A stretch of DNA of 64,000 nucleotides. Source: Nitrospinaceae bacterium (GTDB lineage Bacteria > Nitrospinota > Nitrospinia > Nitrospinales > VA-1). Below the pieces are notes generated by a model. The model was given only the letters and a program-made list of their open reading frames with translations. It searched no databases and was not told the DNA's origin. This document shows positions 1 through 64,000 of the stretch, piece by piece. The stretch covers positions 136 through 64,135 of the forward strand of contig JAJDBH010000210.1 in the NCBI GenBank assembly GCA_029261455.1, read 5' to 3'. The position numbers and the translations under genes are program-made. Each line of letters begins with the position of its first letter. Position 1 is the first letter of the stretch.

Positions 1-398
1 TTGCCACGCATCCACAATTGCAGAACTTAAGCATCAACGTCCTTCCCCAAGGAGATTCTCTGGAGGCAGTTTTTAATCCATTAGATATCCAGCGTGTCCT
101 GCAGAACCTGATCATCAATGCCGGTTACGTCACCGAAGACGGAGGCCAAATAGATGTTGGGCTCAGTCGGAACGATGGCGACTTGAAGGTGAGTGTGACA
201 GATAAAGGCTGCGGTATACCGGAAGAAGTTCAGGGATATCTTTTTAAAGATTCATTGACCACCAAAAGTGATGGAAACGGACTCGGCCTGCTTTCCTGTA
301 AAGGTATTATCGAAGAAAATCATCAAGGCAAACTTTGGTTTGAAACCGAAGTAGGCAAAGGAACCACCTTCCTCTTCACCCTTCCCGCCCCTCACTAG
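1..398 (+). CDS. Sensor histidine kinase, C-terminal HATPase_c domain (5' truncated by window)
   Basis: N box QNLIINA, G1 box VTDKGCGI, G2 box GNGLGL, terminal GTTFLFTLP. Confidence 0.9.
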   Translation, partial: ATHPQLQNLSINVLPQGDSLEAVFNPLDIQRVLQNLIINAGYVTEDGGQIDVGLSRNDGDLKVSVTDKGCGIPEEVQGYLFKDSLTTKSDGNGLGLLSCKGIIEENHQGKLWFETEVGKGTTFLFTLPAPH

Positions 399-471
399 GC
401 GCGAGGCCAGCACTGCATTAGCCCAAAAGCATGATGAGCGCTCAAGCGCAATACTTATACCTTCCTCCTGT

Positions 472-552
472 CAATGGCAAAAACTTATTAAGCCGAGACA
501 AATTTTTGTTCACCAGTAATAGCTATTGCTATTTGGCCGCCACGCCGAGTGG
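472..552 (-). repeat. Dispersed ~80-bp repeat, copy 1 (CCACTCGGCGTGG...GCAATA...TCTCGGCTT)
   Basis: Reverse complement aligns with 18931, 23482 and 30839; starts immediately after the asnS TAG. Confidence 0.8.
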
Positions 553-1938
553 CTAGAATTTAGCGTGTTTTGGGGTTCTGGGAAAAGGAATTACATCGCG
601 GATATTTTCCATGCCCGTCACAAACTGGACCAGTCTTTCGAATCCTAACCCAAAGCCAGAGTGAGGTGCTGAGCCAAATTTTCGCAGATCGAGATACCAC
701 CAGTACTCTTCCGGGTCGAGATCTTTGTCCCGCATGCGTTGCAACAGGACATCATAGTTTTCTTCTCGCTGGCTACCACCAATGATTTCCCCAAGGTTAG
801 GCAAAAGCACATCCATAGCCCGCACAGTTTCGCCACCTTCATTGAGTTTCATATAAAACGATTTAATCTGCTCTGGGTAGTTGAAAACAATGATCGGTTT
901 TTTAAAGACCTTCTCGCTAAGATAACGTTCGTGTTCAGCCTGAAGAGCAAATCCCCACTCAACAGGATATTTAAAAGTCTCGGTTGATTTTTGCAATTGG
1001 TGAATAGCATCAGTATAGGTCAACCGCTCGAATTGTTTTTCAGTTATGCTTCCAAGAGTCTCCAGAATAGTCTTGTCTATCCGCTGGTTAAAAAACTCCA
1101 TGTCTTCGGCGCAATGTTCCAGCACATCCGACAATAAATACTTGATGAATTCCTCAGCAAGGTCCATATCATCATCCAGGTCATAAAAAGCCATTTCTGG
1201 TTCCACCATCCAGAATTCTGAGAGATGTCGACTGGTATTGGAGTTTTCTGCTCGAAAAGTAGGGCCGAACGTATAAACTTCTGAAAGGGCCATGGCATAG
1301 ATTTCACCTTCCAATTGCCCACTAACAGTGAGCCCGGTTTTCTCGCCGAAAAAATCCTGAGCATAATCAATCTTGCCATCCACAGTCGGAGGACTTGAAA
1401 GATCCAAAGTCGTCACCTGGAACATTTCCCCTGCCCCTTCGCAATCGCTAGTGGTCACAATAGGTGTATTCAGGTAAAGAAAACCCTTTGCCTGAAAAAA
1501 CTGATGAATGGCAAAAGCCAAGCGATTACGAACCCGCATGACCGCGCCAAAAGTATTCGTACGTGGACGAAGGTGGGCAATCTCACGCAAAAATTCAAAG
1601 GAGTGCTTCTTCTTTTGCAGGGGATACGTCTCGACAGGTGCCGGTCCATAAACTTCAATTTTTGTCGCCTGGATTTCCTTGGACTGGCCTTTGCCTTGCG
1701 ATGCGACCAGATTACCCCGCACCGAGACACAACTGCCAGTTGTCATCTGGCTTTCAATGGCAGAATATTCTGGCAGGGCGTGTTCAGCCACCACCTGAAT
1801 ATTAGCGACACAGGAACCATCATTGATCTCAAGAAAGGAAAAACCTCCCTTGGAATCGCGGCGAGTTCTCACCCAACCTTTAACCAACACCTCTCCATCC
1901 TCACCTTTGAGGAGGTCTTTAACTTTTGTTCGCTTCAT
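553..1938 (-). CDS. asnS: Asparagine--tRNA ligase
   Basis: OB-fold [36 protein letters not shown], motif 3 GFGLGFERL. Confidence 0.97.
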
Positions 1939-2084
1939 AAGCCAGGTTTATCCTTATTAGAGCCTGAGCTGGAAAGAGCTCTTCTCATTGACAATAAAGG
2001 AGTTTTCAGATATTTTAGGGAGCAGTTAACAAAAATTTTTCCCAGCGCTCCATTGGGATTAAAAAAACCTACACCCCATACTTC

Positions 2085-2384
2085 GTGTTTATTCTAGGAA
2101 ATTTACTGCAAGCGACCGCTCAGGTCCTAAACATTGTTTTACAACTCTATATGTGGGTCATCATCATCCGCGCTCTGCTAACCTGGGTGAACCCGGACCC
2201 GCATAATCCCATCGTACAGTTTTTATACAGTATCACAGAACCGGTTTTGCTTCGAGTGCGGCAATTAATCCCCATGTCTGGAATAGGAATCGACTTTTCA
2301 CCGATCATCGTTCTTCTGGCGATTGTTTTCCTTCAAAGTTTTTTGGTCCAGTCGCTAGGAGCCTTGGCACTAAGACTACAGTAA
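2085..2384 (+). CDS. yggT: YggT family membrane protein
   Basis: W-VNPDPHNP...ITEPVL...IDFSPII signature. Confidence 0.92.
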   Translation: MFILGNLLQATAQVLNIVLQLYMWVIIIRALLTWVNPDPHNPIVQFLYSITEPVLLRVRQLIPMSGIGIDFSPIIVLLAIVFLQSFLVQSLGALALRLQ

Positions 2385-2390
2385 TCTATC

Positions 2391-2948
2391 ATGCGCCTGA
2401 CTTATCTTGATATTTTAGAGCAATGCTTCCACGACAAGTTTCGTGGCTACAACAAGCAGGAAGTCGATACATTCCTCCATCTCGTGGCTGATGATTTTAA
2501 ATCCATGTCCGAAGAGATCAAGGATAAGGACCGGCAGGTTGATCTCAAAAACCAAGAGATCAGAGAACTCCAGCAAATCCAGGACGAGCATACCCAGCAG
2601 CAGTCCGAAACGAAAACCTCTCCTGAAGTAGAAGAAGAACTACAGTTATTGCGAAAAGAGCTGGAGGAAAAAACCCAGTTGATCCAGCAAATGAAAGAAG
2701 CCAGTGAAAGCTCGTCAAACGGCAATGGCGCTTTTTCACAACTAACGCCTGAGATGCTGAAGGAAAAAGCAAAAAAGATTATTAACACCGCAAAGCAACA
2801 TGCAGAACAACATAAAGCAAGCGCAGAAAAAGAACTGGACTCCCTGCAAATAGATATCCAGAAACTACAGCAGCAGAAACATCAGCTGATGGATAATATC
2901 CGAACCACTGCAAAGGAGCATTTAAACAAATTTAAGGCAGGAACCTAG
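2391..2948 (+). CDS. DivIVA domain coiled-coil protein
   Basis: N-terminal LTYLDI...FRGYNKQEVDTFL motif followed by coiled coil; yggT-divIVA-yggU synteny. Confidence 0.88.
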   Translation: MRLTYLDILEQCFHDKFRGYNKQEVDTFLHLVADDFKSMSEEIKDKDRQVDLKNQEIRELQQIQDEHTQQQSETKTSPEVEEELQLLRKELEEKTQLIQQMKEASESSSNGNGAFSQLTPEMLKEKAKKIINTAKQHAEQHKASAEKELDSLQIDIQKLQQQKHQLMDNIRTTAKEHLNKFKAGT

Positions 2949-2955
2949 AACGGCA

Positions 2956-3285
2956 ATGCCGGAAAATCAGATCAGGATTAAACCTTGCGAAAGCGGAATC
3001 CGGTTCTCAGCCGTCATTCAGCCCAAGTCATCCCAGAATGAAGTTACGGGCATTCATAACAATTCCTTAAAAGTTAGGTTGACGTCTCCACCCGTAGATG
3101 GAGCTGCCAACAAATCTTGTGTCAAGTTCCTCGCCAAGTGGCTGGGGGTGAGTCCATCCAGGGTCCATATCGTCGCAGGACTCAGCAATAAAAATAAAAC
3201 TATCGAAATTGATGGCATAGATGAATCCGCTTTTCGAGACAAATTAACCACTAAAATTCCCAACCTATTTAAAGAAGAAAGCTAA
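2956..3285 (+). CDS. DUF167/YggU family protein
   Basis: LKVRLTSPPVDGAAN motif. Confidence 0.9.
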   Translation: MPENQIRIKPCESGIRFSAVIQPKSSQNEVTGIHNNSLKVRLTSPPVDGAANKSCVKFLAKWLGVSPSRVHIVAGLSNKNKTIEIDGIDESAFRDKLTTKIPNLFKEES

Positions 3286-4325
3286 TGATTAAAACCATTG
3301 AATATGTAGACGGAGTAGTGAGGATGATCGACCAGACTCTTCTTCCCTCTGAAAAAGTTTTTGTAGATTGCAAAACCATTGAAGAAGTCGGACATGCTAT
3401 CAAGACCATGATCATCCGAGGTGCACCGGCTATCGGTGTCGCCGCAGCTATGGGGGTCAGTCTCGGAGCCGATTCGATCAGTGCTTCCAACTTCGATGAG
3501 TTTTTTGCCGCACTGGAGAAACAATGTGATCAGCTCGGCAAGTCTCGACCCACCGCTGTGAATCTCGCTTGGGCCATCAACAGGATGAAACAAGTTGCAA
3601 AAGACTCAAAAAATCTCCCAGTATCCGAACTCAAAGTCCGACTGAAAGAAGAAGCGCTCACCATCCTGACCGAAGATATAAGCATCAACAAGGCTATGGG
3701 ACAACATGGCCAAACTCTGGTTGAAAGCGGCAATGTGGTTTTGACCCATTGCAACGCCGGGGCTTTGGCAACAGCCGGTTACGGCACTGCACTGGGAGTG
3801 ATCCGAGCATCCATCGGCGCGGGCAAAAATATCCGTGTGCTGGCTAACGAGACACGGCCTTTCCTGCAAGGGGCAAGATTGACGGCATGGGAACTCAAGG
3901 AAGATAATATCCCGGTCAAACTGATCACCGATAGTATGTGTGGTTTCTTCATGAAAAATAAGGAAGTCGATTTGGTCGTTGTTGGAGCAGATCGCATTGC
4001 AGGAAATGGCGATATCGCTAACAAAATAGGAACCTATATGGTCGCGGTGCTCGCCAAAGAAAATAATATTCCTTTTTATGTTGCCGCGCCGGTCTCAACT
4101 CTTGACCTTTCCCTGGCATCCGGCGATGAAATTCCTATCGAAGAACGATCAGCCGAAGAAGTGGTGAACATCAACAATAAAAGAATGGCACCCGAGGGCA
4201 TTGAGGTTGCGCATCCCGCATTCGACATCACCCCCAACAAACTGGTCACCGCCATCATCACAGAAGAAGGCATCGCCCGCCCTCCCTTCACCGAATCTCT
4301 AAAGGCAATGGCACAAAAGAAATGA
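3285..4325 (+). CDS. mtnA: S-methyl-5-thioribose-1-phosphate isomerase
   Basis: IRGAPAIG, RPTAVNL, LTHCNAGALAT, ETRPFLQGARLT, NKIGTY. Confidence 0.96.
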   Translation: MIKTIEYVDGVVRMIDQTLLPSEKVFVDCKTIEEVGHAIKTMIIRGAPAIGVAAAMGVSLGADSISASNFDEFFAALEKQCDQLGKSRPTAVNLAWAINRMKQVAKDSKNLPVSELKVRLKEEALTILTEDISINKAMGQHGQTLVESGNVVLTHCNAGALATAGYGTALGVIRASIGAGKNIRVLANETRPFLQGARLTAWELKEDNIPVKLITDSMCGFFMKNKEVDLVVVGADRIAGNGDIANKIGTYMVAVLAKENNIPFYVAAPVSTLDLSLASGDEIPIEERSAEEVVNINNKRMAPEGIEVAHPAFDITPNKLVTAIITEEGIARPPFTESLKAMAQKK

Positions 4326-5311
4326 GGGCAATGATTTTGGCGGCAGGCTTCGGCACTCGCCTCAAACCCCTCACACTTGGCCTTCCCAAACCCATGTTCC
4401 CAGTATTGAATCGGCCTCTTCTCGAGCACACGCTGAACTTTTTAAGCTCCCAAGGCATTCAAGACATCGTCGTCAATGTGCATCACCTGCCCGAAAAGAT
4501 TATCGAGTATTTCGGCGACGGCACAAAATTCGGGGTACGCCTTCAGTTCTCAATAGAAGAAGAAATTCTCGGAACCGCTGGCGGACTTAAAAAGGCTCAG
4601 TCCTTCTTGGAAAAAGAAACTTTTCTTGTGCTTAACAGCGACGTGCTTGCAGACATAAATCTCGATAGCGTTTTAAATTTTCATAAAGAAAAAAATTCCT
4701 GCCTGACACTGGTGGTCCGACAGGATGCCGAACCAGAAAAATACAGGCCTATAGAATTGAATGATGATGGTCGCATCACCCGGTTTGTGGATGCAGCCAT
4801 CAAGCACTCTTCTACAACAACCCAACGAGTCATGTTCACCGGAATCCAGATCATGGAACCGGAAATATTCTCCCGCATACCCGCAAATAAATTTTGCGGA
4901 ACCACAGAAGATGTATTCCCTGCAATGATTGAAGAAGAACTTCCAGTTTATGGATATCTACATAAAAATTACTGGATAGACATGGGCACAAGAGACACCT
5001 ATATTCAGGCCCAAGCCGATGCACTTGAGGGAAGGGTAGCATTAAAAACTTCGCCGTCCAGAAACCCGGAAGGACCACTAGTCGTTCCACCGGTCCATAT
5101 CGGGAAAGGTTGCGAAATCTCCAAGGACGCACAGGTAGGACCTCATGCAGTGTTGGGAGAAGGTTGCAGGTTACGTTCCGGTGCTGTGGTGGAAAACTCT
5201 ATAATTTGGGAAGGAGCAACCATCGGCTCTGATGCCACCGTACAAAATTCGATTATTGGTAAGGGAGTCGCCATAAATAGTGGCGCGCAGGTGGTCGACA
5301 AGTCTCTGTAG
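4322..5311 (+). CDS. Sugar-phosphate nucleotidyltransferase (mannose-1-P guanylyltransferase-like) with C-terminal left-handed beta helix
   Basis: ILAAGFGTRLKPLT...PKP, GTAGG, WIDMGT, hexapeptide repeats. Confidence 0.88.
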   Translation: MRAMILAAGFGTRLKPLTLGLPKPMFPVLNRPLLEHTLNFLSSQGIQDIVVNVHHLPEKIIEYFGDGTKFGVRLQFSIEEEILGTAGGLKKAQSFLEKETFLVLNSDVLADINLDSVLNFHKEKNSCLTLVVRQDAEPEKYRPIELNDDGRITRFVDAAIKHSSTTTQRVMFTGIQIMEPEIFSRIPANKFCGTTEDVFPAMIEEELPVYGYLHKNYWIDMGTRDTYIQAQADALEGRVALKTSPSRNPEGPLVVPPVHIGKGCEISKDAQVGPHAVLGEGCRLRSGAVVENSIIWEGATIGSDATVQNSIIGKGVAINSGAQVVDKSL

Positions 5312-5323
5312 AGATAAAACCTT

Positions 5324-5354
5324 AACCCCCCTAGTCCCCCTTTGTCAGGGGGAA
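5324..5354 (+). repeat. REP-like hairpin (AACCCCCCTAGTCCCCCTTTGTCAGGGGGAA)
   Basis: TCCCCC/GGGGGA stem between convergent genes; related inverted split copy at 6153-6221. Confidence 0.6.
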
Positions 5355-5369
5355 AGATCATGTTAATTT

Positions 5370-6074
5370 TTATTCATCACTTTCATTGTTCTGTTTCAGG
5401 AAGGGATTAGGTGCTCCGCTTTCCAGCTCTTCCGAACGAGCTTGCGTTCGCCAAACTATATTCATGATATCTTTGATTCTGTCAGCAATGGGCTTAGCAT
5501 CCTCTCCAAGCTTTCTTATCATTACCCCCACATCTCCCATCAAACCATAAAATCGATCCAGATCAGACATTTTTTTATGCAGTTCGCTTTGAAGACGTTC
5601 CAAGCGTTTGAGCAGGCGTTGTTTATGGTCTTTCTCTATTAGCTCAGAACCAGAAATCAAATCTCTCAGTTCATTGATACTTTTTTGAATTTTAGTTAGA
5701 TCACCTTCAGAAAACTCATAGCTAAAACCAGCACCAAGTTTTGCAGCGAATTTCTCTTGAGCATCTATATAAAAACTTTCGTTGGATTTTAGCTCATAGT
5801 CTCTAAATATCTTTCCATCTAAAGAATCAAATAATTCCCTCATCATTTTGATATTAGCAAAGTTACTATTCTTAGAGGATGGCTCTTGAATTTTTCCTTT
5901 AAAGCCTATCTTCTGTAGATAGCTTCTTAAAAAAGCATGGGCCGCCAGATACACTTGAAAATTTTCTTCTCTATTTAACGTCTTATTATCAACCCTCTTA
6001 AAGCGCTGTTTAATTAACTTTAGAGTTTCCCAGTTATCGTCAGGCAGGTTTTCTATAAAATCATCATCAAACAT
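5370..6074 (-). CDS. Hypothetical helical protein, AT-rich
   Basis: 234-aa ORF, visibly more AT-rich than neighbours, no recognised motif. Confidence 0.7.
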   Translation of the reverse strand: MFDDDFIENLPDDNWETLKLIKQRFKRVDNKTLNREENFQVYLAAHAFLRSYLQKIGFKGKIQEPSSKNSNFANIKMMRELFDSLDGKIFRDYELKSNESFYIDAQEKFAAKLGAGFSYEFSEGDLTKIQKSINELRDLISGSELIEKDHKQRLLKRLERLQSELHKKMSDLDRFYGLMGDVGVMIRKLGEDAKPIADRIKDIMNIVWRTQARSEELESGAPNPFLKQNNESDE

Positions 6075-6152
6075 AATTTCCCCACTGGTTTAATTTGGTT
6101 ATGCCAATAGTAAGCCAAAGGCCGTTATATCCAAAAATAAATTGATTGAACC

Positions 6153-6221
6153 TCCACCCTGACAAGGTGGCGTAATACTCTTCCTATATTGTCGTGCCTC
6201 GAAAGGGTATTGAGGGGGGTT
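6153..6221 (-). repeat. REP-like element, inverted and split relative to 5324-5354
   Basis: Reverse strand reads AACCCCCCTCAATACCCTTTC...CCACCTTGTCAGGGTGG. Confidence 0.5.
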
Positions 6222-6308
6222 GCTTTTGTGTGGTTTTCTTGAAATAAAGAGGAAGGTCAAAGTCAGCACGGATGAATTAATCACCCGCGCCAACTCATAA
6301 GTCTTTGC

Positions 6309-6986
6309 TTACAAAAGTTTGTGATTGCTGAGTGTCATTGTTGATACAGAGATAGCACCTTCTTCACAGTTGATGATGCGGCGCTGTTCAGGAAGATCGG
6401 CCTCCCCCACTCTTGTGTATGCATCGGTGTAGCTTTCCACATCTTTCAAACCTTTGGTTTCCGGATTGAAATAGAACACTGAATATTTATGGGTCAGGAA
6501 TTTTCCGTCCTGGTTCTTGCGGCTCTCTTCAATATTGATAGAAAAAGACATGCGCGGTGTCTGCCGGTTGATCTGTTGGATTCGACCGTCTTTGATGCGA
6601 TAGAACGAGCTCATGCCATCTCCACCCATGACCATCTTTCTTCCCAAGGGGTGGGTGCCGTCGTCGCCGAAGTTAAGCTTATACTTGCCGTCTGATTCCT
6701 CAAAAGAACGTGGACCCCGGTGCATGGCAATGGAGGCCAGGTTTTCCGTGAGAAAGCCTTTAGCGTTTTCATCGCTGACATCGGTCTCTATTTCTTTGGG
6801 ACCTTTAACCGTTACGGTACCCTTTTGTTCAGCACCATTTATATTCACCGTCGCATCTGCGGTGAATCCGCCGAACTCTGCTGGCCATCGGGCAGTGTTG
6901 GAAAATACTTCCTGCATCGCTTTGCGTGCCTCAGCATCATCTTCCAATGTGGTTTCGACATCTTTGTCTTTTGTGTAGGTTGCCAT
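6309..6986 (-). CDS. DUF3386 family protein
   Basis: W-x2-F-x-GFTAD, HPLGR, YRIKDGRIQQINR; start moved to ATG 6986 behind an AGGAG RBS. Confidence 0.8.
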   Translation of the reverse strand: MATYTKDKDVETTLEDDAEARKAMQEVFSNTARWPAEFGGFTADATVNINGAEQKGTVTVKGPKEIETDVSDENAKGFLTENLASIAMHRGPRSFEESDGKYKLNFGDDGTHPLGRKMVMGGDGMSSFYRIKDGRIQQINRQTPRMSFSINIEESRKNQDGKFLTHKYSVFYFNPETKGLKDVESYTDAYTRVGEADLPEQRRIINCEEGAISVSTMTLSNHKLL

Positions 6987-7075
6987 GCAAAATCTCCTTA
7001 AAACGTAAAGAGTCCGGCTCAAACCCACAAACCGGACGCTGTTTATAATGTTACTGGGAACAGATTGAGTATACC

Positions 7076-7474
7076 TTATTTCACCGCCACGCTGATATCA
7101 GGAATGCCCTTTTTTTGCAAAAGACCCATGACCTGAATCACATCTCCATAGGGAAGAGATTTATCAGCTCGAATTATAGCGCTTGGTTTTTTGTCCTTGA
7201 GTTCCATTCTTGCAAGAGTTGTTTCTAATCCCAGGAGGGTTAGTGGTTTACCTGCAAGAAAGATTTTTTTGTCTTTCGACATCTCAACCTCCAGAGTTTT
7301 AGTGCTTTCATCGAGGGCAGATGACTTGGAAGTCGGCAGATTAATATCCATCTTTTTGCTGAAATCCACAAACACTGTGGACACCATAAAGAAAATAAGT
7401 AGCAGGAACACCACATCAATCATGGGTGTCATGTCAAACGCAAAACTATCTTCTTCTTCTCTTCTGAATCGCAT
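7076..7474 (-). CDS. exbD: Biopolymer transport protein ExbD/TolR
   Basis: MTPMIDVVFLLLIFFMV TM motif; IRADK. Confidence 0.92.
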   Translation of the reverse strand: MRFRREEEDSFAFDMTPMIDVVFLLLIFFMVSTVFVDFSKKMDINLPTSKSSALDESTKTLEVEMSKDKKIFLAGKPLTLLGLETTLARMELKDKKPSAIIRADKSLPYGDVIQVMGLLQKKGIPDISVAVK

Positions 7475-7502
7475 CGTGTTTTCTCTTTAAACAGAAAGAC
7501 GG

Positions 7503-8267
7503 TCAGCCAGCACTTGATGCCCTTTTAGGTCTTTCTCTGGACGAAGAGGCCTCAGGTTTAGCTTTGTGAATGCCATCATAGGAAAGCTCTTCAATGAGGT
7601 GGAAAGTAATCTCTTCCATCTCAAAAACATAGCGGTCAATTTTTCCCCGAAAATAATGGTACAAAGCCAAAGCTGGAATACCCACTACCATTCCTGCTGC
7701 AGTTGTTATCAACGCTTCGGATATACCGCTAGCCACGAGGCCCGGGTTTCCGGTTCCGCTGATAGAAATCACATTGAAGGCTTTGATCATTCCAAATACA
7801 GTTCCCAAAAGACCCATCATCGGAGTGATGTTTGCCACCGCCCCCAAAACCCGAAGGTTTGAATTCATCAAAGACGCTTCATGTTGTCCCGCACCTTCAA
7901 TTGCTCTTTCAATTTCATCGAGCTTGCCCCCTACCCGCAATACCCCTACTTTTAAAATGCGCGAAAGTGAATTGTCGAAGGAATTGCATAACTGCAAAGT
8001 TTTTTTTATGTCTTTCCAATCCCACTGATTCCGAACATTCTCGAGAAAATCTGAGTTGATGACATTCTTTCTTCTCAGATTATAAAGACGCTCTATAGCG
8101 ATCCCCAGCATGAGTACAGAACTGAAAAGAATGGGATACATCATGACTCCACCTTTTTCAAAAAGGGAGAGCAGTTTCCACGAATCTGAGGAGGCAGGTT
8201 CTGCAGCCAAAGCCAAGCCGGGAAACCCCAATAAAATTAATAGTACAATTCTGACAGTTCGTTTCAT
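7503..8267 (-). CDS. exbB: MotA/TolQ/ExbB proton channel protein
   Basis: PMMGLLGTVFGMI...GISEALITTAAG. Confidence 0.92.
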   Translation of the reverse strand: MKRTVRIVLLILLGFPGLALAAEPASSDSWKLLSLFEKGGVMMYPILFSSVLMLGIAIERLYNLRRKNVINSDFLENVRNQWDWKDIKKTLQLCNSFDNSLSRILKVGVLRVGGKLDEIERAIEGAGQHEASLMNSNLRVLGAVANITPMMGLLGTVFGMIKAFNVISISGTGNPGLVASGISEALITTAAGMVVGIPALALYHYFRGKIDRYVFEMEEITFHLIEELSYDGIHKAKPEASSSRERPKRASSAG

Positions 8268-8446
8268 AATAATGGCTATTTTTCGAAGAAGTTCCCCATC
8301 AAAAAGATGGGAATATCGTTGAAGTTATAGCACGAAGTTTTCTGGATAAGCAAGGTGCTTTAAAGTCCGGCAAAATGATTAAGCTCTTTAAACACAAGGA
8401 TTTTTAGTATATATTCGAGAACAACCGTCAACCATAAAAAACCATA

Positions 8447-9211
8447 ATGTCGCCATTTAGCCTTTTCTCAAAATTCGTATCTTTTTTCACAATAGTTTCC
8501 GTGCTGGTGCTTTTCTTTGGGTGTGCCACCACAAAACAGGAGAAAAACTATTCCGCAAGTCAATTATTGCAACAAGGCAAGCGACTTGCGAAAAAAAAGG
8601 AGGTCGAAGAAGCCAAAGCCAAAATCCAGCAACTGATGGAAGATTATCCCGATAGCAAAGAACGGGTGGCGGCCACCATGTTGCTCGCAGATATTCATTT
8701 CAAAGATGAAAACTATGAAGAGGCAAAATTTCATTACCAAAAGTTCACCGAACTCTACCCCGCTCACCAATTTGTGGACCGAGCGCATTTTTACAAAGCC
8801 ATGTCCAACTTCAAGTTGACGGATCTGGCTTCTCGAGATTTAACGCCAGTCAATTCTGCATTGGAAGGGTTTCAGCGTTTCATAGAAGATTTCCCGAAAA
8901 GTTCTTACGCCAAACCGGCACAATTAAAAATTACCCAGTGCCTTGATATTCTGGCGCAAAACATATTTGAAATCGGCAAGTTTTATTACCGCACCGGTTC
9001 TTATCAGTCGGCTATTCAGAGGTTCAAACGCTTGAAAGTGACATACCCCAATCATTCCTATATTCTCGAAGCAGAATTTCTATTGGGCGAATCCTATTTC
9101 CACGAGCAAAATTTTTCAGAGGCCACCGCTTATTATAAAAACGTCATCAGAAGCTCTCCACGAAGCGAGTTCGCAAAAGAAGCACGGCTTCGCCTGAGAA
9201 CCCTGCGCTGA
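8447..9211 (+). CDS. bamD: Outer membrane assembly lipoprotein BamD (TPR)
   Basis: Lipobox FFGC, TPR repeats, RD..PV..A...F...FPKSSY, IGKFY. Confidence 0.85.
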   Translation: MSPFSLFSKFVSFFTIVSVLVLFFGCATTKQEKNYSASQLLQQGKRLAKKKEVEEAKAKIQQLMEDYPDSKERVAATMLLADIHFKDENYEEAKFHYQKFTELYPAHQFVDRAHFYKAMSNFKLTDLASRDLTPVNSALEGFQRFIEDFPKSSYAKPAQLKITQCLDILAQNIFEIGKFYYRTGSYQSAIQRFKRLKVTYPNHSYILEAEFLLGESYFHEQNFSEATAYYKNVIRSSPRSEFAKEARLRLRTLR

Positions 9212-9223
9212 ACTCAGAAAATT

Positions 9224-10108
9224 ATGCCAAAAACTCCCAAACAAAAACCCACAAAACGTTCTTCTCCAGCGAAAAGTAAAGGGACCAACCATGACCCATT
9301 GACTCAATACATGGAAGAGATCGGCAAGATCAAGATTCTCACCCGGGAAGAAGAAATCAAATTGGCAGAATCTATTAAAGCCGGAGACCCTAAAGCCATT
9401 CAGGAAATGGTGCGTAGAAATTTAAAGTATGTCGTGACCGTGGCCAATAAATATCGCGGGCTGGGTATTTCTCTGCAAGACTTGATTGAGGAAGGAAATA
9501 TCGGATTGATTCAGGCCGCTAAACGCTTTGACGTCTCCAGAAACGTTAAGTTTATCACCTATGCGGTCTGGTGGATCAAGCAAGCTATCATGCATTCTCT
9601 CGCCGAACAGTCCGGCACGGTCAAGCTACCCGTCAAACAGGCTGGGAAAGTCCTCAAAATCAATAAAAAAAGCCAGCAAATGGTGCAAGACTTGGAGCGC
9701 GAACCGACCCAATCCGAACTGGCAAAGAGTTTGGGATACAAGGATGAAGAAGTCAACTCCATCATGCGCGCCTACAGAACCCACCTTTCGCTCGATTCTC
9801 CGTTGAAAGACAGTGAAGACACGCCCTACCTTGATCTTCTGGAAAGTCAGGATCTCATCCCCTACGATGACCAACTGATGCAAGCATCACTCAGCGAAAA
9901 AGTTGATCAATTGCTTGAAGACCTATCGGAGAGGGAAGCCTTGATTCTCAAAATGCGTTTCGGTTTTTTTGGAGAAGTGAGAACGTTGGAGGAAATCGGC
10001 AAAGAGATCGGCCTTTCCCGCGAACGGGTGCGGCAAATCGAAAAAAGAGCCAAGTTAAAACTGAAGTCTAAACTTCAAAGCGAGTCTTGGGTGGACGAAA
10101 CAGAGTGA
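9224..10108 (+). CDS. Sigma-70 family group-2-like sigma factor (no region 1.1)
   Basis: DLIEEGNIGLIQAAKRFD, KFITYAVWWIKQAI, TLEEIG..SRERVRQIE. Confidence 0.92.
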   Translation: MPKTPKQKPTKRSSPAKSKGTNHDPLTQYMEEIGKIKILTREEEIKLAESIKAGDPKAIQEMVRRNLKYVVTVANKYRGLGISLQDLIEEGNIGLIQAAKRFDVSRNVKFITYAVWWIKQAIMHSLAEQSGTVKLPVKQAGKVLKINKKSQQMVQDLEREPTQSELAKSLGYKDEEVNSIMRAYRTHLSLDSPLKDSEDTPYLDLLESQDLIPYDDQLMQASLSEKVDQLLEDLSEREALILKMRFGFFGEVRTLEEIGKEIGLSRERVRQIEKRAKLKLKSKLQSESWVDETE

Positions 10109-10117
10109 CCTCACATT

Positions 10118-10708
10118 ATGCAGACTGAAATTATAGCCCTGTGTCTGGCCGCCTATTTGATCGGCTCCATCCCTTTCGGCGTTTTGATGGCACGAGCGCA
10201 GAACCTGAATATCCGTGAACACGGTAGCGGTAATATAGGCGCCACCAACGTGGCCCGAGTGATGGGTAAAAAGGCCGGGCTGCTGACCCTTTTGGGAGAT
10301 GTGCTAAAAGGAGCCATCGTTGTTTTTGGTGCCGCATCGCTATATGAAAAGCCAATGCTGATCGCACTGACCGGACTCATGGTTTTTCTCGGTCACCTCT
10401 TCTCCATTTTTCTCAAGTTCAAGGGTGGCAAAGGGGTCGCAACCAGCTTAGGCCTGTTTTCATATATCATGCCCTGGGCTACTCTGTGTTCAGTGGGTGT
10501 GTTTTCTATCTGCCTGTGGGTTTCAGGCTATGTTTCTATAAGTTCTATCATGGCGGCAGTATCCCTGCCCCTATTTGCCATTTTTTTTAAACTGCCACTT
10601 CCCTATATTTATCTTGCGGGTATTGTCGGTCTACTCACCGTGCAAAGGCATTACGGCAACATTCTTCGCCTGATCAAAGGGACCGAAACGAAGTTTATTA
10701 AAAAATAG
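10118..10708 (+). CDS. plsY: Glycerol-3-phosphate acyltransferase PlsY
   Basis: GSGNIGATNVAR, FKGGKGVAT, HYGNILRL. Confidence 0.95.
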   Translation: MQTEIIALCLAAYLIGSIPFGVLMARAQNLNIREHGSGNIGATNVARVMGKKAGLLTLLGDVLKGAIVVFGAASLYEKPMLIALTGLMVFLGHLFSIFLKFKGGKGVATSLGLFSYIMPWATLCSVGVFSICLWVSGYVSISSIMAAVSLPLFAIFFKLPLPYIYLAGIVGLLTVQRHYGNILRLIKGTETKFIKK

Positions 10709-10774
10709 AATTTGACAATTTCAGTTGAAGAAATATAATTGGTCTCGGGTCTTCCATCCCATACAAAAATATAA

Positions 10775-10849
<75 letters not shown>

Positions 10850-10875
10850 TTTTTTCTATAATCACAATTAAGCAG

Positions 10876-10949
10876 GGCGCCGTCGCCAAGTGGTAAGGCA
10901 GAGGTCTGCAAAATCTCTATCGGCGGTTCGAGTCCGCCCGGCGCCTCCA
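10876..10949 (+). tRNA. tRNA-Cys (GCA)
   Basis: GGCGCCG/CGGCGCC acceptor stem, CTGCAAA loop, GGTTCGAGT, U73, CCA. Confidence 0.97.
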
Positions 10950-11100
10950 TTTCTCCTCTGTTCTCCCCCAGCGACGCCAAACAATTCACACCACAGATTT
11001 ACAACGCAAAAAATATTTATTAGTAAGCTGACGCCATACTCCCTACAATGGAAGAGTTACCATAATAAATATTAGCTCTTAGAAAAGGTTCTTCCGCTTC

Positions 11101-12036
11101 ATGATTGACGCTGAATTCCTGCACAATCCGCACGACAAAGGCATGTTTTGCCACTGCCCTTCGATTCTGGAAACTCTGTCAGGCACCTTAATGGCTGTCT
11201 GGTACGTTTATCCAGAAGACGAGTATGCTGGTGCCACTCTGGCCTGTGCTAAAAAACCAAAAGGCCAAAACACATGGAGCGTGAGTGAATCTATTCTGGG
11301 CACCTCAAAATATTCCGTTGGTAATCCAGTGCTTTTTCAAGATCCTAGCGGGCGCATTCACCTGCTTTATGTGGCGCTGAAGGGGAGCTATTGGAACGAT
11401 GCCTACCTGCAGGGGGTCTGGTCTGATGACGAGGGTCAAACCTGGTCCAACCCCATTCAGCTATGGCGAAACTCTGGAATGATGGTCCGGCATCCACCGG
11501 TCTTGCTCGATTCAGGTTTATTTTTGCTACCCGCATACGATGAAAAAACCCGACAAACTGTCCTGCTTTCCAGCAAATCACCTTACTCTAAATGGCAAGA
11601 GGCCTATCGTTTCGAAGAACCTGAACTCATTCAACCTGCCATCGTTAAAGAAAATGGGTTAACTTTGGTTTTCAGGCCATCGACAGATCCTCGAAAAATC
11701 AGCTTAAGCCATTCATCAGATCAGGGAAAGACATGGTCTCAACCTGAGACCACCTCTTTACCCAACCCTTTATCTGGAGTTTCCGCCTTTTCGGCTAATA
11801 ATAATCTTGTGGTGATCTATAACCATACGGAAGAACATCAACGCTGGCCGCTTAGCGCATCATGGAAGCGAAACGGAAGCAATTCCTGGGGAAAGGTTCT
11901 ACATATCGAACCGGTTCAACTGGAAGTTTCATACCCCAGCTTTATTTTAGGGAATAACAACCTGGTGCACGGTGTCTATACCTATAACCGCCGCATGATT
12001 AAATATGTCAAGTTCGGTGAGGATACCTTTAAATAA
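11101..12036 (+). CDS. BNR/Asp-box sialidase-like beta-propeller protein
   Basis: Asp boxes SDDEGQTW and SSDQGKTW, GNPVLF, LPNPLSG, SYPS; no signal peptide. Confidence 0.85.
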   Translation: MIDAEFLHNPHDKGMFCHCPSILETLSGTLMAVWYVYPEDEYAGATLACAKKPKGQNTWSVSESILGTSKYSVGNPVLFQDPSGRIHLLYVALKGSYWNDAYLQGVWSDDEGQTWSNPIQLWRNSGMMVRHPPVLLDSGLFLLPAYDEKTRQTVLLSSKSPYSKWQEAYRFEEPELIQPAIVKENGLTLVFRPSTDPRKISLSHSSDQGKTWSQPETTSLPNPLSGVSAFSANNNLVVIYNHTEEHQRWPLSASWKRNGSNSWGKVLHIEPVQLEVSYPSFILGNNNLVHGVYTYNRRMIKYVKFGEDTFK

Positions 12037-12040
12037 TATT

Positions 12041-12643
12041 ATGGAACAGATCTCCGATTACAAAAACCTGCATCAGGGAAAAAATCTATTCATCCTCGCT
12101 TCTGGACCTTCTCTGGCAGACCTGGATCTTTCTTTATTGAAAAACAAAATCGTGATGGGACTAAATCGTTCCACTCTGGTTTACCCAGCCCCCTATTACC
12201 AATGTGTTTTCGATTACCGCCTTTTTGATCTTTATCTTAACGATTACCAAAAGGTCCGTCAGTTATTCACCCTTGAAGGGCGACCTCTGGGGTTGACCTT
12301 AAAACTGCTCGGAGGAGAAGGCTTCAGCACAGATCTTGAAGAAGGAGTTTATTCCGGCTACACCATTTCCTATTTCGCTCTGCAAGTCGCGGCGTATATG
12401 GGGTTCAATAAAATATTTTTTCTAGGTCTGGATTTGAAACACGATGGCCCTAAAACACATTTCTTTGGTCAGGACCCGCAAACCGTGAACCACGAGCAAA
12501 CCGAGTTCCCTAGAATGCTAAAAATGCTCAATTTTGGGGCAGATTTTTTAATTTCAAAAGACATCGAGGTTTATAATTGTAGTCCCTTATCCACTCTAGA
12601 GTGTTTTCCCAAAATAAGTTTCTCAGAGGCTCTGGCTTTTTAA
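12041..12643 (+). CDS. DUF115 / MAF_flag10-like (glycosyltransferase-related) protein
   Basis: ILASGPSL, ALQVAAYMGFNKIFFLGLD, VYNCS. Confidence 0.75.
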   Translation: MEQISDYKNLHQGKNLFILASGPSLADLDLSLLKNKIVMGLNRSTLVYPAPYYQCVFDYRLFDLYLNDYQKVRQLFTLEGRPLGLTLKLLGGEGFSTDLEEGVYSGYTISYFALQVAAYMGFNKIFFLGLDLKHDGPKTHFFGQDPQTVNHEQTEFPRMLKMLNFGADFLISKDIEVYNCSPLSTLECFPKISFSEALAF

Positions 12644-12825
12644 ACCTGTTTCTCCGACTTCTATCACGTCCCCACGCTGTCCCTTACTTCATCAGCTTTT
12701 GCCTTCTAACATATTAACAACCCCACTATAAAAATCTCTCCTTCGAGTCTGCCACTTTCTTAAATCACCTTAAGCCTGGAAAAAAGACAATTTTCTTCAG
12801 ATTTCACTGTTTCGCAAAATCAAAG

Positions 12826-12854
12826 CTAAAGCTCTTTAGAAATTCTGCCGAAAA
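12826..12854 (+). promoter_or_regulatory. Putative sigma-28 (FliA/SigD) promoter
   Basis: CTAAA-N16-GCCGAAAA, about 55 bp upstream of a PilZ gene. Confidence 0.5.
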
Positions 12855-12908
12855 TTACTGAAACGAGTCTTATATGATCCAGCAATTGGTGAAAGGAAGG
12901 TTTATCTG

Positions 12909-13454
12909 ATGGTAAGCAAGTTTGATTCAAGCATAAAATCAAAGCCGGTATACAAGCCTATTGAACGTTGGCTGAAGAAGATTTTTCGCTGGAAATCCAA
13001 AGAAATGCCTGTCGACGCCAATGTGGATCGAAGAGACTTTTACCGCTTTGTAACAGATAGCCGGAGTCCTTTGGACCTTTGTCTTACCATGCAGGATGAA
13101 CGGGTATTTTGTACAAACATTGATGATTTGAGTGCAAGTGGTTTCGGTTGCCACATCAAAGGTCTCGCTCGGATTCATGGCAAACAACCCATCACGGCCT
13201 TATTTGTTCTGCCCCTGGAAGAGCCTCGTATCATCAAATCGGAAGTTTTTCTGGTTTCAGTAGTAAAAGGAAATAATAATAATGATGAAGGGGATCTTTT
13301 TCGGTTCCGCTTTTCTGAAGAAATAAAAGACAGTGAACGCGATTTGATACACAGGTATATCGTGCTGAAACAATTTGAAGCTCTTGAAAGAGAAAGACAG
13401 GAAAACTCAACAGAATACGACGATGAATACTCGGACGATTTAACCGGGGATTAA
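12909..13454 (+). CDS. PilZ domain c-di-GMP receptor
   Basis: RRDFYR (RxxxR) and DLSASG (DxSxxG). Confidence 0.85.
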   Translation: MVSKFDSSIKSKPVYKPIERWLKKIFRWKSKEMPVDANVDRRDFYRFVTDSRSPLDLCLTMQDERVFCTNIDDLSASGFGCHIKGLARIHGKQPITALFVLPLEEPRIIKSEVFLVSVVKGNNNNDEGDLFRFRFSEEIKDSERDLIHRYIVLKQFEALERERQENSTEYDDEYSDDLTGD

Positions 13455-14390
13455 CGCATCGACAAATTTCTCCGGAATAAATTCCTGCAAATCTTCTGGT
13501 TTTTCACCCACGCCTACAAACCGAATAGGAAGTTTCAGTTCACCCGTCACATTGAAAAGGACCCCTCCTTTTGCCGTTCCATCCAATTTGGTCATCACCA
13601 AACCATCCACTTCCAAAGCTTCATTAAATAGTCGCGCTTGAGAAATGCTGTTTTGCCCAATGGTTCCATCCAACACTAACAAGGTTTCATGAGGCGCTCC
13701 CGGCAAGATTTTCCCTATCACCCGTTTAACTTTTTTTAATTCTTCCATCAGGTTAGTGTTGGTTTGCAACCGCCCAGCTGTATCAATGATAACCAGGTCC
13801 ATCCCACGGGCCACAGCAGCCTGGACCGCATCGTAAGCAACCGCTGAAGGATCAGCACCGCTCTTCTGAATGATGCAAGGGATGTCCGACTTCTCTGCCC
13901 AAGCTTGCAACTGTTCAATAGCCGCCGCCCTGAAGGTATCTCCAGCCGCCAGCAAAACTTTTTTGCCCTCCTGTTTCCAGTGTCGGGCCAGTTTCCCGAT
14001 GGTAGTGGTTTTACCTGAACCATTCACTCCAATAACCAGTATCACAAAGGGATTGTGTTCCGAGAATGCCAGAGGCTTTTGATGCTGCGACAAGACTTGG
14101 ACCATGCGCTGCTTTAATTGTGCCAAAACCTCCTTATTTTCACGGATCCGGTTCTGGGAAACTTCACGCTTCAGGTCTTCTAGGATATATGAAGTGGCCT
14201 GCATACCCACATCAGCAATGAGGAGGGTTTCCTCAAGCTCTTCCAGTAGCTCGGGACCAACTTTTGCTTTGCCATGAACAATGTTATCAAAACCTCCCGC
14301 AAGGTTTGAGCGAGTCTTGGCCAACCCAGATTTCAGTCGAGCGAAAAACCCTGATTTAGAGTCACTTTCTGCCCCTGATTCGTCAGCCAT
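13440..14390 (-). CDS. ftsY: Signal recognition particle receptor FtsY
   Basis: GVNGSGKTTT, DTFRAAA, DTAGR, TKLDGTAKGG. Confidence 0.97.
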   Translation of the reverse strand: MADESGAESDSKSGFFARLKSGLAKTRSNLAGGFDNIVHGKAKVGPELLEELEETLLIADVGMQATSYILEDLKREVSQNRIRENKEVLAQLKQRMVQVLSQHQKPLAFSEHNPFVILVIGVNGSGKTTTIGKLARHWKQEGKKVLLAAGDTFRAAAIEQLQAWAEKSDIPCIIQKSGADPSAVAYDAVQAAVARGMDLVIIDTAGRLQTNTNLMEELKKVKRVIGKILPGAPHETLLVLDGTIGQNSISQARLFNEALEVDGLVMTKLDGTAKGGVLFNVTGELKLPIRFVGVGEKPEDLQEFIPEKFVDALIPG

Positions 14391-14788
14391 TCTTTTCTCC
14401 TTTGAGAGGATTATTGATTTTTGTCTTCAAAATTGAAGGCGTGGAGAGCTAATCTGCAATAGACTCTAAACTACTAAAAACCCGTTTTCCCAAGTATATC
14501 GAGTCTATGCTCATTGCTGTGGGTTGGTATCTTTACAAGTCCACCAACTCTTGTCAAGATGAATCCCAAGAGACAAAAGGTCTTCTCTCAGCCACACATA
14601 ATCTTCAGCAGATCTATTGGCAAAACTCCACCAAGGCCTTTATTGTTAAAGTTTTAATTGATTTCAGCCGTTATGAGCTTTAGACTCTTTTCGTCAGGTA
14701 TACCCATTTCCGGTTCCTGGAAAAGAGCCTGTAGCATCGTACTATTGAACCTATAATAAAAATATCGTACGCCCTGTAGAGGAAATCT

Positions 14789-16576
14789 ATGAAAGTAGCC
14801 GTTTGTAATTCTGTTGGAATTGACGCCGACGGGTATGCCATGATCCACTCCCCCAGTCGCTGGACCAACAGCACCAAAGACCACAACATTTTCACTTATT
14901 ATCCTTGGCAGTTGGCTTATTGCTCGTCCATCCTGAAACGGGACACCGACCATGAAGTCAAATTTTTTGATGGCTGTCTGGAAAAATGGGACCATGACAC
15001 ATTTGTTGAAAAAGTCTCCGAGTTTGGCCCGGATTATCTGGTCATGGACTGCGCCACACGTACCATTGACGCCGATAGCCGATTCGGTAAAGAAATTAAA
15101 AAAAGGTTTGGGACAAAGCTGATTTTCTGCGGACCTCATCCCACCACTTTTCCCGAAGAAGTGAGCGAATACGCCGACCATGTCATCCTGCGGGAATATG
15201 AAATGGTTGTTCTTGATATCCTTCAAGGCAAAGACCTTGCCTCCATTATGGGTCTGTGGCCCAACTCCAACATCAGGCCTCCGCTTGATGTGAACAATTT
15301 GCCACTTCCAGAAGATGATGATGTCTCACGCTTGCAATATGGAATGCCGGGCGAACCTTCCAGTGAATATTTGGAAATACAGGCGTATGCCTCTAGAGGC
15401 TGCCCCTTGTCCTGCACCTTCTGCGTGTGCGGAAACATCTCATATCAACGTCCTAACTGGCGGCCAAGAAACCCGGAAAATGTAGTCTACGAATTACATA
15501 ACTTGCGCGCCAAGTATCCGAATTTGGAAGGTATCTTTTTTGACGAAGAGGTTCATAACGGAAGCAAAAAATATATCCTCGAGCTGACCAAAGCAATCCG
15601 CGACAACGGACTCGATGACCTGAAATATGATGTCATGTGCGGTCAGTGGCCCATGGATGAAGAAGTTCTCGATAACATGAAAGGTGCTGGCTATTACATG
15701 GTTCGGCTAGGAATAGAGACCGCCGGCGAGCACGCGGCGAAGGGAATGGAACTGCAGAGAAAATTCAATGTTCCCAAACTCAAACAACTCATGAAACATG
15801 GCACTAGTATCGGCCTGAAATTCTATGGCACTTTCACTTTCGGAGGAGAAGGTTCCACCGATGATTGCGATAAAAAAACTCTCGATCTCATTCATGAACT
15901 TCTTGATCGCGGTTTGTTGTGGAGGTTTCAGCTTTCTATCAGCACTCCGCAACCGGGTACCCCATTCTTCAATCGCATGAAGGAACAGGGTTACCTTCAG
16001 GATATGGATTGGAAGCATTTTGATGGAGGAAACCATGTCGTGGTAAACCGCCCGGAATACCCGGCTGATAAAATCATGGCCAACTTCCGAGCTGCTGAGA
16101 AGCTGTATGAAATAGGTTTCAACCAACGCTACAATGCCACTGCCAAGGATAATTTTAAAAACCTGGAACTCAATTCCAATGGCGAGATTCTTATTTTCCG
16201 CAGTTCGAGGATGAAACAGATCAACGATGTTGTGGACTCCGTCCATAATCAGTTCAAGAAGCACGTGACGGTTCTCGCGCAACCCGGCGTAGAGCAGGAG
16301 TTGAGGAAAAACCCACATGTAAATGAAGTCATCCTTTACGGAGACTCGCATTTCAACCAGAAAACGTTCCCTGACAGTTTAATGGGACAGCTGAAAAAGA
16401 AATCGTTTTCACTGGGCGTGATTCCTTTTAATAATATATCCGGAAACGGCTACTCCGAAGTCAAAGCCATTGCAAAACGTTCTGGAATCAAAAAACTGGT
16501 CGCCGTCAATGTCGAGGGCAAAGTGTTTGACCTGGAAAACCCAGGTGACTTTGGCCGCGCACATATTCCCGGTTAA
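14789..16576 (+). CDS. B12-binding radical SAM protein (HpnJ-like N-terminus) with C-terminal GT9-like half domain
   Basis: SRW..YYPWQLAY, SRGCPLSCTFC, FFDEE, GIET, TPQPGTPF. Confidence 0.88.
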   Translation: MKVAVCNSVGIDADGYAMIHSPSRWTNSTKDHNIFTYYPWQLAYCSSILKRDTDHEVKFFDGCLEKWDHDTFVEKVSEFGPDYLVMDCATRTIDADSRFGKEIKKRFGTKLIFCGPHPTTFPEEVSEYADHVILREYEMVVLDILQGKDLASIMGLWPNSNIRPPLDVNNLPLPEDDDVSRLQYGMPGEPSSEYLEIQAYASRGCPLSCTFCVCGNISYQRPNWRPRNPENVVYELHNLRAKYPNLEGIFFDEEVHNGSKKYILELTKAIRDNGLDDLKYDVMCGQWPMDEEVLDNMKGAGYYMVRLGIETAGEHAAKGMELQRKFNVPKLKQLMKHGTSIGLKFYGTFTFGGEGSTDDCDKKTLDLIHELLDRGLLWRFQLSISTPQPGTPFFNRMKEQGYLQDMDWKHFDGGNHVVVNRPEYPADKIMANFRAAEKLYEIGFNQRYNATAKDNFKNLELNSNGEILIFRSSRMKQINDVVDSVHNQFKKHVTVLAQPGVEQELRKNPHVNEVILYGDSHFNQKTFPDSLMGQLKKKSFSLGVIPFNNISGNGYSEVKAIAKRSGIKKLVAVNVEGKVFDLENPGDFGRAHIPG

Positions 16577-16579
16577 TCA

Positions 16580-17167
16580 ATGGAGGCAAAGGACAGCCAA
16601 GTGAATATACTGGTTATTCGTTCCGCCACGCGGATTCTAAATCAGACCCTGCTTTCTCTAAGAGAAGAGTTTCCGGACTGCAAGATCACTGTTTTGGTTC
16701 CGCAATCAGCCCAGGAAGCAGTCGCACAAGACCCCCTTGTGAATGAGGTTCTCACCATCCCAGATCAACGCAGGATGGGTATTGCTAGCTACGGCAAGGC
16801 AAACATCACTCGTCTGCAAGAAAGAAAGTTTGATCTTGCGATTGCTCTTTACAATATTGACCACGGATTGGGTTACGCAAATATTGATCGCTTAGCCTGT
16901 GCCGCCAAGGCCAAAGAAGTACGAGGCTATAATCCTAAAGGTGCTTTCGTAAAAATGGACTCTGCCAAGGCAATGCGCAAATCCATTATGGAGAAAACCA
17001 CTTTTTTCTGGCTGGCAATCAATTATGCCGCCACGGCCCTGCTTTGTTTCATCATTACTCTGGCATTGATCGGAGAATGGGGAGTCCGCAAACTGTTCGG
17101 TGCTTTTTCTCCCAAGCCTTACCAACCTCCAGTGCGGGAACCCAATAAAGCGGTCACGCAATCCTGA
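16580..17167 (+). CDS. GT9-like N-terminal-domain protein with C-terminal TM helix
   Basis: ILVIRS...FPDCKITVLV...DPLVNEVL...LQERKFDLAI resembles the heptosyltransferase N-domain. Confidence 0.65.
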   Translation: MEAKDSQVNILVIRSATRILNQTLLSLREEFPDCKITVLVPQSAQEAVAQDPLVNEVLTIPDQRRMGIASYGKANITRLQERKFDLAIALYNIDHGLGYANIDRLACAAKAKEVRGYNPKGAFVKMDSAKAMRKSIMEKTTFFWLAINYAATALLCFIITLALIGEWGVRKLFGAFSPKPYQPPVREPNKAVTQS

Positions 17168-18930
17168 TGAAAACCAAGAACATCATTGTCGCCAATTCTG
17201 TTGGAGTCGACCGAGATGGTTACCACATGGTCCATGTTCCTTCACGCTGGTCTCTAGGTGTGAAGAACTTCACCAATTGCGGGTATTACCCTTGGGAGCT
17301 GGCTTACACTTCTTCACTATTGAAGCGAGAGACCAACCATCACGTGAAGTTCATGGATGGTGTGCTTAATGGATGGGATTTTGAAACCTATTTCAAGCAT
17401 GCCAGTGCAGAAAAACCCGATTGGCTCATCATGGAAAGCTCGACGCGCACAATCCGTGAAGACCTGCGTCTTGCCTCTGCACTCAAGGAAACTTTTGGGA
17501 CGAAACTGATATTCACGGGTCAACACCCTATGGCTCATCCCGAAGATGTTCTTAAAGTCGCGGACCACGTTTGCATCGGTGAATATGAATTTACAGTTCT
17601 CGATCTGATTCAAGGAAAAGACTCAAAGAAACTCACTGGCGTTCACCCGAATGCCCGAGGCGAACTGATCGACATCAATGCTCTGCCTTTCCCAGAAGAT
17701 GATGATATAAGCCGTATTGATTATCACGAACCCAACTGCAGATACAAACAGATTCAGATGTACGGATCTAGAGGTTGCCCGCGCCGTTGTAATTTCTGCG
17801 CTGCCGCAACACTCTATTACGATGAGTTGAACTGGCGCCCGAGAAATGTTGATAACGTGGTTGAAGAAATCCGCACCTTGCACGAGAAATACCCGGAAAT
17901 GGAAGGCGTGTTCTTCGACGAAGAAGTCCACAACATAAAAAGAAGTTTCAATATCTCACTTGCTAAATCCATTCGCTCTGCTGGGCTGGACCACCTCAAA
18001 TACGAAGCCATGTGCGAATACGCTTCTCTGGATGAAGAAGCTCTGGAAGAAATGCGCTCAGCGGGATATTACAAAATCCGTTTTGGGATTGAAACCGGGA
18101 GTGACAAGGTCGCTGAAAAAATGACCCTCGGCAAGAAACACGATCTTAATAAACTTCGCACAATGGTTAAATTTGGCAAAAGCCTGGGCATGCTGTTTTA
18201 CGGAACCATAAGCATTGGCGGACTTGGCTCCAGTCGCGAAGAAGATCAAAAAACAGTGGATCTAGTTTATGAAATGGCATCTCAAGGATGGCTCGATGAA
18301 ATACAGGTTTCTATCAACACTCCTCAGCCGGGAACCGATTTTTATAATTCCTGCGTAGACGAATCCCTACTGTCACCCTCGACAGACTGGGAAGGGTTCG
18401 ATGGCAACGGTCAGGTTGTGGTCCACTACCCGCATTATCCTGCGGAGGAAATCCAGACGAACTTTAACAAGGCTCTATCCGCTTTTGATCTGGGAAAAGA
18501 ACAGGTTCAATCAAAAACTTTTTCAAACAATGCCAAGTCTTCATTCAATATAATTCCTGATGGGTCAAGGATTTTGGTACTCAGAAATGTCAGAAACTGG
18601 ATGATTCGCCTTATCCTGGAAAATTTAAACACAAAGGCACAGGTCGATCTTTTGGGACAGGATGTTTCTGCCAAAGATATGGAGGATATGGACGGGTTGA
18701 ATCAAGTCTATTCTTACGGAACAGGATTCTTTTCAGCCGAATCGATTTCTACCGACTTGATAGAGCAACTCGAGAACCAACATTACGATTTTGTTCTGAT
18801 CCCCGTTGCCAACAATCACCTGCAAGGTTATCAAAATGTTTTGGATGTCGCACAAATGATCGCGCCCGAAGAAATCTTATACGTCTACCCCGAAGGCCAC
18901 CTGCAACCTGTCTCACCCGTAACAATTTAA
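17167..18930 (+). CDS. B12-binding radical SAM protein, paralog of 14789-16576
   Basis: SRW..YYPWELAY, SRGCPRRCNFC, FFDEEVHN, GIETG, TPQPGTDF. Confidence 0.88.
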   Translation: MKTKNIIVANSVGVDRDGYHMVHVPSRWSLGVKNFTNCGYYPWELAYTSSLLKRETNHHVKFMDGVLNGWDFETYFKHASAEKPDWLIMESSTRTIREDLRLASALKETFGTKLIFTGQHPMAHPEDVLKVADHVCIGEYEFTVLDLIQGKDSKKLTGVHPNARGELIDINALPFPEDDDISRIDYHEPNCRYKQIQMYGSRGCPRRCNFCAAATLYYDELNWRPRNVDNVVEEIRTLHEKYPEMEGVFFDEEVHNIKRSFNISLAKSIRSAGLDHLKYEAMCEYASLDEEALEEMRSAGYYKIRFGIETGSDKVAEKMTLGKKHDLNKLRTMVKFGKSLGMLFYGTISIGGLGSSREEDQKTVDLVYEMASQGWLDEIQVSINTPQPGTDFYNSCVDESLLSPSTDWEGFDGNGQVVVHYPHYPAEEIQTNFNKALSAFDLGKEQVQSKTFSNNAKSSFNIIPDGSRILVLRNVRNWMIRLILENLNTKAQVDLLGQDVSAKDMEDMDGLNQVYSYGTGFFSAESISTDLIEQLENQHYDFVLIPVANNHLQGYQNVLDVAQMIAPEEILYVYPEGHLQPVSPVTI

Positions 18931-19010
18931 CCACTCGGCGTGGGGACTACTGCAATAACTCTATCTGCTAGCAACAATTTATCTCGGCTTGAAAACGCTT
19001 GTTATTTGCC
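18931..19010 (+). repeat. Dispersed ~80-bp repeat, copy 2
   Basis: CCACTCGGCGTGGGG...GCAATA...TCTCGGCTT directly after a TAA stop. Confidence 0.8.
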
Positions 19011-19122
19011 ACCCTCGCTAGAGGGCACTCTGCGCCAGCGTGACGCTGGACTCAGAGTATCATCTAATTATATTTTTCCAGCAGTAGAAAGAATAATTAG
19101 TAACTTACCGCCAATAGTGAAC

Positions 19123-19146
19123 TTGCCCCTTATATTGCCCCTTATA
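19123..19146 (+). repeat. Perfect tandem 12-mer TTGCCCCTTATA x2
   Basis: Exact direct repeat, 19123-19134 and 19135-19146. Confidence 0.8.
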
Positions 19147-19233
19147 CATAAACTTATCACCAAAGTTAGATCAACGATTTAAACATATCAGGAAACCCTT
19201 TTTATGATTAATTTCGAAAAAAGATAAGTTAAA

Positions 19234-19467
19234 ATGGTTCGCCACGCTAACATAGAACCTCATAATTCCTATAATACAAATGAGGTTTCGGAAATACTTG
19301 GGACAAGCGAGAAAACCGTTGAGCGCATGACAGAGGAGTTTGAGATTTTAGTTGGAGAGCCTAAGCCGGTTACGCTTCAAGGGTTTATAGTCAGGAAGAA
19401 CAAAAAGGTTTCCCATGACGAGCTAGTATCTTTTCTTGAAAGAGGAGCTAAGGCGATTTGTGAGTGA
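19234..19467 (+). CDS. Small HTH (excisionase/MerR-like) DNA-binding protein
   Basis: YNTNEVSEILGTSEKTVERM resembles an HTH_17 helix-turn-helix. Confidence 0.6.
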   Translation: MVRHANIEPHNSYNTNEVSEILGTSEKTVERMTEEFEILVGEPKPVTLQGFIVRKNKKVSHDELVSFLERGAKAICE

Positions 19468-20203
19468 TGAAAAAGAAATGACCAAGAAGGAAGAAAAAGC
19501 TGTTCGCTGGGCATATAAGTTGACAATTGCTTACTTCGTCGCGGTCTTGTTGATTGCTTTTGCTAATTGGCTAGTAGGCCCTCACGCCAGAGTAAATTTG
19601 AATGAACTGGGTGATTTCTTTGCTGGAGCCATGTCTCCACTTGCAGTATTTTGGCTCGTCATGGTTTATCTACAACAAAGGAAGGAAATGAGAGAACAGG
19701 TCAGGCAGACTCAAGAGATTGCAGTCGCCACAAGAAAACAAGTTGAAATAATAGATGAACAATTCCACAAACTACATGAACCTTTATTTGTTTTTGTGGA
19801 AGATCAGTCCAAGGCTGATGGAAGCGAAGTTCAATTTAAAGTTTTAGCTAAAAACATTGGTGGAGTAGCTAAAAACCTATGGGGTGTTGGTCCTAAAGAT
19901 ACAAAGATAATTTTTCAGGATTTTGAAACTGCTATTCAAGGCCAGACAGGGCTTAAACTCCGTATAAGATTCAAGGATACAGTTTTCATTGAAAAGGGCT
20001 GCCAATTTACAATTTCATTTACCCTTGAACTTTTAAATGATGATGAAAAAAACAAACCTTATCCATTTGAAATTCATTATGAAGATTCTCTAGGAAGAGT
20101 TTTTATTCAAAACTGCAAATATGCGTATACAAAGCAACAGTTAAAACCGGATCTTTTCTTCGTGGGCAGGGCACAGTTGCAAAACACAAGGTCCAACCTT
20201 TAA
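19460..20203 (+). CDS. Hypothetical 2-TM membrane protein
   Basis: LNELGDFFAGAMSPLAVFWLV..YLQQRKE motif; GTG start behind AGGAG, overlapping the upstream stop. Confidence 0.7.
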   Translation: MSDEKEMTKKEEKAVRWAYKLTIAYFVAVLLIAFANWLVGPHARVNLNELGDFFAGAMSPLAVFWLVMVYLQQRKEMREQVRQTQEIAVATRKQVEIIDEQFHKLHEPLFVFVEDQSKADGSEVQFKVLAKNIGGVAKNLWGVGPKDTKIIFQDFETAIQGQTGLKLRIRFKDTVFIEKGCQFTISFTLELLNDDEKNKPYPFEIHYEDSLGRVFIQNCKYAYTKQQLKPDLFFVGRAQLQNTRSNL

Positions 20204-20577
20204 CTTTCCATCCTAAAAGATTTTCCGACAAATCCGCCAACCCTACCCTCAAAAATTTCCTACAATTTTAAACAGCACATAGCCGACTGATTTAATTTTG
20301 GAAATTATGAAAATCATCTATATAAACGGTATCAACACGACAGAGGAAGAAACCCGAGGTCAAGTCGCTTAGCTTACCGAGGGGTCAAGTCCATTCTTGC
20401 CTACAACTTCTCTTGAGCGAGAAAATGCCGGTACGCGATAAGACCAATATCTACTTTATCCTCTTGAGAATATATTACAAGGGATACTATCTGGAGTTAT
20501 TTGGTTTAGCGAAAGGTAAATCACCCCAGCCCTTGTGATATTTTTTCTTCAGCCTTCATGCCCGGAACGGGTTCTTT

Positions 20578-20610
20578 AAAAAAGAGGGGTCACTTGAAGC
20601 TCCCCCTTTT
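20578..20610 (-). terminator. Probable intrinsic terminator of the FG-GAP gene
   Basis: Minus strand AAAAGGGGG...CCCCTCTTTT stem followed by a T run. Confidence 0.55.
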
Positions 20611-21790
20611 ACGAAGGAGATTGGGGCACTTTGGGTTGAGGAAGGTCCGGCTTGGGATTGATCATGTTTTTTTTGCTGAGGATATCTATAAGGTTTTTAT
20701 CTCGGCTGGAAACGGCAATGTCTGGCAAACCATCGCCATTAAAATCTGCCACCGCCATACCTTGCGGATGTTCATCGACCTGGTGATAGATAGGAGGGTA
20801 GGTGAAGGTTCCATCTCCTCTGCCAAGAGAGACACTGATATGGTCATCTGTGGAGTTGGATACGGCTATGTCCTGTAAACCATCGCCGGTAAAATCAGCC
20901 GCAACAACAAATTTAGGGAAATTGCCCGAGGCGAAATCCCGTAAGGAAGTAAAAGTCTTATCTCCGTTGTTCACCAGCGTAGTCAAAGCATGTAAAGAGT
21001 TGCTGGAAGTTACAAATTCCATCAATCCATCATTGTTCACATCCAGACTCACAAGCGAGAGAGGCTGTTTGCCTCCCTTAAAGGCTTTTGAGCCCTCAAA
21101 TTTACCATCGCCCTTGCCCCAGAGAACCTGAACGCCCTTGTTGCCATTACCGGCTAAAGCCACTGCCACATCTACCTTGCCATCTTGATTATAATCTCCG
21201 ACGACAACCGCAGTTGGCTGGCCCTTAACATCCATGGAATAAGGTTCTTTAAAAAAGCCATTACCTTTTCCCAGGGTCACAACCACCTTCGAAAAACGCA
21301 TGGTGACAACCAAGTCGATTTTTCCGTCAGAGTTAAAATCTCCAGAGGCCATGTTGATGGGAATTTTGCCCGGCTTAATAAGCTGAGCTGTTCTCTGAAA
21401 ACTTCCCAATCGTGTATTCAAAAAAACCTGAATGGACTGATCAGCATAATTGAGTTCAGCGATGTCGGTGTAACCGTCATCGTTAAAATCGCCTGAAACC
21501 AGACAAATGGGATCTCGACCCGTCTGATAAACAAGCTGATCCTTGAAAGTTCCATCGCCGATTCCCTTAAAAAACGAGAAGGAATGATCACCGCTATTGG
21601 CTACGACCAAGTCCGGAATTTTGTCGCGGTTAAAGTCATCGGTAATGAGAAAGGACGGCTCTTTTCCTGTCTCCATGGTATAGCTCAGAGCAAAAATGCG
21701 AGGCATTTTTTTTCGGGCCTTTTGCGGCGGGGGGCAACCCAGCAGGGCAAAAACCATCAGGAACACAATTATTGGATAATGTCTTTTCAT
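20609..21790 (-). CDS. FG-GAP/VCBS repeat beta-propeller lipoprotein
   Basis: Seven DFNxDGxxD-type repeats; lipobox LLGC; start MKRHY. Confidence 0.9.
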   Translation of the reverse strand: MKRHYPIIVFLMVFALLGCPPPQKARKKMPRIFALSYTMETGKEPSFLITDDFNRDKIPDLVVANSGDHSFSFFKGIGDGTFKDQLVYQTGRDPICLVSGDFNDDGYTDIAELNYADQSIQVFLNTRLGSFQRTAQLIKPGKIPINMASGDFNSDGKIDLVVTMRFSKVVVTLGKGNGFFKEPYSMDVKGQPTAVVVGDYNQDGKVDVAVALAGNGNKGVQVLWGKGDGKFEGSKAFKGGKQPLSLVSLDVNNDGLMEFVTSSNSLHALTTLVNNGDKTFTSLRDFASGNFPKFVVAADFTGDGLQDIAVSNSTDDHISVSLGRGDGTFTYPPIYHQVDEHPQGMAVADFNGDGLPDIAVSSRDKNLIDILSKKNMINPKPDLPQPKVPQSPS

Positions 21791-21910
21791 GGAGCTCCAT
21801 AGGCAAAAAAAGAGCGTATCACAGGAGTCTTGGGGAAACAACGTCACAAAGCCGGACTGGCACTTTTGGAAGGGATATGCGCCTCTTGGCATAACACAAA
21901 ATGCCCAACT

Positions 21911-23443
21911 CTAGGGTGCAGATATTTGCAAACTCTTTTTCTTAAAAAATTCCAACATGCCTTTGAATATATAAGAGTGAAAATTTGATAGAACCACCCA
22001 ATAAAGATTTCCCCAAAAGGGTTTGGGAATAAAATGTGCTCGTAACGTCAAATGAGTTCCTCCGTTTTGATCAGAGTCGAGTTGAAACTGGAGCCAGGAC
22101 AAGCCGGGTGTGATCATTTCTGCTCTCAATAATAGTTCTTGATTGGGTTCCAGCTTTTCTACCCGCCAAAAGTCTACCGAGTCCCCAACACGCAGATGGG
22201 CTGGGTCGCGCCGCCCCCTATGCAATCCCACTCCCCCCAGAAGCCGGTCAATGAGGCCACGGATTTCCCAAAGGAAATTGGCATGATTCCAGCCATGCTT
22301 GCCGCCGATCTGACAAACTACCGGGAACACCTGCTCTGGAGTTGCAGGAATATCTATTCCATGCTCTTCAATGATAAATTCTGAAGACTCAAATTGGCAT
22401 AGAGGCAAAAGGTCGCTCATATTCTCAGGTGGCACATCACTCCAATGTGAAAACACCATCGAACGTTTTTCCTTCTCCTGCGCCCATTGAACTGCGGTCA
22501 CAAAATCCAGGGTCTTAAAGGGAAGGATAGTTGAAATTTCATTATCCTCACACACCACATCGGTTTTAAGACTATCCAACAAAAGGTAAGTAATGTTTAC
22601 CGGTATGGAAATAAAACAATTGAGCCAGTAAGCATAAAGTCGACACAACAAGTCAACAGGGATGGGGAGCAACGAAACATCAATAAAGTGAACCCGTCGA
22701 TTCAATATTTTGGCAAAGCTCAAAATCATTTCTTTGTATGTCAGCACATCTTTGCCGCCAATCTGGAAAACACGTGTCCCCAAACCCGGTGTTTCCATAA
22801 CACCCACCAGATATTTGATCACATCCCGAATCGCGATCGGCTGGCACACAGAATTAAACTCTGACAAAAATGGAATGAAACGGTTGTTCAGAGTCAGAGA
22901 TTTCATCAATTCATAAGAGGCGCTGCCGGTGCCAAGGATGATCGCCGCCCGAACCCGGATTACCGGGATATTCCCTTGCGACAATATATTCCCGACCTCT
23001 CTCCGACTTCTCAAGTGCGAGGACATGCGATCATTTTTTTCTCCCAGCCCTCCCAGATAAATGATCCGTTTCACACCATGTTGTTCTGCCGATTCTCGAA
23101 AGTTTTTCGCAGCCAACTGATCCTTGGCCACAAACTCTTCCTTCTTCGACCTCATGCTATGAATCAGGTAATAGGCATGGTCAACACCCTGCAAGGCGGG
23201 AAGCAACTCTTCCATATTCAAACAATCAGCATATACATGCTCGATACGAGGATGAGTTAAAAGTGGAGGGCAATTATTGTTCCTATACATGCACCGGACG
23301 ATATAACCCCGTGACACCAACTCGGGGATCAATCGATGTGCCACATATCCATTTGCCCCGGTTACAAGAACCCGGGTTCCCTCAGGCAAGGGGTTGGTAG
23401 AAAGATCATCACAATAATGATAGTTAACCTTTTCAGGATCCAT
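21911..23443 (-). CDS. Atypical SDR oxidoreductase with C-terminal DUF2867 (YbjT-like)
   Basis: VTGANGYV, YYLIHSM, HLRSR, DFWRVE..LLLRAEM. Confidence 0.85.
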   Translation of the reverse strand: MDPEKVNYHYCDDLSTNPLPEGTRVLVTGANGYVAHRLIPELVSRGYIVRCMYRNNNCPPLLTHPRIEHVYADCLNMEELLPALQGVDHAYYLIHSMRSKKEEFVAKDQLAAKNFRESAEQHGVKRIIYLGGLGEKNDRMSSHLRSRREVGNILSQGNIPVIRVRAAIILGTGSASYELMKSLTLNNRFIPFLSEFNSVCQPIAIRDVIKYLVGVMETPGLGTRVFQIGGKDVLTYKEMILSFAKILNRRVHFIDVSLLPIPVDLLCRLYAYWLNCFISIPVNITYLLLDSLKTDVVCEDNEISTILPFKTLDFVTAVQWAQEKEKRSMVFSHWSDVPPENMSDLLPLCQFESSEFIIEEHGIDIPATPEQVFPVVCQIGGKHGWNHANFLWEIRGLIDRLLGGVGLHRGRRDPAHLRVGDSVDFWRVEKLEPNQELLLRAEMITPGLSWLQFQLDSDQNGGTHLTLRAHFIPKPFWGNLYWVVLSNFHSYIFKGMLEFFKKKSLQISAP

Positions 23444-23481
23444 ACCTGAAATATATCCTAAACTGCAGACTTAGCAACCCC

Positions 23482-23560
23482 CCACTCGGCGTGGGGCCAA
23501 CTGGCAATAGCGTTTATGTGATAGCAATGGGGTGTCTCGGCTTAATGAGTTTTAGCCTTG
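23482..23560 (+). repeat. Dispersed ~80-bp repeat, copy 3
   Basis: CCACTCGGCGTGGGGCCAACTGGCAATAG...GTCTCGGCTTAAT. Confidence 0.8.
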
Positions 23561-23600
23561 TTCTTCATAGACTGCAGAAGAAAATGGTCAAAAATGCTGT

Positions 23601-25421
23601 TTATTCTGGCAGTTGCATAATGGGCGTGTAGGGACGCAGAAGTTTTCGAGTCCACCAGGAGTTGTCTCGGTTGCGGATTTCAGAGTCTGTAAACTTGTAA
23701 TCATAAACCACCGCCTGCAAGTATTTTGGAGGACTATTTGAGAAGGGATTTTTTTCAAGCAATGCAATCACTTTAGGGGAACCTTGTAATAGACGGGTCA
23801 TGAACTGGATCAGCCAAGGGTTCCTTTCATAATTGCTGAGAGCGGCGAACCACATTTGCCAGTCCAGCCGGGGTTGGTATGGAGCGACATATTTCAGTTT
23901 TTTTGTCACATCACCGGGTTTCCATTTGAATTCATACGGAAGCCAGTTTGCTCGATCGTCACTTCCCAGAATAATGATTTCCGGTCTTGATGTGGTCATC
24001 ACCGCGAACAATCCGTAAGAATTAAAGATGCGAAAGGGACTTATAGTTTTAGCGATGGAAACATAAATTGAGGGGTAGTTGGTTGTGAGAAGGGGAACTG
24101 CATAAAGCATACTGCAAAACCCTAACACCCCGGCTTTAATAAAAAACCTTTTCTTTAAAACAAAAACCGAGGTTTTATTTTTATCCCCTTTAGTTGGTAG
24201 CCACCTTGAAAACACCGAGTCATCCAGCAAAAGCAGACACAGGGCAATGGTCAACAAGTTAAAGAAACCATAATTACCGGTAATGCTAATCAACACATCA
24301 AGAAAAACCAGCGCAGCACAACCCATATAACGAATGCGCCGGGGACCAAAAATCAGAAACACGGCACCGAGTTGAATGATAAAAACACTCGCTACTGAAA
24401 ACTCATGGAACCCGTGAGGCAATTGGTGCGCATACCACCCAAGCCAGGTCGGAAGAGGTTGGGTTTCATAATGGTAATAGAGTGCTGTCAAATCACGCCA
24501 AGTGGGATCATGACTGAGAAGCTTGACCAATCCCGAAGAAAAAACCACACGGAACAACAGAAACCGAAACAGAAACAGAACAAACCATGACGGCGGACGC
24601 TCATGCATACGTCTCCGCCAAGAAACCAGAAAAAGTGATAGAAATCCCGTTTCAAGAAGAAGAGTATCCCACTGAAAACCTAAAAACGGTTGGGCCACAT
24701 GGAAAATGGAAAGATAACAAACCCACGTCAGCAATAGTGCCCAGCCCGCAAAAAAATTGGCTATGACCATTAAAGAGGCCCCAGCACCAAGCAGACAAAT
24801 CGCCTGTAAAAATCCATCTCCGGCGTTAAACCAGAACAGGGTGGGCACTTGCCAGAAGCGTTCGGAGCCCCATTGGGTTTCAGCATTATTCAAATAAAGC
24901 TCAGCCGGGAGAATACCGGCTTGCCCAACCAGCCCTTCGATTTGATTCCACAGAGAACCAAAAGCTAGCAGATAAACAAACCCCAGAAGAAAAAGAAACA
25001 CTCGCCGGGTCAGAAACCAAGTGGGAATTTGCGTGGAACCTCCCCAAACCCAACGGGTGACCGCACTGAAAATTTTTCGGTTTTCCGCAACTTGCCTGTA
25101 ACCCCATTCTGAAACTGGGGCAAACCCCGGTACCTTCTCATAAGCTCTGAGAAACCATTTTCCATTAGGAGCAAATGCCAGTGTCTTGAAAACGGCTTGA
25201 GCCCCTGAACAAAAACTTCCATCCGAGGTAACGAAATAAACCGAGGATTCGAACTGTTCAGGAGAAATCTGTGGATAGTTTTCGGCTACGTCATGAGAGG
25301 GGTGATAAATCACAGCATCTTGTGTAAAGGGACTCCAGCGCGATATCCATAAACGGCAAAACCCGCAATCATCATCATAGATCAAAACTGGTTTATCGTT
25401 TTTTGTAGGCATGTTTTCCAT
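23601..25421 (-). CDS. Lipase maturation factor family membrane protein with N-terminal DCC1-like (DUF393) thiol-disulfide domain
   Basis: YDDDCGFC; FQWDTLLLETGF, YHYETQPLP, SYGLFAVMT, PYQPRLDWQMWFAAL; start approximate. Confidence 0.9.
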   Translation of the reverse strand: MENMPTKNDKPVLIYDDDCGFCRLWISRWSPFTQDAVIYHPSHDVAENYPQISPEQFESSVYFVTSDGSFCSGAQAVFKTLAFAPNGKWFLRAYEKVPGFAPVSEWGYRQVAENRKIFSAVTRWVWGGSTQIPTWFLTRRVFLFLLGFVYLLAFGSLWNQIEGLVGQAGILPAELYLNNAETQWGSERFWQVPTLFWFNAGDGFLQAICLLGAGASLMVIANFFAGWALLLTWVCYLSIFHVAQPFLGFQWDTLLLETGFLSLFLVSWRRRMHERPPSWFVLFLFRFLLFRVVFSSGLVKLLSHDPTWRDLTALYYHYETQPLPTWLGWYAHQLPHGFHEFSVASVFIIQLGAVFLIFGPRRIRYMGCAALVFLDVLISITGNYGFFNLLTIALCLLLLDDSVFSRWLPTKGDKNKTSVFVLKKRFFIKAGVLGFCSMLYAVPLLTTNYPSIYVSIAKTISPFRIFNSYGLFAVMTTSRPEIIILGSDDRANWLPYEFKWKPGDVTKKLKYVAPYQPRLDWQMWFAALSNYERNPWLIQFMTRLLQGSPKVIALLEKNPFSNSPPKYLQAVVYDYKFTDSEIRNRDNSWWTRKLLRPYTPIMQLPE

Positions 25422-25631
25422 AGAGTATTGTGTAGAATCCTTTAAATTCCCTCGTTTTTGACGCTTCAATCATTATAACCCTAAATGGTAAGCCACTTTT
25501 CTTCGAAAATTGACGGTTCTGGCTTGCGTTCCGAGCCAAGCTGAGATAGTTTCTCTACTTTACCCGTCAAATATAGTATCTAATTATAGAATGCCTTTAA
25601 AAGCATCTTTGATCGTTTTAGGAAGGATTCA

Positions 25632-27170
25632 ATGGCTGACTTTACACGCGAAGAAATTGAAGAGAAGTTAGAAGAGTATGTCGAACTGCTTGCGGCCCGG
25701 GAAGAAGAGGAAGACGAGTTCATAGATGAGCCCGAAGAGGAAATCCAAGCCGCTATCAGCGAAGCACCTGTTGGCGAAGAAGAGGAAAACCCAGACGGCA
25801 AGGATGAAGCTATTGAGGAAGTCGCTGAAGAAGCCCTCGTAGCAGTCGTTGAGGAAGAAGAACTCGGCTTGGAAAACATATTTGATGAGAAAGACCTATC
25901 CGAACTGGACCTATCTGGAATTGACTTTCATGGTATCAGCCTGCAAAAAACCAATTTCAAGAACACCAATCTCTCTAATAGCACTCTCGCGGAATCGAAC
26001 ATGGACCAGGCTAATCTGGATCAGGCCAACCTCAGCGATGCGGATATGGAAAACATAAGCTGTCTGGAAGGGGTAATGACCCACGCTAATATGGAGGCTA
26101 CAAACCTTCAAGGGGCCAAGCTCCTGGGAACCGATTTCAGTGAATCTAATCTGGAAAGGGCCAATTTTAGAAGGTCCAAGTCCATGGATAGCAAACTGGT
26201 CAAATGTAATCTTAGCGATACTGATTTCAGCAGTTCCGATTTCTCACGTGCAAACTTGACCGATGCCAAAATCACCGATAGCGACTTGAGCCGAGCCCGG
26301 TTTAATAATGCTGTTTTTGAGAGGACTGATTTCACCGATTCCCGGTTGAGCATGGGAGTCTTTTTTGAGGCTGACTTTAAAAATGCAAACCTCAACCGTG
26401 CCTTGATAAAAGGAGCTAAGCTCGCAGGAGGAAACTTCACCGATGCCAATCTTGCACGGGCTGATATCACCGGAGCTGACCTCACAGATGCACGCTTTCA
26501 TAACTCAGACTTGAGCCGCGCTAAATTAAATGGTGCCATACTGAGAAGAACGGACCTTAAAGATTCCGACTTGTCCGAAGCAGATATAAATCTCGCAGAC
26601 CTGACCGGTGCAAACCTGGTTGGAGCTAAATTGTCTGGGGCAAATTTAGACCGTATCAAATTAAATCAAGCCAAGTTAAATGGTGCGCAATTAAGTGGGG
26701 CCAGAATGACCAAGGCCAAGTTAACCCAAGTAGATTTGACCAAGGCAGATTTGAGCGGGGCTAACCTGACAGGAGCTGAGTTAAACGAGGCCATACTTGA
26801 AGGGGCTGATCTTAGTAGAGCTAATTTAACAGAAGCCATCTTGAAAAATACGAACTTGAAAAACACGTTCCTGATTGGAGCAAATCTGCAAAAAGCAAAT
26901 CTAGAAGGAGCAAATCTGGAAGGTGCAGACTTGGCAGGAACAAAACTTAGGAAGGCCACTTTACAAAATGCTAACTTGAAACAAGTAGATCTACGGCGAT
27001 CTGATTTGGAGCATGCTGATTTCTCTAAAGCAAAGCTGAACTCTGCAAATTTCACAGGAGCAAAGATGAGTGAAAGCCTGTTCATAGGTGCAGACCTGAC
27101 AGGAGCCAAAATGGACTCTGCCGACACCACAGACACCCAGTTTGAAGGAGCCATCGGGTTTAAGGCCTAG
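25632..27170 (+). CDS. Pentapeptide repeat protein with Glu-rich N-terminus
   Basis: About 420 aa of A(D/N)LxxA-type repeats after a highly acidic ~85-aa leader. Confidence 0.93.
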   Translation: MADFTREEIEEKLEEYVELLAAREEEEDEFIDEPEEEIQAAISEAPVGEEEENPDGKDEAIEEVAEEALVAVVEEEELGLENIFDEKDLSELDLSGIDFHGISLQKTNFKNTNLSNSTLAESNMDQANLDQANLSDADMENISCLEGVMTHANMEATNLQGAKLLGTDFSESNLERANFRRSKSMDSKLVKCNLSDTDFSSSDFSRANLTDAKITDSDLSRARFNNAVFERTDFTDSRLSMGVFFEADFKNANLNRALIKGAKLAGGNFTDANLARADITGADLTDARFHNSDLSRAKLNGAILRRTDLKDSDLSEADINLADLTGANLVGAKLSGANLDRIKLNQAKLNGAQLSGARMTKAKLTQVDLTKADLSGANLTGAELNEAILEGADLSRANLTEAILKNTNLKNTFLIGANLQKANLEGANLEGADLAGTKLRKATLQNANLKQVDLRRSDLEHADFSKAKLNSANFTGAKMSESLFIGADLTGAKMDSADTTDTQFEGAIGFKA

Positions 27171-27367
27171 CCTACCTCAAAATGTTTGCGCCTTTTATCG
27201 TGCGCCCCTGAACTGGCATTCCTGCTCCCCATATCCCAACATTTAAATGATTCTGGCTACTGTCAAAATTTATATCGATTTTGGCTTTGACTCCTGACCG
27301 CAAATCGTTTACCTCTAGAACATAGACTCCATTAACAGTTGCAATGTAAATCAAATTAAATAGAACT

Positions 27368-27727
27368 ATGCTCAAATCCACTCTGTTAGCCAGCTTATTT
27401 CTCTCACTAACTCTCAACTTTGCTCACGCAAGTGCTTTAGAAAGTGCCCTGATTAAGGGAGTGAAGTTTCTCGATGATGTCCCCGAAGTAGAGTGGTATC
27501 GGGTGGATGGAAATACCCTGGTCATAGGGTGGAAAGGTATCCCAAGGTTTTTCACTCGTACTAACCGAAAAGCCGCAATACGAGGAACTATAACTACAGG
27601 CAAGAAAGTCAAGGTCTGGGCTGTTCGACATAATCAAAAAAAGTGGGCCATTGGAAAAGGGCAATCCTTTATCTGCTCTGTTTCAGCAAAAAATGGGCGG
27701 GTGAAAACCGATACATGCCCCGATTGA
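27368..27727 (+). CDS. Hypothetical exported protein
   Basis: Signal peptide ending AHA; two C-terminal Cys. Confidence 0.7.
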   Translation: MLKSTLLASLFLSLTLNFAHASALESALIKGVKFLDDVPEVEWYRVDGNTLVIGWKGIPRFFTRTNRKAAIRGTITTGKKVKVWAVRHNQKKWAIGKGQSFICSVSAKNGRVKTDTCPD

Positions 27728-27860
27728 AAAAATCCTTTTTTACTCCTCATTTGTCCTTATAATTTTTCCTGTTATTTTAATATTCTTCTCTAATTTTTTA
27801 AGACTTCCAGAAATATTTTGCATCTAAGAAGGGTATCAATAAATATGGGGGGCAAATATA

Positions 27861-28028
27861 ATGAAAATTCGTTCTTTTCACAATAATGGCTATGCCAGAA
27901 TCAGGGCTCGCCCCCTCACCCTTAAAGAGGTTCTCAGGCTAAGAGACAGAATGGAAACCTCAAGAAACCAGCCCTACCAGATACAAAAAACCGCCAATAA
28001 TGAAAAAATTCTATTGGCCTTAAACTAA
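27861..28028 (+). CDS. Possible 55-aa basic small protein (not in ORF track)
   Basis: Open frame MKIRSFHNNG...LLALN with a G-rich RBS-like run upstream. Confidence 0.3.
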   Translation: MKIRSFHNNGYARIRARPLTLKEVLRLRDRMETSRNQPYQIQKTANNEKILLALN

Positions 28029-28093
28029 TTTTTTATCCCCCCTACACACACTAACCAAATACCCACTATTGAACCCTAGGTAGATTCTCACTC

Positions 28094-28300
28094 ATGGAAA
28101 AACTCGAAGCTGTACAGAAGGTGTTACGATTCAGCCATCCTACAAGGGACTGGTGCGAAGGTGACCATGGTGTCTATTTTGATGATTTCGACGAGCAAAA
28201 TGTGGATGACTATAACCCTGGCGGATATGGGGATATCGCCGATGAGATTATAGAACGCGGTATCTCGGAAGACCTTCTAGAAGAAGATGAAATAGAATAA
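28094..28300 (+). CDS. Small acidic hypothetical protein
   Basis: 68-aa ORF with protein-like, D/E-rich composition. Confidence 0.65.
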   Translation: MEKLEAVQKVLRFSHPTRDWCEGDHGVYFDDFDEQNVDDYNPGGYGDIADEIIERGISEDLLEEDEIE

Positions 28301-28472
28301 CAACTTGTGGATAAATAACTACTCACCTCGTTTCGAATCCAACAAAAATTAATATCAGGTAATCTCTACACAAAACCTATGTTTACACTTAGCCCTAAAC
28401 TTAACACGATCGTAACAGTAGAAGTGGAAATAACGGATGACCTTTAATTCATATTAGATTACAATTATTAAT

Positions 28473-29465
28473 ATGAGCTCATCATTTCTAAGCAAAAAGG
28501 CCTTGGTCATTGACAACTCGTCAATTATCACCAAGATCATCAAAAATTTCCTGACCAAAACCGGTTTCGAAAAGGGCAATATTTTTGTCGCCCATGACAA
28601 AAATCAAGCCATGATGATGTTCGAACTTGAGACGTTTGACTTAGTCACTTCGGGCATACACCTAAAAGACTCCAACGGAATTGACCTGCTCCAGGAAATC
28701 CGTGAAAAAGCTACTAATACAGAAGAAACAATTCCTTTTTTGATTATCAGCTCCGAAGACCAGGAAACCTATCAAGAGAAACTGGACGCGCACCAAGCCA
28801 CTCAATATTTAAGAAAGCCCTTCAATCAGAACCAGTTTGAACAAACGATCTGTAGCATCTTAAACGGCACCAGTGAGCAAGAACCTGAAGAAGCTAAACC
28901 TTCAGAACCGACCTCAACTCAAGACTCCTCATGGGAAGAATCTCCTGTTGAAATCCCCCCATCAATCGTTGAAGCATTTACTAACAGCACGATTGAAGCC
29001 TTGGAACAATATATGACTGAAGCAATCCCAGAGGTCTCCAAAGGTTCTGTTGAGTTAAAGGGGTATTTCAGTGCCTGGGTAGATCTTGTAGAAGCTGACA
29101 GCCGAATACAGATAACTATGGTTGCAAACTTTCCCAAAGAGGCCGCTTGCAGCATTTATGAAGATATATTTGGGGAAGTTGATATAGAGCAGGTAGGCGG
29201 CGTCGTTCAAGAATTGGTAAATATTATTGGGGGTATCGTCAAACCCAAAATCTCACCATTTTCCAGCGAAATAGCACAGTTAGTTCCACAGTCAGAAAAT
29301 TCACTGGGAGAAATTGAAATGGTTTGGGACCTTGGTCTTCCAGAAGCCAAGATGGGTGATGACCATTCTCAGGATATAAAACTCAATGGAGTTCCTAAAT
29401 TTCATGTCCCATTTAAAGTCAAAGACGATGTCTTTCATCTTGTAGTGCTGATACAAAAGTTTTGA
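28473..29465 (+). CDS. Receiver-domain / CheX-like phosphatase fusion
   Basis: N-terminal REC fold (LVIDNS...YLRKPF); C-terminal ELVNIIGG (ExxN). Confidence 0.78.
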   Translation: MSSSFLSKKALVIDNSSIITKIIKNFLTKTGFEKGNIFVAHDKNQAMMMFELETFDLVTSGIHLKDSNGIDLLQEIREKATNTEETIPFLIISSEDQETYQEKLDAHQATQYLRKPFNQNQFEQTICSILNGTSEQEPEEAKPSEPTSTQDSSWEESPVEIPPSIVEAFTNSTIEALEQYMTEAIPEVSKGSVELKGYFSAWVDLVEADSRIQITMVANFPKEAACSIYEDIFGEVDIEQVGGVVQELVNIIGGIVKPKISPFSSEIAQLVPQSENSLGEIEMVWDLGLPEAKMGDDHSQDIKLNGVPKFHVPFKVKDDVFHLVVLIQKF

Positions 29466-29782
29466 TGCCTGATTTTGCAGAAGTATAAGACTCACTCAGC
29501 TTCAATCACAACCACACGTTTCTCACTCCACTCTAAATCCCACGGCAACAGCTACGCAGCAATAGTTGTCACTCAAAACCCTTTATATCAATATGTTATA
29601 TAGCAATATCCTTAAAAATAGCCGGTTTCTCTGTAAGGGTTTTTCATAAATAACGACAAAGACTTCTATATGTAAGGGATTTTATATAGAATGGCCTAGC
29701 AAGAATAAAGCCAGCATAGCAGGGTCTCCAATTTCGTGGTAAGGACTGCTTTTTGCGCTTAGAAATTTTCAGGAGATAAATA

Positions 29783-30838
29783 GTGAATACCCGTTCCAAA
29801 ATCCTTCAGGACGTTCAGAACTATTACGGAAAAATACTTAAAACAAAAAATGACCTTCAGACCAGTGCCTGTTGCGCGGCAGATACCATGCCTGCGTACC
29901 TACGCCCTTATTTAAAAAATATACATGAGGAAGTCCAATCAAGATTTTATGGTTGCGCTTCCACGTTCCCCACAAGCCTTTATGGAAAAACCGTGGTAGA
30001 CCTTGGTTGCGGCTCCGGACGCGATTGCTACCTGCTAGCTCAGGTGGTAGGCCCTGATGGCATGGTCATCGGCATTGACATGACTGATGAACAATTGGCA
30101 GTTGCAAAAAAACATATCGATTTTCATACGAAAAATTTCAACCTGGAAAAACCTAACGTTGACTTTCGCAAAGGCTGGATAGAAGACCTTACTTCGGCAA
30201 ACCTGGAAGACAATTCTGTAGATGTGATTATCTCCAATTGCGTGATCAACTTGTCTCCCGACAAGGAAAGTGTATTTCGTGAAATTTTTCGAGTTCTCAA
30301 ACCGGGTGGGGAGTTATATCTCTCAGACGTTTTTACCGGACGACGGGTGCCGGAGCCACTGACTACCGACCCAATTCTACTTGGCGAATGCCTCGGCGGT
30401 GCCCTTTATATAGAAGACTTCAGACGCATGATGAGAAACGTAGGGGCTCTCGATTACCGGGCTGTTTCCAAAAACCCGCTCACTCTCAACAACGAAGACA
30501 TCCAGCGCAAGGCCGGCATGATCGATTTTTATTCCATGACCGTGCGTAGCTTCAAATGCGATTTCGAAGACATTTGTGAAAACTTTGGTCATGTTGCCTA
30601 CTACAAAGGTAGCATTCCTGAATTCCCACACGGGTTCACTCTTGATGACCATCATTATTTTCAGACCGGAACTCCAGTACCCGTTTGCGGCAACACCAGT
30701 AAGATGTTGAGCGAAACCCGATTCGGCGAGCACTTCAATATCCTCGGAGATTTCTCAACCCACTACGGCCCCTTTGACTGCAGCACTCCTCAAGCTCAAG
30801 AAGGTATCTCCGCAAGTAGCGATGGAGCCTGTTGCTAA
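29783..30838 (+). CDS. arsM: Arsenite S-adenosylmethyltransferase (ArsM/AS3MT-like)
   Basis: SACC, FYGC, DLGCGSGRD, SNCVINLSPDK, GECLGGA, terminal CC. Confidence 0.85.
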   Translation: MNTRSKILQDVQNYYGKILKTKNDLQTSACCAADTMPAYLRPYLKNIHEEVQSRFYGCASTFPTSLYGKTVVDLGCGSGRDCYLLAQVVGPDGMVIGIDMTDEQLAVAKKHIDFHTKNFNLEKPNVDFRKGWIEDLTSANLEDNSVDVIISNCVINLSPDKESVFREIFRVLKPGGELYLSDVFTGRRVPEPLTTDPILLGECLGGALYIEDFRRMMRNVGALDYRAVSKNPLTLNNEDIQRKAGMIDFYSMTVRSFKCDFEDICENFGHVAYYKGSIPEFPHGFTLDDHHYFQTGTPVPVCGNTSKMLSETRFGEHFNILGDFSTHYGPFDCSTPQAQEGISASSDGACC

Positions 30839-30911
30839 CCACTAGGTGTGGAGCCAACTGCAATATCGATATCTGGCTATCAATAGCTTTTCTCGACTAA
30901 ATGGGCCATTG
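30839..30911 (+). repeat. Dispersed ~80-bp repeat, copy 4 (diverged)
   Basis: CCACTAGGTGTGGAGCCAACTGCAATA...TCTCGACT directly after a TAA stop. Confidence 0.65.
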
Positions 30912-30963
30912 CGATCTGCCTGTTCTAACAGGGGACAAACAAGAACACAACGAGGTCGGGTAG

Positions 30964-31230
30964 ATGGCGAGTCAAACCATCGATATTCTATGCGGTCAGT
31001 GTGGAATGTTTATGCTTCGATACCAGAAAAAAGGGTCGGGGCAATTGATAAAACTTTACCTTGAACGGGTTGTCGAACCCGATTCTCTTTCGCGATTAAA
31101 ATCTGTTTCCATTAAATCTGAACTCCCCGCGTTGATTTGCTCGGATTGTGGCACCAGAATTGGACTACCTCAAAAAGGGGGGACTTACCGCATGATAAAA
31201 GGTTCGTTCAGGAGAAAGGCTGTGAAATAA
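30964..31230 (+). CDS. Small zinc-ribbon protein
   Basis: CGQC...YQKKGSG...CSDC. Confidence 0.75.
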   Translation: MASQTIDILCGQCGMFMLRYQKKGSGQLIKLYLERVVEPDSLSRLKSVSIKSELPALICSDCGTRIGLPQKGGTYRMIKGSFRRKAVK

Positions 31231-31283
31231 ACAGGCCGTATCAATAACAACAGTTTTAAGAACCAGCTACAGACCAATCAACA

Positions 31284-32549
31284 TCAGGCATCCAGGGTTA
31301 GGTCATCTTTAGGGATGCTAATGCACGCAAGACAGGAACCTGCTTCGGGCTCCGACCCGGGTTCTCCCACTAACTCCACCGCACCATTCTTGATAGCAGT
31401 GAGACAGGTTCCACAATTGCCGGCACGGCAACCTGAATCAATGGGGATCTGGTTCGCTTCCGCGAAATCCAGCAATGATGCCGCTTTTGAATCCCACACC
31501 AAAGTTTTTCCTGACTTCTGAAACTGGATATTAATTTTAGCAACGCTTTCCTTGCTTGTTTCGACCTTGCAACCTTTAACTGTAGCTGGACCAAAAGCCT
31601 CAAAATGAATATTTTTTTTGGGAACTCCCCAGCCGTTTAAATCTTTTCTCAAATCTTTAACCATTGGAGGCGGAGCACAAATATAAAAATCAAAGTTATT
31701 TGACGGAAGAATTGCCTTTAAATTTTCTACAGTAACCCGACCCTGAACTTGATAATCATCGTTCAACACATCGGTTTCTGCTGGCGAACTATAAAATACA
31801 TTCAAGCTAACGTTTTCATTCTCCCTAGCCACCATTTCCAGGTGCTCCTTCATAATATGCTCTGCCCTGTTTCTCACACCCAAGAAAAACCAGACCTCTC
31901 TCTGGGAACCCATTTCAGTGATGGCATTGAGCATGCTGAGAACAGGGGTGATTCCCACCCCTCCCGCTAAAAATACTACCGGAGTTTGTTTCATCATACT
32001 CAGGCTAAAATGTCCACTGGGAGCTTTAACATCGACTATGTCATTCTCGTTCAGAGAATCATGAAAATAGTTGGAAATTAATCCAGGAGGAGCAGTAAGG
32101 TTGTCTCTTGGAGCCAGGACTCTTTTGATAGATACTCGATAGCGATCCGGATGGTAAGGGCTGTCGGATAGAGAATAGCAACGAATAACCGGCTGAGGCT
32201 GATCGGGTAAATGAACCTGAAAAGTCAGAAACTGTCCCGGTAAAAATCCGGGCAGCTCCTTACCATCATGTGGAGCGAGATAAAAGGAAGTAATATCGTC
32301 CGTTTCTTTGACTTTAGAGATCACCTGAAACTTTCTAAAACCGTTCCAAGACAGTTTCAACTGCTTTGTTTCGATTTCACGCCGATCCATTATGCTTTTG
32401 ATCTTCGCCTTTAACAGCTCTGCTTCCAAATCAGCACTGTTCTGGCTAATCGCAAGAATCCGCGAGTTATTAGCCAAAAGCACTAACACATAGGCTACCA
32501 ATCCTAATAAAAAAACCAGCGCAACAAAACTGAATATTATATTTAGCAC
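31284..32549 (-). CDS. Membrane-anchored FAD/NAD(P)-binding oxidoreductase with C-terminal [2Fe-2S] ferredoxin (FNR/PaaE/Hcr-like)
   Basis: N-terminal TM; RCYSL, GGVGITP, HFEAFG, CRAGNCGTC...C. Confidence 0.9.
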   Translation of the reverse strand: MLNIIFSFVALVFLLGLVAYVLVLLANNSRILAISQNSADLEAELLKAKIKSIMDRREIETKQLKLSWNGFRKFQVISKVKETDDITSFYLAPHDGKELPGFLPGQFLTFQVHLPDQPQPVIRCYSLSDSPYHPDRYRVSIKRVLAPRDNLTAPPGLISNYFHDSLNENDIVDVKAPSGHFSLSMMKQTPVVFLAGGVGITPVLSMLNAITEMGSQREVWFFLGVRNRAEHIMKEHLEMVARENENVSLNVFYSSPAETDVLNDDYQVQGRVTVENLKAILPSNNFDFYICAPPPMVKDLRKDLNGWGVPKKNIHFEAFGPATVKGCKVETSKESVAKINIQFQKSGKTLVWDSKAASLLDFAEANQIPIDSGCRAGNCGTCLTAIKNGAVELVGEPGSEPEAGSCLACISIPKDDLTLDA

Positions 32550-32588
32550 AATCTCTCCTTAAAGATGAAGCATGCCGCCATTGATACT

Positions 32589-34481
32589 CTACGGTGTTGT
32601 TAAAACTGGCTCTGTCTTCACGACAAGCATATCTTTTTTAAAGCTTGGTTTGAAATGATACAAATGGCATTTCTGGCATTCAAGGTCAATTTGCAACTTC
32701 GAATGACACTGCATACAAGTCTTCTTACTGATGAACTCAAAGTTACTGACCCAATTAACGGAGTCGTATTGCTTAAAAGACGCCATATAGTCCACTTCCT
32801 TATTAAGGATATGACAATTCGAGCATGCGCCTTTGGTTCCTAATATTTCTATATGATTTTCATGCTTATAGCGCACATAAGGGCTGTCATTTTTATTTTC
32901 ATAATTCCATGCCACCGCTAAATGGGAACCAACCTTTGAATTTTTAACCTCCGATACCGCATGGCATTTGATGCATCCACCCACGCCATCCTTAACAGAA
33001 AGAATCTGATCACGCATAGCAATCGCTCTTGCTGCCTTGTCTTCCTCTTTCTGATTTAAAGACACAGCCAAGGCAAACTCTAACCAGCTTTTAACCACGG
33101 GGTCAGCATGCCCTGAAGGTTTGTAGCGGATTTCCAGCATGTCGGTATACCAACCTCCAAACCTCGCCTCTGCGGGAGACTCATACTCCAGATTCAGCCC
33201 CCATGAGCAAGCCGCACGTTTGAGCACTTCAGGGTTCAAACCCATCAACAGGTTTTCAGACATTGGGGTTTCCGTTTGACTATCAATCAACTCCGCGAAG
33301 GGAGTGCTACTTTCTTCAGCCATAGCAAGAACCAGATCCTGCATAGGTTGGTCATAAATTTCCGGGTCATCTTCAGGAATATTTAAAAGAAAGGCACTCA
33401 CTAAAGCCGGTTGTTCGGTAGAAACACTGAGAAATTCTTCCTCCTCTTTTACATTACCCTCTGGAAAATTACATGCCTGCACCAAAGAGTCGTGGTCAAT
33501 CCGGTTTTGTATCAACTCCGGAAGCCTAAGGAGTATGAGATCTTTTTTCTTGATCTGCGAATCATGACAAGCAGCACAAACTGTCTCATAACTACTCGGA
33601 CGTACCTCCCTGTCCTCTAGCGTTATCATGTGGCAGCCTATGCATGACTCTGGAGCTTTGTCAGAAACCTTGGGATTCTCAAAATGCTTTTTCAAGTGAG
33701 AGCTATGATCAAACTTGATCGAGTTGCGGTTGAAATAGGGGTATTTTTTAGAAAACTCAGGATGCCCGTGCTCTAAGCTCGTGAACTTACTCTTATGGCA
33801 TGAATTGCACTGTTCTGGGAACAATGCTCTAACATTCATGCTTGGTCCATTATGCTCGCGATGGCACATGACACATTGCGTATCACCAACTTTTCTTTCT
33901 GGAGACATATTGGCGTTATGTGCCTTAAAACTCGGGCCACCAAAACTATGGCAATTCACACACCGGGATGAAAGATCAGAATCGCTGAATACTGCATTAA
34001 TCCATTCTACAGGACCTTTGCCATGAGCTGCATGACAAGTGGAACAACCTTCTTTTTCGGTAAATTTGGCATGGGATTTGGACAAGGGTCCAGGATCAGA
34101 AATACTGATCATACCTCCAACCTTAGGATCCAGCACCAGAGAGGAACCTATCAAGGCTAAAACAATACTAACAGCTAGCAGTGCCAATCTTCCACGGATG
34201 ATCCGCAAGGTACTTCGAGGGGCACATGGCGACCTTTGGATTGAGCATTCTCCACCTGAACCAGGACCGTCTTCACACGGACCACCGAATCTTTTCTCCC
34301 TCCTGCATTCCCATCGATCATTTTTTAGAAACGGGGTGCATTCCTGAGTTCCACCGCAGGTTCCATCCACCTCCGGACCATGATTACAGGGTGTTTGCCA
34401 TAAAGATGCTCTCCCACAACGATAGGGTAGTTTAGGCCTTTCATAATAACTCTGATCGTGACCAAACTTATTGTCTTCCAT
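32589..34481 (-). CDS. Membrane-anchored decaheme cytochrome c with Cys-rich N-terminal domain
   Basis: 10 CxxCH motifs after a single TM helix; 8 non-heme Cys before the TM. Confidence 0.9.
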   Translation of the reverse strand: MEDNKFGHDQSYYERPKLPYRCGRASLWQTPCNHGPEVDGTCGGTQECTPFLKNDRWECRREKRFGGPCEDGPGSGGECSIQRSPCAPRSTLRIIRGRLALLAVSIVLALIGSSLVLDPKVGGMISISDPGPLSKSHAKFTEKEGCSTCHAAHGKGPVEWINAVFSDSDLSSRCVNCHSFGGPSFKAHNANMSPERKVGDTQCVMCHREHNGPSMNVRALFPEQCNSCHKSKFTSLEHGHPEFSKKYPYFNRNSIKFDHSSHLKKHFENPKVSDKAPESCIGCHMITLEDREVRPSSYETVCAACHDSQIKKKDLILLRLPELIQNRIDHDSLVQACNFPEGNVKEEEEFLSVSTEQPALVSAFLLNIPEDDPEIYDQPMQDLVLAMAEESSTPFAELIDSQTETPMSENLLMGLNPEVLKRAACSWGLNLEYESPAEARFGGWYTDMLEIRYKPSGHADPVVKSWLEFALAVSLNQKEEDKAARAIAMRDQILSVKDGVGGCIKCHAVSEVKNSKVGSHLAVAWNYENKNDSPYVRYKHENHIEILGTKGACSNCHILNKEVDYMASFKQYDSVNWVSNFEFISKKTCMQCHSKLQIDLECQKCHLYHFKPSFKKDMLVVKTEPVLTTP

Positions 34482-35311
34482 TATACGAAGTACACCATAA
34501 CAAGGGTTAAATGCCAGATCACCATTGCCATTACCGCACCTGCCAAGGGAATGTGGACCAGAAGCCAGGTTTTAAGTAATGTTTGAAGTGCATAATGAAA
34601 GTCAATCTTCCTCTTTTTTTCTGCTAGCGCATAAACCTTGTCCAAATATTCACGTTCCTTTTCATTTAAGAAACGTTCTAATATCATGCATTGCTGGTGC
34701 ACCCAATGCTGAGGTAGGTGGCTACCAAATATATTATTTATGAAAAACCTTGGCCGTTGAAAATATTGCCCCAAGGTTTCCAGATAATGTTCGGCCAGCG
34801 TACTACTACCGGTTTCTTCGGTACACTTCAGAATAAGAGACTCTACTTCCTCTCTTATTTCAGCAAGCTCTCTTGGAATGCGTTCATAAATGACTTCCAC
34901 ACCGCTTCGGGTTAGCTGACGGGGATAAACTTTTTCAATAAAGAGTCCCACTATTCCTGAAATAGAGGTGATATAAAATAGAACCGTCATCACCTGCCCA
35001 TAAAATCCTTTCGACCATATGCCTCCGATGTGTAGCCAAAACAAGAACAGAGCCAGAAACCCGCAAACCACGTGAAGTAGAAACCATCTAGATGAAGAAG
35101 CAAGAGGCAAAAATGGCAATCGCTTACGTGCACTAAAAAGAGAAAGAAAAATCAGTATCCCAAATAATACCCAGCCATTGGCAAAAGCTGAAATACCGAG
35201 GGCGCTATCAATCTGATAGGTCCACATCCATGTCACTAGAAATAAAAGAGTCGCCAAAACCACGTAGACCCAATTTCGGACTAGACTAAAACCCTGTTGA
35301 ATTTTCATCAA
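34481..35311 (-). CDS. Integral membrane protein, putative di-heme cytochrome b (ferric-reductase-like)
   Basis: Multiple TM helices; two H-x13-H pairs (LHVVCG...WLH and VHIPL...WH). Confidence 0.7.
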   Translation of the reverse strand: MMKIQQGFSLVRNWVYVVLATLLFLVTWMWTYQIDSALGISAFANGWVLFGILIFLSLFSARKRLPFLPLASSSRWFLLHVVCGFLALFLFWLHIGGIWSKGFYGQVMTVLFYITSISGIVGLFIEKVYPRQLTRSGVEVIYERIPRELAEIREEVESLILKCTEETGSSTLAEHYLETLGQYFQRPRFFINNIFGSHLPQHWVHQQCMILERFLNEKEREYLDKVYALAEKKRKIDFHYALQTLLKTWLLVHIPLAGAVMAMVIWHLTLVMVYFV

Positions 35312-37007
35312 TATCTATCTTTCTAAAGTCTACTCGGCTCATGGCATCATGCGGGCAGGCAAAAACACAGGCTGGCCCACTAATCTGGTCGGCACACAGG
35401 TCACACTTCGTCGCCTTAAGTATGGGTTTCTGATTCTGAGGGTCTGTAATTAATTGCCCTTCATGATCGTTGATCGACACCATCCTGATATTGGAATAGG
35501 GGCAGGAGTTCGCACAAGTTTCGCAACCAATACAAGTATCATCATTAATAATGACCATACCTCCAGACATGGACCGATGAATCGCACCAGTAGGACAACC
35601 GATCATACAAACAGGATCAGCACAATGCATGCAGGCATTGGCCACCATCCAGTTCCCAAAAGTCTTGCCATGCCTGACAAATCTGGGATTGCCATCATGC
35701 GTTGCGGAGCAAGCCTGAACACAGTCATCACACCGCACACATCGATCAAGATTAATCAGCATCGCCTGAGTTCCATTTATAAAACGTTCTTCAACCGCCC
35801 ACTCCATTAAAGCTCCATCGGTCAAGGTACGATCGATATAATCCTGCAACCGCCTTGACTCAAAGGAAGACTGCGAAGTCGCCTGTCTAAACCCTTCTCT
35901 ACCAGATGACCAGTAAGTGAATAGGTGTTTCTCTACAATTTTACTAGGTACCCGGAGCATTTCTGCGTACCCAATAGCTGTGATGGTCACTCTCATACCA
36001 ACATTAGGTTCTCCCTGCCATACTTGGAACAGTTCGTCCGCTCCGTAAAAATCCCCTGTACCCAAATAGGTTAGAGTCTGCTGGCCATTTCCCCGGTCTA
36101 CAGAAACCCGAGCAAACCCAGCCCGAACCAATAATATTCCATCTGAATAATCGCCCTGATTGGCAATAATCGGTTCATCCTTGATGCCATGGGTTTTATC
36201 ATGACTTTGAAGCTTGTTATAGGTTAGATGCCAATCAAATTTTCCGTAGGTTTCAAAGAGGGTGGCATCTGCCACCTCCTGAAGATCTTTATCATCTAAG
36301 TGAGAAAAAATGGAAGTCGCCCTTAGGTGGGCGTTGAGGGCGTTGGTACGATAACGCTGATCAATGAGGCGGCGCCATCCTTGATCATATTTCCTGAACT
36401 CACGGAGTCCCTGCCAGCGTATCTCCAAAAGCTCTGTATCGGATTCTGCAAAAATAGTGGATGTTCTAGGGGTCCGCCCCAAGGCGGCAAGTTCTCCAAA
36501 TAACGCTCCTTTTCCCAGAGAAGCGGTTTTATTCTTATCTAAAACAGCAGGAACATCTTGGAGAAAAACATGTGATGACCCCAAATCCTCCGCATCTCGA
36601 ACCATAGCATGCAGACCATAGCGTTTTACATCACGGGTTTCCGGAATTTTACTCCGGGTCCAAAGCTGTTTGAGGGCTTGCCAAAAGGTTTTTTTTTGAA
36701 TGGTTCGTCGACCTAGCATTTCACCAGGAAGGCCAGGGAACAACACGACTTTTAGTGAACCGTCCAGAACCAGGAATGCAGAATTGCCATAGTCTCCCTC
36801 GCGGATGACAATGTCTCCCGCTGAGTACTTTACAATCCGCGCATCATTTTTAAGAATTCCTCTGAGAGAGCAATGAGGGGGAAATTTGCTCTCTTCTATC
36901 GCTGCAATCTCTGGAGTGGTCAACAGCCGGTCCACATCCAATTCGGTCATAAGCAGACCGAATGGTTGGTCCCACCTCTGCGGACGCACTTGAGTCGTTA
37001 TAGCCAC
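35286..37007 (-). CDS. Tandem cyclic-nucleotide-binding domains fused to a DmsB/NrfC-like 4x[4Fe-4S] domain
   Basis: IREGDYG...FGELAALGRTPRTSTI; second CNB fold; CVRCDDCVQAC, CMHCADPVCMIGC, CIGCETCANSC, CDLC...CVFAC. Confidence 0.9.
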   Translation of the reverse strand: MAITTQVRPQRWDQPFGLLMTELDVDRLLTTPEIAAIEESKFPPHCSLRGILKNDARIVKYSAGDIVIREGDYGNSAFLVLDGSLKVVLFPGLPGEMLGRRTIQKKTFWQALKQLWTRSKIPETRDVKRYGLHAMVRDAEDLGSSHVFLQDVPAVLDKNKTASLGKGALFGELAALGRTPRTSTIFAESDTELLEIRWQGLREFRKYDQGWRRLIDQRYRTNALNAHLRATSIFSHLDDKDLQEVADATLFETYGKFDWHLTYNKLQSHDKTHGIKDEPIIANQGDYSDGILLVRAGFARVSVDRGNGQQTLTYLGTGDFYGADELFQVWQGEPNVGMRVTITAIGYAEMLRVPSKIVEKHLFTYWSSGREGFRQATSQSSFESRRLQDYIDRTLTDGALMEWAVEERFINGTQAMLINLDRCVRCDDCVQACSATHDGNPRFVRHGKTFGNWMVANACMHCADPVCMIGCPTGAIHRSMSGGMVIINDDTCIGCETCANSCPYSNIRMVSINDHEGQLITDPQNQKPILKATKCDLCADQISGPACVFACPHDAMSRVDFRKIDIDENSTGF

Positions 37008-37127
37008 CCACCACCTCCAAAACGCACAACATGAAGAGGCAAACCTGTCATCTAACTCTGGAGTTGTGACTCTTAATATACTATTAACGATTCAGGGAAA
37101 CCAAAACCCAGGCTATAAACTTCCTCC

Positions 37128-38105
37128 CTATTTATAATCCGCTTTAGCTGGGAGCTTACTTCCAACAACCCCGGTCAAATCTTTTCCCGCTACAGATTTA
37201 ATAAAGATTAAAGCATTTTCTCTTGAAGGTGCGGCTAATAATCCCGCCGCTTCAGAAATTCCACTAAGCGCGGACTTGGCAATCTCAACTCGTTTGTTTT
37301 GCGCTTCCTTATATTTAGCCTCACCAGATTTAGAAATGGCTTCAGTGGCAGAAACCAGCGCCGCCGCTTGACCAATCACATAAAGACTAGCCAACTCCGT
37401 AGGAGTCATTTCAGCATTGGTCTTGATATCGGGTGGATAATGCCTGTGACGCACTGAACCTTGAGAGTATTTAACCAGTTCGAAGTTGGGGTTAATCGGA
37501 TGTCCGGCTCCCAACATTTTAGCCAAGTCATCGGCTTTAAGGTTGGGGTGAGCCAGACCATGGCAAGTCATGCAGTTTTCAGCAACCTCATACTGCATGG
37601 ATGGCCATATCAAACCCGCCGCCTTGGAATCAGCAACCCGTTTGATTTTATGATCCGCCGCTTCCTGATCTCGCTTAACATCCTTCCCACCATAATTATC
37701 ATGAAGCGCCAACCAATCAGAAGACGCACCATGGCAACTTTCACAAGAGGTTCCAGACTTTGCAGCCGACTTGGAACCGGCATCTTTCTTCACAAGCGTG
37801 TAATGGCACAGATAACAGGTTTCATTCCTTTTCATCCGTTTCTGTCCCCCAACAGCACTCAATATTTTCTTGGGAGAGGGTTTACTATCATCTTTAGGCT
37901 CTCGGTGAACAGTCCTAAAAGACGTGTAATGCTTGGTTTTCTCCCAAATCTTGGTCTCTTCTTCATGACATTCCTCACAGAGCTTGGCACCTTTGAAAAA
38001 AGGTTGGGCCATTGATGTAACAGGAAAAACCAGCCATGCTAACGCCAAAACCAACGCCATCAGAGAAAAAGGTTTAAATATGAAATATGTATCATCACGC
38101 TTCAT
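37128..38105 (-). CDS. Periplasmic tetraheme cytochrome c (c554-like)
   Basis: Signal peptide; CEECH, CYLCH, CESCH, CMTCH; start MKRDD behind GAGGG. Confidence 0.88.
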   Translation of the reverse strand: MKRDDTYFIFKPFSLMALVLALAWLVFPVTSMAQPFFKGAKLCEECHEEETKIWEKTKHYTSFRTVHREPKDDSKPSPKKILSAVGGQKRMKRNETCYLCHYTLVKKDAGSKSAAKSGTSCESCHGASSDWLALHDNYGGKDVKRDQEAADHKIKRVADSKAAGLIWPSMQYEVAENCMTCHGLAHPNLKADDLAKMLGAGHPINPNFELVKYSQGSVRHRHYPPDIKTNAEMTPTELASLYVIGQAAALVSATEAISKSGEAKYKEAQNKRVEIAKSALSGISEAAGLLAAPSRENALIFIKSVAGKDLTGVVGSKLPAKADYK

Positions 38106-38185
38106 AACACCCTCACTTTTTAAAGGGAGCGGTAACACAACCCAGCAAATATTGCAGGGCCGGAAAAACCCGATCCACTCTCAAA

Positions 38186-39613
38186 TTAAAATTGATAGAG
38201 AATTTCTGTTCGCAAACCAAAACCGTCACTACGCTTTTCCTGGACAGTATAATGGGTGTCTACTTGGAGCTGGATTCTTTGGGCCAGTCTTTGACGGAAT
38301 TCAAAACCAACCGCTATGTCATCAAATCTTTCACCACTGGTATCTTTTCTACCGGCCAATTCAAACGTAAGACTTGTTCTATGGTGATTCCAAAATGCTT
38401 GGTATCCCGTGGCAAACCCGGCCACATCATCCGCAAAACTATTCAACTCAGACCCAAAATTACCGAGACTGGGAGAGGCAAATAAGATACCTAAAGCCCC
38501 CAAAGGCCCACCAACTATCGCCTCACGACCCACTTGAGTGAAATTTCCAGCCGCAACAAAGGCATTAAAATATACGATGTCATCAGATTTTTCGGGTGTA
38601 AAGGAAGTTTCGGCAGAGAAAAGGGTTCCAGTACCAGCCTTTGCGTTATCTTCTCCATCCGCAACCGAGCTATTAATTCTGAAAGCCGTACTGTAAACCC
38701 CGATTCTTTGAATTGTTGAAAACCCTACATGAAAACTATCACCAGCAGAGTCCTCGTCAGTAACATACACCAAGTCCAGATTCCAAGAGAGATCCTGCAT
38801 ATCTGCAGAATTAAACAACCCAAACATATTCGCAGTATCATCCCGCCCCGCATTGCTTCTTCCCACCTCGTTCCAACCCCACACGAAGGAAGATCTCAAG
38901 CTCGGTATACCTGGAAGATGAATATTATTGCGAGTAATCCCAATGGCATCTATTTCATCATTGAGCATGATGCCCTCTTGGAACTGCAATAATTGCCTTC
39001 CCACAGAAAACCCAAAGTCCAGTGGCTTTGTTCCGGCAGGGTCCAGCTTGGGAAACAGACTTCCCAAGTCACCCTCAAAAAACATGGTCCGGATATCCAT
39101 ATTAAATTCGGACTGACCAGAACCCCGATTATCGTTAAACGATACTCGTGAAAATTGGGTGGGCAAATTTCTATCTAGAGGTCGAGCTCCAATAATAAAC
39201 TTTTCAGTACCTGTTAACTGCACATTAGCGTAAAGATCCAGGCGATTTGCCCATTCAGAAGCAGTACTGTTCGAGCCCGCATTTTCAAACATTTGCAAAC
39301 TCGAACGCATGGTTCCAAAAACCCACAACTGCGGTTGCCAGACTGCTCCCCATGGGGTCTCAAACCCCTCATAAAGATCTCCTACTCCAAGAAAAAGGTC
39401 TCCACCCTCATAAATCAGCGGAGGGCGCGTACCGGTGTCAGAAGGAGGACGCAACTGGATATGCTCCTCAGAAAAGGAGCTCGCCTCTGAGGTGTCTCCC
39501 AATGGAAACCAATCTGCGTAAGCCGGAATAGAAAAGCATAAGACCATACCTGTGAATATAAGCCCGAATAGAACTCTATGAGTTCGGCCTAAAACTGCGC
39601 CATACATTCTCAC
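38186..39613 (-). CDS. Putative outer-membrane beta-barrel (porin-like)
   Basis: Signal peptide ending AYA, amphipathic beta pattern, C-terminal ILYQF BAM signal. Confidence 0.75.
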   Translation of the reverse strand: MRMYGAVLGRTHRVLFGLIFTGMVLCFSIPAYADWFPLGDTSEASSFSEEHIQLRPPSDTGTRPPLIYEGGDLFLGVGDLYEGFETPWGAVWQPQLWVFGTMRSSLQMFENAGSNSTASEWANRLDLYANVQLTGTEKFIIGARPLDRNLPTQFSRVSFNDNRGSGQSEFNMDIRTMFFEGDLGSLFPKLDPAGTKPLDFGFSVGRQLLQFQEGIMLNDEIDAIGITRNNIHLPGIPSLRSSFVWGWNEVGRSNAGRDDTANMFGLFNSADMQDLSWNLDLVYVTDEDSAGDSFHVGFSTIQRIGVYSTAFRINSSVADGEDNAKAGTGTLFSAETSFTPEKSDDIVYFNAFVAAGNFTQVGREAIVGGPLGALGILFASPSLGNFGSELNSFADDVAGFATGYQAFWNHHRTSLTFELAGRKDTSGERFDDIAVGFEFRQRLAQRIQLQVDTHYTVQEKRSDGFGLRTEILYQF

Positions 39614-39655
39614 TCTCTCTTAGCCTCCAAGTATCGCAGAAAGGTTAGTCCTGAA

Positions 39656-41608
39656 TTAATTGTTAGCTTTAAAACTAACTTCTTTTTCCCACAGAATTTC
39701 ATAACCTGCGGCAACGCCGTCAACGACCTCACGGGCACTCATGGCATAGTCAAATCCCCGCCCCTGAATAGCTCCCACTAAATTAGCTGGAGCCATACCC
39801 GCTTTCAATTCGATTTTAGCCTTGTAAGGACCTTTGCCAGTCAGCGCATCGTCATCAACCCGATATTTAGCCCAACGATAACCGGATGGTTCGATACCTC
39901 TTCGATGATTTCGCTCTGTACCTGGCTCACCCGATAACACCAATGACTGGACTGAAGGTCGCACAAAAGGAATTGTTATCAATGGATAAGGGATGGGGAT
40001 GATTCTCTCCCGCTCTCCGCCACGCAGGTTTGAGACTACAAACCGTGATCGCAAGTCAAACAACTGCCCATCCAAAGGAAGCTCCCCATTATGAACAAAT
40101 GTGGATTCTCGATCGCGCACATCCCCATTCGGGTCCAGATCGCCTGATTCGAGAACCACCTTTCCGTCACGGTCTGTCACAGTAACATGGAGCCAGACAA
40201 GGCGCTCTCCTGTAAACCCAGTCGGAACATTATGGCCATCCGTTAGATTACTAACCTTAACCTTAAAGTGTATGCCTTCCTCATTACTCTGCTCGGTAAC
40301 AACTTCTCCCAGATGATAGCCATTTCGCAATACTTCCAGACGTAATTTCCGGGCATATGCCAAATGTTCAAACTGTTTGTTTAAAATCTCACGGGCATCG
40401 TAGCGGTCATCGACTGAGTCCCAACGAACAGGGAACTTCATATCCTCGGTGACCTTGTCTTCAAACTCATCGGTACCCCAGCCGGCTTTATGATCAAACT
40501 CAAGCCACTCTCTCATACTAGCCATTTCCTGAGCCTCCGCGTTATGCGGAAAAATCCCGGGATGAATGACTGAATAGTCCGGCCCCGCAAAAAAGTGACT
40601 GGTGACCTTTCGGTCTTTAGTTGGTTTCCCTCCTACCATGGCAGCAGGTCCAACATCATACCCTGAAGCCACACCCTGCTCTTTACCCATATGACAATCC
40701 TGACAAGTGGTTCCCCTAGCCGCAGCCGGAGAAGTGCGGTACTCGCTAAATGCCTCCTCAAGGCGGAAACCATTAAACAAGGTTACATCGTGGCAAGTTC
40801 CACAAAATACAGGTTGGGAGATGGAAGCAAATTTCTTAACTTCTCTATGAATTTTCCTTCCAGGCTTTCCTTCTTCGGTCACAACGCGGTATTCATCTGT
40901 ATTATCCAGAACACGTGCCATCTCTTCATTACCCATTGGCCCATATACCGGCTCGAGCAAGCCCCCTTGCTCTAAAGCTAATCTCCCACTCCTTTTATTG
41001 TAGTCCTTGTTCAAACGATGACAGACCACACAGGTTATGCCTTCACGGGATGTAGGGTGTCGGTCCAAGTTTGACATAAAAGGAGACTCACCAAGGTTGG
41101 CACCAATGGGGCTGTGGCATCTCAGGCAGAAATCCCCATTCGATCCACTGGACAACTCATTGATCTCACTGCTGAGAGAAAGATAAACCGGGCTCAACTG
41201 TGCATAAGAATGCGACGAAACCGACCACTCTCGATAATGTTTGGGATGACAGGTGCCACAGGTCGCGGCCGAAGGAAATTTACTTTCTGCAAACAGTGCT
41301 TCATGGTCTGCTGCCGCTTGTAGCGCGACATCTTTTCCAGAATTATCTTCACCCGAACCGGTCTTTTTTCCCACAGAATTAGTGGAAGATTCAGAGCCCT
41401 CTTGTGCCACCGCGCTCGCCTTCTTATCCGACATTGCAGAAGCTTTTTCGGAAGAAGCATTATTAGTGGAGCCAGGTACATTCTGGATGCAGGAATAAAG
41501 AAAGAAAAGAGCAAAACCTATTATTGCTAATGACAGAAAAGAGAAACAGTTATTTTTAGAATAAGATTTTAAAGGCAACACATCGGTAGGCTTAGTAAAA
41601 ATTCTCAT
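39656..41608 (-). CDS. Pentaheme cytochrome c, probable lipoprotein
   Basis: LYSC lipobox plus low-complexity linker; CGTCH, CLRCH, CVVCH, CGTCH, CQDCH; GHNVPTG. Confidence 0.88.
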   Translation of the reverse strand: MRIFTKPTDVLPLKSYSKNNCFSFLSLAIIGFALFFLYSCIQNVPGSTNNASSEKASAMSDKKASAVAQEGSESSTNSVGKKTGSGEDNSGKDVALQAAADHEALFAESKFPSAATCGTCHPKHYREWSVSSHSYAQLSPVYLSLSSEINELSSGSNGDFCLRCHSPIGANLGESPFMSNLDRHPTSREGITCVVCHRLNKDYNKRSGRLALEQGGLLEPVYGPMGNEEMARVLDNTDEYRVVTEEGKPGRKIHREVKKFASISQPVFCGTCHDVTLFNGFRLEEAFSEYRTSPAAARGTTCQDCHMGKEQGVASGYDVGPAAMVGGKPTKDRKVTSHFFAGPDYSVIHPGIFPHNAEAQEMASMREWLEFDHKAGWGTDEFEDKVTEDMKFPVRWDSVDDRYDAREILNKQFEHLAYARKLRLEVLRNGYHLGEVVTEQSNEEGIHFKVKVSNLTDGHNVPTGFTGERLVWLHVTVTDRDGKVVLESGDLDPNGDVRDRESTFVHNGELPLDGQLFDLRSRFVVSNLRGGERERIIPIPYPLITIPFVRPSVQSLVLSGEPGTERNHRRGIEPSGYRWAKYRVDDDALTGKGPYKAKIELKAGMAPANLVGAIQGRGFDYAMSAREVVDGVAAGYEILWEKEVSFKANN

Positions 41609-41836
41609 GTCTCACCCTGCAAAATATCAAATTGTAGTTTTCAAAAGAGAGCAAAACCCTGTCACAACTAAAACACAGGCACTCCCCGCTAAAAACGAGT
41701 CACTTTCCGCAACATACTAACTCGAATAAAGTCAGGGTCAAGTAGAAATTTCCGGCTAGGGCCAGGAGAACCTGCTAATCATCCGCAGTTCTATACATTC
41801 GGCACTTGAAGCCTCACAAACTCAAACTTTTGACAT

Positions 41837-42682
41837 TCATAGTCTACGAACAAAGGAATGATGCACTATTAGAGTTAATAAATATTGCACGGCCATAACC
41901 CAGGCAAAGGGGATCAGGCTGGATGAAAGAATTCCAAGAATAGCGAACAGGGCAAGCAGGAAAAGCGGAAGGTCTAGCCCATTCCACCGCCAAAGCAGTA
42001 GAAGAATTTTTATTTTCTCGTAGCAGGCTTTTCGTTGTTCCAAGGTCAAGTCCGCTTGCATATCTTGATCGTCTGATTTCGCCTGCCGCAAAAAACTCCA
42101 TTCACCGCGAAAAAATAATTGTTGCGCCTGCATATAATAAAAATAAAGCACCAGCACCCATGACTTTTTAGCCTTATTTTTTTGGCGGGTACTTTCAATC
42201 TCCCTTTCCATGCCATCAAAGCCTTGCAATATCAAGGTCGCCAGACTTTGCTTACAATAGTCATAAGAGATGGCTCTCAATATAATCAGTCCTGCAATAA
42301 TTTTCAGGACTGGTTCATATTCCGGAAAACCTTTAATGAGCCCTATCACCACCGCAAGGTAGGCAAAGTAGCCAGCGATACCATCAATCAGCCTACCCCA
42401 TTCGCTTGCCATGGCCTTAGCCCGAGCCAGTTGCCCGTCTACACAATCCAGCACCAAAGTCATTTCCAGCAAAATCCCCCCCAAGACCAGGGATACCGGA
42501 CTGGCAAAACTGAACGCATAACCGGAAGCAAAACCTACCAGGACGGAAAAATAGGTCACTTGATTGGGAGTCACCGGAGTGTTCTTTAAAAAACCTACAA
42601 TCTTTTTCGCAATCGGGTCCTGAATATAACGATTGACTGGCTCCACCAAGTCTCCGAAGGCGTGTCCCGATGTCTCACTCAT
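41837..42682 (-). CDS. CDP-alcohol phosphatidyltransferase family protein
   Basis: TPNQVT; DCVDGQLAR-x8-GRLID motif. Confidence 0.88.
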   Translation of the reverse strand: MSETSGHAFGDLVEPVNRYIQDPIAKKIVGFLKNTPVTPNQVTYFSVLVGFASGYAFSFASPVSLVLGGILLEMTLVLDCVDGQLARAKAMASEWGRLIDGIAGYFAYLAVVIGLIKGFPEYEPVLKIIAGLIILRAISYDYCKQSLATLILQGFDGMEREIESTRQKNKAKKSWVLVLYFYYMQAQQLFFRGEWSFLRQAKSDDQDMQADLTLEQRKACYEKIKILLLLWRWNGLDLPLFLLALFAILGILSSSLIPFAWVMAVQYLLTLIVHHSFVRRL

Positions 42683-42685
42683 GGC

Positions 42686-43693
42686 CTACATCCATTTTTC
42701 TTTTTGATACCATTTGATCGTCTCATCCAACCCTCTACTCAGCTCATATTTAGGTTCGAAGTCGAACGTCTTAAAAAAATTTTCCGGTGAAGCTGACCAG
42801 GAGCTCTGACGTATATCAATCATCCTTTGCCGATCAAACAACGCGGGTTTGGAGTTGAAGCTAGACCACGCCTCAAAAAACAAAGCAACAGGAACAAGCA
42901 CCACTTCAGGAACTCTCAAAGTCTTCACATGAACATTCAAAATACGCGCGCACTCTTTCGCAATCTGCTCCCAAACATAAACACGGCCATCAGTAACAAA
43001 ATAACTGTGTCCCTTCTGCTTAGATGGATCGGAAGCAGTGAGCATAGCATCGACTAGGTCAGAAACATAAATCAACGAAAGTTCTTTACCTGCCCTTCCA
43101 ATTTGCAACCCCCAACCTTTCTGAATCAATTTAATGAAAGTAAAAAAGTTTTCTTCTCGAGGACCATACACCACGGGAGGACGAATAACAGTAAGAGGGA
43201 GCGACTGCGAATACTGAATTGCAATTTCTTCTCCCGCAAGTTTTGACTGCCCGTAAAAAGTCACAGGTTTGCAAGGTGTGATTTCATCAACAAGGCTACC
43301 CTGAGAACTGGGACCAGTTGCCGCCAGGCTACTCAGATGGACGATGCCCTTAATCCGGCTCCCACGTTTTTGGCATTGCTCATAGAGATTTGAGCAGGCA
43401 GTCGCATTGACCTGAAAATAACCGGAACGGGATTTCGCCTTAGTCAATCCTGCGCAATGGAAAACATAATCTAACTCCTCCAAAGCAGGGACTATGAAGT
43501 CTGGTTGCGCTAAATCCACTCGGTGAAGGTGCACCTTAGAAGCATCCAGCCATTTGAGATCAGAGGATTCTCTCACCAGTCCATGAACCGTGCAACCAGA
43601 GGCCAAAAGCTGACCTACCAGATGACTGCCGATAAAACCATTCGCGCCGGTGACCAACGCCGTAGCACCTTTAAGGTGTGATGATGCGTTCAT
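42686..43693 (-). CDS. Extended SDR (NAD-dependent epimerase/dehydratase), candidate 3-oxo-ceramide/3-ketosphinganine reductase
   Basis: TGANGFIG, YGQSK, RPPVVYGP; position in operon with spt. Confidence 0.8.
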   Translation of the reverse strand: MNASSHLKGATALVTGANGFIGSHLVGQLLASGCTVHGLVRESSDLKWLDASKVHLHRVDLAQPDFIVPALEELDYVFHCAGLTKAKSRSGYFQVNATACSNLYEQCQKRGSRIKGIVHLSSLAATGPSSQGSLVDEITPCKPVTFYGQSKLAGEEIAIQYSQSLPLTVIRPPVVYGPREENFFTFIKLIQKGWGLQIGRAGKELSLIYVSDLVDAMLTASDPSKQKGHSYFVTDGRVYVWEQIAKECARILNVHVKTLRVPEVVLVPVALFFEAWSSFNSKPALFDRQRMIDIRQSSWSASPENFFKTFDFEPKYELSRGLDETIKWYQKEKWM

Positions 43694-44792
43694 AGATGCG
43701 ATGTCTTTTATAAATAGTTCCCCCTATCCGGCTCATCGGATCGGTAATGCTTTTATTATCTTCCAACAACCAGGACATCTCGCACCATTTTATCTTTTTA
43801 TCCAGAAACAATCTGTAGGTTTCATAATAAAACCAGGCATCAATACCGAGCTTGCGATATTTCTTTTTCACCCCAAGAATAGGAACTCGGTAAGCATTAA
43901 TTTTACTTTTCTTCCATAAAAATCGTGCCCAACCGAAGGGGAACAGGCTGCCATTTAGCTCTATAAGTATCTGGTTGATATCGGGAAAGGCCATGGAAAA
44001 ACCTGCGGGTTCACCTTTAACTTCGGCAATCATACAAAATTCAGGTTGAATAATGGGCTTCACTTCTCGAATAGAAAATTCAAATTCTTTTCGTTTCATA
44101 GGCACGAACCCCCAATTCAGACTCCAAGCAGAATTATAAACATCCCAAAGAATCGAAATTTCTTGATCAAACCGGCTCAGATTCAGAGGCCTTATATTAA
44201 AATGATTCCTTCGCTTTAGCTTTACTGCGGCCTGCTCCAGGTAATCTGGAATCTTTATCAAGTCAAGGCGGAAAGCTACAAGGTCTTTAGCCTTTTGCAG
44301 GCCCCATTCTTCAAAATGTTTTACATAATATTCAGGGTTATAAGGGATGCCCAGCATAGTGGGGGAGTCAAACCCTTCTACCAACAGACCACATTCATGA
44401 TTGGTCGACAAATTCATCGGTCCTATCAGACGAGCATACCCTTTTTCCTGACACCATTGATAAGCCTTGTCCAACAAAAAGCGGAAGAGGTTTGGGTCAT
44501 CCATCGCCTCAAGCATGCCAAACATTCCAGCAAGTTCCGAATGAACTTCCTGATAGCCCTGATCATGAATCAGAGCAATTCTACCCACTGGTGATCGATC
44601 ACTATCAAGCGCCAAAAAAAGATCGACTTCAGCATGTTCGAAAAAAGGATTGATGTCAGGATTCAGGAACTTTTTACGTTCCTGTATAAGGGGAGGAACC
44701 CAGCATGGCTGGTCTTTATAAACTTTCCAGGGTAGACGAATGAATCGTTCCAGATCCTGTTTGGTTTCAACCTTTACTAGTTCAAAACCCAT
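43671..44792 (-). CDS. GNAT-fold N-acyltransferase, bacterial ceramide synthase (CerS/YghO-like)
   Basis: FIRLPW..Y...WVPPL, NPFFEH, GPMNLSTNHECGLLVEGF, YNPEYY, NWGFVP, EMSWLLEDN. Confidence 0.8.
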   Translation of the reverse strand: MGFELVKVETKQDLERFIRLPWKVYKDQPCWVPPLIQERKKFLNPDINPFFEHAEVDLFLALDSDRSPVGRIALIHDQGYQEVHSELAGMFGMLEAMDDPNLFRFLLDKAYQWCQEKGYARLIGPMNLSTNHECGLLVEGFDSPTMLGIPYNPEYYVKHFEEWGLQKAKDLVAFRLDLIKIPDYLEQAAVKLKRRNHFNIRPLNLSRFDQEISILWDVYNSAWSLNWGFVPMKRKEFEFSIREVKPIIQPEFCMIAEVKGEPAGFSMAFPDINQILIELNGSLFPFGWARFLWKKSKINAYRVPILGVKKKYRKLGIDAWFYYETYRLFLDKKIKWCEMSWLLEDNKSITDPMSRIGGTIYKRHRIYERIITP

Positions 44793-44794
44793 TT

Positions 44795-46126
44795 TTACTT
44801 AGGAATAACACCTAACTTTGTCCCAAGCTTCTTGAAAGAACCAAGTACTTTATCAAGATCTTTCTGGTCATGGGCAGAGGTATAGCTGGTTCTAATCATA
44901 GCGTTAAGAGGTGGCACAACGGGTGATACTGCGACTCCTGCAAAAACCCCATCATCAAAAAGGAGTCGGTTCAAATAAAGAGTGAGAGCTTCTTCTCCTA
45001 TTTTTATGGGCACAATAGGAATAGAATTATTATTAACCTGAAAGCCCATATCAAAAAACCCTCTTTTTATATAAGCTGTATTTTCCTGCAACTTATCGAT
45101 ACGCTCTGGCTCATTAATCATGATATCCAGACCCGCAATGACCCCGGCAACAGACGCAGGAGGCAGAGCTGCGGTAAAGATAAATGCCGAAGCTTTATGA
45201 CGAATAAACTCGGTTATCTTGGACTTGGCAGAAATAAACCCACCGATAGACCCCAAGCTTTTGGAAAACGTTCCCATATAAATATCTATTTCGTCTTCCA
45301 AGTTGTAGTAGCTGGCAACGCCCTTGCCATTTTCACCCATGACACCCAGGCCATGAGCCTCATCAACCATGACGTTGGCACCATAATCTTTCGCAAGTTT
45401 CACAATAGCGGGAAGATTGGCAATATCGCCGCTCATACTGAATATACTGTCAGTAATAATTATTTTTCCTTCAACATCTGAATATTTTTTCAAATAATAT
45501 TCAAGATGATCCATATCATTATGCTGATAGCGGACAGTCTTTCCAGGTGCAACCCCACACCCCTCGTAGATACTGGCATGGTTTTCCCGGTCCGAAAAAG
45601 CCACATCCTTTCTACCCAATAGACAGGCGATGGTTCCCTGATTTGCCTGAAACCCCGTGGACATGACAATGGTATCTTCCCGGTTCAAAAAAGAAGAAAT
45701 TTCCCTTTCCAAGGTCTTATGCAGATCGAAGGTGCCATTGAGAAAACGGCTACCGGTACAACCAATGCCGAATTTTTCCAATGCATCTCTAGCCGCTGCG
45801 ACCACACGAGGTTCTTGTGCCAGTCCGAGATAATTATTGGTGGAAACAGAAATAGCTGGCTTCCCGTCAATGACAACATGGCACCCATCAATCTCCTCAA
45901 TCGCTCTGAAATACGGGTAAATCCCCAGTTCCTTGGCTTGTTCTGGCGCAAAATAGCCGAAGCATTTTGCCAGAATCCCTTTGTCTTTACTGTTGGGGGG
46001 GCGCAGGTGGGAATTTTCAAAATCAAACTTCTTTTTCAACAAAGAAGTGATTTTACTCTTCTTTAAATGAGAAGGTTCTCCGTCATTACTTTCAAGTTCA
46101 CTGAGCAGGGTAAAAGGTTTTGTCAT
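44795..46126 (-). CDS. spt: Serine palmitoyltransferase-like PLP alpha-oxoamine synthase
   Basis: YPYFR, NNYLGL, GSRFLNGT, TGFQAN, NHASI, DEAH, GTFSKS; adjacent to a CerS-like gene. Confidence 0.8.
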   Translation of the reverse strand: MTKPFTLLSELESNDGEPSHLKKSKITSLLKKKFDFENSHLRPPNSKDKGILAKCFGYFAPEQAKELGIYPYFRAIEEIDGCHVVIDGKPAISVSTNNYLGLAQEPRVVAAARDALEKFGIGCTGSRFLNGTFDLHKTLEREISSFLNREDTIVMSTGFQANQGTIACLLGRKDVAFSDRENHASIYEGCGVAPGKTVRYQHNDMDHLEYYLKKYSDVEGKIIITDSIFSMSGDIANLPAIVKLAKDYGANVMVDEAHGLGVMGENGKGVASYYNLEDEIDIYMGTFSKSLGSIGGFISAKSKITEFIRHKASAFIFTAALPPASVAGVIAGLDIMINEPERIDKLQENTAYIKRGFFDMGFQVNNNSIPIVPIKIGEEALTLYLNRLLFDDGVFAGVAVSPVVPPLNAMIRTSYTSAHDQKDLDKVLGSFKKLGTKLGVIPK

Positions 46127-46175
46127 AAGTTTCTCATCAGAAATTTATAAGAGTTTAAAACCATAATTTATAGTT

Positions 46176-47228
46176 TCAGTTGGCAGCCTGTTTCCACAAC
46201 TGGTTCAGCGTCGGAAGCAAACCTGCGCAGACAGTTTGGCCGTATAGGGAGTTCTCTCCTTGATCCAAGATCAGTCGGCGATGCGCCTCTTCTAATGCGT
46301 GATAAGGCAGATCAGGAAACAAGTGATGCGTCGCATGAAAGCGAAGCCCCACTGGAGCCCATAAAGGAGTCGTCCATCTATTCCCGGGAATATTGACCGA
46401 GTCCAGCATTTGACTTGGGTAGCTCATCGCATCTTCCTTGGGGTTTTGATAGCGGTGAGCCCCCAGGGTTCGAATGGAATTAACCATAAAAATCAACGCC
46501 TCAACACAATACCACAGGATTAGGGCCATCACAGGAATAATTTCCGTCAAAACGGCCCCCAGAAATGCCCAGGCAAAAATACATGCCAAAAACTCCTGTA
46601 TTTTCCAATCTTCCGCATTCTTCCAGGAAGATTCCGGTCGCTGGTAATCCAAGTCAATAACCAGGGCAGACATCCTGGCCATCAAAAAAAATCTCAATTT
46701 CTTATTAATCAGGGATAGGGGAGTTAGAACTGAAAAACGTGCCAAAAATATAATCGGGACCAGAAATGAAAAAAGAACATGAATGATAATCCACCTTCTT
46801 CCTTTTAAAGCGAATGGGAAATATTCCCCATCCTTTTCGGTCCCATAGAAATTCTGTTTATGGTGATCGAAGTGAACAGACTGATAAAGAAAAATGGGAA
46901 GCATCAAAGGAAAACCACAAAGTATATTCCAGGTCCAACGAAATATCTTGAAGGTGTTTTTTTTGAAATGGACAATCTCATGAATGAATAACACCGCCCG
47001 GTACAAAGACAGACAGGAAAGAGTCACAAAAAATATTTGTCGGGAAGAAAAAACAGGAGCCATCAGGGCCAGAGCAAAAGTACTCCACCCCAGAATGGCA
47101 CTGAATAAAAAATCTACCCAATAAATAAAAGGGTTGGGCCGAAAGAGATCCTTAACCAGTTCTCTCGCCCTGCTCATCGGAAAATCTTCCTGCTCCCTTG
47201 AGTTCTTTTCATCGGTCTGTTGCGTCAA
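46176..47228 (-). CDS. Membrane fatty acid desaturase family protein
   Basis: His boxes HEIVH, HFDHH, HATHH. Confidence 0.88.
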   Translation of the reverse strand: MTQQTDEKNSREQEDFPMSRARELVKDLFRPNPFIYWVDFLFSAILGWSTFALALMAPVFSSRQIFFVTLSCLSLYRAVLFIHEIVHFKKNTFKIFRWTWNILCGFPLMLPIFLYQSVHFDHHKQNFYGTEKDGEYFPFALKGRRWIIIHVLFSFLVPIIFLARFSVLTPLSLINKKLRFFLMARMSALVIDLDYQRPESSWKNAEDWKIQEFLACIFAWAFLGAVLTEIIPVMALILWYCVEALIFMVNSIRTLGAHRYQNPKEDAMSYPSQMLDSVNIPGNRWTTPLWAPVGLRFHATHHLFPDLPYHALEEAHRRLILDQGENSLYGQTVCAGLLPTLNQLWKQAAN

Positions 47229-47252
47229 AACAATCGTCCTAATAATGAGTTG

Positions 47253-47591
47253 TTATTTTTTTTCTGCGCAGGATACGCATAACACATTTTCCGGCATGAG
47301 CAAGATACGACCTTTTGGAATCGTGTTTGCACAACGCACACAGACTCCAAAATCCGACATGCCTACCTTACTTAGGGCTTTTTCAAGCTTGACCAGTTTA
47401 GCCTGAGCTGAATTTAACGAAGCTTCGCTAATGTTCTGGCTATTGATGGCCTCCATTCGGGTGAGGCGGCCTATGGCGTTGTCCGGAGAAACCGGTTTGG
47501 AGGTTTCAGTAAAACTTTCTATCAAGTGCTTTTGCACCTCAATCTCATCAGTAATTTGCTTTTTAAGTTCCGCTCTACTCTCATCATCCAT
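47253..47591 (-). CDS. TraR/DksA C4-type zinc finger protein
   Basis: Coiled coil with DNAIGRLTRMEA; CVRC...CVSC. Confidence 0.88.
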   Translation of the reverse strand: MDDESRAELKKQITDEIEVQKHLIESFTETSKPVSPDNAIGRLTRMEAINSQNISEASLNSAQAKLVKLEKALSKVGMSDFGVCVRCANTIPKGRILLMPENVLCVSCAEKK

Positions 47592-47624
47592 ACACGACCC
47601 TACCATTAATGCGTAAAAATCGGA

Positions 47625-48413
47625 TTATTTTTGAACTTGAATAAATCCGGACATAGCGCATCTTTGAGCCAATAGGGGAGTGAAACGGTTGGTATCTTGA
47701 GAGAGGTCATCCATAAACTCATGCGCCAGGTTCTGATCTTCAAAACATTCGTAAATATCATCTAGAAATCCTCCCCGCAACAGTGGGTGCTCAAGAAAAT
47801 CCCTGCCGGATTGGGTAAAAATTTCCAACGGCCATTCTGTCACCTCGACCCGCTCCAGACCCAGTTCCTCCAGCCATTGTTTCGCATGATTAGCAGAAGG
47901 TCGTTCCTCTATGTATTCGGACAGAGCTTTTCGTTCTTTCTCCAGTTTTCGCCTCTTCATTTCCTCATCCACGAGATCCCATAAAGAGTCAAAGGTTCCC
48001 ATCGAGGGAAAAGTCAGAACAATTTGTCCGCCCGGCTTTAAAAACTGGACCAGATTGCTGAGAGCCTCAAAACGATTCGGGCGAAAAAACATGAAAGAGA
48101 GGTTGCCGGTTATGCAGTTAAACCGCGGGAGTGTCGGCGGCAAAAAGCGCATGTCTCCCACTTCAAACTGCAACCACGGCATTTGTCGACCTTGAATCGA
48201 CCGGGAGCGAAGCACTTGCCCCTGATGAATATCAACCGCCAACACACTGCCTTCAGGCCCGACCTGTTCAGCAAGGTGAAATGCCGGGACCCCTCCCCCA
48301 GCGGCAATGTCCAGCACCGAGTCACCTGGTTGCAGTTCCAGTTTATGCATCAATAGTTCTGCAAACGGGGTAGACCAAGGGTCATTTTTGGGCAAAGGCC
48401 ATGATAAGGCCAT
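47625..48413 (-). CDS. Class I SAM-dependent methyltransferase
   Basis: VLDIAAGGG, LAVD, GDM, LKPGG. Confidence 0.88.
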   Translation of the reverse strand: MALSWPLPKNDPWSTPFAELLMHKLELQPGDSVLDIAAGGGVPAFHLAEQVGPEGSVLAVDIHQGQVLRSRSIQGRQMPWLQFEVGDMRFLPPTLPRFNCITGNLSFMFFRPNRFEALSNLVQFLKPGGQIVLTFPSMGTFDSLWDLVDEEMKRRKLEKERKALSEYIEERPSANHAKQWLEELGLERVEVTEWPLEIFTQSGRDFLEHPLLRGGFLDDIYECFEDQNLAHEFMDDLSQDTNRFTPLLAQRCAMSGFIQVQK

Positions 48414-48502
48414 AACATTCCTTTCAGTTTTTAATCTCTGACCAATCCGGTTATTCCGGTTATTATAAAGCAATCATTATTCTACCGGATAAATGGCCCA
48501 GC

Positions 48503-49294
48503 ATGGATATTTTTACCGACGATAGACTTCCCGATTCATACGCCATATGCCTTATCGGTCATGGAAGTAGCGACTCAAAAGGAGTCGAGGAATTTTTAAC
48601 CCTGGCACAAAAATTACACAAAAGAAAATTCTGCGAAATAATAGAATCTGGGTTTTTGGAATTTGCCAAACCCACTGCTGCTGAAGCTCTGTCAACTTGC
48701 CAACGTAATGGCGTTAAAAATATCATTATACTTCCGGGTATTTTATTTTCCGGAGAACACACGCAAAGGGATGTCCCTCACACTGTTGGCGAGGTGTTTC
48801 GAAATCACCCAGAAATCAACTTGATTTATGCCGAGCCTCTGGCAACACAACCCAAAGTTATTGAAGCCTGCCAGAAACGAATTGAGGGGGAGGAAAAGGT
48901 TTCGACAAAACCTTTTTCCCGGTCAGAGACATTGCTCATGACTGTTGGTCATGGAAGCCGCGACAATGCCTTCAACTCCGAAGTTGAAACAATCCTTTCC
49001 CAACTGGGAGAAAAAATGGGCTTTGGCAAAACCCTCACCTGCTTTGCAGGAACTTCCCCGCAATATCTGGAAGTCATGCAGGAGAAATTCACTCCACAAG
49101 GGTTCCGTCGTGTCATATTATTACCCTTTTTTTTATTTAATGGAGTTTGGGTCAAACGCGTGCATGCTCTCGCCGACACTTTTCAGAGAAAATACCCGGA
49201 CACAGAATTCCTCAAAACCCCCTGCCTCAACCATCATGATTTTATCATTGACGCATTGATTCAAAGAGTCCGAGAAAGTGTTTTAAACAAATAA
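48503..49294 (+). CDS. cbiX: Sirohydrochlorin chelatase (two-domain CbiX)
   Basis: GHGS, GFLEFAKP, GEHTQRDVP, second GHGS, PFFLF. Confidence 0.85.
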   Translation: MDIFTDDRLPDSYAICLIGHGSSDSKGVEEFLTLAQKLHKRKFCEIIESGFLEFAKPTAAEALSTCQRNGVKNIIILPGILFSGEHTQRDVPHTVGEVFRNHPEINLIYAEPLATQPKVIEACQKRIEGEEKVSTKPFSRSETLLMTVGHGSRDNAFNSEVETILSQLGEKMGFGKTLTCFAGTSPQYLEVMQEKFTPQGFRRVILLPFFLFNGVWVKRVHALADTFQRKYPDTEFLKTPCLNHHDFIIDALIQRVRESVLNK

Positions 49295-49447
49295 TTCTGA
49301 TTTCAAAATTGCCCGTATCAAGACATCTTTTAATTCCACATTTTTCGCTTATATTAAAACTAACACGACTATAATAAACTTCAAAGTTGGAGCAGGAATG
49401 CAACCCATATCTATCAATATCAGCAATGATTTTTCTGAGCTATTAAA

Positions 49448-50335
49448 ATGGATGTAACAAACCAAAAGCCCTGGCACGGAATTGGCGTGGAAGTCGACGC
49501 TAATTTCTCCAGCCGTGAAATGCTTTACAAAGCAAAACTCGATTGGGAGGTTTCCAAAATCCCTTCTCAAAGACCCAAGTCTTATGGCAATCAAGAGACA
49601 ATGAGGTTCTTCAAGGGATTTTTCGAAGCGAGTGAGGCAGAGATTGAAACCATTGGCAGTCTCGATGGTTCGAGAATTCTTTGGAGCCTTGCCCGATTGA
49701 ATCAGGACTTTATCCTGCCGGGAGAAGACAAAATAAAAGGCTATGTTCTGCTAGCCTCTCGCAATGAAAGCCGGGAAAAAATTGAGATCCAGTTTATCAT
49801 CGTGCGGGAAAGTTCCCACAACATGCTACCAATCGCATCCACGGCCAAGCCGCACATTAAAAATATTTTCAGGAGGACGTTTAATCCCTCCTTTCCATTC
49901 ATAAATCAAAAGCCACAAACTTTTGATGATGAAATGATAAAAAAAGTAGCCACTATGGTCGACCTGGGACGCGAAGCGATTTCTAACTTCGCAGAAGATG
50001 CTCAGCTACTGGCAGGTAAAGTAGTGGATACACCAACTGCATGGCTATACATGTTCAATGTATTCCAGCCAGAAACCATCAAAAACATTTCCACTGTCGG
50101 GGAGAAAGAAGTAGCAGAGCTTGCAGAGAAGAACACCAAGCTGGCAATAGAAACCCTCTCTCAGGTATCGGAACAGCAACCCGGCGACATGACAGCGTGG
50201 AGCTTGCTCAACGCGGTGACCTACATTATTGACCATCGTCTTGGGAGTAATCAGGACTCCCGGCTGAGACAGGCCTGGTTCGGCTCTAACGCAAAACTCA
50301 AAACGCGAGCCCTTGAGCTTGCATTGGCAATATGA
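49448..50335 (+). CDS. DUF932/DUF945 domain protein
   Basis: PWHGIG, LDWEV, ETIGSL, TAWSLLNAVTYIIDH, WFG..AKLK. Confidence 0.8.
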   Translation: MDVTNQKPWHGIGVEVDANFSSREMLYKAKLDWEVSKIPSQRPKSYGNQETMRFFKGFFEASEAEIETIGSLDGSRILWSLARLNQDFILPGEDKIKGYVLLASRNESREKIEIQFIIVRESSHNMLPIASTAKPHIKNIFRRTFNPSFPFINQKPQTFDDEMIKKVATMVDLGREAISNFAEDAQLLAGKVVDTPTAWLYMFNVFQPETIKNISTVGEKEVAELAEKNTKLAIETLSQVSEQQPGDMTAWSLLNAVTYIIDHRLGSNQDSRLRQAWFGSNAKLKTRALELALAI

Positions 50336-50389
50336 GATCAGATAAATGAGAGACAGCCTGTTTAAATTTAATTTCAAAGGTGATTTTTT

Positions 50390-51004
50390 ATGATTAAAGA
50401 AACCCAGCCTGGTTTATATAGTTGGAGCGAATACTCTGATGAAAAACAACTGGATTTTAATGGTCTCTTCATATTGGGAAAGGGCGAGTCCGTTATCATA
50501 GACCCCCCTGATTTAGGGAAAGATGATATGGCCGAATTAAAAAACATTATTGATAGTCATTTATCCTGCCCTTTAAAAGGGGTGTTGTTGACCAATGTCC
50601 ACCATGAAAGAGCCAGCGGTTTACTAAAGGAACATTTCTCTATTCCAGTTTGGGTGAATGAGTTGGATAAGGAAGCATTGGAAACATCTACCGACAAAAC
50701 CTTTAAGGGTGGAGACATTTTATCTTGTGATATTCAGGCAATTCAATTGGAACATCAAAAATCACCTGGTGAGACCGCCTTTTATATTAAGGATCAAAAA
50801 ATCATGATCCTTGGGGACGCTTTGATCGGCAAAGTTCCCGGCCAGGTAAATATGTTGCCTCCTGACAAATACCAGGACCCTGCTAAAGCCAAGGCTGGTT
50901 TGCATCAACTGTTGGAATATGATTTTGAAACTTTGCTGGTTGGCGATGGATCATCAATTTTAAAAGATGCTAAGGAAGCTGTAAAAACTTTTCTCTCTCA
51001 CTAG
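50390..51004 (+). CDS. Metallo-beta-lactamase-fold protein (degenerate metal motif)
   Basis: IIDPP, LTNVHHER, SPGE, GDAL, LLVGDG. Confidence 0.75.
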   Translation: MIKETQPGLYSWSEYSDEKQLDFNGLFILGKGESVIIDPPDLGKDDMAELKNIIDSHLSCPLKGVLLTNVHHERASGLLKEHFSIPVWVNELDKEALETSTDKTFKGGDILSCDIQAIQLEHQKSPGETAFYIKDQKIMILGDALIGKVPGQVNMLPPDKYQDPAKAKAGLHQLLEYDFETLLVGDGSSILKDAKEAVKTFLSH

Positions 51005-51050
51005 CAGGATATTGATATTTTTAAAATGTGAGGGTTTTATAGAGGACATT

Positions 51051-51812
51051 ATGAGTCCAGCGCGAAATCCTACCCTCTAAAAACATACCGGATGGCTCAT
51101 CATTATATTCTTTATCGTCACTTTCTCTCCAGCGCAATCACAGAGCATCCCAGACATGATACGGACCGAAGCTAACTGCTTTACGATGGGAAGCGAAGAG
51201 TTTGTGGTTGAAGAGCCAGAACACAGAGTTTGCCTCAATTCTTATTTACTAGGAATCCACGAAGTCACCCAACAAAAATTTGAAAGTGTCATGGGCTACA
51301 ACCCCTCCCGTTTCAAGGGGTCCGACTTGCCGGTGGAAAACGCCTCTTAACCCGAAGCAGATACTTATTGTAGAAACTTCGCCGGTCGTCTCCCGACCCG
51401 AAGCCGAGTGGGAAAACGCGGCACGGGCCGGGTCTACTGCGGCTTATTCCTGGGGCTGGGATATCAACAATACCTACTCTTGGCACCGTGGCAATTCACA
51501 AAACAGCACTCATCCTATCGGACAAAAAAAACAAATCCTTTAGGGTTGCACGATATGAACGGCAACGTATGGGAATGGGTGGGCGACTGGTACCGCGAAG
51601 ATTATTATGAGACAAGTGCAATGTCGGAGCCAATAGAAAATCCTCTAGGACCCACTACCGGGCAGTTTATTATCCTTCGTGGCGGCTCTTATAAAGATGA
51701 AGCCTTCTTCCTAAGGTCTGCCTCGCGCTACTGGTATCCCCCAACTCTAAAAAACCATAACCTGGGATTCAGATGCGCCTCCAACCTGCCGGACAAGGAG
51801 AGTTCACAATGA
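51051..51812 (+). pseudogene. Formylglycine-generating enzyme (SUMF1/FGE-sulfatase) family pseudogene
   Basis: FTMGS..PEHRV..HEVT..PVEN, RLPT/EAEWE, NPLGLHDMNGNVWEW, RGGS, GFRC split by two in-frame TAA and two frameshifts. Confidence 0.88.
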
Positions 51813-52150
51813 AAAAGTTTTTGGTCCTGACCAGCATTCTTTTATCTCTCCTTCTCAGTTCAAAAGAAGGATGGTCTGAAACGGTGGAAGTAAAAATCAT
51901 CAAATCGACTTTCATTCCCGCAGTTATAAAAGTCAAGAAAGGCGATACCGTGCGATGGGTCAATACAGAAGAGCTTCGGCACACAGTAACGAGTGGAAAA
52001 GCTCCCATCTCCGATGGAAAGTTCAACGCTGCCTATGTTAAAAAAGAGTTTGAGGTCACCCTCGACAAAGAAGGTTTCTACGATTATTACTGTGAACTGC
52101 ATCCGGCCATAATGCGCGGTGTGGTTATCATAGACCTTGCAGAAAAATAA
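51809..52150 (+). CDS. Blue-copper cupredoxin (plastocyanin/amicyanin-like)
   Basis: Signal peptide; GDTVRWVN, H(RHTV), C-x2-HP-x2-M ligands. Confidence 0.9.
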   Translation: MKKFLVLTSILLSLLLSSKEGWSETVEVKIIKSTFIPAVIKVKKGDTVRWVNTEELRHTVTSGKAPISDGKFNAAYVKKEFEVTLDKEGFYDYYCELHPAIMRGVVIIDLAEK

Positions 52151-52180
52151 TCACGACACCGAGCACACATAGCTAATGCC

Positions 52181-53788
52181 TTACCTGACACCCCCATAAG
52201 AAATCCCTGACAAATTAGCCATATCCTGTTTCCAGGTTGTGAGGTCATTGAGTTGAAATTCATTAACATGTTCGTGACCACAAGCTCTCGCCATCACTTT
52301 CATCAACTCAATTGAGGCTTGGAAAAAGTTATTAAGACGCTTGGCAGATTCTTCGATGACCAACCTTTGCCTCAAATGATCTTTCTGAGTGGCAATGCCA
52401 ACAGGACAATTATTGGTATTACAGGCTCGCATACCTATACAACCTATAGCCTGCAAGGCAGAGTTAGAAATGGCAATGGCATCTGCCCCTAAAGCGAGAG
52501 CTTTGGCAAAATCGGAGGGGATTCTTAATCCACCCGTGATGACCAAAGTCACGTCTTTACGATCAAGTTTATCAAGATGCCGCCTTGCTCTCGCCAAAGC
52601 CGGAATCGTGGGCACTGAGATATTGTCGCGAAAAATAAGTGGTGCGGCTCCTGTTCCGCCACCGCGTCCATCGAGAATGATGTAATCGACACCCACTTCT
52701 AAAGCGGCATCAATATCTTTTTCTATATGTTGTGCAGATAGTTTGTATCCAATAGGAATACCTCCTGTCGCTTCTCTAACCTGATGAGCAAACTCCTTGA
52801 TCGGTTTGATATCTGTCCAATCGGGAAAACGCGGCGGGGAAACAGCAGCTTCGCCTTCTTTCAATCCACGAACCTCAGCGATTTTTCCTTTTACTTTATC
52901 TCCCGGCAGGTGACCTCCCGTCCCTGTCTTTGCGCCCTGCCCGCCTTTAAAGTGAAACGCTTGACAACGTTTAACTTTATCCATCGAATACCCGAATCTC
53001 CCTGAGGCAAGCTCGTAGAAATATCTGCTATTGGCGTCCTGTTCTTCCGGGAGCATTCCGCCTTCACCACTACAGATACCCGTTCCCGCCAATTCTGCTC
53101 CCATTGCCAATGCAATTTTGGATTCTTCAGAAAGAGCTCCGAAACTCATATCAGAAACAAATAAAGGAATATCCAGTTTGAGAGGTTCTTTTGCTCCGGG
53201 ACCAATAACAACTTCTGTTCCGACCGGGTCATCATCCAATAAAGGCATGGTTGCCAATTGCGCTGTGACAAACTGAATATCTTCCCATTTTGGAAGTTCC
53301 TGCCGAGGCACACCCATAGCCGCGACTCGACCATGATGCCCTAACTTAGAAAGACCATTTTTTGCCAGCTCCTGAATAAAGCCGGTATGAGGCTCGGCGT
53401 CTGTTCCATGAGTATCTGCATATAATCCCAGATAATTGTCGCGTTGATAGGGCTGTGGGTTTTCTTTCTCCCACTCAAATATTTCCGCTTCATCCACCAA
53501 AACATGACCGTCCTCGACCCAGCCGGAGAACTTCTGCAATCTTTCATCATTGTCGTATTCACTGATTCCGGTTTCATACTTGAAATCCCATTGATGAATA
53601 CCGCAAATAAGATTATGACCTTGGATATGCCCATCCGATAACAACGCGCCACGGTGCAAGCATCGCCCGTATAAAACCGACACCTTGTCATCGTAGCGAA
53701 TAATAACCAGGTCCACATTCGCGACCAAGGCATAAGAAGGTTCACGATCTTTCAGACTGACCCAGTCGGCAACAACTACCTTTTTCAT
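52181..53788 (-). CDS. Rieske-domain / FMN-binding glutamate-synthase-family fusion
   Basis: CLHRG...CGIH; MSFGALS, SGEGG, QGAKTGTGGHLPG, DGRGGGTGAAP, CIGMRACNTNNC. Confidence 0.9.
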   Translation of the reverse strand: MKKVVVADWVSLKDREPSYALVANVDLVIIRYDDKVSVLYGRCLHRGALLSDGHIQGHNLICGIHQWDFKYETGISEYDNDERLQKFSGWVEDGHVLVDEAEIFEWEKENPQPYQRDNYLGLYADTHGTDAEPHTGFIQELAKNGLSKLGHHGRVAAMGVPRQELPKWEDIQFVTAQLATMPLLDDDPVGTEVVIGPGAKEPLKLDIPLFVSDMSFGALSEESKIALAMGAELAGTGICSGEGGMLPEEQDANSRYFYELASGRFGYSMDKVKRCQAFHFKGGQGAKTGTGGHLPGDKVKGKIAEVRGLKEGEAAVSPPRFPDWTDIKPIKEFAHQVREATGGIPIGYKLSAQHIEKDIDAALEVGVDYIILDGRGGGTGAAPLIFRDNISVPTIPALARARRHLDKLDRKDVTLVITGGLRIPSDFAKALALGADAIAISNSALQAIGCIGMRACNTNNCPVGIATQKDHLRQRLVIEESAKRLNNFFQASIELMKVMARACGHEHVNEFQLNDLTTWKQDMANLSGISYGGVR

Positions 53789-54017
53789 TGCATTATCTCC
53801 GTATTCGAATTAGCTGGAATATAACCTATCACCCTTTATTCAAAATCAGGTAAGTTTTGAGCCTATAAACTCTAAAGGTCTTTGTAGACCATGAAGCTCT
53901 AAATATAGACTCCATATTTGTCGAAAGAACACAAAGATTCTTACATTGCTTTAATATATAAAAGTTGAGAGTATCAAGTGTAAACCTGAAATGTCATTTT
54001 TGTTATGAGGCGAAATC

Positions 54018-54581
54018 ATGGACAAACAGTTGATAGCAAACCTTGGGCCTCTGGCCCTACTGGCAGGCACTTGGGAAGGCGATAAGGGAGACGATATCGC
54101 CCCCGACGAAAACCCAACGGAAATAGAAAACAATAAATATCGTGAAAGGTTGGTGTTGGAGCCTTTCGGGCCAGTGAATAACCACGCCCAAACTCTTTAC
54201 GGACTAAGATACTCGACCACAGTATGGAGGTTGGACCAAGAAAGTCCTTTTCATGAAGAATCAGGATACTGGCTTTGGGATCCGGCAAAAAAACAGGCAC
54301 TGAAATGTTTCATCGTGCCTCGTGGAGTAGCGGTGATCGCAGGCAGTACAGTAGAACCCGATGCACGAGAATTCCAATTGGTCGCCGATGTAGGCTCAGA
54401 AACCTACGGAATCTGTTCCAATAAATTTCTTGATGAAGAGTTCAAAACAGTTCGTTATGAACTGAAAATATCCATCCACGATGAAAATAGTTTTAGTTAT
54501 GAGCAAGACACTCAACTCCAGATCAAAGGTCAGGAAAAACTGTTCCATCACACCGACAAAAACACCTTGAAACGGGTCTGA
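54018..54581 (+). CDS. Nitrobindin/THAP4-like heme-binding beta-barrel (DUF1794)
   Basis: LGPLALLAGTWEG, PFHEESGYW, FHHTD. Confidence 0.85.
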   Translation: MDKQLIANLGPLALLAGTWEGDKGDDIAPDENPTEIENNKYRERLVLEPFGPVNNHAQTLYGLRYSTTVWRLDQESPFHEESGYWLWDPAKKQALKCFIVPRGVAVIAGSTVEPDAREFQLVADVGSETYGICSNKFLDEEFKTVRYELKISIHDENSFSYEQDTQLQIKGQEKLFHHTDKNTLKRV

Positions 54582-54685
54582 ATATCGACGAATAGAGCCT
54601 CAATTTATTGGAATATGTATGGAAAGAGGATTATATTTATTATAGAGGGGTTTGTTTATTTTAAATTCTGTTATCGAGAAAAGTC

Positions 54686-55165
54686 ATGCTGATTGCGCCG
54701 ATAGACCGTAATAAAGAACCGGATCCGGAAAAACATGTAAGCAGGATCAATTCTCTGTACTGGACCCTGCCCAGCAGTATGGGGTCAAGCACTTCGCAAA
54801 AACATAATCCAACCCACTCCAGTGAAGGAGTCGTAATAAGGGTGAGAGATACCCGTCTGATGGAACGGCGTAAACATCTCCCCCCCCCTGAGCTTCCAGA
54901 ACTGGAAAGACGCCAAAGAAACAATCGCAAACACGCTGAAGATCCTGACAACCATCACATTCTTGTCATCGCCCTCGACCCCAAAGCCGGGGAGCCCGCC
55001 CCCTGGAAAGCCGGAGACCGCGTATCAGTAGTTTCCAAACCCCGAACCCCTACGCCGACCCCTCAAAACAACGCACCACCTGAAACAGGAAAACCTCCTT
55101 TATTGACCAAAGATGAAGGGGACTATGTATTGCATCTCAGCAAAGATTATCCCCCTGAACGCTAG
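54686..55165 (+). CDS. Hypothetical Pro-rich protein
   Basis: ORF fills the gap between genes; ERR motifs; no recognised family. Confidence 0.55.
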   Translation: MLIAPIDRNKEPDPEKHVSRINSLYWTLPSSMGSSTSQKHNPTHSSEGVVIRVRDTRLMERRKHLPPPELPELERRQRNNRKHAEDPDNHHILVIALDPKAGEPAPWKAGDRVSVVSKPRTPTPTPQNNAPPETGKPPLLTKDEGDYVLHLSKDYPPER

Positions 55166-55186
55166 ACCTACAGTCACTAATGCGAT

Positions 55187-56467
55187 TTAATGATCTGTAC
55201 TTTTTTTATCAAAATACACAATACCGCAGGTTAACAATATAGCCCCGGCGATCAGGCTTACGGCTGTTAACAGGTGGCTGAGCATGTCAGGAGCAAAAAG
55301 CAACAGGAATCCTAGTTCAAGCATCATCAACCCGGAAACCAGCTTTAGAATACGTCCTTCTTTTTCACTCAACTTTCTAGCTCCAAGCGTTTTCGCAAAG
55401 ATAAGCACCACTATCAGCAAAGGGATCACATAAATAATATTGTAGAACAACAGATAAGTATAATAACCCCATGAGGTCAAATCATGCAGTGTGAGGAGCC
55501 GGGTAAAAACCATCGGGAACCCTGCAGTGCATAACAATTCATAGGAATTGGCAACAATAGCCAGCATAATCGTTCCCAGAATCATGGTCGGCAAACTCGA
55601 CGCGTTCATCAACTTTCTGATTCTTTCGTAAAGACCAGGCTTGGCACTGTCTGGTATGGATAGGGAAACTCCTTTTTTAAAGAGAAAATAGTCTTTTATA
55701 TTGATTGAAGAAATCCCAATGGCTACCACAGCCGCTATGATGGTTATAGTTCTCAACTCCCCCATATAAAGAAATAGATTTAACCAGGCCGCCATGAAGA
55801 TGAAGTAAATGAATCCTGAAAAGAACACAAAGATTCCGCCGATCAACAACATCCTTTTTCTGTCTTTGGCGTTGACCAGCAAACTCAGCATTAAGAGCAA
55901 AACAAAGAATGCACAGGGATTGAACGCATCCAGTCCCGCAATGATGATCGTAAAAACGGGCAAGGACATGCCCTGTGGATCAAACGCCCCTAAAAACGGC
56001 AGGGAGAATTTTTCTTTATCCCTCGCATGACTTGAAGCTTCATTCTTATCCGCCACCAAGGATGCTCGGCATTTTAATAGTTTGTCCCGTAAATGTGCCC
56101 CCGTTGTTTGCTCATCAAGGTAGCCAATCACAATCTGCTCGCAAAACATAAAGGCTGGCACTGAAAATTTTTTCTCTCCCAACTCTTCCGCAAGAGATAT
56201 ATACAAATCTGCATTTTCCCGGCTTTCACTGATTTCATAGGAATTGAGCTCCAGCCACTCATAAGACTGCGTCAATTTATTAATAAAAGGTTTGGCCTTT
56301 TGGCAATGTGGGCAAGTCTTCGACCAGAAAAAATGAACCCGGACTATTTTTTCCCCTTCAGAAGATATGTGAACCCAGGAGGTTTTGATCGGCTCGGCAG
56401 AAATCGAGGTAGGGACCAGCAAAGCGAGGGAAATTAGAACAATGAATGCTTTAATCCAAGAAACCAT
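55187..56467 (-). CDS. Glutaredoxin/thioredoxin domain fused to CcdA/DsbD-like membrane domain
   Basis: CPHC; DAFNPCAF and ELLCTAGFP transmembrane Cys pair. Confidence 0.82.
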   Translation of the reverse strand: MVSWIKAFIVLISLALLVPTSISAEPIKTSWVHISSEGEKIVRVHFFWSKTCPHCQKAKPFINKLTQSYEWLELNSYEISESRENADLYISLAEELGEKKFSVPAFMFCEQIVIGYLDEQTTGAHLRDKLLKCRASLVADKNEASSHARDKEKFSLPFLGAFDPQGMSLPVFTIIIAGLDAFNPCAFFVLLLMLSLLVNAKDRKRMLLIGGIFVFFSGFIYFIFMAAWLNLFLYMGELRTITIIAAVVAIGISSINIKDYFLFKKGVSLSIPDSAKPGLYERIRKLMNASSLPTMILGTIMLAIVANSYELLCTAGFPMVFTRLLTLHDLTSWGYYTYLLFYNIIYVIPLLIVVLIFAKTLGARKLSEKEGRILKLVSGLMMLELGFLLLFAPDMLSHLLTAVSLIAGAILLTCGIVYFDKKSTDH

Positions 56468-56704
56468 TGTGTTTCCTCTAATAAGGTTCTAAATGGCAAC
56501 AGCTTGATCATTGAGCCATTGGATTTTATTCCCATTGCTTTACTTCATTGTATCTCAGCCCATGGAGAAAAATAAATTTTATCAATAGAATATTTAGTTA
56601 ATACATAAAGCAATAATTTTCTTTAGGAGCATTTATTGATAGAATATTGTAATCTTTAGTCAGACAGGCAGCCTCAACCTAAAGTTGTAAGGAAGTCTTT
56701 TATT

Positions 56705-57286
56705 ATGATCACGATAAGGGTTTTTTTCTGGATAGTTTTGGGAGCTATCACAATACCTGCATTCTCTTATGCTGACGACACTATCAGCTGCACGCCCAAA
56801 CCACCCTATGATGCCCCTCAATATGTCGAACCAATAAAGAAACCAGAAGTTTCCAAACTACATCTGATTGACAATAACGATGGGACCATTACTGACCCCG
56901 ACTCCGGTTTGCTCTGGACGAAAAAGGACAGCTACGCTGATCTAGGGAAATGCCTGACATGGCAGGAGTCTATGGATTATTTGGAGAAGCTGGATACAGC
57001 AAACTTTTCTGACTGGAGAATGCCCACTATAAAAGAACTCGCCACCATTTATGATTCCACTAAAGAAAATAATATGGCTTGGGATCACAATGCAGAATAC
57101 ACCCTTGGTCTGGATGAAAAATTTGCCGACGGTTCCGCCTACTGGTTTTGGAGTAGCGACTGTGGAGTTGTGGAACAAAAACGCTGTTGCGCCAAAACCC
57201 TGTATTTTGTGAAAGGACTCATCCACCTCCGTAACCTGGATCAATGCAACAACGGGGGTGTCCGCGCAGTTAAAAACTTGAAATGA
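56705..57286 (+). CDS. DUF1566 (Lcl C-terminal) domain exported protein
   Basis: DNNDGTITD..SGLLW, DWRMPTIKEL, WFWSS, VRAV. Confidence 0.87.
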   Translation: MITIRVFFWIVLGAITIPAFSYADDTISCTPKPPYDAPQYVEPIKKPEVSKLHLIDNNDGTITDPDSGLLWTKKDSYADLGKCLTWQESMDYLEKLDTANFSDWRMPTIKELATIYDSTKENNMAWDHNAEYTLGLDEKFADGSAYWFWSSDCGVVEQKRCCAKTLYFVKGLIHLRNLDQCNNGGVRAVKNLK

Positions 57287-57389
57287 ACCACACCCCTCAC
57301 TCTTAAAGAAATAGGCTCGGGTTGCTTTTGTTATGATTTAGGCCAATATTTTATATGTGGGTGAATCATCCTTTTTCGGAGAGTCATTT

Positions 57390-58553
57390 ATGAAAGCCTT
57401 GGTCCTTGATACTCCTCGTATTGAATGGGACACCACTACGGGAATGAATCTGGCGGATGTGCCCGAACCAGAACTGGATGAATCACTTCGTCCTGCTGAT
57501 TCCAACAAGTGCATCATCAAACCTCTCTATACCGGGTTTTGCGGTTCGGACAAAAGCCTCTGGTTTCGCCACGCGTTTAAAGACATGTTGCTCGACTCTC
57601 GCGACCAGGATGGGCAGCCCTACAGAATTTGCGGGCACGAACTGTTAGGGGAAATTGTCGAAGCAGGCTCTTACTCTCAAAAAAATTACGGTTATAAACC
57701 GGGCGATATCGTCTCGACAGAATCGCATATCTTCTGCGGGGTTTGCCACCAATGCAAAATCGGCGATGCCCATGTCTGCTCGGACCATCTAATTATAGGA
57801 ATCTCCACAGATGGATGTTTTGCGGAACAGGTCAAACTGCCGGCGAAAGAACTGTGGCGCACTGATTTGGATAAAATCCGGCCTGAGGTCGCGGCCATTC
57901 AGGAACCTTTGGGAAACGCAGTGCATGCCTGTAGCCGGGTCGATCTGCGTGGCAAAACTGTTGCTGTATTCGGCTGTGGCACGATAGGACTTTTCACTAT
58001 TCTTGTCGCCCGAGCAATGGGTGCAACAACGATCATTGGTGTTGACCCCTCAAAGGCCAATCTTAAAATCGCGGAGGAACTTGGCGTGGACTCCACCTTA
58101 CGAGTCTCCACGGATCCAATCAAAAATCCCGCCCCTGCCCCGGACCTCGACATCGCTGACAAAATCCGCCAGCAATGTTTCGGCGAAGGGGTCGATGTGG
58201 CCTTTGAAATGTCCGGAAGCAATCAGGCTTTGAACACGGCGATTGCCTCCACCCGCGCCGGCGGGGATATTATTTTATTCGGACTTTCTTCTGGCGACTA
58301 CACTCTGACTAATTTCCAAGACATCATTTTATATGGAAAATCCATGCACAGCGTTGTCGGACGAAAGGTTTTCCAAACCTGGTACATCACCAGCAACCTG
58401 TTGATGTCTCGCGGTCATTCCCTGCAAGACAAAATTTATGATGTCATCTTAAACCGAGGCCAAGGTACGGTTGTCCCGTTCAAGGCTTTTGATAAAATGC
58501 AATTTGAAAAAGCCATCACCTCGCACCCCAAAATTGTGCTGAAATATGACTGA
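57390..58553 (+). CDS. tdh: L-threonine 3-dehydrogenase (Zn-dependent)
   Basis: [36 protein letters not shown]; overlaps kbl. Confidence 0.85.
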
Positions 58554-59736
58554 CAAGAGTTCAGATAGTTTTTGCGCACATCTTCGGTCTGAGTTGGAAA
58601 CGATTCACGAGTCCGGCTTATATAAAGATGAACATATTTTACTGTCTCCTCAGGGGGTCCACCTTTCTACGGCCCACGGTCAGGTCCTTAATTATTGCGC
58701 CAACAATTATCTAGGGTTGGCCAACCACCCGGAAATTCTCGAATTTGCTCACCAGGCTCTCGACCAATATGGTTACGGCATGGCTTCGGTACGATTCATT
58801 TGCGGCACTCAGGACATCCATAAGCAATTAGAGCAAAGCATTTCCGCATTCCTGCAAACTGAAGACACTATTCTCTACTCCTCATGCTTCGATGCCAATG
58901 GCGGATTGTTTGAAACTCTGCTGACGGAAAAAGACGCAGTGATCAGCGACCGACTGAACCATGCAAGCATCATCGATGGAGTACGCCTTTGCAAGGCCAA
59001 CCGGTTTCGTTACAACCATGCCGACATGGGGCATTTGGAAACCCAATTGCAAAGAGCGCAAAAATACCGACATCGCATCATCGCCACCGATGGAGTTTTC
59101 AGTATGGACGGCAATATCGCTCCGCTGAAAGATATTTGTGATCTTGCCGACCGGTATGACTCTATGGTCATGGTCGATGACTCACATGCCACAGGTTTTT
59201 TCGGCAACACCGGTCGTGGCAGTGTTGAGTATCGCAACGTCATGGGCCGGGTGGATATAATCACCTCCACCTTCGGCAAAGCACTCGGGGGGGCCTCGGG
59301 TGGGTTCACCAGCGGGCGCAAAGAAATCATAGACCTTTTGCGCCAGCGCTCACGACCTTATTTGTTCTCCAACAGCCTGTCGCCCATCATTACCGCCACC
59401 ACTATTAAATCTATTGATCTCATTTCAAATTCTTTGGGATTGATCCATAAGCTTCGTGACAATGTGAAATATTTTCGTTCCGCAATTTCCGAGGCTGGGT
59501 TCGAAATCCGGCCCGGCGACCATCCCATCATCCCTATCATGATTGGCGACGCTTCAGCGGCAAAGAAGATGGCCGACCAATTGCTGAAGGAAGGCATCTA
59601 TGTGATCGCCTTCAGCTATCCAGTTGTCCCTAAAGACACGGCGCGGATACGCATTCAGATTTCTGCCGCCCACGAAACCGTCGACCTTGACCAAGCAATT
59701 TCGGCTTTCAAAAAAGTCAAAACTGAAAACACTTAA
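58546..59736 (+). CDS. kbl: Glycine C-acetyltransferase (2-amino-3-ketobutyrate CoA ligase)
   Basis: [48 protein letters not shown]. Confidence 0.95.
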
Positions 59737-59957
59737 CAATAGCTGATATTCTTCTTGCCATCCATCCGCCAATAAATTCAAAAATGACCTCCTCCAAAAT
59801 TCATACCTGAAAAACAATAGGGCTGATTTCCAAATTTCTTAATCCCTCACTTATTTGTAATGTTTGGGTGCCTTCCTACGACTGTAAGTGTAGGATATTC
59901 ATCAAGCAGAGTTTCACCCAACCATTAACGAGCTTAATGCTAGCCAGGAAAGAAAAA

Positions 59958-62093
59958 ATGAAGAAAATAATTCTACTGGGATTCATTGTCGGTTTTTTAT
60001 GGGCATTTTCCCACTATGACCTTGGCCATTACCTGACCCTGGAATACATAAAAGGGCAACAAGCTGATTTCGCTGCCTTCTATAAAGAAAATACTCTATT
60101 AGCGATTGGTGCTTATAGCGCAGTCTATATTGTGAGCACGGCTCTTTCTCTGCCTGGCGCCGCCCTTCTCACCCTACTTGGCGGTGCTTTGTTTGGATTG
60201 GTCACAGGAACGATTCTGGTTTCCTTTGCCAGCACTATCGGGGCGACACTTGCTTTTCTTGTTTCGCGTTTGTTACTGCGGGACTGGGTTCAAAACAAAT
60301 TTGGCAGTTTCTTGAAATCGTTTAATGAAGGCATCGAAAAAGACGGAGTATTTTATTTGTTCACACTCCGGTTAATTCCGGCCGTTCCATTCTTCGTCAT
60401 TAATCTTGTCATGGGTTTGACTCCCATGAAAGCAGGAGCATTTTTTCTGGTGAGCCAGATAGGAATGCTGGCAGGCACCATTGTTTTTGTAAATGCCGGA
60501 ACACAGCTCGCTCAAATCGAATCTTTAAGCGGTATTCTCTCTCCAGGCATTATCTTTTCATTTGTCCTGTTGGGGATTTTTCCATTGCTGGCTAAAAAGA
60601 TTGTCGGTTTCTATAAAGGAAGAAATATTTTGAAGAAGTTCAAAAAACCAAAATCTTTCGATTACAACATGGTAGTTATTGGTGCCGGGTCAGCCGGTTT
60701 GGTCACCAGCTACATTGGAGCGGCAACCAAAGGAAAAGTTGCATTAATAGAAAGACATAAAATGGGCGGAGATTGCTTGAACACAGGATGTGTTCCAAGT
60801 AAAGCTCTCATCCGTTCGTCCAAGTTTATGGCGGATGCTAAAAAATGTCAGAAGCTCGGATTCAAAAGTGCCCAGATTGAATTTGATTTTGCCGATGTAA
60901 TGGAACGGGTTCAACGAGTCATTAAAACCATTGAGCCGCACGACTCCATCGAACGCTACACTTCTCTGGGAGTCGAATGTCACACAGGTGAAGCCAAGAT
61001 ATTGTCTCCCTATGAAGTTTCAGTGAATGGTAAAACTCTCACCACAAGGAATATTGTGATTGGAACCGGAGCGCGCCCTGCCATTCCTCCGATTGAAGGC
61101 ATTGAAAATGTCGACTATCTAACTTCTGATACCATTTGGAATATTCGCAAACAGCCAGACAAACTACTTGTACTGGGCGGGGGACCTATCGGCTCCGAAC
61201 TGACCCAGGCCTTTGCTCGGCTGGGGAGCTCCGTAACTCAGGTTCAGCGCAACAAGCGGTTAATTCCTAAAGAAGACCCTGAGGTATCACAAATGCTTTT
61301 GGAAAGTTTCCAGAGCGAAGGAATCAATGTATTGACAGCACATACTCCCAAAAGATTTTTCAAACGCGATGGAAAAGATTTTCTTGAGTGTGAGAATAGC
61401 GGAAACTCTGTCGAAGTCGAGTTCGACACTCTTTTGGTAGCATTGGGAAGAAAGGCCAATACAACAGGGTTTGGGTTGGAGGAACTCGGCATTGAATTAA
61501 CCCCTCAAAAAACGATACGGGTTGACCCCTATATGAAAACCAACATTCCCAATATATACGCATGCGGTGATGTTGCAGGCCCCTATCAGTTTACCCACAC
61601 TGCCGCCCATCAGGCGTGGTACTGCGCGGTTAACTCGATGATAAGTCCTTTCTTTGGTTTTAAAGTCGATTACAGCACTGTCCCATGGTCAACCTTCACC
61701 GACCCTGAAGTAGCCCGATCTGGATTGAATGAGCAGGAAGCCAAAGAACAGGGAATAGCCTACGAAGTCACAACTTATGGAATCGATGATCTGGACCGAG
61801 CCATTGCAGATGAAGCGGCGCATGGAATTGTTAAGGTATTGACGGTCCCCGGAAAAGACAAAATCATAGGTGTCACCATTGCGGGACTACACGCCGGAGA
61901 TATCATTGCAGAGTATGTTGCCGCGATGAAAAACGGATTTGGAATGAACGCAATCCTGGGCACGATTCATATCTATCCCACACTGGCAGAGTCGAATAAG
62001 TTTGCGGCAGGCAATTGGAAAAAAAACAACGTAAAGGAAAGCACTTTGGCTTGGGGGGAGAGAATCAATCGATGGCGAAGGGACTACTTTTAG
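59958..62093 (+). CDS. TVP38/VTT (DedA-superfamily) membrane domain fused to class-I pyridine nucleotide-disulfide oxidoreductase
   Basis: LSLPGA..LRLIP..PF; GAGSAG, GGDCLNTGCVPSK, GGGPIG, HIYPT. Confidence 0.9.
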   Translation: MKKIILLGFIVGFLWAFSHYDLGHYLTLEYIKGQQADFAAFYKENTLLAIGAYSAVYIVSTALSLPGAALLTLLGGALFGLVTGTILVSFASTIGATLAFLVSRLLLRDWVQNKFGSFLKSFNEGIEKDGVFYLFTLRLIPAVPFFVINLVMGLTPMKAGAFFLVSQIGMLAGTIVFVNAGTQLAQIESLSGILSPGIIFSFVLLGIFPLLAKKIVGFYKGRNILKKFKKPKSFDYNMVVIGAGSAGLVTSYIGAATKGKVALIERHKMGGDCLNTGCVPSKALIRSSKFMADAKKCQKLGFKSAQIEFDFADVMERVQRVIKTIEPHDSIERYTSLGVECHTGEAKILSPYEVSVNGKTLTTRNIVIGTGARPAIPPIEGIENVDYLTSDTIWNIRKQPDKLLVLGGGPIGSELTQAFARLGSSVTQVQRNKRLIPKEDPEVSQMLLESFQSEGINVLTAHTPKRFFKRDGKDFLECENSGNSVEVEFDTLLVALGRKANTTGFGLEELGIELTPQKTIRVDPYMKTNIPNIYACGDVAGPYQFTHTAAHQAWYCAVNSMISPFFGFKVDYSTVPWSTFTDPEVARSGLNEQEAKEQGIAYEVTTYGIDDLDRAIADEAAHGIVKVLTVPGKDKIIGVTIAGLHAGDIIAEYVAAMKNGFGMNAILGTIHIYPTLAESNKFAAGNWKKNNVKESTLAWGERINRWRRDYF

Positions 62094-62683
62094 GTAGTTT
62101 TAGTGGTCTTCTCTTCAGGTACCTGCAAATCTCGAATTAGAACTTCAACCGCCTTTTTTGCATGCACTGCACTGAACGGTGAATTATTCACTTGGGCCAT
62201 AGTGATCGCTCCTTCTAATAAAATAATAATTTGTTCAGATAGTTGATCCGCTCCTTGCAATGGCGCATTTTCAACAAGGACTTTGATATAACCGAGCATT
62301 AATCCTTTCGCTTCCTGACAAAAATTCCGGATCGGTGTGCCCTCATCCGGATACTCCCCCATAGCCCCCACAAACATGCACCCAAAAAAGTCATCTTTGC
62401 TAAACCATTCTTCCAACACATCAAAAACTACAAGTAAACGTTCTATAGGGCTAGTTGTTCTAGTTTCAACGGCTTTCATAAAGTCATTTCGAAATCGTTC
62501 ATCATAGTATCTAAGGGACGCTAAAATAAGCTCTTCTTTCGACTTAAAGTGGTGGTAGAGCGTTTTTTTAGTGACGCCTGCCCTTTCTGAAATAGAGTCA
62601 ACCCCCACCCCATGAAATCCATTCCGGGCAAATAACACCACCGCAGCTTGAAGCAATTGTTCACGTTTTGATGGTTGTGCCAA
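62090..62683 (-). CDS. TetR family transcriptional regulator
   Basis: LFARNGFHG...AGVTKKTLYHHFKSKEEL; C-domain GC motif. Confidence 0.93.
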   Translation of the reverse strand: MAQPSKREQLLQAAVVLFARNGFHGVGVDSISERAGVTKKTLYHHFKSKEELILASLRYYDERFRNDFMKAVETRTTSPIERLLVVFDVLEEWFSKDDFFGCMFVGAMGEYPDEGTPIRNFCQEAKGLMLGYIKVLVENAPLQGADQLSEQIIILLEGAITMAQVNNSPFSAVHAKKAVEVLIRDLQVPEEKTTKTT

Positions 62684-62708
62684 TATATTTAATCCTTCTC
62701 AACCTAAC

Positions 62709-62726
62709 TATACAAATCAGTTTATA
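62709..62726. promoter_or_regulatory. Candidate TetR operator 1
   Basis: TATACAAATCAGTTTATA, imperfect palindrome, 15/18 identical to 62851-62868. Confidence 0.6.
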
Positions 62727-62850
62727 ATTTATAACATATCACAAGATTTAACCTTCACATCTTCTAAGCTATTAAAAATAATAACACATAACTTATTATA
62801 TTTAATGGACTTATATTGTTATTTTAAAATGTAAGGAAACCAGACCGAAG

Positions 62851-62868
62851 TATACCAATCTGTGTATA
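62851..62868. promoter_or_regulatory. Candidate TetR operator 2
   Basis: TATACCAATCTGTGTATA upstream of the YHS gene. Confidence 0.6.
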
Positions 62869-62916
62869 TTTTATCAGGATATTTTAATATTCAAACTAAT
62901 TCAAGGAGAGTAAGTC

Positions 62917-63396
62917 ATGAATTCCAGCTTTAAACGTGGCACCCGTTTTTTTGCAATGATTTCGTTATTAGTCGCTTTCTTAGCCACTGGCGCGTCAGCA
63001 AATACGATGAATGGAACAGAAATTTCGGCCCCAGTAATGGGTGGATACGACCCTGTCTCATATTTTAATCAGGGCAAACCCATGCGAGGGAACGGCTACC
63101 ATACAGCAACTTACAACGGCGGAACTTATTTGTTTGCCAATAAAGAAAACAAAGAAATGTTCACTTCCAACCCAGGGAAATATGCACCTCAATTTGGCGG
63201 TTATTGCGCCTATGGTGTGGCAGTTGGTAAAAAGTTTTATTCCGACCCGATCATCTGGAAAGTGGTCGATGGCAAACTGTATTTAAACCTGGATAAAAAA
63301 ATTCAGAAAAAATGGAATGCAGATATGAAGAGTCACATTGTAAAGGCTCATTCCAATTGGAAGGACATTACTCACAAACTTCCATCAGAGCTTTAA
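62917..63396 (+). CDS. Exported YHS-domain protein
   Basis: GYDPVSYF, YLFAN..N..F..NP.KYAPQFGGYCAYG, DGKLYLN. Confidence 0.9.
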   Translation: MNSSFKRGTRFFAMISLLVAFLATGASANTMNGTEISAPVMGGYDPVSYFNQGKPMRGNGYHTATYNGGTYLFANKENKEMFTSNPGKYAPQFGGYCAYGVAVGKKFYSDPIIWKVVDGKLYLNLDKKIQKKWNADMKSHIVKAHSNWKDITHKLPSEL

Positions 63397-63420
63397 TTGG
63401 ATTTCTGAAAAACACAAAAG

Positions 63421-63458
63421 GGGGTCTGGGTTTTAACTCATAAAGAAACCCAGACTCC
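63421..63458. terminator. Long inverted repeat downstream of the YHS gene
   Basis: GGGGTCTGGGTTT / AAACCCAGACTCC 13-bp stem; no clear U tract. Confidence 0.45.
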
Positions 63459-63511
63459 TGCTACACCTCAAAATGTAAAACGAACAATCTATAAATTCGA
63501 AAGGAAAAATC

Positions 63512-63805
63512 ATGAAATCAGAAAATCTAGTTGGAACAGACGCAGAACACCCCGCATCGGGAACAGTCAAAGTCGAAGAAGGAACTGTTTTGCTGGAGAA
63601 CGTTGAAATCACCGAAGTTCCTGATGGAAGAGTTATTCTAGCCAAAGATTTTGACGAGAAAACAGGAGTCAGCCTGGGGAAACTTCAGGGATTTAATGGT
63701 AGTCACCAATATCCGATTCCAGAAGGAACAAACCTTAATGACTTCAATACTGTTTTGATTTGGTGTGATCAGTTCAAGGTTCCAATCGGAAAGGCAGCAC
63801 TCTAA
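63512..63805 (+). CDS. DM13 domain protein
   Basis: PDGRVIL, LGKLQGFNGSHQYPIP, VLIWCDQFKVPIG.A. Confidence 0.85.
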   Translation: MKSENLVGTDAEHPASGTVKVEEGTVLLENVEITEVPDGRVILAKDFDEKTGVSLGKLQGFNGSHQYPIPEGTNLNDFNTVLIWCDQFKVPIGKAAL

Positions 63806-64000
63806 TTTCATTCTAGTAAATGGGAAGGGGGGGCTCGACTTTAAAAGAAATACTGAACCTCCCGCCTTTCTAAATCCCTTTAAAAAGATTACTTCTATGA
63901 AGGAAAGTTCTGATGAAACATAAATTGATATCAATTCTTACACTAATTTTTATGTCCATGGGTTTTTCTGGGGTTGCAACTAGCGCAGAGATGAAACCTG

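Follow-up and report, generated by a model that had tools for sequence, protein, structure and literature searches.

Beside ftsY in the genome of a member of the Nitrospinaceae, two paralogous radical SAM enzymes are encoded on either side of a small protein, and all three products carry a domain that resembles one half of a GT9 glycosyltransferase. What would these enzymes modify, and what would such a domain be for? The original prediction, made from the window (the whole stretch of DNA analysed, 64,000 nucleotides), proposed an undescribed membrane-tethered complex in which GT9-like domains present a glycolipid, either LPS core/lipid A or a hopanoid, for radical steps such as C-methylation or ring contraction. 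The available parts of the literature searched on Nitrospina, radical SAM enzymes, nonulosonic acids and flagellin glycosylation (mainly non-subscription papers, without supplements) contained no description of the triad, in agreement with its being an undescribed system. The nearest mention in these sources was a radical SAM ORF named in passing in a Legionella LPS locus.

Organization, Conservation and Loss of the Triad

The three ORFs lie on the same strand (+) and contain all the motifs quoted in the original prediction; paralog 1 and the small protein gene are separated by a 3-nt gap, and the small protein gene and paralog 2 share a 1-nt stop/start overlap, as expected for coupled genes. 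The features are the following:

14789..16576, + strand: radical SAM paralog 1, 595 aa, with Rossmann-like N-domain, radical SAM barrel and GT9-N-like tail
15401..15424, + strand: CxxxCxxC motif of paralog 1, residues 205-212, from the sequence, invariant in alignments
16175..16543, + strand: GT9-N-like tail domain of paralog 1, residues 463-585, from profile comparison
16580..17167, + strand: small protein, 195 aa, with a stand-alone GT9-N-like domain and a predicted membrane anchor
16601..16963, + strand: GT9-N-like domain of the small protein, residues 8-128, from profile and structure model
17015..17071, + strand: hydrophobic segment of the small protein, residues 146-164, basic on either side, predicted transmembrane or re-entrant helix
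17167..18930, + strand: radical SAM paralog 2, 587 aa, architecture as paralog 1
17776..17799, + strand: CxxxCxxC motif of paralog 2, residues 204-211, from the sequence
18559..18912, + strand: GT9-N-like tail domain of paralog 2, residues 465-582, from profile comparison
13440..14390, - strand: ftsY, divergent landmark neighbour, given as context only, which separates true deletions from assembly gaps

A short WaaZ/Maf-like gene is located 2 kb upstream of the triad within the window. The triad was found beside ftsY also in related Nitrospinales genomes, and its conservation elsewhere was thus confirmed. A metagenome scan returned mostly Nitrospinales, with distant loci accounting for 13 of 80. 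Among the best 120 of 296 matches to the small protein there were close relatives only, the named ones belonging to Nitrospinaceae/Nitrospinae, and an Atlas cluster search with the same protein gave unnamed clusters and one 'putative GT9' cluster.

Genus g9 retains paralog 2 only and genus g21 retains the anchor and paralog 2, so that a fixed or obligate trimer is contradicted by the existence of lineages without some of the members; in family f2, reduced triads keep paralog 2. The ftsY locus showed either the scar of a deletion or a clean gap in genomes G020, G007, G014, G008, G025 and G090. Since the FG-GAP, DUF2867 and ftsY neighbours are retained where the triad is deleted, a role for them was rejected. 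General genome reduction as the sole cause of loss was likewise rejected, using as controls hpnH (see below) and another B12-type radical SAM, the latter being kept in 14 of the 19 family-f1 genomes that do not have the enzymes.

Family Placement of the Radical SAM Paralogs

Both paralogs belong to the radical SAM superfamily, with PF04055 (Radical_SAM) scores of 40.6 and 47.3 bits (cut-off 29.5) and invariant cysteines in CxxxCxxC. They are 42% identical across 580 aa, and a recent tandem duplication was rejected because each of them groups with different outside relatives. In a quick tree the paralogs formed their own clade near HpnJ, within one broad clade (SH-aLRT 96), and the SR..YP N-terminal loop is common to HpnJ, in support of the HpnJ-like placement originally made. 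Orthology to HpnJ was rejected: TIGR03471 (HpnJ) was the best NCBIfam match, yet at 118.5 and 152.7 bits it was far under the cut-off of 577.6, the identity to annotated HpnJ is ~25%, and the clade is a separate one. HpnJ, for which ring contraction of bacteriohopanetetrol glucosamine has been proposed, has in common with the paralogs also the absence of the GG motif discussed below; it differs in having no tail, and the triad has no hpnI/hpnK context and a distribution independent of hpnH.

Among solved structures, AprD4 (PDB 6fd2), the radical SAM 1,2-diol dehydratase of apramycin biosynthesis, was matched best, both in the fold comparison (TMt 0.79, rmsd 3.5 Å) and in the profile search, at ~20% identity and with NF033070 (AprD4) scores of 47.1 and 57.4 bits, under the cut-off of 500. 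The two systems are alike in the Rossmann-like N-domain followed by the barrel and in the sugar substrate, predicted in our case, whereas AprD4 shows CxxxCxxxC spacing in the alignment instead of CxxxCxxC, displays no GT9-like tail and serves an antibiotic pathway rather than a putative surface glycan. AprD4 works with a partner reductase; the counterpart here could be a co-occurring Gfo/Idh/MocA oxidoreductase.

The description of the paralogs as B12 radical SAM enzymes therefore holds for the radical SAM part, while the B12 label is unproven, because the closest solved fold is that of a sugar dehydratase, AprD4, which binds no cobalamin (PMC12931638). A true cobalamin-dependent radical C-methylation of a sugar, compatible with any of the targets considered below, would agree with PF02310 (B12-binding) scores lying about at the cut-off (32.9 and 31.6 bits vs. 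32.1) and with a GE motif at alpha5, present in 21 of the 24 family rows. A Rossmann-type N-terminal domain is seen in the predicted model, but cobalamin-free AprD4 has a related domain. A single Gly on beta4 can suffice in cobalamin-dependent radical SAM enzymes, according to a review (PMC9204698), and B12 uptake is encoded by Nitrospinae (PMC8026999). However, the GG motif on beta4 occurs in none of the 24 family rows, all of which have the single Gly, vs. 8/8 canonical comparison rows; GE is replaced by RE in 12/12 orthologs of paralog 1, and the nearest characterised relatives, HpnJ and AprD4, are non-methylases. Judging from the sequences, with the GG motif absent and AprD4 as the closest solved structure, cobalamin dependence of both paralogs is doubtful and so is the C-methylation first suggested, which we regard as an unlikely course of the reaction.

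The Shared Domain and the Predicted Anchor Protein

The domains of the three proteins are homologous to each other, as had been claimed, with hhalign profile-profile probabilities of 99.3, 99.0 and 96.2% at a pairwise identity of only ~20%; the domain is real, but its length is ~120 aa and not ~140. Its likeness to the GT9 N-lobe was recovered both by the profile search, where the best PDB matches were WaaF 1psw (E 0.0035) and 3tov (E 0.0012), and by Foldseek, where 1psw and 3tov took ranks 1, 2 and 4 (TMq 0.61-0.68) for a predicted domain model of pLDDT 91. Weak heptosyltransferase matches were also obtained for the triad proteins. The resemblance to the N-terminal lobe of WaaF/WaaC/WaaQ thus consists of the fold and a weak sequence match over ~85-120 residues.

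The donor-binding half is absent, in line with the original prediction: it is the last domain of both radical SAM proteins, and in the small protein it gives way to a single hydrophobic segment, whose predicted helix is consistent with the proposed membrane anchor. No PF01075 match was found in the triad proteins, and the model is single-lobed, unlike the two-lobed GT-B fold of GT9. In GT9 enzymes the GD loop after beta1 provides the catalytic Asp. This GD was present in 1 of 143 family rows, and there not at the GT9 position, vs. 6/6 host GT9s examined; the domain has instead its own conserved features, a beta1 Arg and an NxxGxGY loop. Having one lobe only and no GT9 GD loop, the domain was rejected as a glycosyltransferase and is likely to be non-catalytic.

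The domain constitutes an unnamed family of 743 clusters at 50% identity, with no Pfam match, and behaves as a mobile module, found either as a single domain accompanied by a membrane helix or in fusion with glycan enzymes. In 50 proteins scanned, 26 of the 35 Pfam-annotated fusion partners are sugar enzymes, the commonest being GT4/GT2 enzymes (18/35), with GT9 found once (1/35). Fusions were also found to a relative of the flagellin-locus cytidylyltransferase described below (P0137, E 6e-19) and, in two proteins, to Maf.

Co-occurrence With Flagellar and Sugar Genes

The host encodes NeuB, a PseG-like protein, an SpsF-like cytidylyltransferase, several pfam01973 Maf proteins and multiple flagellins. 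In Nitrospinales the triad is not adjacent to flagellar or sugar genes, which are scattered and form no single island. Gene presence was profiled in 102 Nitrospinales genomes, of which 67 have the enzyme family and 35 do not, by fixed E-value cut-offs and single queries, with which diverged copies can be missed; the counts (both / enzyme only / gene only / neither) are per genome, and kin are not independent.

Two genes of the flagellin locus, the cytidylyltransferase (58/9/1/34) and the Gfo/Idh/MocA oxidoreductase (59/8/1/34), gave phi values with the triad of 0.80-0.82, the enzymes being present in 58 of 59 and 59 of 60 carriers, respectively; in the 51 high-quality genomes each gave 31/2/1/17. 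The Maf gene beside flgE (51/16/3/32) and the NeuB ortholog (51/16/4/31; phi 0.62) were co-inherited as well. The exception shared by the two flagellin-locus genes, G002, looks like an assembly gap, since ftsY is missing from this assembly and its contig stops 1.2 kb beyond the downstream landmark. Only one of the 67 enzyme-bearing genomes, 59% complete, has no flagellin-family match, and 17 genomes have such matches without the enzymes, which indicates that flagella do not need them. The cytidylyltransferase adjoins NeuB in 5/5 genus-g7 genomes, while genus g4 has a diverged cytidylyltransferase (27-31% identity) at the flagellin locus and no triad, and seven of the 67 enzyme-bearing genomes, two of them 90-92% complete, have no NeuB-family match. 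Apart from these exceptions, the enzymes were co-inherited with Maf, CMP-sugar synthetase, NeuB and flagellins. Outside the order, 5 of 10 distinct tail-bearing loci have NeuB, PseG/Maf, Maf/KdsB-type/FlgE, NanM or WbuZ nearby.

Since the enzymes are kept or lost together with putative flagellar sugar genes, a role on a surface sugar is favoured over one on hopanoids, and the sugar-containing substrate foreseen originally is supported by this co-occurrence and by the fusions of the domain to glycan enzymes. Our best explanation, on which our confidence is evenly balanced, is that the triad tailors a sialic-acid-like sugar of the nonulosonate type, which would then be attached to flagellar proteins by a Maf glycosyltransferase. 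Known cytoplasmic Maf pathways need no membrane anchor, which counts against a flagellar target.

With lower probability, the product would be a lipid-carrier-linked, nonulosonate-containing surface polysaccharide (Wzx/Wzy O-antigen or similar) tailored on the cytoplasmic side of the inner membrane; the flagellar link would be indirect, through a shared sugar pool or a shared lifestyle change. The co-occurring NeuB adjoins a Wzx-type flippase in the host and 7/8 relatives, which points to a lipid-linked polysaccharide instead of flagella; the anchor suits lipid-linked assembly, GT4/GT2 enzymes prevail among the domain fusions, and tail-less family members adjoin GT2/GT4 genes, in L106/L181 also GT-C genes. 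However, the triad tracks the flagellin-locus genes better than this NeuB, and 10 of the 11 f3/f4 genomes have the triad without an ortholog of it.

A role in LPS modification, in which the GT9-N domains would still bind the ligand of their ancestors (Kdo-lipid A or inner core) and offer it to the radical SAM enzymes, is improbable. The derivation of the domain from the acceptor lobe of heptosyltransferases, the seven GT9 genes of the host, the WaaZ/Maf-like gene upstream and the locus L213, where the nearest relative of paralog 2 adjoins GT2, GT9 and Kdo transferase genes, would suit such a role, but a core LPS step would not predict co-loss with flagellin-locus genes, and the fusion partners are mostly non-LPS-core enzymes. 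TIGR02195 (WaaF-type) at E 1e-50 matched 22 of 120 genomes, the host not among them. The LPS core/lipid A substrate originally put forward thus survives as a minor rival, ranking below a nonulosonate-type flagellar or surface glycan.

The hopanoid substrate, by HpnJ-like ring contraction or by methylation of an extended hopanoid, was rejected as highly improbable: HpnJ is the best NCBIfam match and the host has shc (a fragment) and hpnH, but hpnH does not co-occur with the enzymes (55/12/31/4, phi -0.08) and is retained in 31 of the 35 genomes without them, HpnI and HpnK, makers of the HpnJ substrate, are under cut-off in 5/5 triad genomes, and none of the annotated loci showed an identified hopanoid gene next to a member of the family.

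Proposed Mechanism and Significance

If the triad tailors a flagellar nonulosonate, each enzyme would cleave SAM at a [4Fe-4S] cluster, and the 5'-deoxyadenosyl radical would take H from a sugar carbinol carbon, probably without cobalamin. The sugar radical may then lose the neighbouring hydroxyl in an AprD4-type dehydration, yielding a deoxy-ketone, or alternatively rearrange the ring, as proposed for HpnJ and the calditol synthase Cds. The latter, an archaeal radical SAM enzyme of glucose ring contraction, is an earlier case in which the sugar of a surface lipid is rearranged by radical chemistry (PMC13459092); its substrate is an archaeal tetraether, and the likeness is one of described chemistry. 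The two paralogs may work at different positions or steps, and the ketone would be either reduced or formed by the co-inherited oxidoreductase of the flagellin cluster. Activation of the sugar with CMP would fall to the SpsF-like cytidylyltransferase, and its transfer to the Maf encoded next to flgE; Maf uses CMP-nonulosonates (PMC11339370). The shared domain may have one or both of two functions: binding of an acidic sugar or intermediate, by means of the conserved beta1 Arg and the NxxGxGY loop, and recruitment of the enzymes to the inner membrane in a putative complex of the GT9-like tails with the anchor protein.

The host gene set resembles that of Maf-type flagellin O-glycosylation, which differs in that neither a radical SAM step nor a membrane-anchored accessory was found for it in the literature searched, and in that the genes of the triad host are scattered. 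It is possible, as a more tentative proposal, that these would be the first radical SAM steps of Maf-type flagellar glycosylation, giving an undescribed deoxy or ring-rearranged nonulosonate, and that the half-domain derived from GT9 serves in general as a docking or sugar-reading module without catalytic activity, through which GT2, GT4, Maf, cytidylyltransferases, aminotransferases and radical SAM enzymes are tethered, in the manner of an assembly line, to a membrane anchor.

With this analysis, a radical SAM clade located between HpnJ and AprD4, uncharacterised so far and one that automatic annotation would label as B12 methylase, acquires a specific candidate function that can be tested, and new chemistry is predicted for the sugar of a nonulosonate-type glycan. 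The unnamed domain family would mark glycan-building enzymes across lineages, and the co-loss pattern names the partner genes that would be required for pathway reconstitution.

Organization and conservation of the triad

The three coupled genes that the original prediction had placed at 14789–18930 of the window were recovered at these coordinates, with 3 nt between enzyme 1 and the small protein and a 1-nt overlap between the small protein and enzyme 2:

14789–16576: ORF, enzyme 1 (radical SAM paralog 1), 595 aa
16580–17167: ORF, small protein, 195 aa
17167–18930: ORF, enzyme 2 (radical SAM paralog 2), 587 aa

The two long proteins are 42% identical and both carry CxxxCxxC and PF04055, together with a borderline PF02310 match; the small protein, a predicted membrane anchor, has a single hydrophobic segment (residues 146–164).

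The gene order is kept where contigs allow in 20 regions from 19 relatives, the nearest of which carry the names Nitrospinaceae or Nitrospina, and the divergent neighbour ftsY is present in 19 of 21 regions, window included. In the phylum, at least one copy of the shared domain was found in 81 of 120 genomes (E 1e-8) and the enzyme family in 68. The fixed trimer that had been proposed did not hold up, since genome G040 has enzyme 2 alone at the locus and G048 the anchor with enzyme 2. True losses can be seen in six genomes: G020 has a junction between the paralogs, G007 and G014 have remnants consisting only of the tail, the C-terminal domain copy of the enzymes, and G008, G025 and G090 have nothing left. 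In the decayed operons of G020, G007 and G014 the paralog 2 tail survives at 72–88% identity (L107, 7298–7624; L225, 3515–3871; L226, 6069–6431), the enzyme part being mostly or wholly gone; this tail may be either a mere remnant or a mini-protein under selection. In two assemblies a family member is broken into two reading frames at an identical position (L098, 4556–6369; L182, 2034–3847).

The window also contains:

11101–12643 (+): overlapping genes for a BNR-repeat (sialidase-like) protein and a short pfam01973/WaaZ-like protein, 2 kb upstream of the triad; the pair occurs in 5 of 21 regions compared and may be part of ulosonate handling
19436–20203 (+): 255-aa protein without Pfam match, inserted between the triad and an FG-GAP gene; not found in the 20 relative regions
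25632–27170 (+): long pentapeptide-type repeat protein (by eye), N-terminus very acidic
31284–41608 (-): multiheme cytochrome cluster with a cNMP-binding/4Fe-4S protein and a ferredoxin-NAD reductase-like protein
41837–47228 (-): fatty acid desaturase, class I/II aminotransferase, unknown protein, epimerase/3-beta-HSD and CDP-alcohol phosphatidyltransferase; the run is suggestive of a pathway for sphingolipids or aminolipids

The shared domain

Profile comparison confirmed homology among three domains of about 120 aa, the two enzyme tails and the N-terminal domain of the small protein (99.3, 99.0 and 96.2%). Their supposed likeness to half a GT9 enzyme was also sustained: among solved structures the closest in both sequence and fold are GT9 heptosyltransferases (WaaF 1psw; 3tov), and no second GT lobe follows the domain in any of the three proteins. 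Chloroplast NDH complexes also contain chains that match the fold (PDB 7f9o_6, 9grx_1, 7wff_a; 9grx_1 bears the name subcomplex B subunit 1), which may be an earlier example of a GT9 fold serving as scaffold.

Searching with a profile yielded 743 clusters at E 0.001 (172 at 1e-10), of which the best 150 were examined. Among these, 82 short members other than radical SAM proteins extend 30 residues or more beyond the domain, and 70 of them have a hydrophobic segment in that stretch; the anchor form is the commonest state of the domain among the members examined. Basic residues usually flank the segment on both sides (54/71), which may reflect a re-entrant helix. The Pfam scan covered 50 of the 150 and returned 15 members without match and 35 fusions, to GT4-type (14), radical SAM (7), GT2 (4), Maf (2), methyltransferase (2) and, once each, cytidylyltransferase, DegT aminotransferase, nucleotidyltransferase, GT61, GT9 and GT-C partners. 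The GD loop, which has a catalytic role in GT9 enzymes, is present in 1 of 143 domain-family rows vs all six host GT9s examined; what the family keeps is an Arg following beta1 (87%) and a G-Y pair (81 and 87%). The near absence of this loop, the family's own conserved residues and the varied fusions indicate that the domain is a mobile, likely non-catalytic module that glycan enzymes carry. Four proteins (P0132, P0198, P0143, P0239) contain the domain twice, either in tandem or, where there are two radical SAM modules, with one copy behind each; this hints that it functions pairwise.

Relatives of the enzymes and cobalamin motifs

HpnJ is the top NCBIfam match of the enzymes, yet at 119 and 153 bits vs a cut-off of 578, and annotated HpnJ is only about 25% identical to them. 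Among solved structures AprD4 matches them best (TMt 0.79); it has a Rossmann-like domain yet does not bind cobalamin according to a review (PMC12931638). A quick tree with 37 rows placed the enzyme family in a single clade (24 rows, SH-aLRT 100), nested in a group that also takes in HpnJ and enzymes from glycan loci of Azospirillum and Lawsonia. Paralogs 1 and 2 are not sisters, different outside proteins clustering with each, so that the pair is either old or put together from two sources. Cobalamin motifs GG and GE were scored after another review (PMC9204698): GG occurs in 0/24 family rows vs 8/8 canonical rows, and GE in 21/24, with RE instead in paralog 1. Since this review allows a single Gly, the family could still bind cobalamin; judged by its motifs, paralog 1 would present the weakest case.

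Co-inheritance with sugar genes

The host encodes two NeuB, a PseG-like gene and several Maf proteins, one of them from a gene immediately downstream of flgE. An SpsF-like cytidylyltransferase lies at one end of its flagellin cluster; at the other end, in relatives, stands a Gfo/Idh/MocA oxidoreductase, whose ortholog is present in the host. The cytidylyltransferase adjoins NeuB in all five genomes of genus g7, and in protein P0137 the domain is fused to a relative of this cytidylyltransferase. In genome G000 (C109:5651–17505) a second NeuB lies in a compact sugar-pathway cluster with HisH/HisF-type and cytidylyltransferase-like genes, as read from N-termini and BLAST alone.

Table. Co-occurrence with the enzyme family across the order (102 genomes; both / enzyme only / gene only / neither), tallied per genome rather than as losses on a species tree, at fixed thresholds and with kin not independent; G020, with its broken operon, is scored enzyme-positive.
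Cytidylyltransferase: 58/9/1/34
Oxidoreductase: 59/8/1/34
Maf: 51/16/3/32
NeuB ortholog: 51/16/4/31
Flagellin family: 66/1/17/18
hpnH: 55/12/31/4
Control (another B12-type) radical SAM: 51/16/14/21; within family f1, 41/10/14/5

The exception common to the cytidylyltransferase and the oxidoreductase, G002, is probably an assembly gap, as ftsY is wholly absent and the contig ends 1.2 kb past the downstream landmark; absences in G073 and G010, also without ftsY match, are uncertain. At the thresholds used, the triad and the four sugar genes are all missing from two flagellated genera (g4, g11) and from genome G090, indicating that the triad is tied more closely to the sugar module than to the flagellum; g4 keeps a diverged cytidylyltransferase.

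Outside the order, nonulosonate or Maf-type genes occur at five of ten distinct tail-bearing loci (duplicates merged):

L183: NeuB directly upstream
L171: PseG and Maf
L175: Maf, KdsB-type transferase, FlgE
L112: NanM
L098: WbuZ/HisH
L113: domain-GT4 fusion
L096: sugar-type methyltransferase and anchor
L213: GT2, GT9, Kdo transferase
L095 and L179: no glycan gene adjacent

Five groups of tail-less family members adjoin GT2 or GT4 genes. A third paralog type with TPRs, in families f2 and f3 (L207–L211, L214–L216), lies within a GT/TPR glycan locus and is fused to a GT2 (954–964 aa) or followed by a GT2 weakly matching the domain.

Proposed function

The triad very probably tailors a surface glycan, and we give even chances to this being a flagellar nonulosonate. 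A real rival is that it acts on a lipid-linked polysaccharide: the co-occurring NeuB has a Wzx-type flippase as its neighbour both in the host and in 7 of 8 relatives, 7 of the 67 genomes with the enzymes lack a NeuB-family match and 14 of the 35 without them have one, and the gene content of L213 points to LPS. The hopanoid, one of the substrates offered in the original prediction, was rejected on the hpnH distribution, on HpnI and HpnK falling below cut-off in 5/5 triad genomes and on the lack of any HpnJ over cut-off in the host.

From the observed anatomy, homology, fold and co-inheritance we infer the chemistry and transfer steps of flagellar glycan tailoring. The enzymes, whose chemistry is rather likely non-methylating, would abstract hydrogen from a sugar carbinol, with water loss or ring rearrangement to follow (HpnJ and Cds reaction proposals are covered in PMC13459092), while the domain would read the sugar or dock to the predicted anchor. 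The oxidoreductase would do the redox finishing, and the sugar would then be CMP-activated and transferred by Maf to flagellar proteins (on Maf donors, PMC11339370). The triad is composed of parts of known kinds, but searches of an open-access library turned up no published account of its enzyme clade, of the domain family or of a link to a Maf pathway.

Follow-up and report, generated by a model that had tools for sequence, protein, structure and literature searches.

The ptd (PCC4 subgroup II) gene cluster of a Nitrospinaceae bacterium as a possible supply line of electrons from NAD(P)H to a pentaheme protein in the periplasm

The window analysed here is a stretch of 64,000 nucleotides from a Nitrospinaceae bacterium (contig JAJDBH010000210.1 of assembly GCA_029261455.1). 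Seven open reading frames, all on the minus strand, occupy positions 31284-41608 of the window, where a sequence-only reading had placed them. In the direction of transcription the order is A-B-D-E-F-G-C, with ptdC last, and the gaps from ptdA to ptdC are 42, 47, 120, -26, -1 and 39 nt. Three of the genes encode cytochromes with 19 CxxCH motifs in total (5 + 4 + 10), and these account for 3 of the only 30 reading frames with at least two CxxCH motifs in the 3.5-Mb assembly. The features are as follows.

41714-41741, minus strand: candidate sigma-70-like promoter upstream of ptdA (TTGACC-16-TAGTAT), from a consensus scan.
39656-41608, minus strand: PtdA, pentaheme cytochrome c with a C-terminal Ig-like domain, of the c552/ExtKL/MccSep (PHC) family, from CxxCH motifs, PDB profile and NCBIfam.
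40757-40771, minus strand: PtdA G-F-R-L-E, residues 280-284, in the place of the MccSep heme-2 ligand Cys239, from alignment.
40214-40216, minus strand: PtdA F465, in the place of MccSep Sec325, from alignment.
39875-40030, minus strand: PtdA residues 527-578, heme-free, with many barrel contacts in the predicted interface.
38186-39613, minus strand: PtdB, predicted 18-strand outer-membrane barrel of OprD/Occ/AlgE-like fold with a conserved N-terminal extension, from AlphaFold2.
37128-38138, minus strand: PtdD, exported tetraheme c554-like cytochrome, from 4 CxxCH, a signal-like N-terminus and PF13435.
35286-37007, minus strand: PtdE, two cNMP-binding domains and a DmsB/NrfC-like ferredoxin with 16 Cys, from Pfam, NCBIfam and motifs.
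34481-35311, minus strand: PtdF, the PCC4 inner-membrane protein with 5 TM helices, from motifs and a structure model.
32589-34481, minus strand: PtdG, membrane-anchored decaheme cytochrome c, from 10 CxxCH and a hydrophobic helix.
34224-34418, minus strand: 8-cysteine domain at the N-terminus of PtdG, in two repeats, from Cys conservation.
31284-32549, minus strand: PtdC, membrane-anchored FAD/NAD(P)-binding reductase with a C-terminal [2Fe-2S] domain, from Pfam.

The reading frames and motif counts bear out the earlier description of seven co-oriented genes with short gaps or overlaps, and its remark that a molybdoenzyme catalytic subunit is lacking agrees with our searches, in which none of the seven proteins matched a molybdopterin family in Pfam or NCBIfam. 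The statement that the set matches no named complex does not hold. The seven genes make up a full copy of a cluster with two published names, PCC4 subgroup II (He, Barco, Emerson and Roden 2017; PMC5566968) and ptdABCDEFG (Elbon, Stewart and Glass 2024; bioRxiv 10.1101/2023.11.21.568154). It was left uncharacterised in both papers, and we found no functional test of it in the literature. All seven components A-G are shared with ptdABCDEFG, which in the available text of the preprint comprise a c552-like pentaheme cytochrome carrying a beta-sandwich at its C-terminus, a porin, a FAD/NAD(P) oxidoreductase, a tetraheme cytochrome, a cNMP-binding and 4Fe-4S protein, a ferric-reductase-like membrane protein and a decaheme cytochrome. 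The characters of PCC4 subgroup II are found as well: a porin with 4-, 5- and 10-heme cytochromes; a membrane protein (PtdF) with five TM helices, SGXXG on TM4 and WX3HX13H on TM3 and TM5; a PF13247 gene, ptdE, that lies directly upstream and overlaps ptdF by 26 nt; and, in both, no extracellular cytochrome. The published order A-B-C-D-E-F-G, however, differs from that in the Nitrospinaceae genome. Because the order varies among relatives (A-B-C facing D-E-F-G in the Hyphomicrobiaceae copy, L021; A-B divergent in L023, L031 and L032), A-B-D-E-F-G-C looks like a lineage trait, although this order and Nitrospinaceae hosts may already be present in Figure 4 and Table S7 of Elbon et al. The hosts that the accessible part of their text names are marine alpha- and gammaproteobacteria, 'Nitrospirales' and Planctomycetes, with the function given as unknown. 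The 8-Cys domain, the fusions and the MccSep link described below do not appear in that part. As a discovery the present finding is modest, since the system already carries two published names.

To describe the distribution of the cluster, we searched 60 relatives. PtdA, PtdB, PtdE and PtdF occur together in 17 of the 19 genomes in which at least one of them is present as type I or II, the two remaining cases being contig ends; this upholds the earlier view of a single conserved unit whose parts cover every compartment. The cluster was not found in the other 41 of the 60, including single-contig genomes of the same genus. We considered whether A-B-D can stand alone, as loci L011 and L014 might imply, and rejected it: E and F are located elsewhere in those genomes, as in all three genomes with a separate A-B-D set. 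Wherever both were assembled in the loci read, ptdA adjoins ptdB. Among 7,997 candidates scored, 2,952 were PtdA-like proteins. The seven-gene Hyphomicrobiaceae copy matches the Nitrospinaceae proteins at 25-63% identity, with PtdA at 63% and the other six subunits at 25-48%; judged by these alignments, PtdA is the most conserved subunit. The cluster is thus widespread, and Elbon et al. report high transcript levels for it in oxygen-deficient ocean water; no function is known for it. Both published descriptions class it with the porin-cytochrome conduits, and anyone meeting it in a genome could therefore take it, wrongly, for a sign of extracellular electron transfer. From the work below come putative active-site residues of PtdA, a model of the PtdA-PtdB interface, and naturally fused single-chain versions of the cytoplasmic module that would be easier to express.

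On the cytoplasmic side, PtdE matches cNMP-binding and four-cluster ferredoxin families (Fer4_11, E = 6.8e-11, 42.7 bits against a cut-off of 26.2), and no signal peptide was seen in it. Its 16 Fe-S cysteines lie in residues 423-551, and each is kept in 33 of 33 homologues from the loci, a set whose rows are not all independent because some loci were fetched twice. PtdE probably binds four [4Fe-4S] clusters, as against the two given in the available description by Elbon et al. Both of the cNMP-binding domains previously claimed are present; only the first has the canonical binding cassette, however, and the second is degenerate in this cluster type. In the first domain, G171 and R181 are found in 33/33 homologues and E172 in 32/33, and the full cassette G-E-x-A-L...P-R in 22 of 23 type I rows. 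In the Nitrospinaceae genome, class III cyclases are matched 2 times and cNMP domains 28 times. PtdC shows the Pfam domains FAD_binding_6, NAD_binding_1 and Fer2 behind a hydrophobic helix at residues 8-26, as expected of the TM-anchored FAD/NAD(P)-[2Fe-2S] reductase already recognised. In L024-L027 PtdE is fused to a Fer2-FAD-NAD reductase (by Pfam in L025 and by BLAST in the rest), and in L029 and L035 to an unrelated pyridine nucleotide-disulfide oxidoreductase; in L035 PtdF is in the same chain as well, and a single protein in L042 joins cNMP, BFD, FAD/NAD and PtdF-like domains. These fusions support the predicted NAD(P)H-linked entry of electrons from the cytoplasm, as the sequence-only reading had proposed.

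PtdF has five hydrophobic segments (structure model pLDDT 95) and the motifs W76-x3-H80-x13-H94, S118-G-x-x-G and W249-x3-H253-x13-H267, which confirms the two H-x13-H pairs reported earlier (H80/H94 and H253/H267); two W-x3-H-x13-H motifs are present in 75 of 76 family rows. A Lys/Arg-rich loop between TM2 and TM3 suggests an N-in topology. Similar H-x13-H pairs on TM3 and TM5 occur in the ferric-reductase domain of NOX, FRE and MsrQ, and ptd shares with MsrQ and NOX a cytoplasmic FAD/NAD(P) partner and a periplasmic acceptor, to which it adds a four-cluster ferredoxin with cNMP domains and c-type cytochromes. We infer that PtdF is a ferric-reductase-like diheme cytochrome b, and a split six-helix NOX formed by PtdF and the N-terminal helix of PtdC would fit the topology. 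PF01794 appears in 2 of 76 PtdF members, at E >= 0.013 and not above the cut-off; Foldseek gave no match at E <= 0.001, the PDB profile search gave nothing significant, and STEAP4 (Z 7.7, rmsd 4.0 over 146 residues in VIA-align) ranks below unrelated helical bundles. Because the fold matches only common helical bundles, the ferric-reductase assignment depends on the motifs. In PtdD (PF13435, E = 5e-13), H70, H146, H213 and H231 are kept in 26 of 26 close homologues.

PtdG is, as claimed before, a TM-anchored decaheme cytochrome, with a hydrophobic helix at residues 94-112 and no NapC/NirT match, and 93 of 105 long homologues have 10 CxxCH motifs; the 8-cysteine domain that precedes the helix had been overlooked. 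Each of its eight cysteines is kept in 95-100% of 150 homologues, and the domain occurs in 494 representative proteins at E <= 0.001, with no Pfam match and no usable Atlas match. It is probably cytoplasmic and metal-binding. A link between this domain and a separate PtdC was discarded, as L021 has a separate PtdC and lacks the domain. In a type III decaheme protein an FHA domain takes its place.

PtdA, with its five CxxCH motifs, resembles MccSep/ExtKL of Geobacter and Thermochromatium c552 (PDB 5ze8) in its five hemes, Ig-like domain and motif spacing. In profile searches it matches 5ze8 at E = 6e-14 and MccSep (9wt8) weakly, at E = 0.01, and it matches the NCBIfam ExtKL model at E = 7.9e-10, under the model's cut-off. 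Both gene clusters include a porin gene (ExtI in that of MccSep, PtdB in ptd), and loss of ExtI is reported to lower selenite and tellurite reduction (PMC5877670, in the text available). Four non-motif histidines (133, 254, 338 and 459; n = 102 sequences) are invariant in PtdA for five hemes; MccSep likewise has four distal histidines for five hemes, the catalytic one being heme 2 (bioRxiv 10.1101/2025.11.18.688581). In the places of the catalytic Cys239 and Sec325 of MccSep, PtdA has instead Leu or Glu, as the register at the heme-2 ligand is ambiguous by one residue (L283 or E284), and Phe. R282, L283, E284 and F465 are invariant in 102 of 102 aligned rows, and FRLE with Phe is kept in all 120 listed homologues. 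The chemistry of MccSep is excluded, because PtdA lacks both catalytic residues and has no free Cys in the mature domain (none beyond the heme motifs after residue 40). It is likely, from these alignments, that PtdA would be the catalytic subunit; unlike the well-conserved PtdA, extracellular-transfer cytochromes are described as poorly conserved in the part of PMC12977616 available. Against a catalytic role stand the weak match to MccSep, the ambiguous register and the c552 relative, for which the available text of bioRxiv 10.1101/2023.11.21.568154 gives no known catalytic function. PtdA had been called a lipoprotein, and the lipobox Cys40 is indeed present in the Nitrospinaceae copy; it is missing, however, in orthologues such as L009, L010 and L016, a strict lipobox pattern fits 1 of 120 homologues, and 60 of 120 have some Cys in residues 11-60.

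The gene at 38186-39613 had been taken for a beta-barrel, and the modelling sustains this. PtdB ends in Phe, its AlphaFold2 model is an 18-strand barrel (mean pLDDT 76), and the fold resembles OprD/Occ/AlgE small-solute channels (VIA Z 24.9-26.6, rmsd 2.9-4.1 over 315-335 residues; Foldseek E = 6e-12). No Pfam or NCBIfam family, and so no MtrB family there, matches PtdB, and MtrB is absent among the fold matches listed by VIA and Foldseek. The sequence also carries conserved charged residues. Modelling of the porin with the cytochrome, proposed earlier, gave a score of 0.86 for PtdA-PtdB against 0.00 for the best of three controls; 116 of 157 solved complexes attain that mark, as do 2 of 215 mismatched pairs, a calibration roughly valid here as our own alignments were used. 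Model runs agree in at least 85% of contacts, with partner pLDDT of at least 82, which supports a predicted binding of PtdA to PtdB. Judged from contact lists and the strand positions of a separate model rather than from coordinates, the modelled PtdA touches all 8 periplasmic turns and every one of the 18 strands, chiefly in the periplasmic half. Of the 9 outer loops it touches 2, those which in barrels of this kind fold inward to the lumen, and its heme-free segment 527-578 lies in the lumen of the model. On strands 3-7 the contacts climb to 0.6-0.8 of the strand height, and they include both of the in-folding loops, so PtdA may plug the barrel and leave no open channel. MccSep forms a tetramer, and such an assembly may be at odds with docking in a 1:1 ratio.

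These results bear on whether PtdA sits in PtdB as a true porin-cytochrome conduit through which electrons pass to acceptors or from donors outside the cell, such as Fe or Mn, in the manner of MtoAB, PioAB and Cyc2, a reading shared by the sequence-only reading, He et al. and Elbon et al. As in MtrAB, MtoAB and PioAB, a barrel gene lies beside a multiheme gene wherever both were assembled in the loci read, and a tight complex with a large interface is predicted; the cluster also occurs in iron oxidisers, ptdAB transcripts are abundant in oxygen-deficient ocean water (bioRxiv 10.1101/2023.11.21.568154, in the text available), and the hemes in the PtdA family are arranged much as in an archaeal nanowire cytochrome (PMC11976967, likewise). 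However, the predicted 18 strands of PtdB fall below the roughly 24-32 of conduit barrels (26 in MtrB, 24-32 in MtoB and PioB), PtdA is a globular, enzyme-type fold of five hemes in contrast with the ten-heme wire of MtrAB-type conduits, the segment in the lumen has no heme motif, 7 of 9 outer loops are contact-free in the model, no extracellular cytochrome is encoded, and PtdA is unusually conserved. We therefore regard such a conduit as rather improbable; in the models, the outer half would be better described as an enzyme beneath a channel than as a wire of the MtrAB type. Of the envelope-spanning path claimed earlier, the cytoplasmic half is in keeping with the fusions, whereas the crossing of the outer membrane is weakened.

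From the observed gene content, motifs, co-retention and fusions in relatives, we propose, with a probability of about one half, that ptd supplies electrons from NAD(P)H to PtdA, an enzyme in the periplasm that would dock, as modelled, beneath PtdB, a small outer-membrane channel. Electrons would pass from NAD(P)H to the FAD and [2Fe-2S] of PtdC, to the four [4Fe-4S] clusters of PtdE, across the membrane through the two b hemes of PtdF, acting as an NOX/MsrQ-like wire, to decaheme PtdG, and by tetraheme PtdD as a shuttle to PtdA, there from heme 1 by hemes 3 and 4 to heme 2. Heme 2 would be an open or Glu-ligated active site facing the barrel mouth and would reduce a small solute entering via PtdB; a nitrogen oxide, an oxyanion, a sulfur species and a soluble metal complex are candidates, and the data single out none. 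The role would likely be detoxification or redox balancing under low oxygen and not main-line respiration. Sending electrons outward from NAD(P)H would cost the cell both reducing power and membrane potential, which would explain a cAMP/cGMP switch on PtdE. NAD(P)H is also costly for an autotrophic nitrite oxidiser, which counts against outward flow; nitrite oxidation by this host is assumed from its family, as TIGR03478 found no nitrite oxidoreductase beta gene in the 84.5% complete assembly. In a bolder form, which we consider doubtful, cyclic nucleotides would gate ptd, electrons would travel from cytoplasmic NAD(P)H independently of quinones, and the heme enzyme that receives them would be of a new class: a pentaheme protein of MccSep fold whose active site contains Glu and Phe and which is clamped beneath a substrate pore of its own, the 18-strand barrel. 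Its reaction would be the reduction of a nitrogen, sulfur or metal species in seawater poor in oxygen, and PtdG would contribute a new type of metal-binding module, its 8-Cys domain.

A quinone-linked module is an improbable course for the inner half: PtdF would be a quinone-reactive cytochrome b, the periplasmic chain would feed or drain the quinone pool, PtdC-PtdE would be a side branch, for example an NADH:quinone oxidoreductase, and the quinone would not be bypassed. The four-cluster ferredoxin and 5-TM diheme anchor of PtdE-PtdF recall NarH-NarI, a resemblance that presumably favours this module. He et al. argue for it from the likeness of PtdF to cytochrome b, in a model of inward flow to the quinone pool in iron oxidisers, and the first finding of PCC4 in iron-oxidising Zetaproteobacteria and Hyphomicrobium (PMC5566968) suits inward uptake and speaks against the supply line. 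MsrQ does bind ubiquinone; the MsrQ paper, however, finds that ubiquinone is not the donor, in the loci read a flavin reductase, whether fused or encoded separately, accompanies the PtdE-type proteins beside PtdF, and PtdG lacks a NapC/NirT match. The Nitrospinaceae evidence favours outward flow from NAD(P)H to the enzyme. It is quite improbable that the 19 c hemes form an electron sink or signalling-coupled redox valve, storing or venting surplus electrons with PtdB only anchoring PtdA and no specific substrate passing, as might be drawn from the accessory distribution and the swapping of regulatory domains (cNMP on PtdE; FHA for 8-Cys on a type III decaheme), because the invariant PtdA residues at MccSep active-site positions and the conserved PtdB charges suggest a defined ligand.

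The cluster is flanked by an arsenite methyltransferase and lipid genes; a link to them was rejected, since the flanks differ in L009, L010, L013, L021, L023 and L032. The promoter scan gave 17 sites against 16.4 expected, and promoter and terminator counts were no higher than in shuffles. The TTGAC element of the candidate upstream of ptdA and its spacing recur in most of 12 aligned ptdA upstream regions.

The seven cluster genes are real open reading frames on the minus strand, all in one direction with close spacing and each present once in the host assembly. Their cytochromes PtdA, PtdD and PtdG carry 5, 4 and 10 CxxCH motifs, so the ORF positions and motif counts bear out the seven co-oriented genes and 19 motifs of the sequence-only reading. 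Pfam and NCBIfam agree with the domains it assigned to the reductase, the cytochromes and the cNMP/Fe-S protein; neither database has a family match for the barrel PtdB or the membrane protein PtdF. The same seven parts have been named ptdABCDEFG (Elbon, Stewart and Glass, bioRxiv 10.1101/2023.11.21.568154), with a function called completely unknown in the accessible text. PCC4, as described in the available portion of He et al. 2017 (PMC5566968), joins a porin and cytochromes of 4, 5 and 10 hemes to a 5-TM protein that bears SGXXG and two WX3HX13H motifs; its subgroup II adds an upstream PF13247 gene. All these subgroup II features are found in the window cluster, which almost certainly belongs to PCC4/ptd. 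The earlier statement that the set matches no named complex thus fails, and the finding is a further member of an already named system of experimentally uncharacterised function. The literature searched, with subscription journals mostly outside it, holds no functional test of ptd/PCC4 and, beyond these two papers, a passing mention in the accessible part of PMC13264449. The available text of a nitrifier metagenome paper (PMC11995701) mentions Nitrospinaceae multiheme clusters whose role is unclear.

The closest PtdB relatives (58-95% identity) lie at 22 loci, 20 of them in Nitrospina, Nitrospinaceae, Nitrospinales or Nitrospinota records, which puts the host in the Nitrospinaceae; these relatives are kin rather than independent samples, and some loci were fetched twice. 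The complete order A-B-D-E-F-G-C occurs at 12 loci (one stops within ptdC, and in one the barrel gene is frameshifted) and six keep this order for the whole extent of the fetched DNA; two have unrelated genes after the A-B-D end, one (Hyphomicrobiaceae) has all seven genes rearranged, and one is a weak fragment without context. Genes of type I (the kind in the window) or type II (a divergent kind) were found in 19 of 60 relatives, and A, B, E and F occur together in 17 of these 19, both exceptions being contig ends. E and F were found elsewhere in all three genomes with a detached A-B-D block, and no type I or II genes were found in the other 41 relatives searched, including single-contig genomes of the same genus. 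Because of this co-occurrence, retention and absence, the ptd system is co-inherited yet accessory. Frameshifts, from either assembly error or decay, interrupt the barrel gene in the closest relative (L007:7385-8805) and ptdG in another genome (L023:6736-8657).

Across phyla no subunit is better conserved than PtdA (63% identity in the Hyphomicrobiaceae copy, against 25-48% for the others). Its relatives are c552 (5ze8) and, weakly, MccSep (9wt8), grouped as the PHC family in the accessible text of a cable-bacteria paper (PMC11976967). MccSep has four bis-His hemes, a His/Cys239 heme 2 that is catalytic together with Sec325, and a heme 1 proposed as electron entry (bioRxiv 10.1101/2025.11.18.688581, available portion). 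In 102 PtdA sequences precisely four His outside the heme motifs are invariant, as are R282-L283-E284 in the Cys239 region and F465 at the Sec site, and the R-L-E-region and Phe motifs recur in all 120 homologues listed. With Leu/Glu and Phe at these places, PtdA was rejected as a MccSep; the alignment suggests that it keeps a conserved pocket where MccSep has its active site.

The structure model upholds the earlier call of a beta-barrel at 38186-39613: PtdB is predicted with 18 strands and matches Occ/OprD, AlgE, MOMP and chitoporin (Z 24.9-26.6), in agreement with Foldseek. Run with our own alignments, a complex model of PtdA 100-650 and PtdB 34-475 scores 0.86 (best of three controls, 0.00). 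Of 157 solved complexes 116 attain this mark, as do 2 of 215 mismatched pairs; for such alignments these figures hold only roughly. At least 85% of contacts are shared between runs, and the partner pLDDT is 82 or more. The model supports PtdA-PtdB binding, short of showing it, and a passing score can stem from likeness to solved structures. The 138 barrel contacts were mapped on the strands of a separate PtdB model, assuming a periplasmic C-terminal Phe: 39 lie in the predicted N-terminal extension, and PtdA would touch every one of the eight periplasmic turns and 18 strands, the latter mostly in their periplasmic halves, but only two of nine outer loops, the third and seventh. In Occ channels these two loops fold inward. 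On the PtdA side, the predicted interface is made of the heme-free segment 527-578, residues 608-629 and the surroundings of the heme 2, 4 and 5 motifs; no contacts are listed at the heme 1 and 3 motifs.

This pattern fits an enzyme whose active-site side would face the PtdB pore and whose entry heme would face the periplasm. Against this fit, the predicted contacts extend far along strands 3-7, so that PtdA may instead block the barrel. We give a probability of about 50% to PtdA being an enzyme under a substrate channel, PtdB, fed from NAD(P)H: cytoplasmic NAD(P)H would supply electrons through the inner-membrane half to PtdA. A true outer-membrane conduit formed by PtdA-PtdB is unlikely, given the few outer loops contacted in the model, its heme-free 527-578 segment, and a predicted barrel smaller than those of MtrB (26 strands, PMC9581022; 28 in older predictions, PMC7096707) and MtoB/PioB (24-32, PMC5566968), as given in the accessible texts. 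A quinone-linked module is less probable still, and an electron sink is improbable.

For the NAD(P)H-fed enzyme, the strongest support for NAD(P)H entry, also claimed earlier, comes from natural fusions in relatives:

L024:8308-19894, L025:8274-17844, L026 and L027: type II cluster, A-B-D-G-[reductase-E]-F, PtdD with 3 CxxCH
L029, L030, L034, L035 and L043: type III module, thioredoxin-reductase-like flavoprotein-PtdE fusion, PtdF, and decaheme with WD40 (and FHA) domains
L042:5039-10079: 856-aa chain of two cNMP domains, BFD, FAD/NAD and a PtdF-like membrane domain, adjoining an 11-heme cytochrome

In type II a Fer2-FAD-NAD reductase is fused to PtdE, and a separate ptdC is absent from the loci read; in type III (L029, L035) PtdE is fused to an unrelated pyridine nucleotide-disulfide oxidoreductase, the L035 chain also including PtdF. 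The L024 locus has a tandem pair of ptdA-like genes, and its genome also bears a type I cluster. After the module at L029, L034 and L043 come a triheme and an HbpS-like gene, then an unknown 600-aa gene and a large cytochrome; these loci gave no ptdAB matches. MsrQ is a characterised analogue of such NAD(P)H-to-membrane-protein logic (PMC12525009, accessible text).

PtdE shows no signal peptide, and its 16 Cys, retained in 33 of 33 homologues, follow the DmsB/NrfC pattern for four clusters; of its two cNMP domains, the cassette is intact in the first and degenerate in the second. From redox potentials and membrane potential, as generally known, we infer outward electron flow. Outward flow from NAD(P)H would not conserve energy; a regulatory gate would therefore make sense. 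Two class III cyclase genes and 28 cNMP-domain matches, several of the latter as arrays of small stand-alone ORFs, occur in the host genome (contigs C141, C167 and others). PtdF is modelled (pLDDT 95) as five membrane helices with a helical insert; across 76 sequences H80, H94 and H253 do not vary and H267 hardly does. Calling PtdF ferric-reductase-like rests on these motifs, since no fold search confirmed such a fold. The PtdG N-terminus is an unnamed domain at the Arg-rich side of the membrane helix, and in 150 homologues every one of its 8 Cys is conserved at 95-100%:

34224-34418, minus strand: two-repeat 8-Cys domain of PtdG, with 494 representatives at E <= 0.001, mostly decaheme-protein N-termini

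It is not found in type II, and an FHA domain takes its place in a type III decaheme.

Other genes of the window and of related loci are:

41837-47228, minus strand: five-gene lipid cluster upstream of ptd (Pfam)
29783-30838, plus strand: arsenite methyltransferase-like gene, convergent with ptdC
25632-27170, plus strand: 512-aa pentapeptide-repeat protein with acidic N-terminus (Pfam)
L039:6471-10907, L040:6283-10391 and L041:6420-10261: PtdF-like membrane genes beside cytochromes with 27-33 CxxCH

The lipid genes encode a CDP-alcohol phosphotransferase, an epimerase-like reductase, a 373-aa protein with no Pfam match, a class I/II aminotransferase and a fatty-acid desaturase, a set that we take to recall bacterial ceramide synthesis genes (spt, cerS, cerR). 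This cluster adjoins ptd in many close relatives only, and the arsenite methyltransferase neighbourhood is kept in close relatives and not in more distant ptd loci. The last-listed pairs resemble PCC3 of He et al. Further multiheme genes lie elsewhere in the host assembly (contigs C186, C59, C37 and C27): a 10-heme ORF next to an 11-heme one on C186, two 8-heme ORFs and, on C27, a pentaheme that weakly resembles PtdA.

Follow-up and report, generated by a model that had tools for sequence, protein, structure and literature searches.

PtdE, a candidate cNMP-binding Fe-S relay of the proposed Ptd electron conduit in a Nitrospinaceae bacterium

A 573-aa open reading frame in a Nitrospinaceae bacterium joins two cNMP-binding (CNB) domains to a ferredoxin domain, and on a gene-by-gene match to the published description we identify it as PtdE of the ptdABCDEFG cluster. 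The balance tips slightly toward PtdE serving the Ptd conduit as a four-cluster relay that is likely gated by a functional cNMP site in CNB domain 1 (CNB1). The parts of this reading differ in strength: we hold with good confidence that PtdE is a cytoplasmic relay of the Ptd conduit, it is probable that CNB1 binds a cNMP, and the step from cNMP binding to gated electron flow, as we infer it, stands evenly poised.

The window, that is, the whole 64,000-nucleotide stretch analyzed, carries all seven ptd genes, with ptdE the fourth in a co-directional run whose gaps range from -26 to 120 bp. In the order of the run the genes are:

39656..41608, minus strand: ptdA, pentaheme cytochrome with 5 CxxCH motifs, related to cytochrome c552 (PDB 5ZE8), E 3e-9
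38186..39613, minus strand: ptdB, putative porin, a label taken from the ptd preprint and applied by operon position
37128..38138, minus strand: ptdD, tetraheme c554-like cytochrome with 4 CxxCH motifs, Pfam Cytochrome_C554 E 5e-13
35286..37007, minus strand: ptdE, CNB1-CNB2-4x[4Fe-4S] protein of 573 aa, by ORF, Pfam and model
34481..35311, minus strand: ptdF, 276-aa membrane protein with 5 hydrophobic segments, overlapping ptdE by 26 bp
32589..34481, minus strand: ptdG, decaheme cytochrome c with 10 CxxCH motifs, a single TM helix (94-112) and eight Cys in an N-terminal domain
31284..32549, minus strand: ptdC, N-terminally anchored FAD/NAD(P)H oxidoreductase with a C-terminal [2Fe-2S]

The ptdB product has no Pfam or NCBIfam match, and a search by sequence found no relative of PtdD among solved structures. 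PtdC falls in the family of flavohemoglobin and dioxygenase reductase domains, which oxidizes NAD(P)H. PtdF contains two His-x13-His pairs (H80/H94 and H253/H267), all four His being kept in 77/77 sequences; His pairs spaced 14 apart are typical of diheme b proteins, and PtdF is likely one of them. A Foldseek search with PtdF matched nothing at E 0.001, and a wider fold search returned cytochrome b561 with a score below the helical-bundle threshold (Z 7.7, rmsd 3.0, 135 aligned). The Cys residues of PtdG are kept in 51-53 of 55 homologs. Scans for promoters and terminators stayed at chance level (17 vs 16.8 and 11 vs 10.5, respectively), as did CRP-like and FNR-like boxes, searched with consensus patterns, none of which lies just upstream of ptdA.

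The ptdABCDEFG genes were named by Elbon, Stewart and Glass (bioRxiv 10.1101/2023.11.21.568154), who call their function "completely unknown" in the portion of the preprint available to us. PtdE has thus already been named in print, as an uncharacterized protein, and the present sequence is a new member of that family. Both the window and that portion of the preprint show cytochromes with five, four and ten hemes alongside a CNB protein bearing 4Fe-4S clusters; a putative porin, a ferric-reductase-like membrane protein and an oxidoreductase of the FAD/NAD(P) type complete the shared set. The c552 homolog given there for PtdA agrees with the c552 match found here. Two points differ from the same portion of the published account: the gene order, here A-B-D-E-F-G-C, and the number of 4Fe-4S clusters in PtdE, given there as two whereas 16 conserved Cys here indicate four. 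That portion mentions neither nucleotide gating, nor fusions, nor cyclase neighbors, nor the word Nitrospina. The present analysis contributes a tally of how often the cassette has decayed, the predominance of R178 in conservation, and cyclase neighbors of guanylyl type. The gating idea was not found in the literature searched, which mostly excludes subscription papers, and all clusters retrieved in an Atlas search share this architecture and bear automatically assigned names.

Within the protein, the features that bear on a relay and on a nucleotide site are:

36324..36983, minus strand: CNB1 (residues ~9-228), canonical, by Pfam and predicted fold
36786..36788, minus strand: Gly74, equivalent of PKA Gly169, the position that co-evolves with the cassette Arg (PMC2246266)
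~36528-36746, minus strand: CNB1 insert of ~70 residues (~88-160)
36450..36500, minus strand: phosphate-binding cassette (PBC) 1, F170-F186, with G171, E172, R181, T182 and the family-specific R178
35823..36323, minus strand: CNB domain 2 (CNB2, residues ~229-395), by predicted fold, with a degenerate cassette at 35973-36050 that has no PBC Arg
35322..35780, minus strand: HycB/DmsB/NrfC-type ferredoxin domain, by Cys conservation, profile match and predicted fold
35709-35741, minus strand: Cys group 1, C423-433, CxxCxxCxxxC
35595-35633, minus strand: Cys group 2, C459-471, CxxCx4Cx3CP
35502-35534, minus strand: Cys group 3, C492-502, CxxCxxCxxxCP
35355-35405, minus strand: Cys group 4, C535-551, CxxCx8Cx3CP

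The gene starts with GTG preceded by GGAGG, the same start being used in close homologs, and PtdE is the sole full-length copy in this 84.5% complete genome. A Pfam search of the product gave 12 hits, including cNMP_binding (E 4e-25), Fer4_11 (E 7e-11) and several Fer4 families. The sequence-only reading of this DNA had described an intact phosphate-binding cassette in the first CNB domain, a degenerate second one, and four C-terminal Cys groups in the DmsB/NrfC arrangement. All of this is borne out: residues 170-184 (FGELAALGRTPRTST) contain G-E..R; residues 320-327 of CNB2 read FYGADELF and the PBC Arg is absent there; and the 16 Cys fall into four groups with the spacing of HycB3/NrfC/DmsB-type chains, in a domain with a HycB-type predicted fold. 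Each cluster Cys is kept in 131-134 of 135 distant representatives, and the 16 conserved residues thus indicate four [4Fe-4S] clusters. The same reading had seen neither a signal or Tat peptide nor an HTH, and the searches agree: no hydrophobic segment was found over the whole protein (maximum 19-residue hydropathy 1.39), the twin-arginine motif is absent, and none of the 12 Pfam hits is to an HTH family. The ~70-residue insert in CNB1 and the setting of the gene in a seven-gene multiheme operon go beyond what that reading had noted.

An AlphaFold model built from a 127-sequence alignment (pLDDT 90.4, pTM 0.88) places these features in recognizable predicted folds. CNB1 of the model resembles the MloK1 CNBD (Z 12.6, rmsd 2.2, 133 aligned), CNB2 resembles PKG CNB-B (Z 15.1, rmsd 2.2, 129 aligned), and the Fe-S domain (410-562) resembles HycB 7z0s_B (Z 14.8, rmsd 4.0, 145 aligned). 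When aligned to the PKA and PKG cassettes, the G-E ... R cassette of CNB1 has the correct spacing. Over the whole chain, the TM-score to known CNB proteins is ~0.2 and the rmsd ~14, so the two CNB domains of PtdE are placed differently in the model. Two other identities were rejected. PtdE is not a CRP/FNR regulator, its C-terminus being an Fe-S domain and the HTH missing; nor is it a DmsB, NrfC or HydN ortholog, as all NCBIfam equivalog cut-offs are missed (DmsB 68 vs 214 bits) and the catalytic partner is missing from the operon.

The genomic company of ptdE is what ties it to the conduit. A total of 5339 PtdE homologs were scored, forming 643 clusters at E 1e-30; those at 76-84% identity are labeled Nitrospinae, Nitrospinaceae or Nitrospina, and matches occur in 32/120 genomes of the host phylum and 30/69 other genomes of the host family. 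Gene order was read from the best 80 of at least 564 confirmed genome loci, which by their titles span Alpha-, Beta-, Gamma- and Zetaproteobacteria, Planctomycetota, Verrucomicrobiota, Nitrospinota, SAR324, Elusimicrobia and others. Among these 80, ptdF is present in 79, ptdG in 76, ptdD in 70, ptdC in 65, ptdA in 50 and ptdB in 47. The order ptdE-F-G holds unchanged over many phyla, and most loci possessing ptdA and ptdB have the two side by side. The 34 loci with full flanks all have C, E, F and G, while D is found in 32 and A and B in 25. Natural fusions join PtdC to PtdE in three proteins (P0121, P0122, P0267) and PtdE to PtdF in six (P0086, P0128, P0130, P0152, P0155, P0244), one of the six having only a short match and another no Fe-S part. 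A second type of operon, seen in some Nitrospinota, has PtdE fused behind a [2Fe-2S]-FAD-NAD module, with no separate ptdC within 20 kb. Together with the conserved order, the PtdC-PtdE and PtdE-PtdF fusions give PtdE a genetic position with an NAD(P)H flavoprotein on one side and a heme-type membrane subunit on the other; the fusions and gene order also suggest that PtdE may physically contact these partners. Operon context and the fusions to each neighbor therefore give good support to the cytoplasmic Fe-S relay proposed from the sequence. In addition, 9 of the 20 long PtdE relatives scanned, out of 31 long ones, carry inserted FHA domains, at three different positions.

Conservation of the CNB1 cassette was followed in a close set, the 120 best PtdE homologs (58-94% identity), and in a distant set of 150 representatives plus two fusion proteins, 142 of which cover the cassette. 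Throughout the close set F170, G171, E172, R178, P180 and R181 are invariant, and T182 is found in 117. Lack of conservation of the G-E..R cassette among homologs would have counted against the sequence-only reading; this check did not refute it, the cassette being intact in 120/120 close homologs, 76/78 covered genome loci and 108/142 distant representatives. CNB domains show co-evolution of the cassette Arg with a β2-β3 Gly, as described in the accessible part of PMC2246266; all 120 of the close homologs retain the corresponding G74, as do 94/103 representatives with an intact cassette and 23/32 degenerate ones. The remaining 34 of the 142 lack G, E or R and are scattered over the tree. On a fasttree phylogeny of 127 rows, calculated with the cassette columns left out and unrooted, so that gains and losses are indistinguishable, the 31 degenerate rows require 18 changes, of which well-supported branches force at least 9. 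Such repeated decay indicates that the nucleotide input is dispensable in many lineages. The non-canonical R178 is kept in 134/142, compared with 124/142 for the canonical R181 and 121/142 for E172, and it is retained in 31/32 degenerate representatives, as are most hinge residues. This persistence suggests that CNB1 has a conserved role beyond the canonical site. In CNB2, the canonical motif occurs in 0/147 representatives, and position 288, equivalent to the β2-β3 Gly, is P, A, V, L or I and never Gly.

Neighboring genes supply a second line of evidence. A class III cyclase is the commonest non-ptd neighbor, lying in the flank of 13 of the 80 loci from 5 lineages (9 confirmed by Pfam, the others by BLAST), with no cyclase in the available flank of the other 67. 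Nine of these loci are planctomycete, where the gene is divergent and directly upstream of ptdC. The SAR324 locus has the cyclase directly upstream of ptdA, the zetaproteobacterial locus a receiver-cyclase-phosphoesterase fusion 250 bp after ptdG, the Tepidisphaeraceae locus an FHA-cyclase immediately after ptdG, and the alphaproteobacterial locus a cyclase 1.8 kb after ptdC. From the cyclase density of each host, 1.07 flanked loci are expected against the 13/80 observed; with the nine planctomycetes collapsed the comparison is 5 lineages vs 1.07 (Poisson P 0.005), and with those nine left out it is 4 vs 1.03 (P 0.02), statistics that are rough because related genomes are not independent, genome sizes were rounded and the SAR324 host alone carries at least 63 cyclases. 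Cyclases thus adjoin ptd more often than chance, an independent argument that the operon is tied to cNMP. In four planctomycete genomes of 4.6-6.0 Mb whose cyclase adjoins ptd, PF00211 matches just once, presumably at the adjacent gene. In a sample of 151 Pirellulales genomes, 13 have ptdE, and 12 of those have the cyclase, within 10 kb in 7; it is not within 10 kb in 6 of the 13 and is present in 38/138 without ptdE. A PF00211 match is absent from 7/80 host genomes, many of these being MAGs and possibly incomplete. A cyclase also turns up in 3 of 80 metagenome loci, most of them short and together giving 278 kb of flank outside ptd; this is a raw count. The genome studied here has ~25 other CNB stretches and two class III cyclases, both on contigs other than the ptd contig.

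Which nucleotide would be bound is a separate matter. The Arg-Thr pair had been taken as a weak hint of cGMP by analogy to PKG, an argument that finds no support, Thr or Ser being the ordinary bacterial residue at that place. The residue after the cassette Arg is Ser in 15 and Thr in 5 of this genome's 27 CNB stretches (a fragment excluded), and after R181 it is T in 56 and S in 30 of the 142 distant representatives; bacterial consensus cassettes likewise carry RT or RS in the accessible part of PMC2246266, and PKG CNB-A, which bears this Thr, has only a two-fold cGMP preference (PMC3080414, part available to us). Seven of the nine cyclase-adjacent planctomycete PtdEs have Arg-Ser, so the post-Arg residue fails to track the neighbor. 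The cyclases themselves are more informative. The zetaproteobacterial enzyme is a close relative of PDB 2W01 (E 1e-66) with Glu and Gly retained, and 2W01 is the guanylyl cyclase Cya2, whose Glu-Gly pair is a specificity signature (PMC6005667, part available to us). The planctomycete cyclase likewise has 2W01 as its best hit, with Asp-Gly, and on these matches the zetaproteobacterial and planctomycete neighbors are probably Cya2-like guanylyl cyclases. Those of the SAR324, Tepidisphaeraceae and alphaproteobacterial loci are Lys-type, Lys being an adenylyl cyclase signature (PMC4215837, part available to us), and the two cyclases of this genome read Lys/Thr and Arg/Gly at the specificity positions. 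The Cya2-like cyclases flanking the operon in two lineages keep cGMP a candidate.

We propose a route in which cofactor binding, electron flow and its direction, the partners of PtdE, its ligand binding and the gating are each predicted. Electrons from NAD(P)H would pass through the FAD and [2Fe-2S] of PtdC to the four [4Fe-4S] clusters of PtdE, then to a pair of b hemes in the inner-membrane protein PtdF, and on through decaheme PtdG and tetraheme PtdD to pentaheme PtdA with the porin PtdB. A nucleotide in CNB1 may shift the hinge that follows the cassette (E195, W198, G200 and R202, all conserved), and this shift could reposition the Fe-S domain or alter how PtdE docks with PtdC or with PtdF, with CNB2, its site lost, serving structurally.

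The evidence must also be set against accounts in which the relay is right and the gate is not. The relay could be constitutive, with the CNB domains acting as a docking scaffold or binding another anionic metabolite through Arg178, and cNMP binding absent or ineffective. The repeated decay of the cassette (34/142) would be expected on this account, as would the persistence of R178, E195, W198, G200 and R202 in the degenerate set and the retention of a CNB2 whose site is lost in 147/147, and CNB domains have been described as scaffolds for other ligands (PMC2246266, part available to us). We nevertheless consider it unlikely, because G-E..R with the co-evolving Gly74 is kept in three quarters of distant lineages and in nearly all genome loci, and cyclases beside the operon exceed chance. 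The cyclase, phosphoesterase and FHA links show signaling coupling without giving its direction, and would suit a reversed arrangement in which the PtdE clusters read the redox state of the conduit and change cNMP affinity or contact with a partner, such as the neighboring cyclase or an FHA-bound phosphoprotein, making PtdE a reporter instead of a gate. This appears distinctly improbable, given that PtdE has no output domain, that its HycB-like arrangement of four clusters and its fusions to donor and membrane acceptor alike fit throughput, and that no cyclase is linked to ptd in this genome.

A further account keeps relay and regulation as proposed and changes the destination: electrons would not leave through the porin but would either stop in the periplasm, where PtdD or PtdA would act as the reductase of a nitrogen oxide or a sulfur compound, or flow inward to NAD(P)+. 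The host appears to belong to Nitrospinota, a group of nitrite oxidizers, PtdD is c554-like, and 9 of the 34 full-flank loci lack ptdA and ptdB, whereas none of the 34 lacks C, E, F or G; the available portion of the Elbon et al. preprint also raises nitrogen cycling as an alternative (bioRxiv 10.1101/2023.11.21.568154). Against this stand the adjacency of ptdA and ptdB in most loci that have them and the place of PtdC in an NAD(P)H-oxidizing flavohemoglobin/dioxygenase-reductase family, and we assign the account a low probability. The preferred reading stays with a relay that would feed the Ptd conduit and is likely gated through CNB1.

Taken a step further, PtdE may be an allosteric second-messenger valve in an electron wire, with a cNMP directly opening or closing NAD(P)H electron flow across the envelope and some lineages pairing it with a dedicated Cya2-like guanylyl cyclase; this fuller version is tentative and falls somewhat short of an even chance. 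If it were true, PtdE would serve the zetaproteobacterium and the Pirellulales-type planctomycetes as a bacterial cGMP effector distinct from both transcription factors and channels, and PtdE in Nitrospinaceae would ration scarce reducing power. To our knowledge, known cAMP control of respiration acts through transcription; a conduit with a messenger-binding Fe-S subunit would allow electron export to be switched rapidly at the post-translational level, and the literature searched yielded no such switch. The ptd cluster is widespread and PtdE is soluble, and the Cya2-like neighbors provide a concrete lead on a bacterial role for cGMP.

Among known systems, the tandem-CNB regulators PKA R and PKG and the bacterial CNB effectors MloK1, SthK and CRP have the CNB fold and cassette spacing in common with PtdE, which differs in having no kinase, channel or HTH and in its extra Arg178 and CNB1 insert. 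The four-cluster subunits HycB, HydN, DmsB and NrfC match it in Cys spacing and predicted fold (HycB3 E 2.5e-18), whereas PtdE has two CNB domains in front and an operon without a molybdoenzyme or hydrogenase partner. The Bact_Pyrredox CNB family likewise combines tandem CNB domains with a redox domain in bacteria, but the redox part there is a flavin disulfide reductase domain and that of PtdE is Fe-S; the terms ferredoxin and 4Fe-4S do not occur in the accessible part of the paper describing it (PMC2246266). MtrCAB-type porin-cytochrome conduits share the porin and multiheme cytochromes with Ptd. Where those conduits rely on a quinol dehydrogenase, Ptd appears to use a cytoplasmic NAD(P)H flavoprotein of its own together with the Fe-S relay and a membrane subunit bearing His.

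The decaheme cytochrome PtdG begins with a domain of its own (residues 1–86; window positions 34224–34481, minus strand) that precedes the transmembrane helix and carries eight evenly spaced cysteines (22, 32, 42, 48, 59, 69, 79, and 86), each kept in 51–53 of 55 homologs. Residues 1–86 returned no Pfam match, and the domain is possibly an additional metal site on the cytoplasmic side.

This eight-cysteine domain is missing from a second type of ptd operon, seen at loci L014, L015, and L023, in which the genes run A-B-D-G-E-F, PtdD carries three CxxCH motifs, and PtdE is a fusion of 864–889 residues ([2Fe-2S]-FAD-NAD-CNB-CNB-4x[4Fe-4S]). Both operon types were matched in some genomes (G042, G043, G045, and G047). 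In G043 and G042 (L013 and L016), ptdD-E-F-G-C and ptdA-B run divergently, and ptdG of G043 is split into two reading frames (L013:6236–8157).

Five genes lie 5′ of ptdA in the window (41837–47228, minus strand), four of which likewise precede ptdA at locus L021. The first is a CDP-alcohol phosphatidyltransferase by Pfam; we take the next four to be NAD-dependent epimerase-like, GNAT-like, class II aminotransferase-like, and desaturase-like, and the set resembles a bacterial sphingolipid cluster. A cysteine-rich SAM methyltransferase gene (29783–30838, plus strand; Methyltransf_31), which we assume to be arsenite-methyltransferase-like, is convergent with ptdC in the window and at L021 and L024. 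As read from its sequence, the 512-residue protein encoded at 25632–27170 (plus strand) is acidic at the N-terminus, and a long part of it resembles pentapeptide repeats.

Elsewhere in the host genome, genes for small CNB proteins that stand alone and keep their cassettes intact form tandem runs:

C141:6993–8647, run of four CNB proteins
C167:4922–6600, run of three CNB proteins

Its CHASE2 cyclase (L185), whose gene is divergent from a CNB-PAS-GGDEF gene, has an unusual Arg/Gly specificity pair. A planctomycete cyclase family (L080:5506–7317, minus strand, and eight similar loci) has Asp-Gly at the base-specificity positions; among the 151 genomes sampled from the order, 50 carry it. Immediately 3′ of ptdG in a zetaproteobacterium (L076:14712–16946, plus strand), a single protein joins a receiver, a cyclase resembling the guanylyl cyclase Cya2, and a metallophosphoesterase, a candidate for an enzyme that both makes and breaks cGMP.

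Follow-up and report, generated by a model that had tools for sequence, protein, structure and literature searches.

Five minus-strand genes of a Nitrospinaceae genome probably form an operon for making a ceramide-based phosphosphingolipid, as predicted from sequence. They were found in a 64-kb window (the whole stretch of DNA that was analysed, 64,000 nucleotides), where they form a tight array with spacings of 49, 2, -23 (an overlap) and 3 bp. These spacings were re-measured and agree exactly with an earlier note on this DNA, which had described five tightly packed genes. The genes, in the order of transcription, are:

46176-47228, minus strand: desaturase/hydroxylase gene (350 aa, TTG start; FA_desaturase)
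44795-46126, minus strand: Spt-like PLP enzyme gene (443 aa; Aminotran_1_2)
43671-44792, minus strand: bCerS/YghO-like tandem GNAT gene (373 aa; no match in Pfam or NCBIfam searches)
42686-43693, minus strand: CerR-like reductase gene (335 aa; Epimerase, extended SDR)
41837-42682, minus strand: CDP-alcohol phosphotransferase gene (281 aa; CDP-OH_P_transf)

In the proposed pathway, Spt would condense L-serine with a fatty acyl thioester, bCerS would attach a fatty acid in amide linkage and reduction of the 3-keto group would fall to the SDR. Transfer of a phospho-alcohol to the C1 hydroxyl of ceramide would be the task of the CDP-alcohol transferase, and the most likely role of the di-iron enzyme would be hydroxylation of an acyl chain. 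The three backbone steps (Spt, bCerS and SDR), assigned by analogy with the Caulobacter and E. coli orthologues, very probably proceed in this manner.

The order spt-bCerS-cerR-CDP-alcohol transferase was found in 35 of the 37 regions retrieved around bCerS orthologues of relatives, while the remaining two break off at contig ends. As the four-gene order recurs so often, the clustering does not reflect chance. The adjacent spt-bCerS-reductase trio is also present in Streptomyces, Rubrobacter and Aureispira records. A search of 50%-representative sequences yielded 517 family clusters at E 1e-30, a number that carries no gene context. Across 120 genomes, a bCerS orthologue was detected in 68, the transferase in 63 and an MMPL gene in 66; two genera (g5 and g6) lack all three, yet retain spt-cerR. 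The promoter scan was uninformative (12 promoter-like sites, as compared to 11.5 expected by chance), and the terminator scan gave nothing usable (14 terminator-like sites, as compared to 8.0 +/- 3.1). In one seawater RNA run (share 0.06), the region is covered in part by contigs from relatives, two of which bridge the 49-bp gap between the desaturase gene and spt, although co-transcription is not supported by these contigs, as the library may contain DNA.

The product of the third gene was compared with E. coli YghO as the reference for bCerS. The two proteins share 38.6% identity across 376 aa (E 5e-83), and YghO has no other match in the genome. YghO is listed as an orthologue of Caulobacter CC_1154 (PMC9386255). 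The predicted structure (pLDDT 91.8) presents a tandem GNAT fold and matches the tandem GNATs 7q3a, 2wpw and 5kf1 at E values of about 1e-15 to 1e-14 (best, 1.6e-15). A PDB sequence search with this protein returned nothing, and the ESM Atlas search named GNAT clusters only. Sequence and model together indicate that the gene likely encodes a bacterial ceramide synthase-like protein of the predicted bCerS/YghO family.

For the reductase, which carries YxxxK at residue 147, six cluster reductases were tried against the genome, and it was the top match for four of these (Aureispira, Streptomyces, Rubrobacter and E. coli). The Aureispira protein is 35% identical and scores 223 bits, as opposed to 109 for the next match, while the E. 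coli protein scores 89 versus 84 bits. The Sphingomonas reductase ranks the operon protein second (100 bits versus 108 for another SDR), and the Roseomonas reductase found no genome match at E 1e-4. Identity to the E. coli CerR homologue is 24% at E 2e-23, which is weaker than the E 1e-30 filter that PMC11334938 applied. The identity of this predicted extended SDR as CerR is supported by its place in the operon. Its Rossmann motif (TGxxGFxG) stands at residue 15 without a hydrophobic leader, and the search for a hydrophobic segment in the protein found none, whereas Caulobacter CerR was reported to be periplasmic (PMC11087976).

The PLP enzyme contains GSRFLNGT, beginning at residue 125, and GTFSKS, at residue 285, as the earlier note had read them, and its PLP-site residues are N98, H183, D254, H257, K289 (the PLP lysine) and R412. 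Its top NCBIfam model is SerpalmtaseCFB, for which its 454 bits lie below the cut-off of 640. The enzyme is also under the cut-offs of BetaP (360 of 500 bits) and AlphaP (298 of 670 bits), and falls outside all three of these lineage Spt models. The closest PDB sequences are Spt (365 bits, versus 288 for BioF/Kbl). Phylogenetic placement, a check that the earlier note had proposed, put the enzyme in a 13-row Spt clade with support of 100/100, apart from BioF, Kbl and HemA; the Spt references in this tree are orthologues by annotation, taken from plasmid records and from E. coli, rather than the purified enzymes. The tree used 23 of the 37 rows of an earlier, quick-method tree, in which eight of the Nitrospinales rows had been truncated at an internal Met. 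A housekeeping role as BioF or Kbl, with unrelated neighbours, is extremely improbable for the enzyme. It does score 362-380 bits on BioF/Kbl models, below all of their cut-offs, but tree tests rejected both the BioF grouping, named beforehand as an outcome that would refute the Spt assignment (p-AU 2.6e-7, under a constraint that also forces five BioF-like rows into one group), and the Kbl grouping (p-AU 2.2e-5). The genome, moreover, carries separate Kbl and BioF-like genes elsewhere, and linkage of the PLP gene to bCerS is conserved. The Kbl gene, which lies at 58546 and follows a Tdh-like gene, reaches 630 bits on the Kbl model TIGR01822, whose cut-off is 493, in line with the earlier distinction between the PLP enzyme and the true Kbl. 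We also consider it very unlikely that the enzyme condenses another amino acid (cysteate, alanine or glycine) and so leads to sulfonolipid or 1-deoxy-type lipids. Such a reading would fit the scores below the curated Spt cut-offs, a clade distinct from the tested Spts and the occurrence of 1-deoxy and sulfono-ceramides in marine water (PMC11334938). However, the enzyme carries Ala319 where SulA has Lys281 (the position being set by the +30 spacing from the PLP lysine), a site at which Ala versus Lys is the diagnostic criterion (PMC9304779) and by which a sulfonolipid synthase was rejected. The match to cysteate acyltransferase reaches 213 bits versus 365 for Spt, and the head-group transferase requires a C1 hydroxyl. 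The PLP gene thus likely encodes a predicted serine palmitoyltransferase, and the earlier assignment of spt, bCerS and reductase is supported overall by the sequence tests run (families, matches, tree and fold).

The CDP-alcohol phosphotransferase scores 41.8 bits on PF01066 (cut-off 22), and D79, D82, G83, A86, R87, G96 and D100 are invariant in all 23 aligned rows. Gly104, however, replaces the fourth signature Asp (D4), such that the motif DxxDGxxAR...GxxxDxxxD, as written in 10.1101/2024.05.09.593427, is incomplete and the protein is a variant rather than a canonical member. According to a CDP-AP paper, mutating any residue of the motif reduces activity. Of 18 Nitrospinota rows, 16 have Gly at D4, as do 119 of 120 close homologues, while orthologues of one genus (g22) retain the Asp. 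This substitution favors an alternative in which the backbone is ceramide but the transferase is weakened, non-catalytic or DAG-acting, leaving a neutral ceramide product. The nearest plasmid relatives of the transferase (26-30%) point in the same direction, as they lie in alternative inositol-lipid clusters of the Bacteroidales type (MIPS, NTP transferase, BVU_RS13105-like CDP-alcohol transferase and HAD), for which a DAG acceptor was proposed (PMC9246714). These relatives also have Gly at D4, followed by Asp in the Bacteroidales proteins and by Tyr in Nitrospinota, and the Bacteroidales pathway is itself unconfirmed. Nor was a universal donor pathway found among the MIPS and LicC-like candidates in the 120 genomes. 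Inositol as a universal head group was rejected, as the MIPS query matched 39 of the 120 genomes and none of the 21 in family f4. MIPS, a part of the Bacteroidales cluster, is missing from many cassette-bearing Nitrospinota genomes, with PF01658 found in one of five near-complete genomes of this kind and absent in the other four. In genome G000, contig C124 holds MIPS together with an NTP transferase and two further CDP-alcohol transferases. A LicC-like cytidylyltransferase (contig C70) was likewise rejected as the universal donor enzyme, as 34 of 120 genomes have it, mostly of two genera, and three near-complete genomes from the same genus lack it. Against a neutral product stand the invariant D1, D2, G, AR, G and D3, the retention of D4 in g22 and the fixed position of the gene 3 bp behind cerR, together with its loss along with bCerS in g5 and g6; we regard this alternative as quite unlikely. 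The earlier proposal of a phosphosphingolipid stands as regards linkage of a CDP-alcohol transferase to ceramide genes, as is also seen for Caulobacter CpgA/B/C, but is weakened by the absent D4 and by the lack of a donor pathway that co-occurs everywhere. The transferase is just 27% identical, across 173 aa, to a CpgA-like protein from a Roseomonas cluster, and a search for a CpgB-type ceramide kinase (DAGK_cat, PF00781) found no match in G000 (84.5% complete), G074 or G077 (both single-contig, 97-98%). A kinase-first route to the head group is thus unsupported in these three genomes and was set aside. Gene neighbourhood makes it fairly likely that the transferase adds the head group directly, in a kinase-free reaction (ceramide + CDP-X -> ceramide-phospho-X + CMP).

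The first gene encodes a predicted membrane di-iron desaturase/hydroxylase (PF00487, 92.6 bits) with three His boxes and an extra His (H83/H87, H119/H122/H123, H258 and H298/H301/H302, none of which varies across the 26 aligned rows). Its model (pLDDT 89.8) presents an AlkB/SCD-type fold, matching AlkB (Z 13.1) and SCD1 (Z 8.3), while Foldseek with this model found no desaturase at E 0.001 (best, 8xks_K, 8xqw_M and AlkB) and a PDB sequence search with the protein returned nothing. Some members of the family also carry a fused SDR or Coq4 domain. The inclusion of this gene in the operon holds in part: it is the immediate upstream neighbour of spt in 41 of the 43 genomes (of 120) that have it, but is limited to four of 30 genera, all of one family, and is thus an accessory of these genera outside the operon core. 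Given this narrow distribution, the linkage to spt may reflect one event. A general fatty-acid desaturase, inserted upstream once and hitchhiking with the operon, would account for that distribution, as well as for the SDR and Coq4 fusions and for 12 metagenome loci of 43-50% homologues (non-Nitrospinota), none of which has spt or bCerS nearby (six being shorter than 5 kb). We nevertheless consider hitchhiking unlikely on balance, as two of the three plasmid homologues lie independently in ceramide clusters of Sphingomonas and Diaphorobacter (that of Sphingomonas parapaucimobilis being head-to-head with bCerS), and a second, separate desaturase is present in all five genomes tested. The third plasmid homologue has no spt or bCerS nearby.

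It is also unlikely that the enzyme is a sphingolipid desaturase acting, for example, on C4 of the long-chain base, as does eukaryotic DEGS1, rather than a hydroxylase. The His boxes (H(E)xxH / HxxHH / HxxHH, the third being histidine-led) follow a pattern that we take to be of the DEGS type, but His boxes cannot tell desaturases from hydroxylases. The homologue in Sphingomonas, a genus whose sphingolipids contain a 2-hydroxy-acyl chain and a saturated base, argues against a desaturase. Close linkage to spt and the unsaturated ceramides of marine water (PMC11334938) would suit a desaturase, yet the sole characterized bacterial DesA-type ceramide enzyme is a hydroxylase that acts on the amide-linked chain in Caulobacter (PMC11324152). 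That enzyme, CCNA_00202, shares the Pfam-level family and the proposed target class, and is unlinked from spt in Caulobacter, while the Nitrospinaceae di-iron gene is spt-linked. Gene neighbourhood makes action of the predicted di-iron enzyme on the sphingolipid likely, with hydroxylation being somewhat favored over desaturation.

The MMPL gene lies within the operon in most other genera, similar to Myxococcus xanthus, where spt is followed by an MmpL transporter whose transport role is a hypothesis (10.64898/2026.04.12.717747). Unlike in that organism, the gene lies outside the operon in the host genome (on contig C88) and host genus. From its neighbourhood, the MMPL protein has a slightly better than even chance of exporting the lipid. 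The idea that the sphingolipid replaces LPS is unsupported, as LpxC is present in the genome (271 bits).

Among the closest known systems to the operon core is the ceramide pathway of Caulobacter crescentus and E. coli BL21, with Spt, bCerS (CCNA_01212 = CC_1154; YghO, ECD_02850) and CerR (CCNA_01222 = CC_1164; ECD_02852). Compared to the E. coli cluster, identities are 36% for Spt, 39% for bCerS and 24% for CerR, and tandem GNAT and extended SDR proteins are likewise found. In contrast to both organisms, the Nitrospinaceae genes form one colinear operon without a specialized ACP, acyl-ACP synthetase or LptFG paralogue, and the Spt has its higher score against the Bacteroidota type. The core is probably the known bacterial ceramide pathway, and Nitrospinota would be a lineage extension. 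The earlier view that this would be notable as lying outside the classical producers is overstated, as Spt-like genes have been reported in 38 phyla (PMC11334938). Nitrospinota were not found as a sphingolipid producer in the titles and abstract openings of the searchable literature, and survey supplements may already list them.

Among the known nitrite oxidizers of the oceans, Nitrospinae are described as the most abundant (PMC8026999), and the genes suggest that Nitrospina-like ocean nitrite oxidizers make sphingolipids. A fuller reading, namely that most Nitrospinales make an undescribed phosphosphingolipid by D4-less, kinase-free head-group transfer and MMPL export, that in four genera a true sphingosine-type ceramide arises by desaturation of the long-chain base through a di-iron enzyme of a new family, which the ceramide clusters of Sphingomonas and Diaphorobacter share, and that the lipid is usable as a biomarker of marine nitrite oxidation, is improbable as a whole. 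Extension of an already known core pathway to another lineage is, by itself, of modest weight. The operon also yields two testable candidates: a head-group transferase that would act on ceramide without a kinase and whose catalytic motif is altered, and a di-iron family found repeatedly in the ceramide clusters of two phyla. If true for most of the order, a distinct sphingolipid would serve as a lipid marker and be a source of marine ceramides.

Five open reading frames follow one another on the minus strand, encoding a di-iron enzyme (the desaturase), a PLP enzyme, a putative ceramide synthase (gene 3, bCerS), a CerR-like SDR (gene 4) and a CDP-alcohol transferase. An earlier note, made from the sequence alone, had proposed a sphingolipid operon here, and its reading frames, strand, gaps (49, 2, −23 and 3 bp) and two PLP-enzyme motifs were reproduced exactly. 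The five genes have a GC content of 0.43–0.45, like the remaining window, and the 11 named genome loci found with gene 3 were all Nitrospinaceae, Nitrospinales or Nitrospinota records (76–92% identity). The host assembly measures 3.5 Mb and is 84.5% complete. On the same strand, the 5' flank encodes a zinc-finger protein of the DksA/TraR type as well as a methyltransferase, and a multihaem cytochrome cluster lies 228 bp beyond the 3' end; window positions 35286–41608 encode multihaem cytochromes together with a cNMP/4Fe-4S protein and what is probably an outer-membrane barrel. These flanking genes differ between relatives and were not counted as parts of the operon.

The identity of the PLP enzyme had to be weighed against BioF and Kbl. 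Among 11 NCBIfam models, the highest score was for SerpalmtaseCFB (454 bits, below its cut-off of 640, with every other model's cut-off likewise unreached), and PDB matches ranked Spt structures 8guh and 3a2b (365 bits) above BioF/Kbl (288) and cysteate acyltransferase (213). The host genome contains two further members of the family, namely a gene on contig C151, for which BioF was the top model (373 bits against a cut-off of 426), and the Kbl at window position 58546, which exceeds the Kbl cut-off, adjoins a Tdh-like gene and is, as the earlier note held, separate from the operon's enzyme. This tdh-kbl pair (57357–59736) belongs to threonine breakdown, with the Tdh-like protein scoring 241 bits against a curated cut-off of 380. 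In the phylogeny that the earlier note had suggested, here built carefully from 23 rows, the PLP enzyme, four orthologues and eight Spt references formed a 13-row clade with 100/100 support, within which the enzyme has no supported position. For these references, annotated orthologues were taken from plasmid records and from E. coli; the E. coli sequence is 100% identical to genes named spt in RefSeq. Forcing the enzyme to group with BioF-like rows was rejected (p-AU 2.6e-7), as was forcing it with Kbl (p-AU 2.2e-5). Sulfonolipid and sphingolipid enzymes are told apart by Lys281 versus Ala (PMC9304779); by spacing, the equivalent of SulA Lys281, 30 places past the PLP lysine, is Ala319.

Gene 3 matched no Pfam or NCBIfam model. 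E. coli YghO is 38.6% identical to it and finds no other match in the host genome, and the predicted structure is a tandem GNAT, both in agreement with the GNAT-fold ceramide synthase first proposed. The neighbours of E. coli yghO are spt, ACP, reductase and acyl-AMP ligase genes, the same layout as ECD_02850-02854, and yghO has been described as the orthologue of Caulobacter CC_1154 (PMC9386255). Plasmid records yielded 45 full-length homologues of gene 3, and in Streptomyces, Rubrobacter and Aureispira the homologues directly adjoin Spt-like and reductase genes. Gene 4 is an extended SDR with TGxxGFxG and YxxxK, and its matches to known cluster reductases were mixed: it was the top host match for those of Aureispira, Streptomyces, Rubrobacter and E. 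coli and second for that of Sphingomonas, and the Roseomonas reductase had no match in the genome at E 1e-4. Its putative assignment as CerR draws as much on position as on sequence.

Among 120 genomes of the phylum, Spt orthologues of at least 70% identity occur in 72, all in the host's order. Ten additional matches (40–43%) come from other orders; of five placed in a larger tree of 37 rows made by a quick method, four fell among BioF-like rows and one just outside the Spt clade. A bCerS orthologue (at least 50%) is found in 68 genomes, one as a 36-aa fragment, with seven more holding only a distant paralogue; the transferase is found in 63 and an MMPL transporter orthologue in 66, and all three are absent from the 18 genomes outside the order. 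Regions were fetched around 37 of the 67 other bCerS orthologues, and 35 show the order spt-bCerS-cerR-transferase, the remaining two ending at contig ends. In one genome (G088), two spt matches lie on different contigs (C59 and C84), one with bCerS-cerR-transferase and the other near the end of its contig, beside desaturase and MMPL genes, reflecting either duplication or assembly overlap.

In genera g5 and g6, the five regions fetched around spt hold only spt-cerR; both genera jointly lack type-1 bCerS, transferase and MMPL, probably through one loss, as kin are not independent. A second, distant bCerS-like gene (33–39% to the window's) is found at L183:434-14147 and L184:759-12703, with paralogues in loci L062-L071. 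It stands head-to-head with a highly reducing PKS of 2,550–2,580 aa (KS-AT-DH-MT-ER-KR-ACP), in which no release domain was seen in either locus; genes for a CDP-alcohol transferase, a GT2 and an Aur1/IPC-synthase-like PAP2_3 protein come next. Because g5 keeps spt-cerR without the three other genes, this module may be a replacement making a branched-chain, inositol-type ceramide.

The MMPL gene sits inside the operon in most other genera and is detached in g1 and g12. The host orthologue, HpnN-like and 64% identical to operon-linked MMPLs of other genera, is on contig C88 (L091:1865-4321). In Myxococcus, an MmpL gene behind spt is a possible exporter (bioRxiv 10.64898/2026.04.12.717747).

The desaturase has intact di-iron histidines and a predicted fold like AlkB and SCD1. 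It is restricted to 43 of the 120 genomes, which belong to 4 of the 30 genera and to a single family; spt is no more than 300 bp away in 41 of them, the other two being broken assemblies. All five genomes tested carry a different desaturase, additional or sole. Its three homologues in 72,556 plasmid records (36–39%) lie in a Sphingomonas parapaucimobilis spt cluster, head-to-head with bCerS; in a Diaphorobacter pDCB2 cluster with bCerS, two CDP-alcohol transferases, a kinase and LptFG (L109:1-17841); and outside any lipid cluster. pDCB2 is a conjugative IncP plasmid whose ceramide head-group block adjoins mercury-resistance genes. Against a general link to ceramide genes, closer homologues at 12 metagenome loci had neither spt nor bCerS nearby in any case. 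Homologues with a named source are from Methylomirabilales, Rhodothermales, Iodidimonas, Nitrosomonas and Deltaproteobacteria. The desaturase-family proteins P0472, P0481 and P0507 carry a fused Coq4 or SDR domain, and the SDR fusions may or may not include a polyketide-cyclase domain. As the Caulobacter hydroxylase of the amide-linked chain, CCNA_00202, is of the DesA family (PMC11324152), analogy tips the reading towards a hydroxylase.

The transferase matches PF01066 and its motif is invariant through the third signature aspartate (D3), but Gly replaces the fourth (D4) in 16 of 18 Nitrospinota rows, the two g22 rows having Asp, and in 119 of 120 close homologues. A ceramide-kinase family member was found in none of G000 (the host), G074 and G077, and weakly matched in G020 and G037. 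On the simplest reading, this predicted head-group enzyme would move the phospho-head group from its CDP-alcohol donor straight onto ceramide, and insect ceramide-phosphoethanolamine synthase provides a precedent. As to the donor, the best plasmid matches lie in Bacteroidales NTP-transferase/HAD clusters, one including MIPS, which represent a proposed, unconfirmed alternative inositol route (PMC9246714). A third match, in a Parabacteroides cytidylyltransferase-SDR-acyltransferase cluster, scores slightly above these pairwise, and the subfamily link therefore names no donor. CDP-inositol is possible in the host, as contig C124 (L092:5081-10340) holds MIPS, an IPCT-like NTP transferase and two further CDP-alcohol transferases, beside an HpnL/flippase-like gene; this cluster may serve to make a CDP-inositol head group or di-myo-inositol phosphate. 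However, MIPS was found in only 39 of 120 genomes with that one query and in one of five cassette-bearing genomes with the Pfam model, and is interrupted by stops in some close relatives. In G077, a TPP-dependent decarboxylase, a class V aminotransferase and a CDP-alcohol transferase in close proximity (L174:1091-7473) are suggestive of aminoethylphosphonate lipid synthesis.

The three-gene core is a known pathway; the variant is set apart by the D4-less transferase, the absence of a kinase match in the host, G074 and G077, and the desaturase link. Spt-like genes occur in 38 phyla (PMC11334938); Nitrospinota is unnamed in that paper's main text, and its figure or supplement, or Stankeviciute 2022, may name the phylum. 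We infer every catalytic step as follows: Spt would condense serine and an acyl thioester to 3-ketosphinganine, bCerS would then N-acylate it, CerR would reduce the keto group, the transferase would add the phospho-head group, the di-iron enzyme may hydroxylate in an optional, O2-dependent step, and MMPL would export the lipid. In Caulobacter, it is disputed whether acylation or reduction comes first (PMC11087976). As LpxC is present in the host genome, the sphingolipid would stand beside LPS, not in its place.
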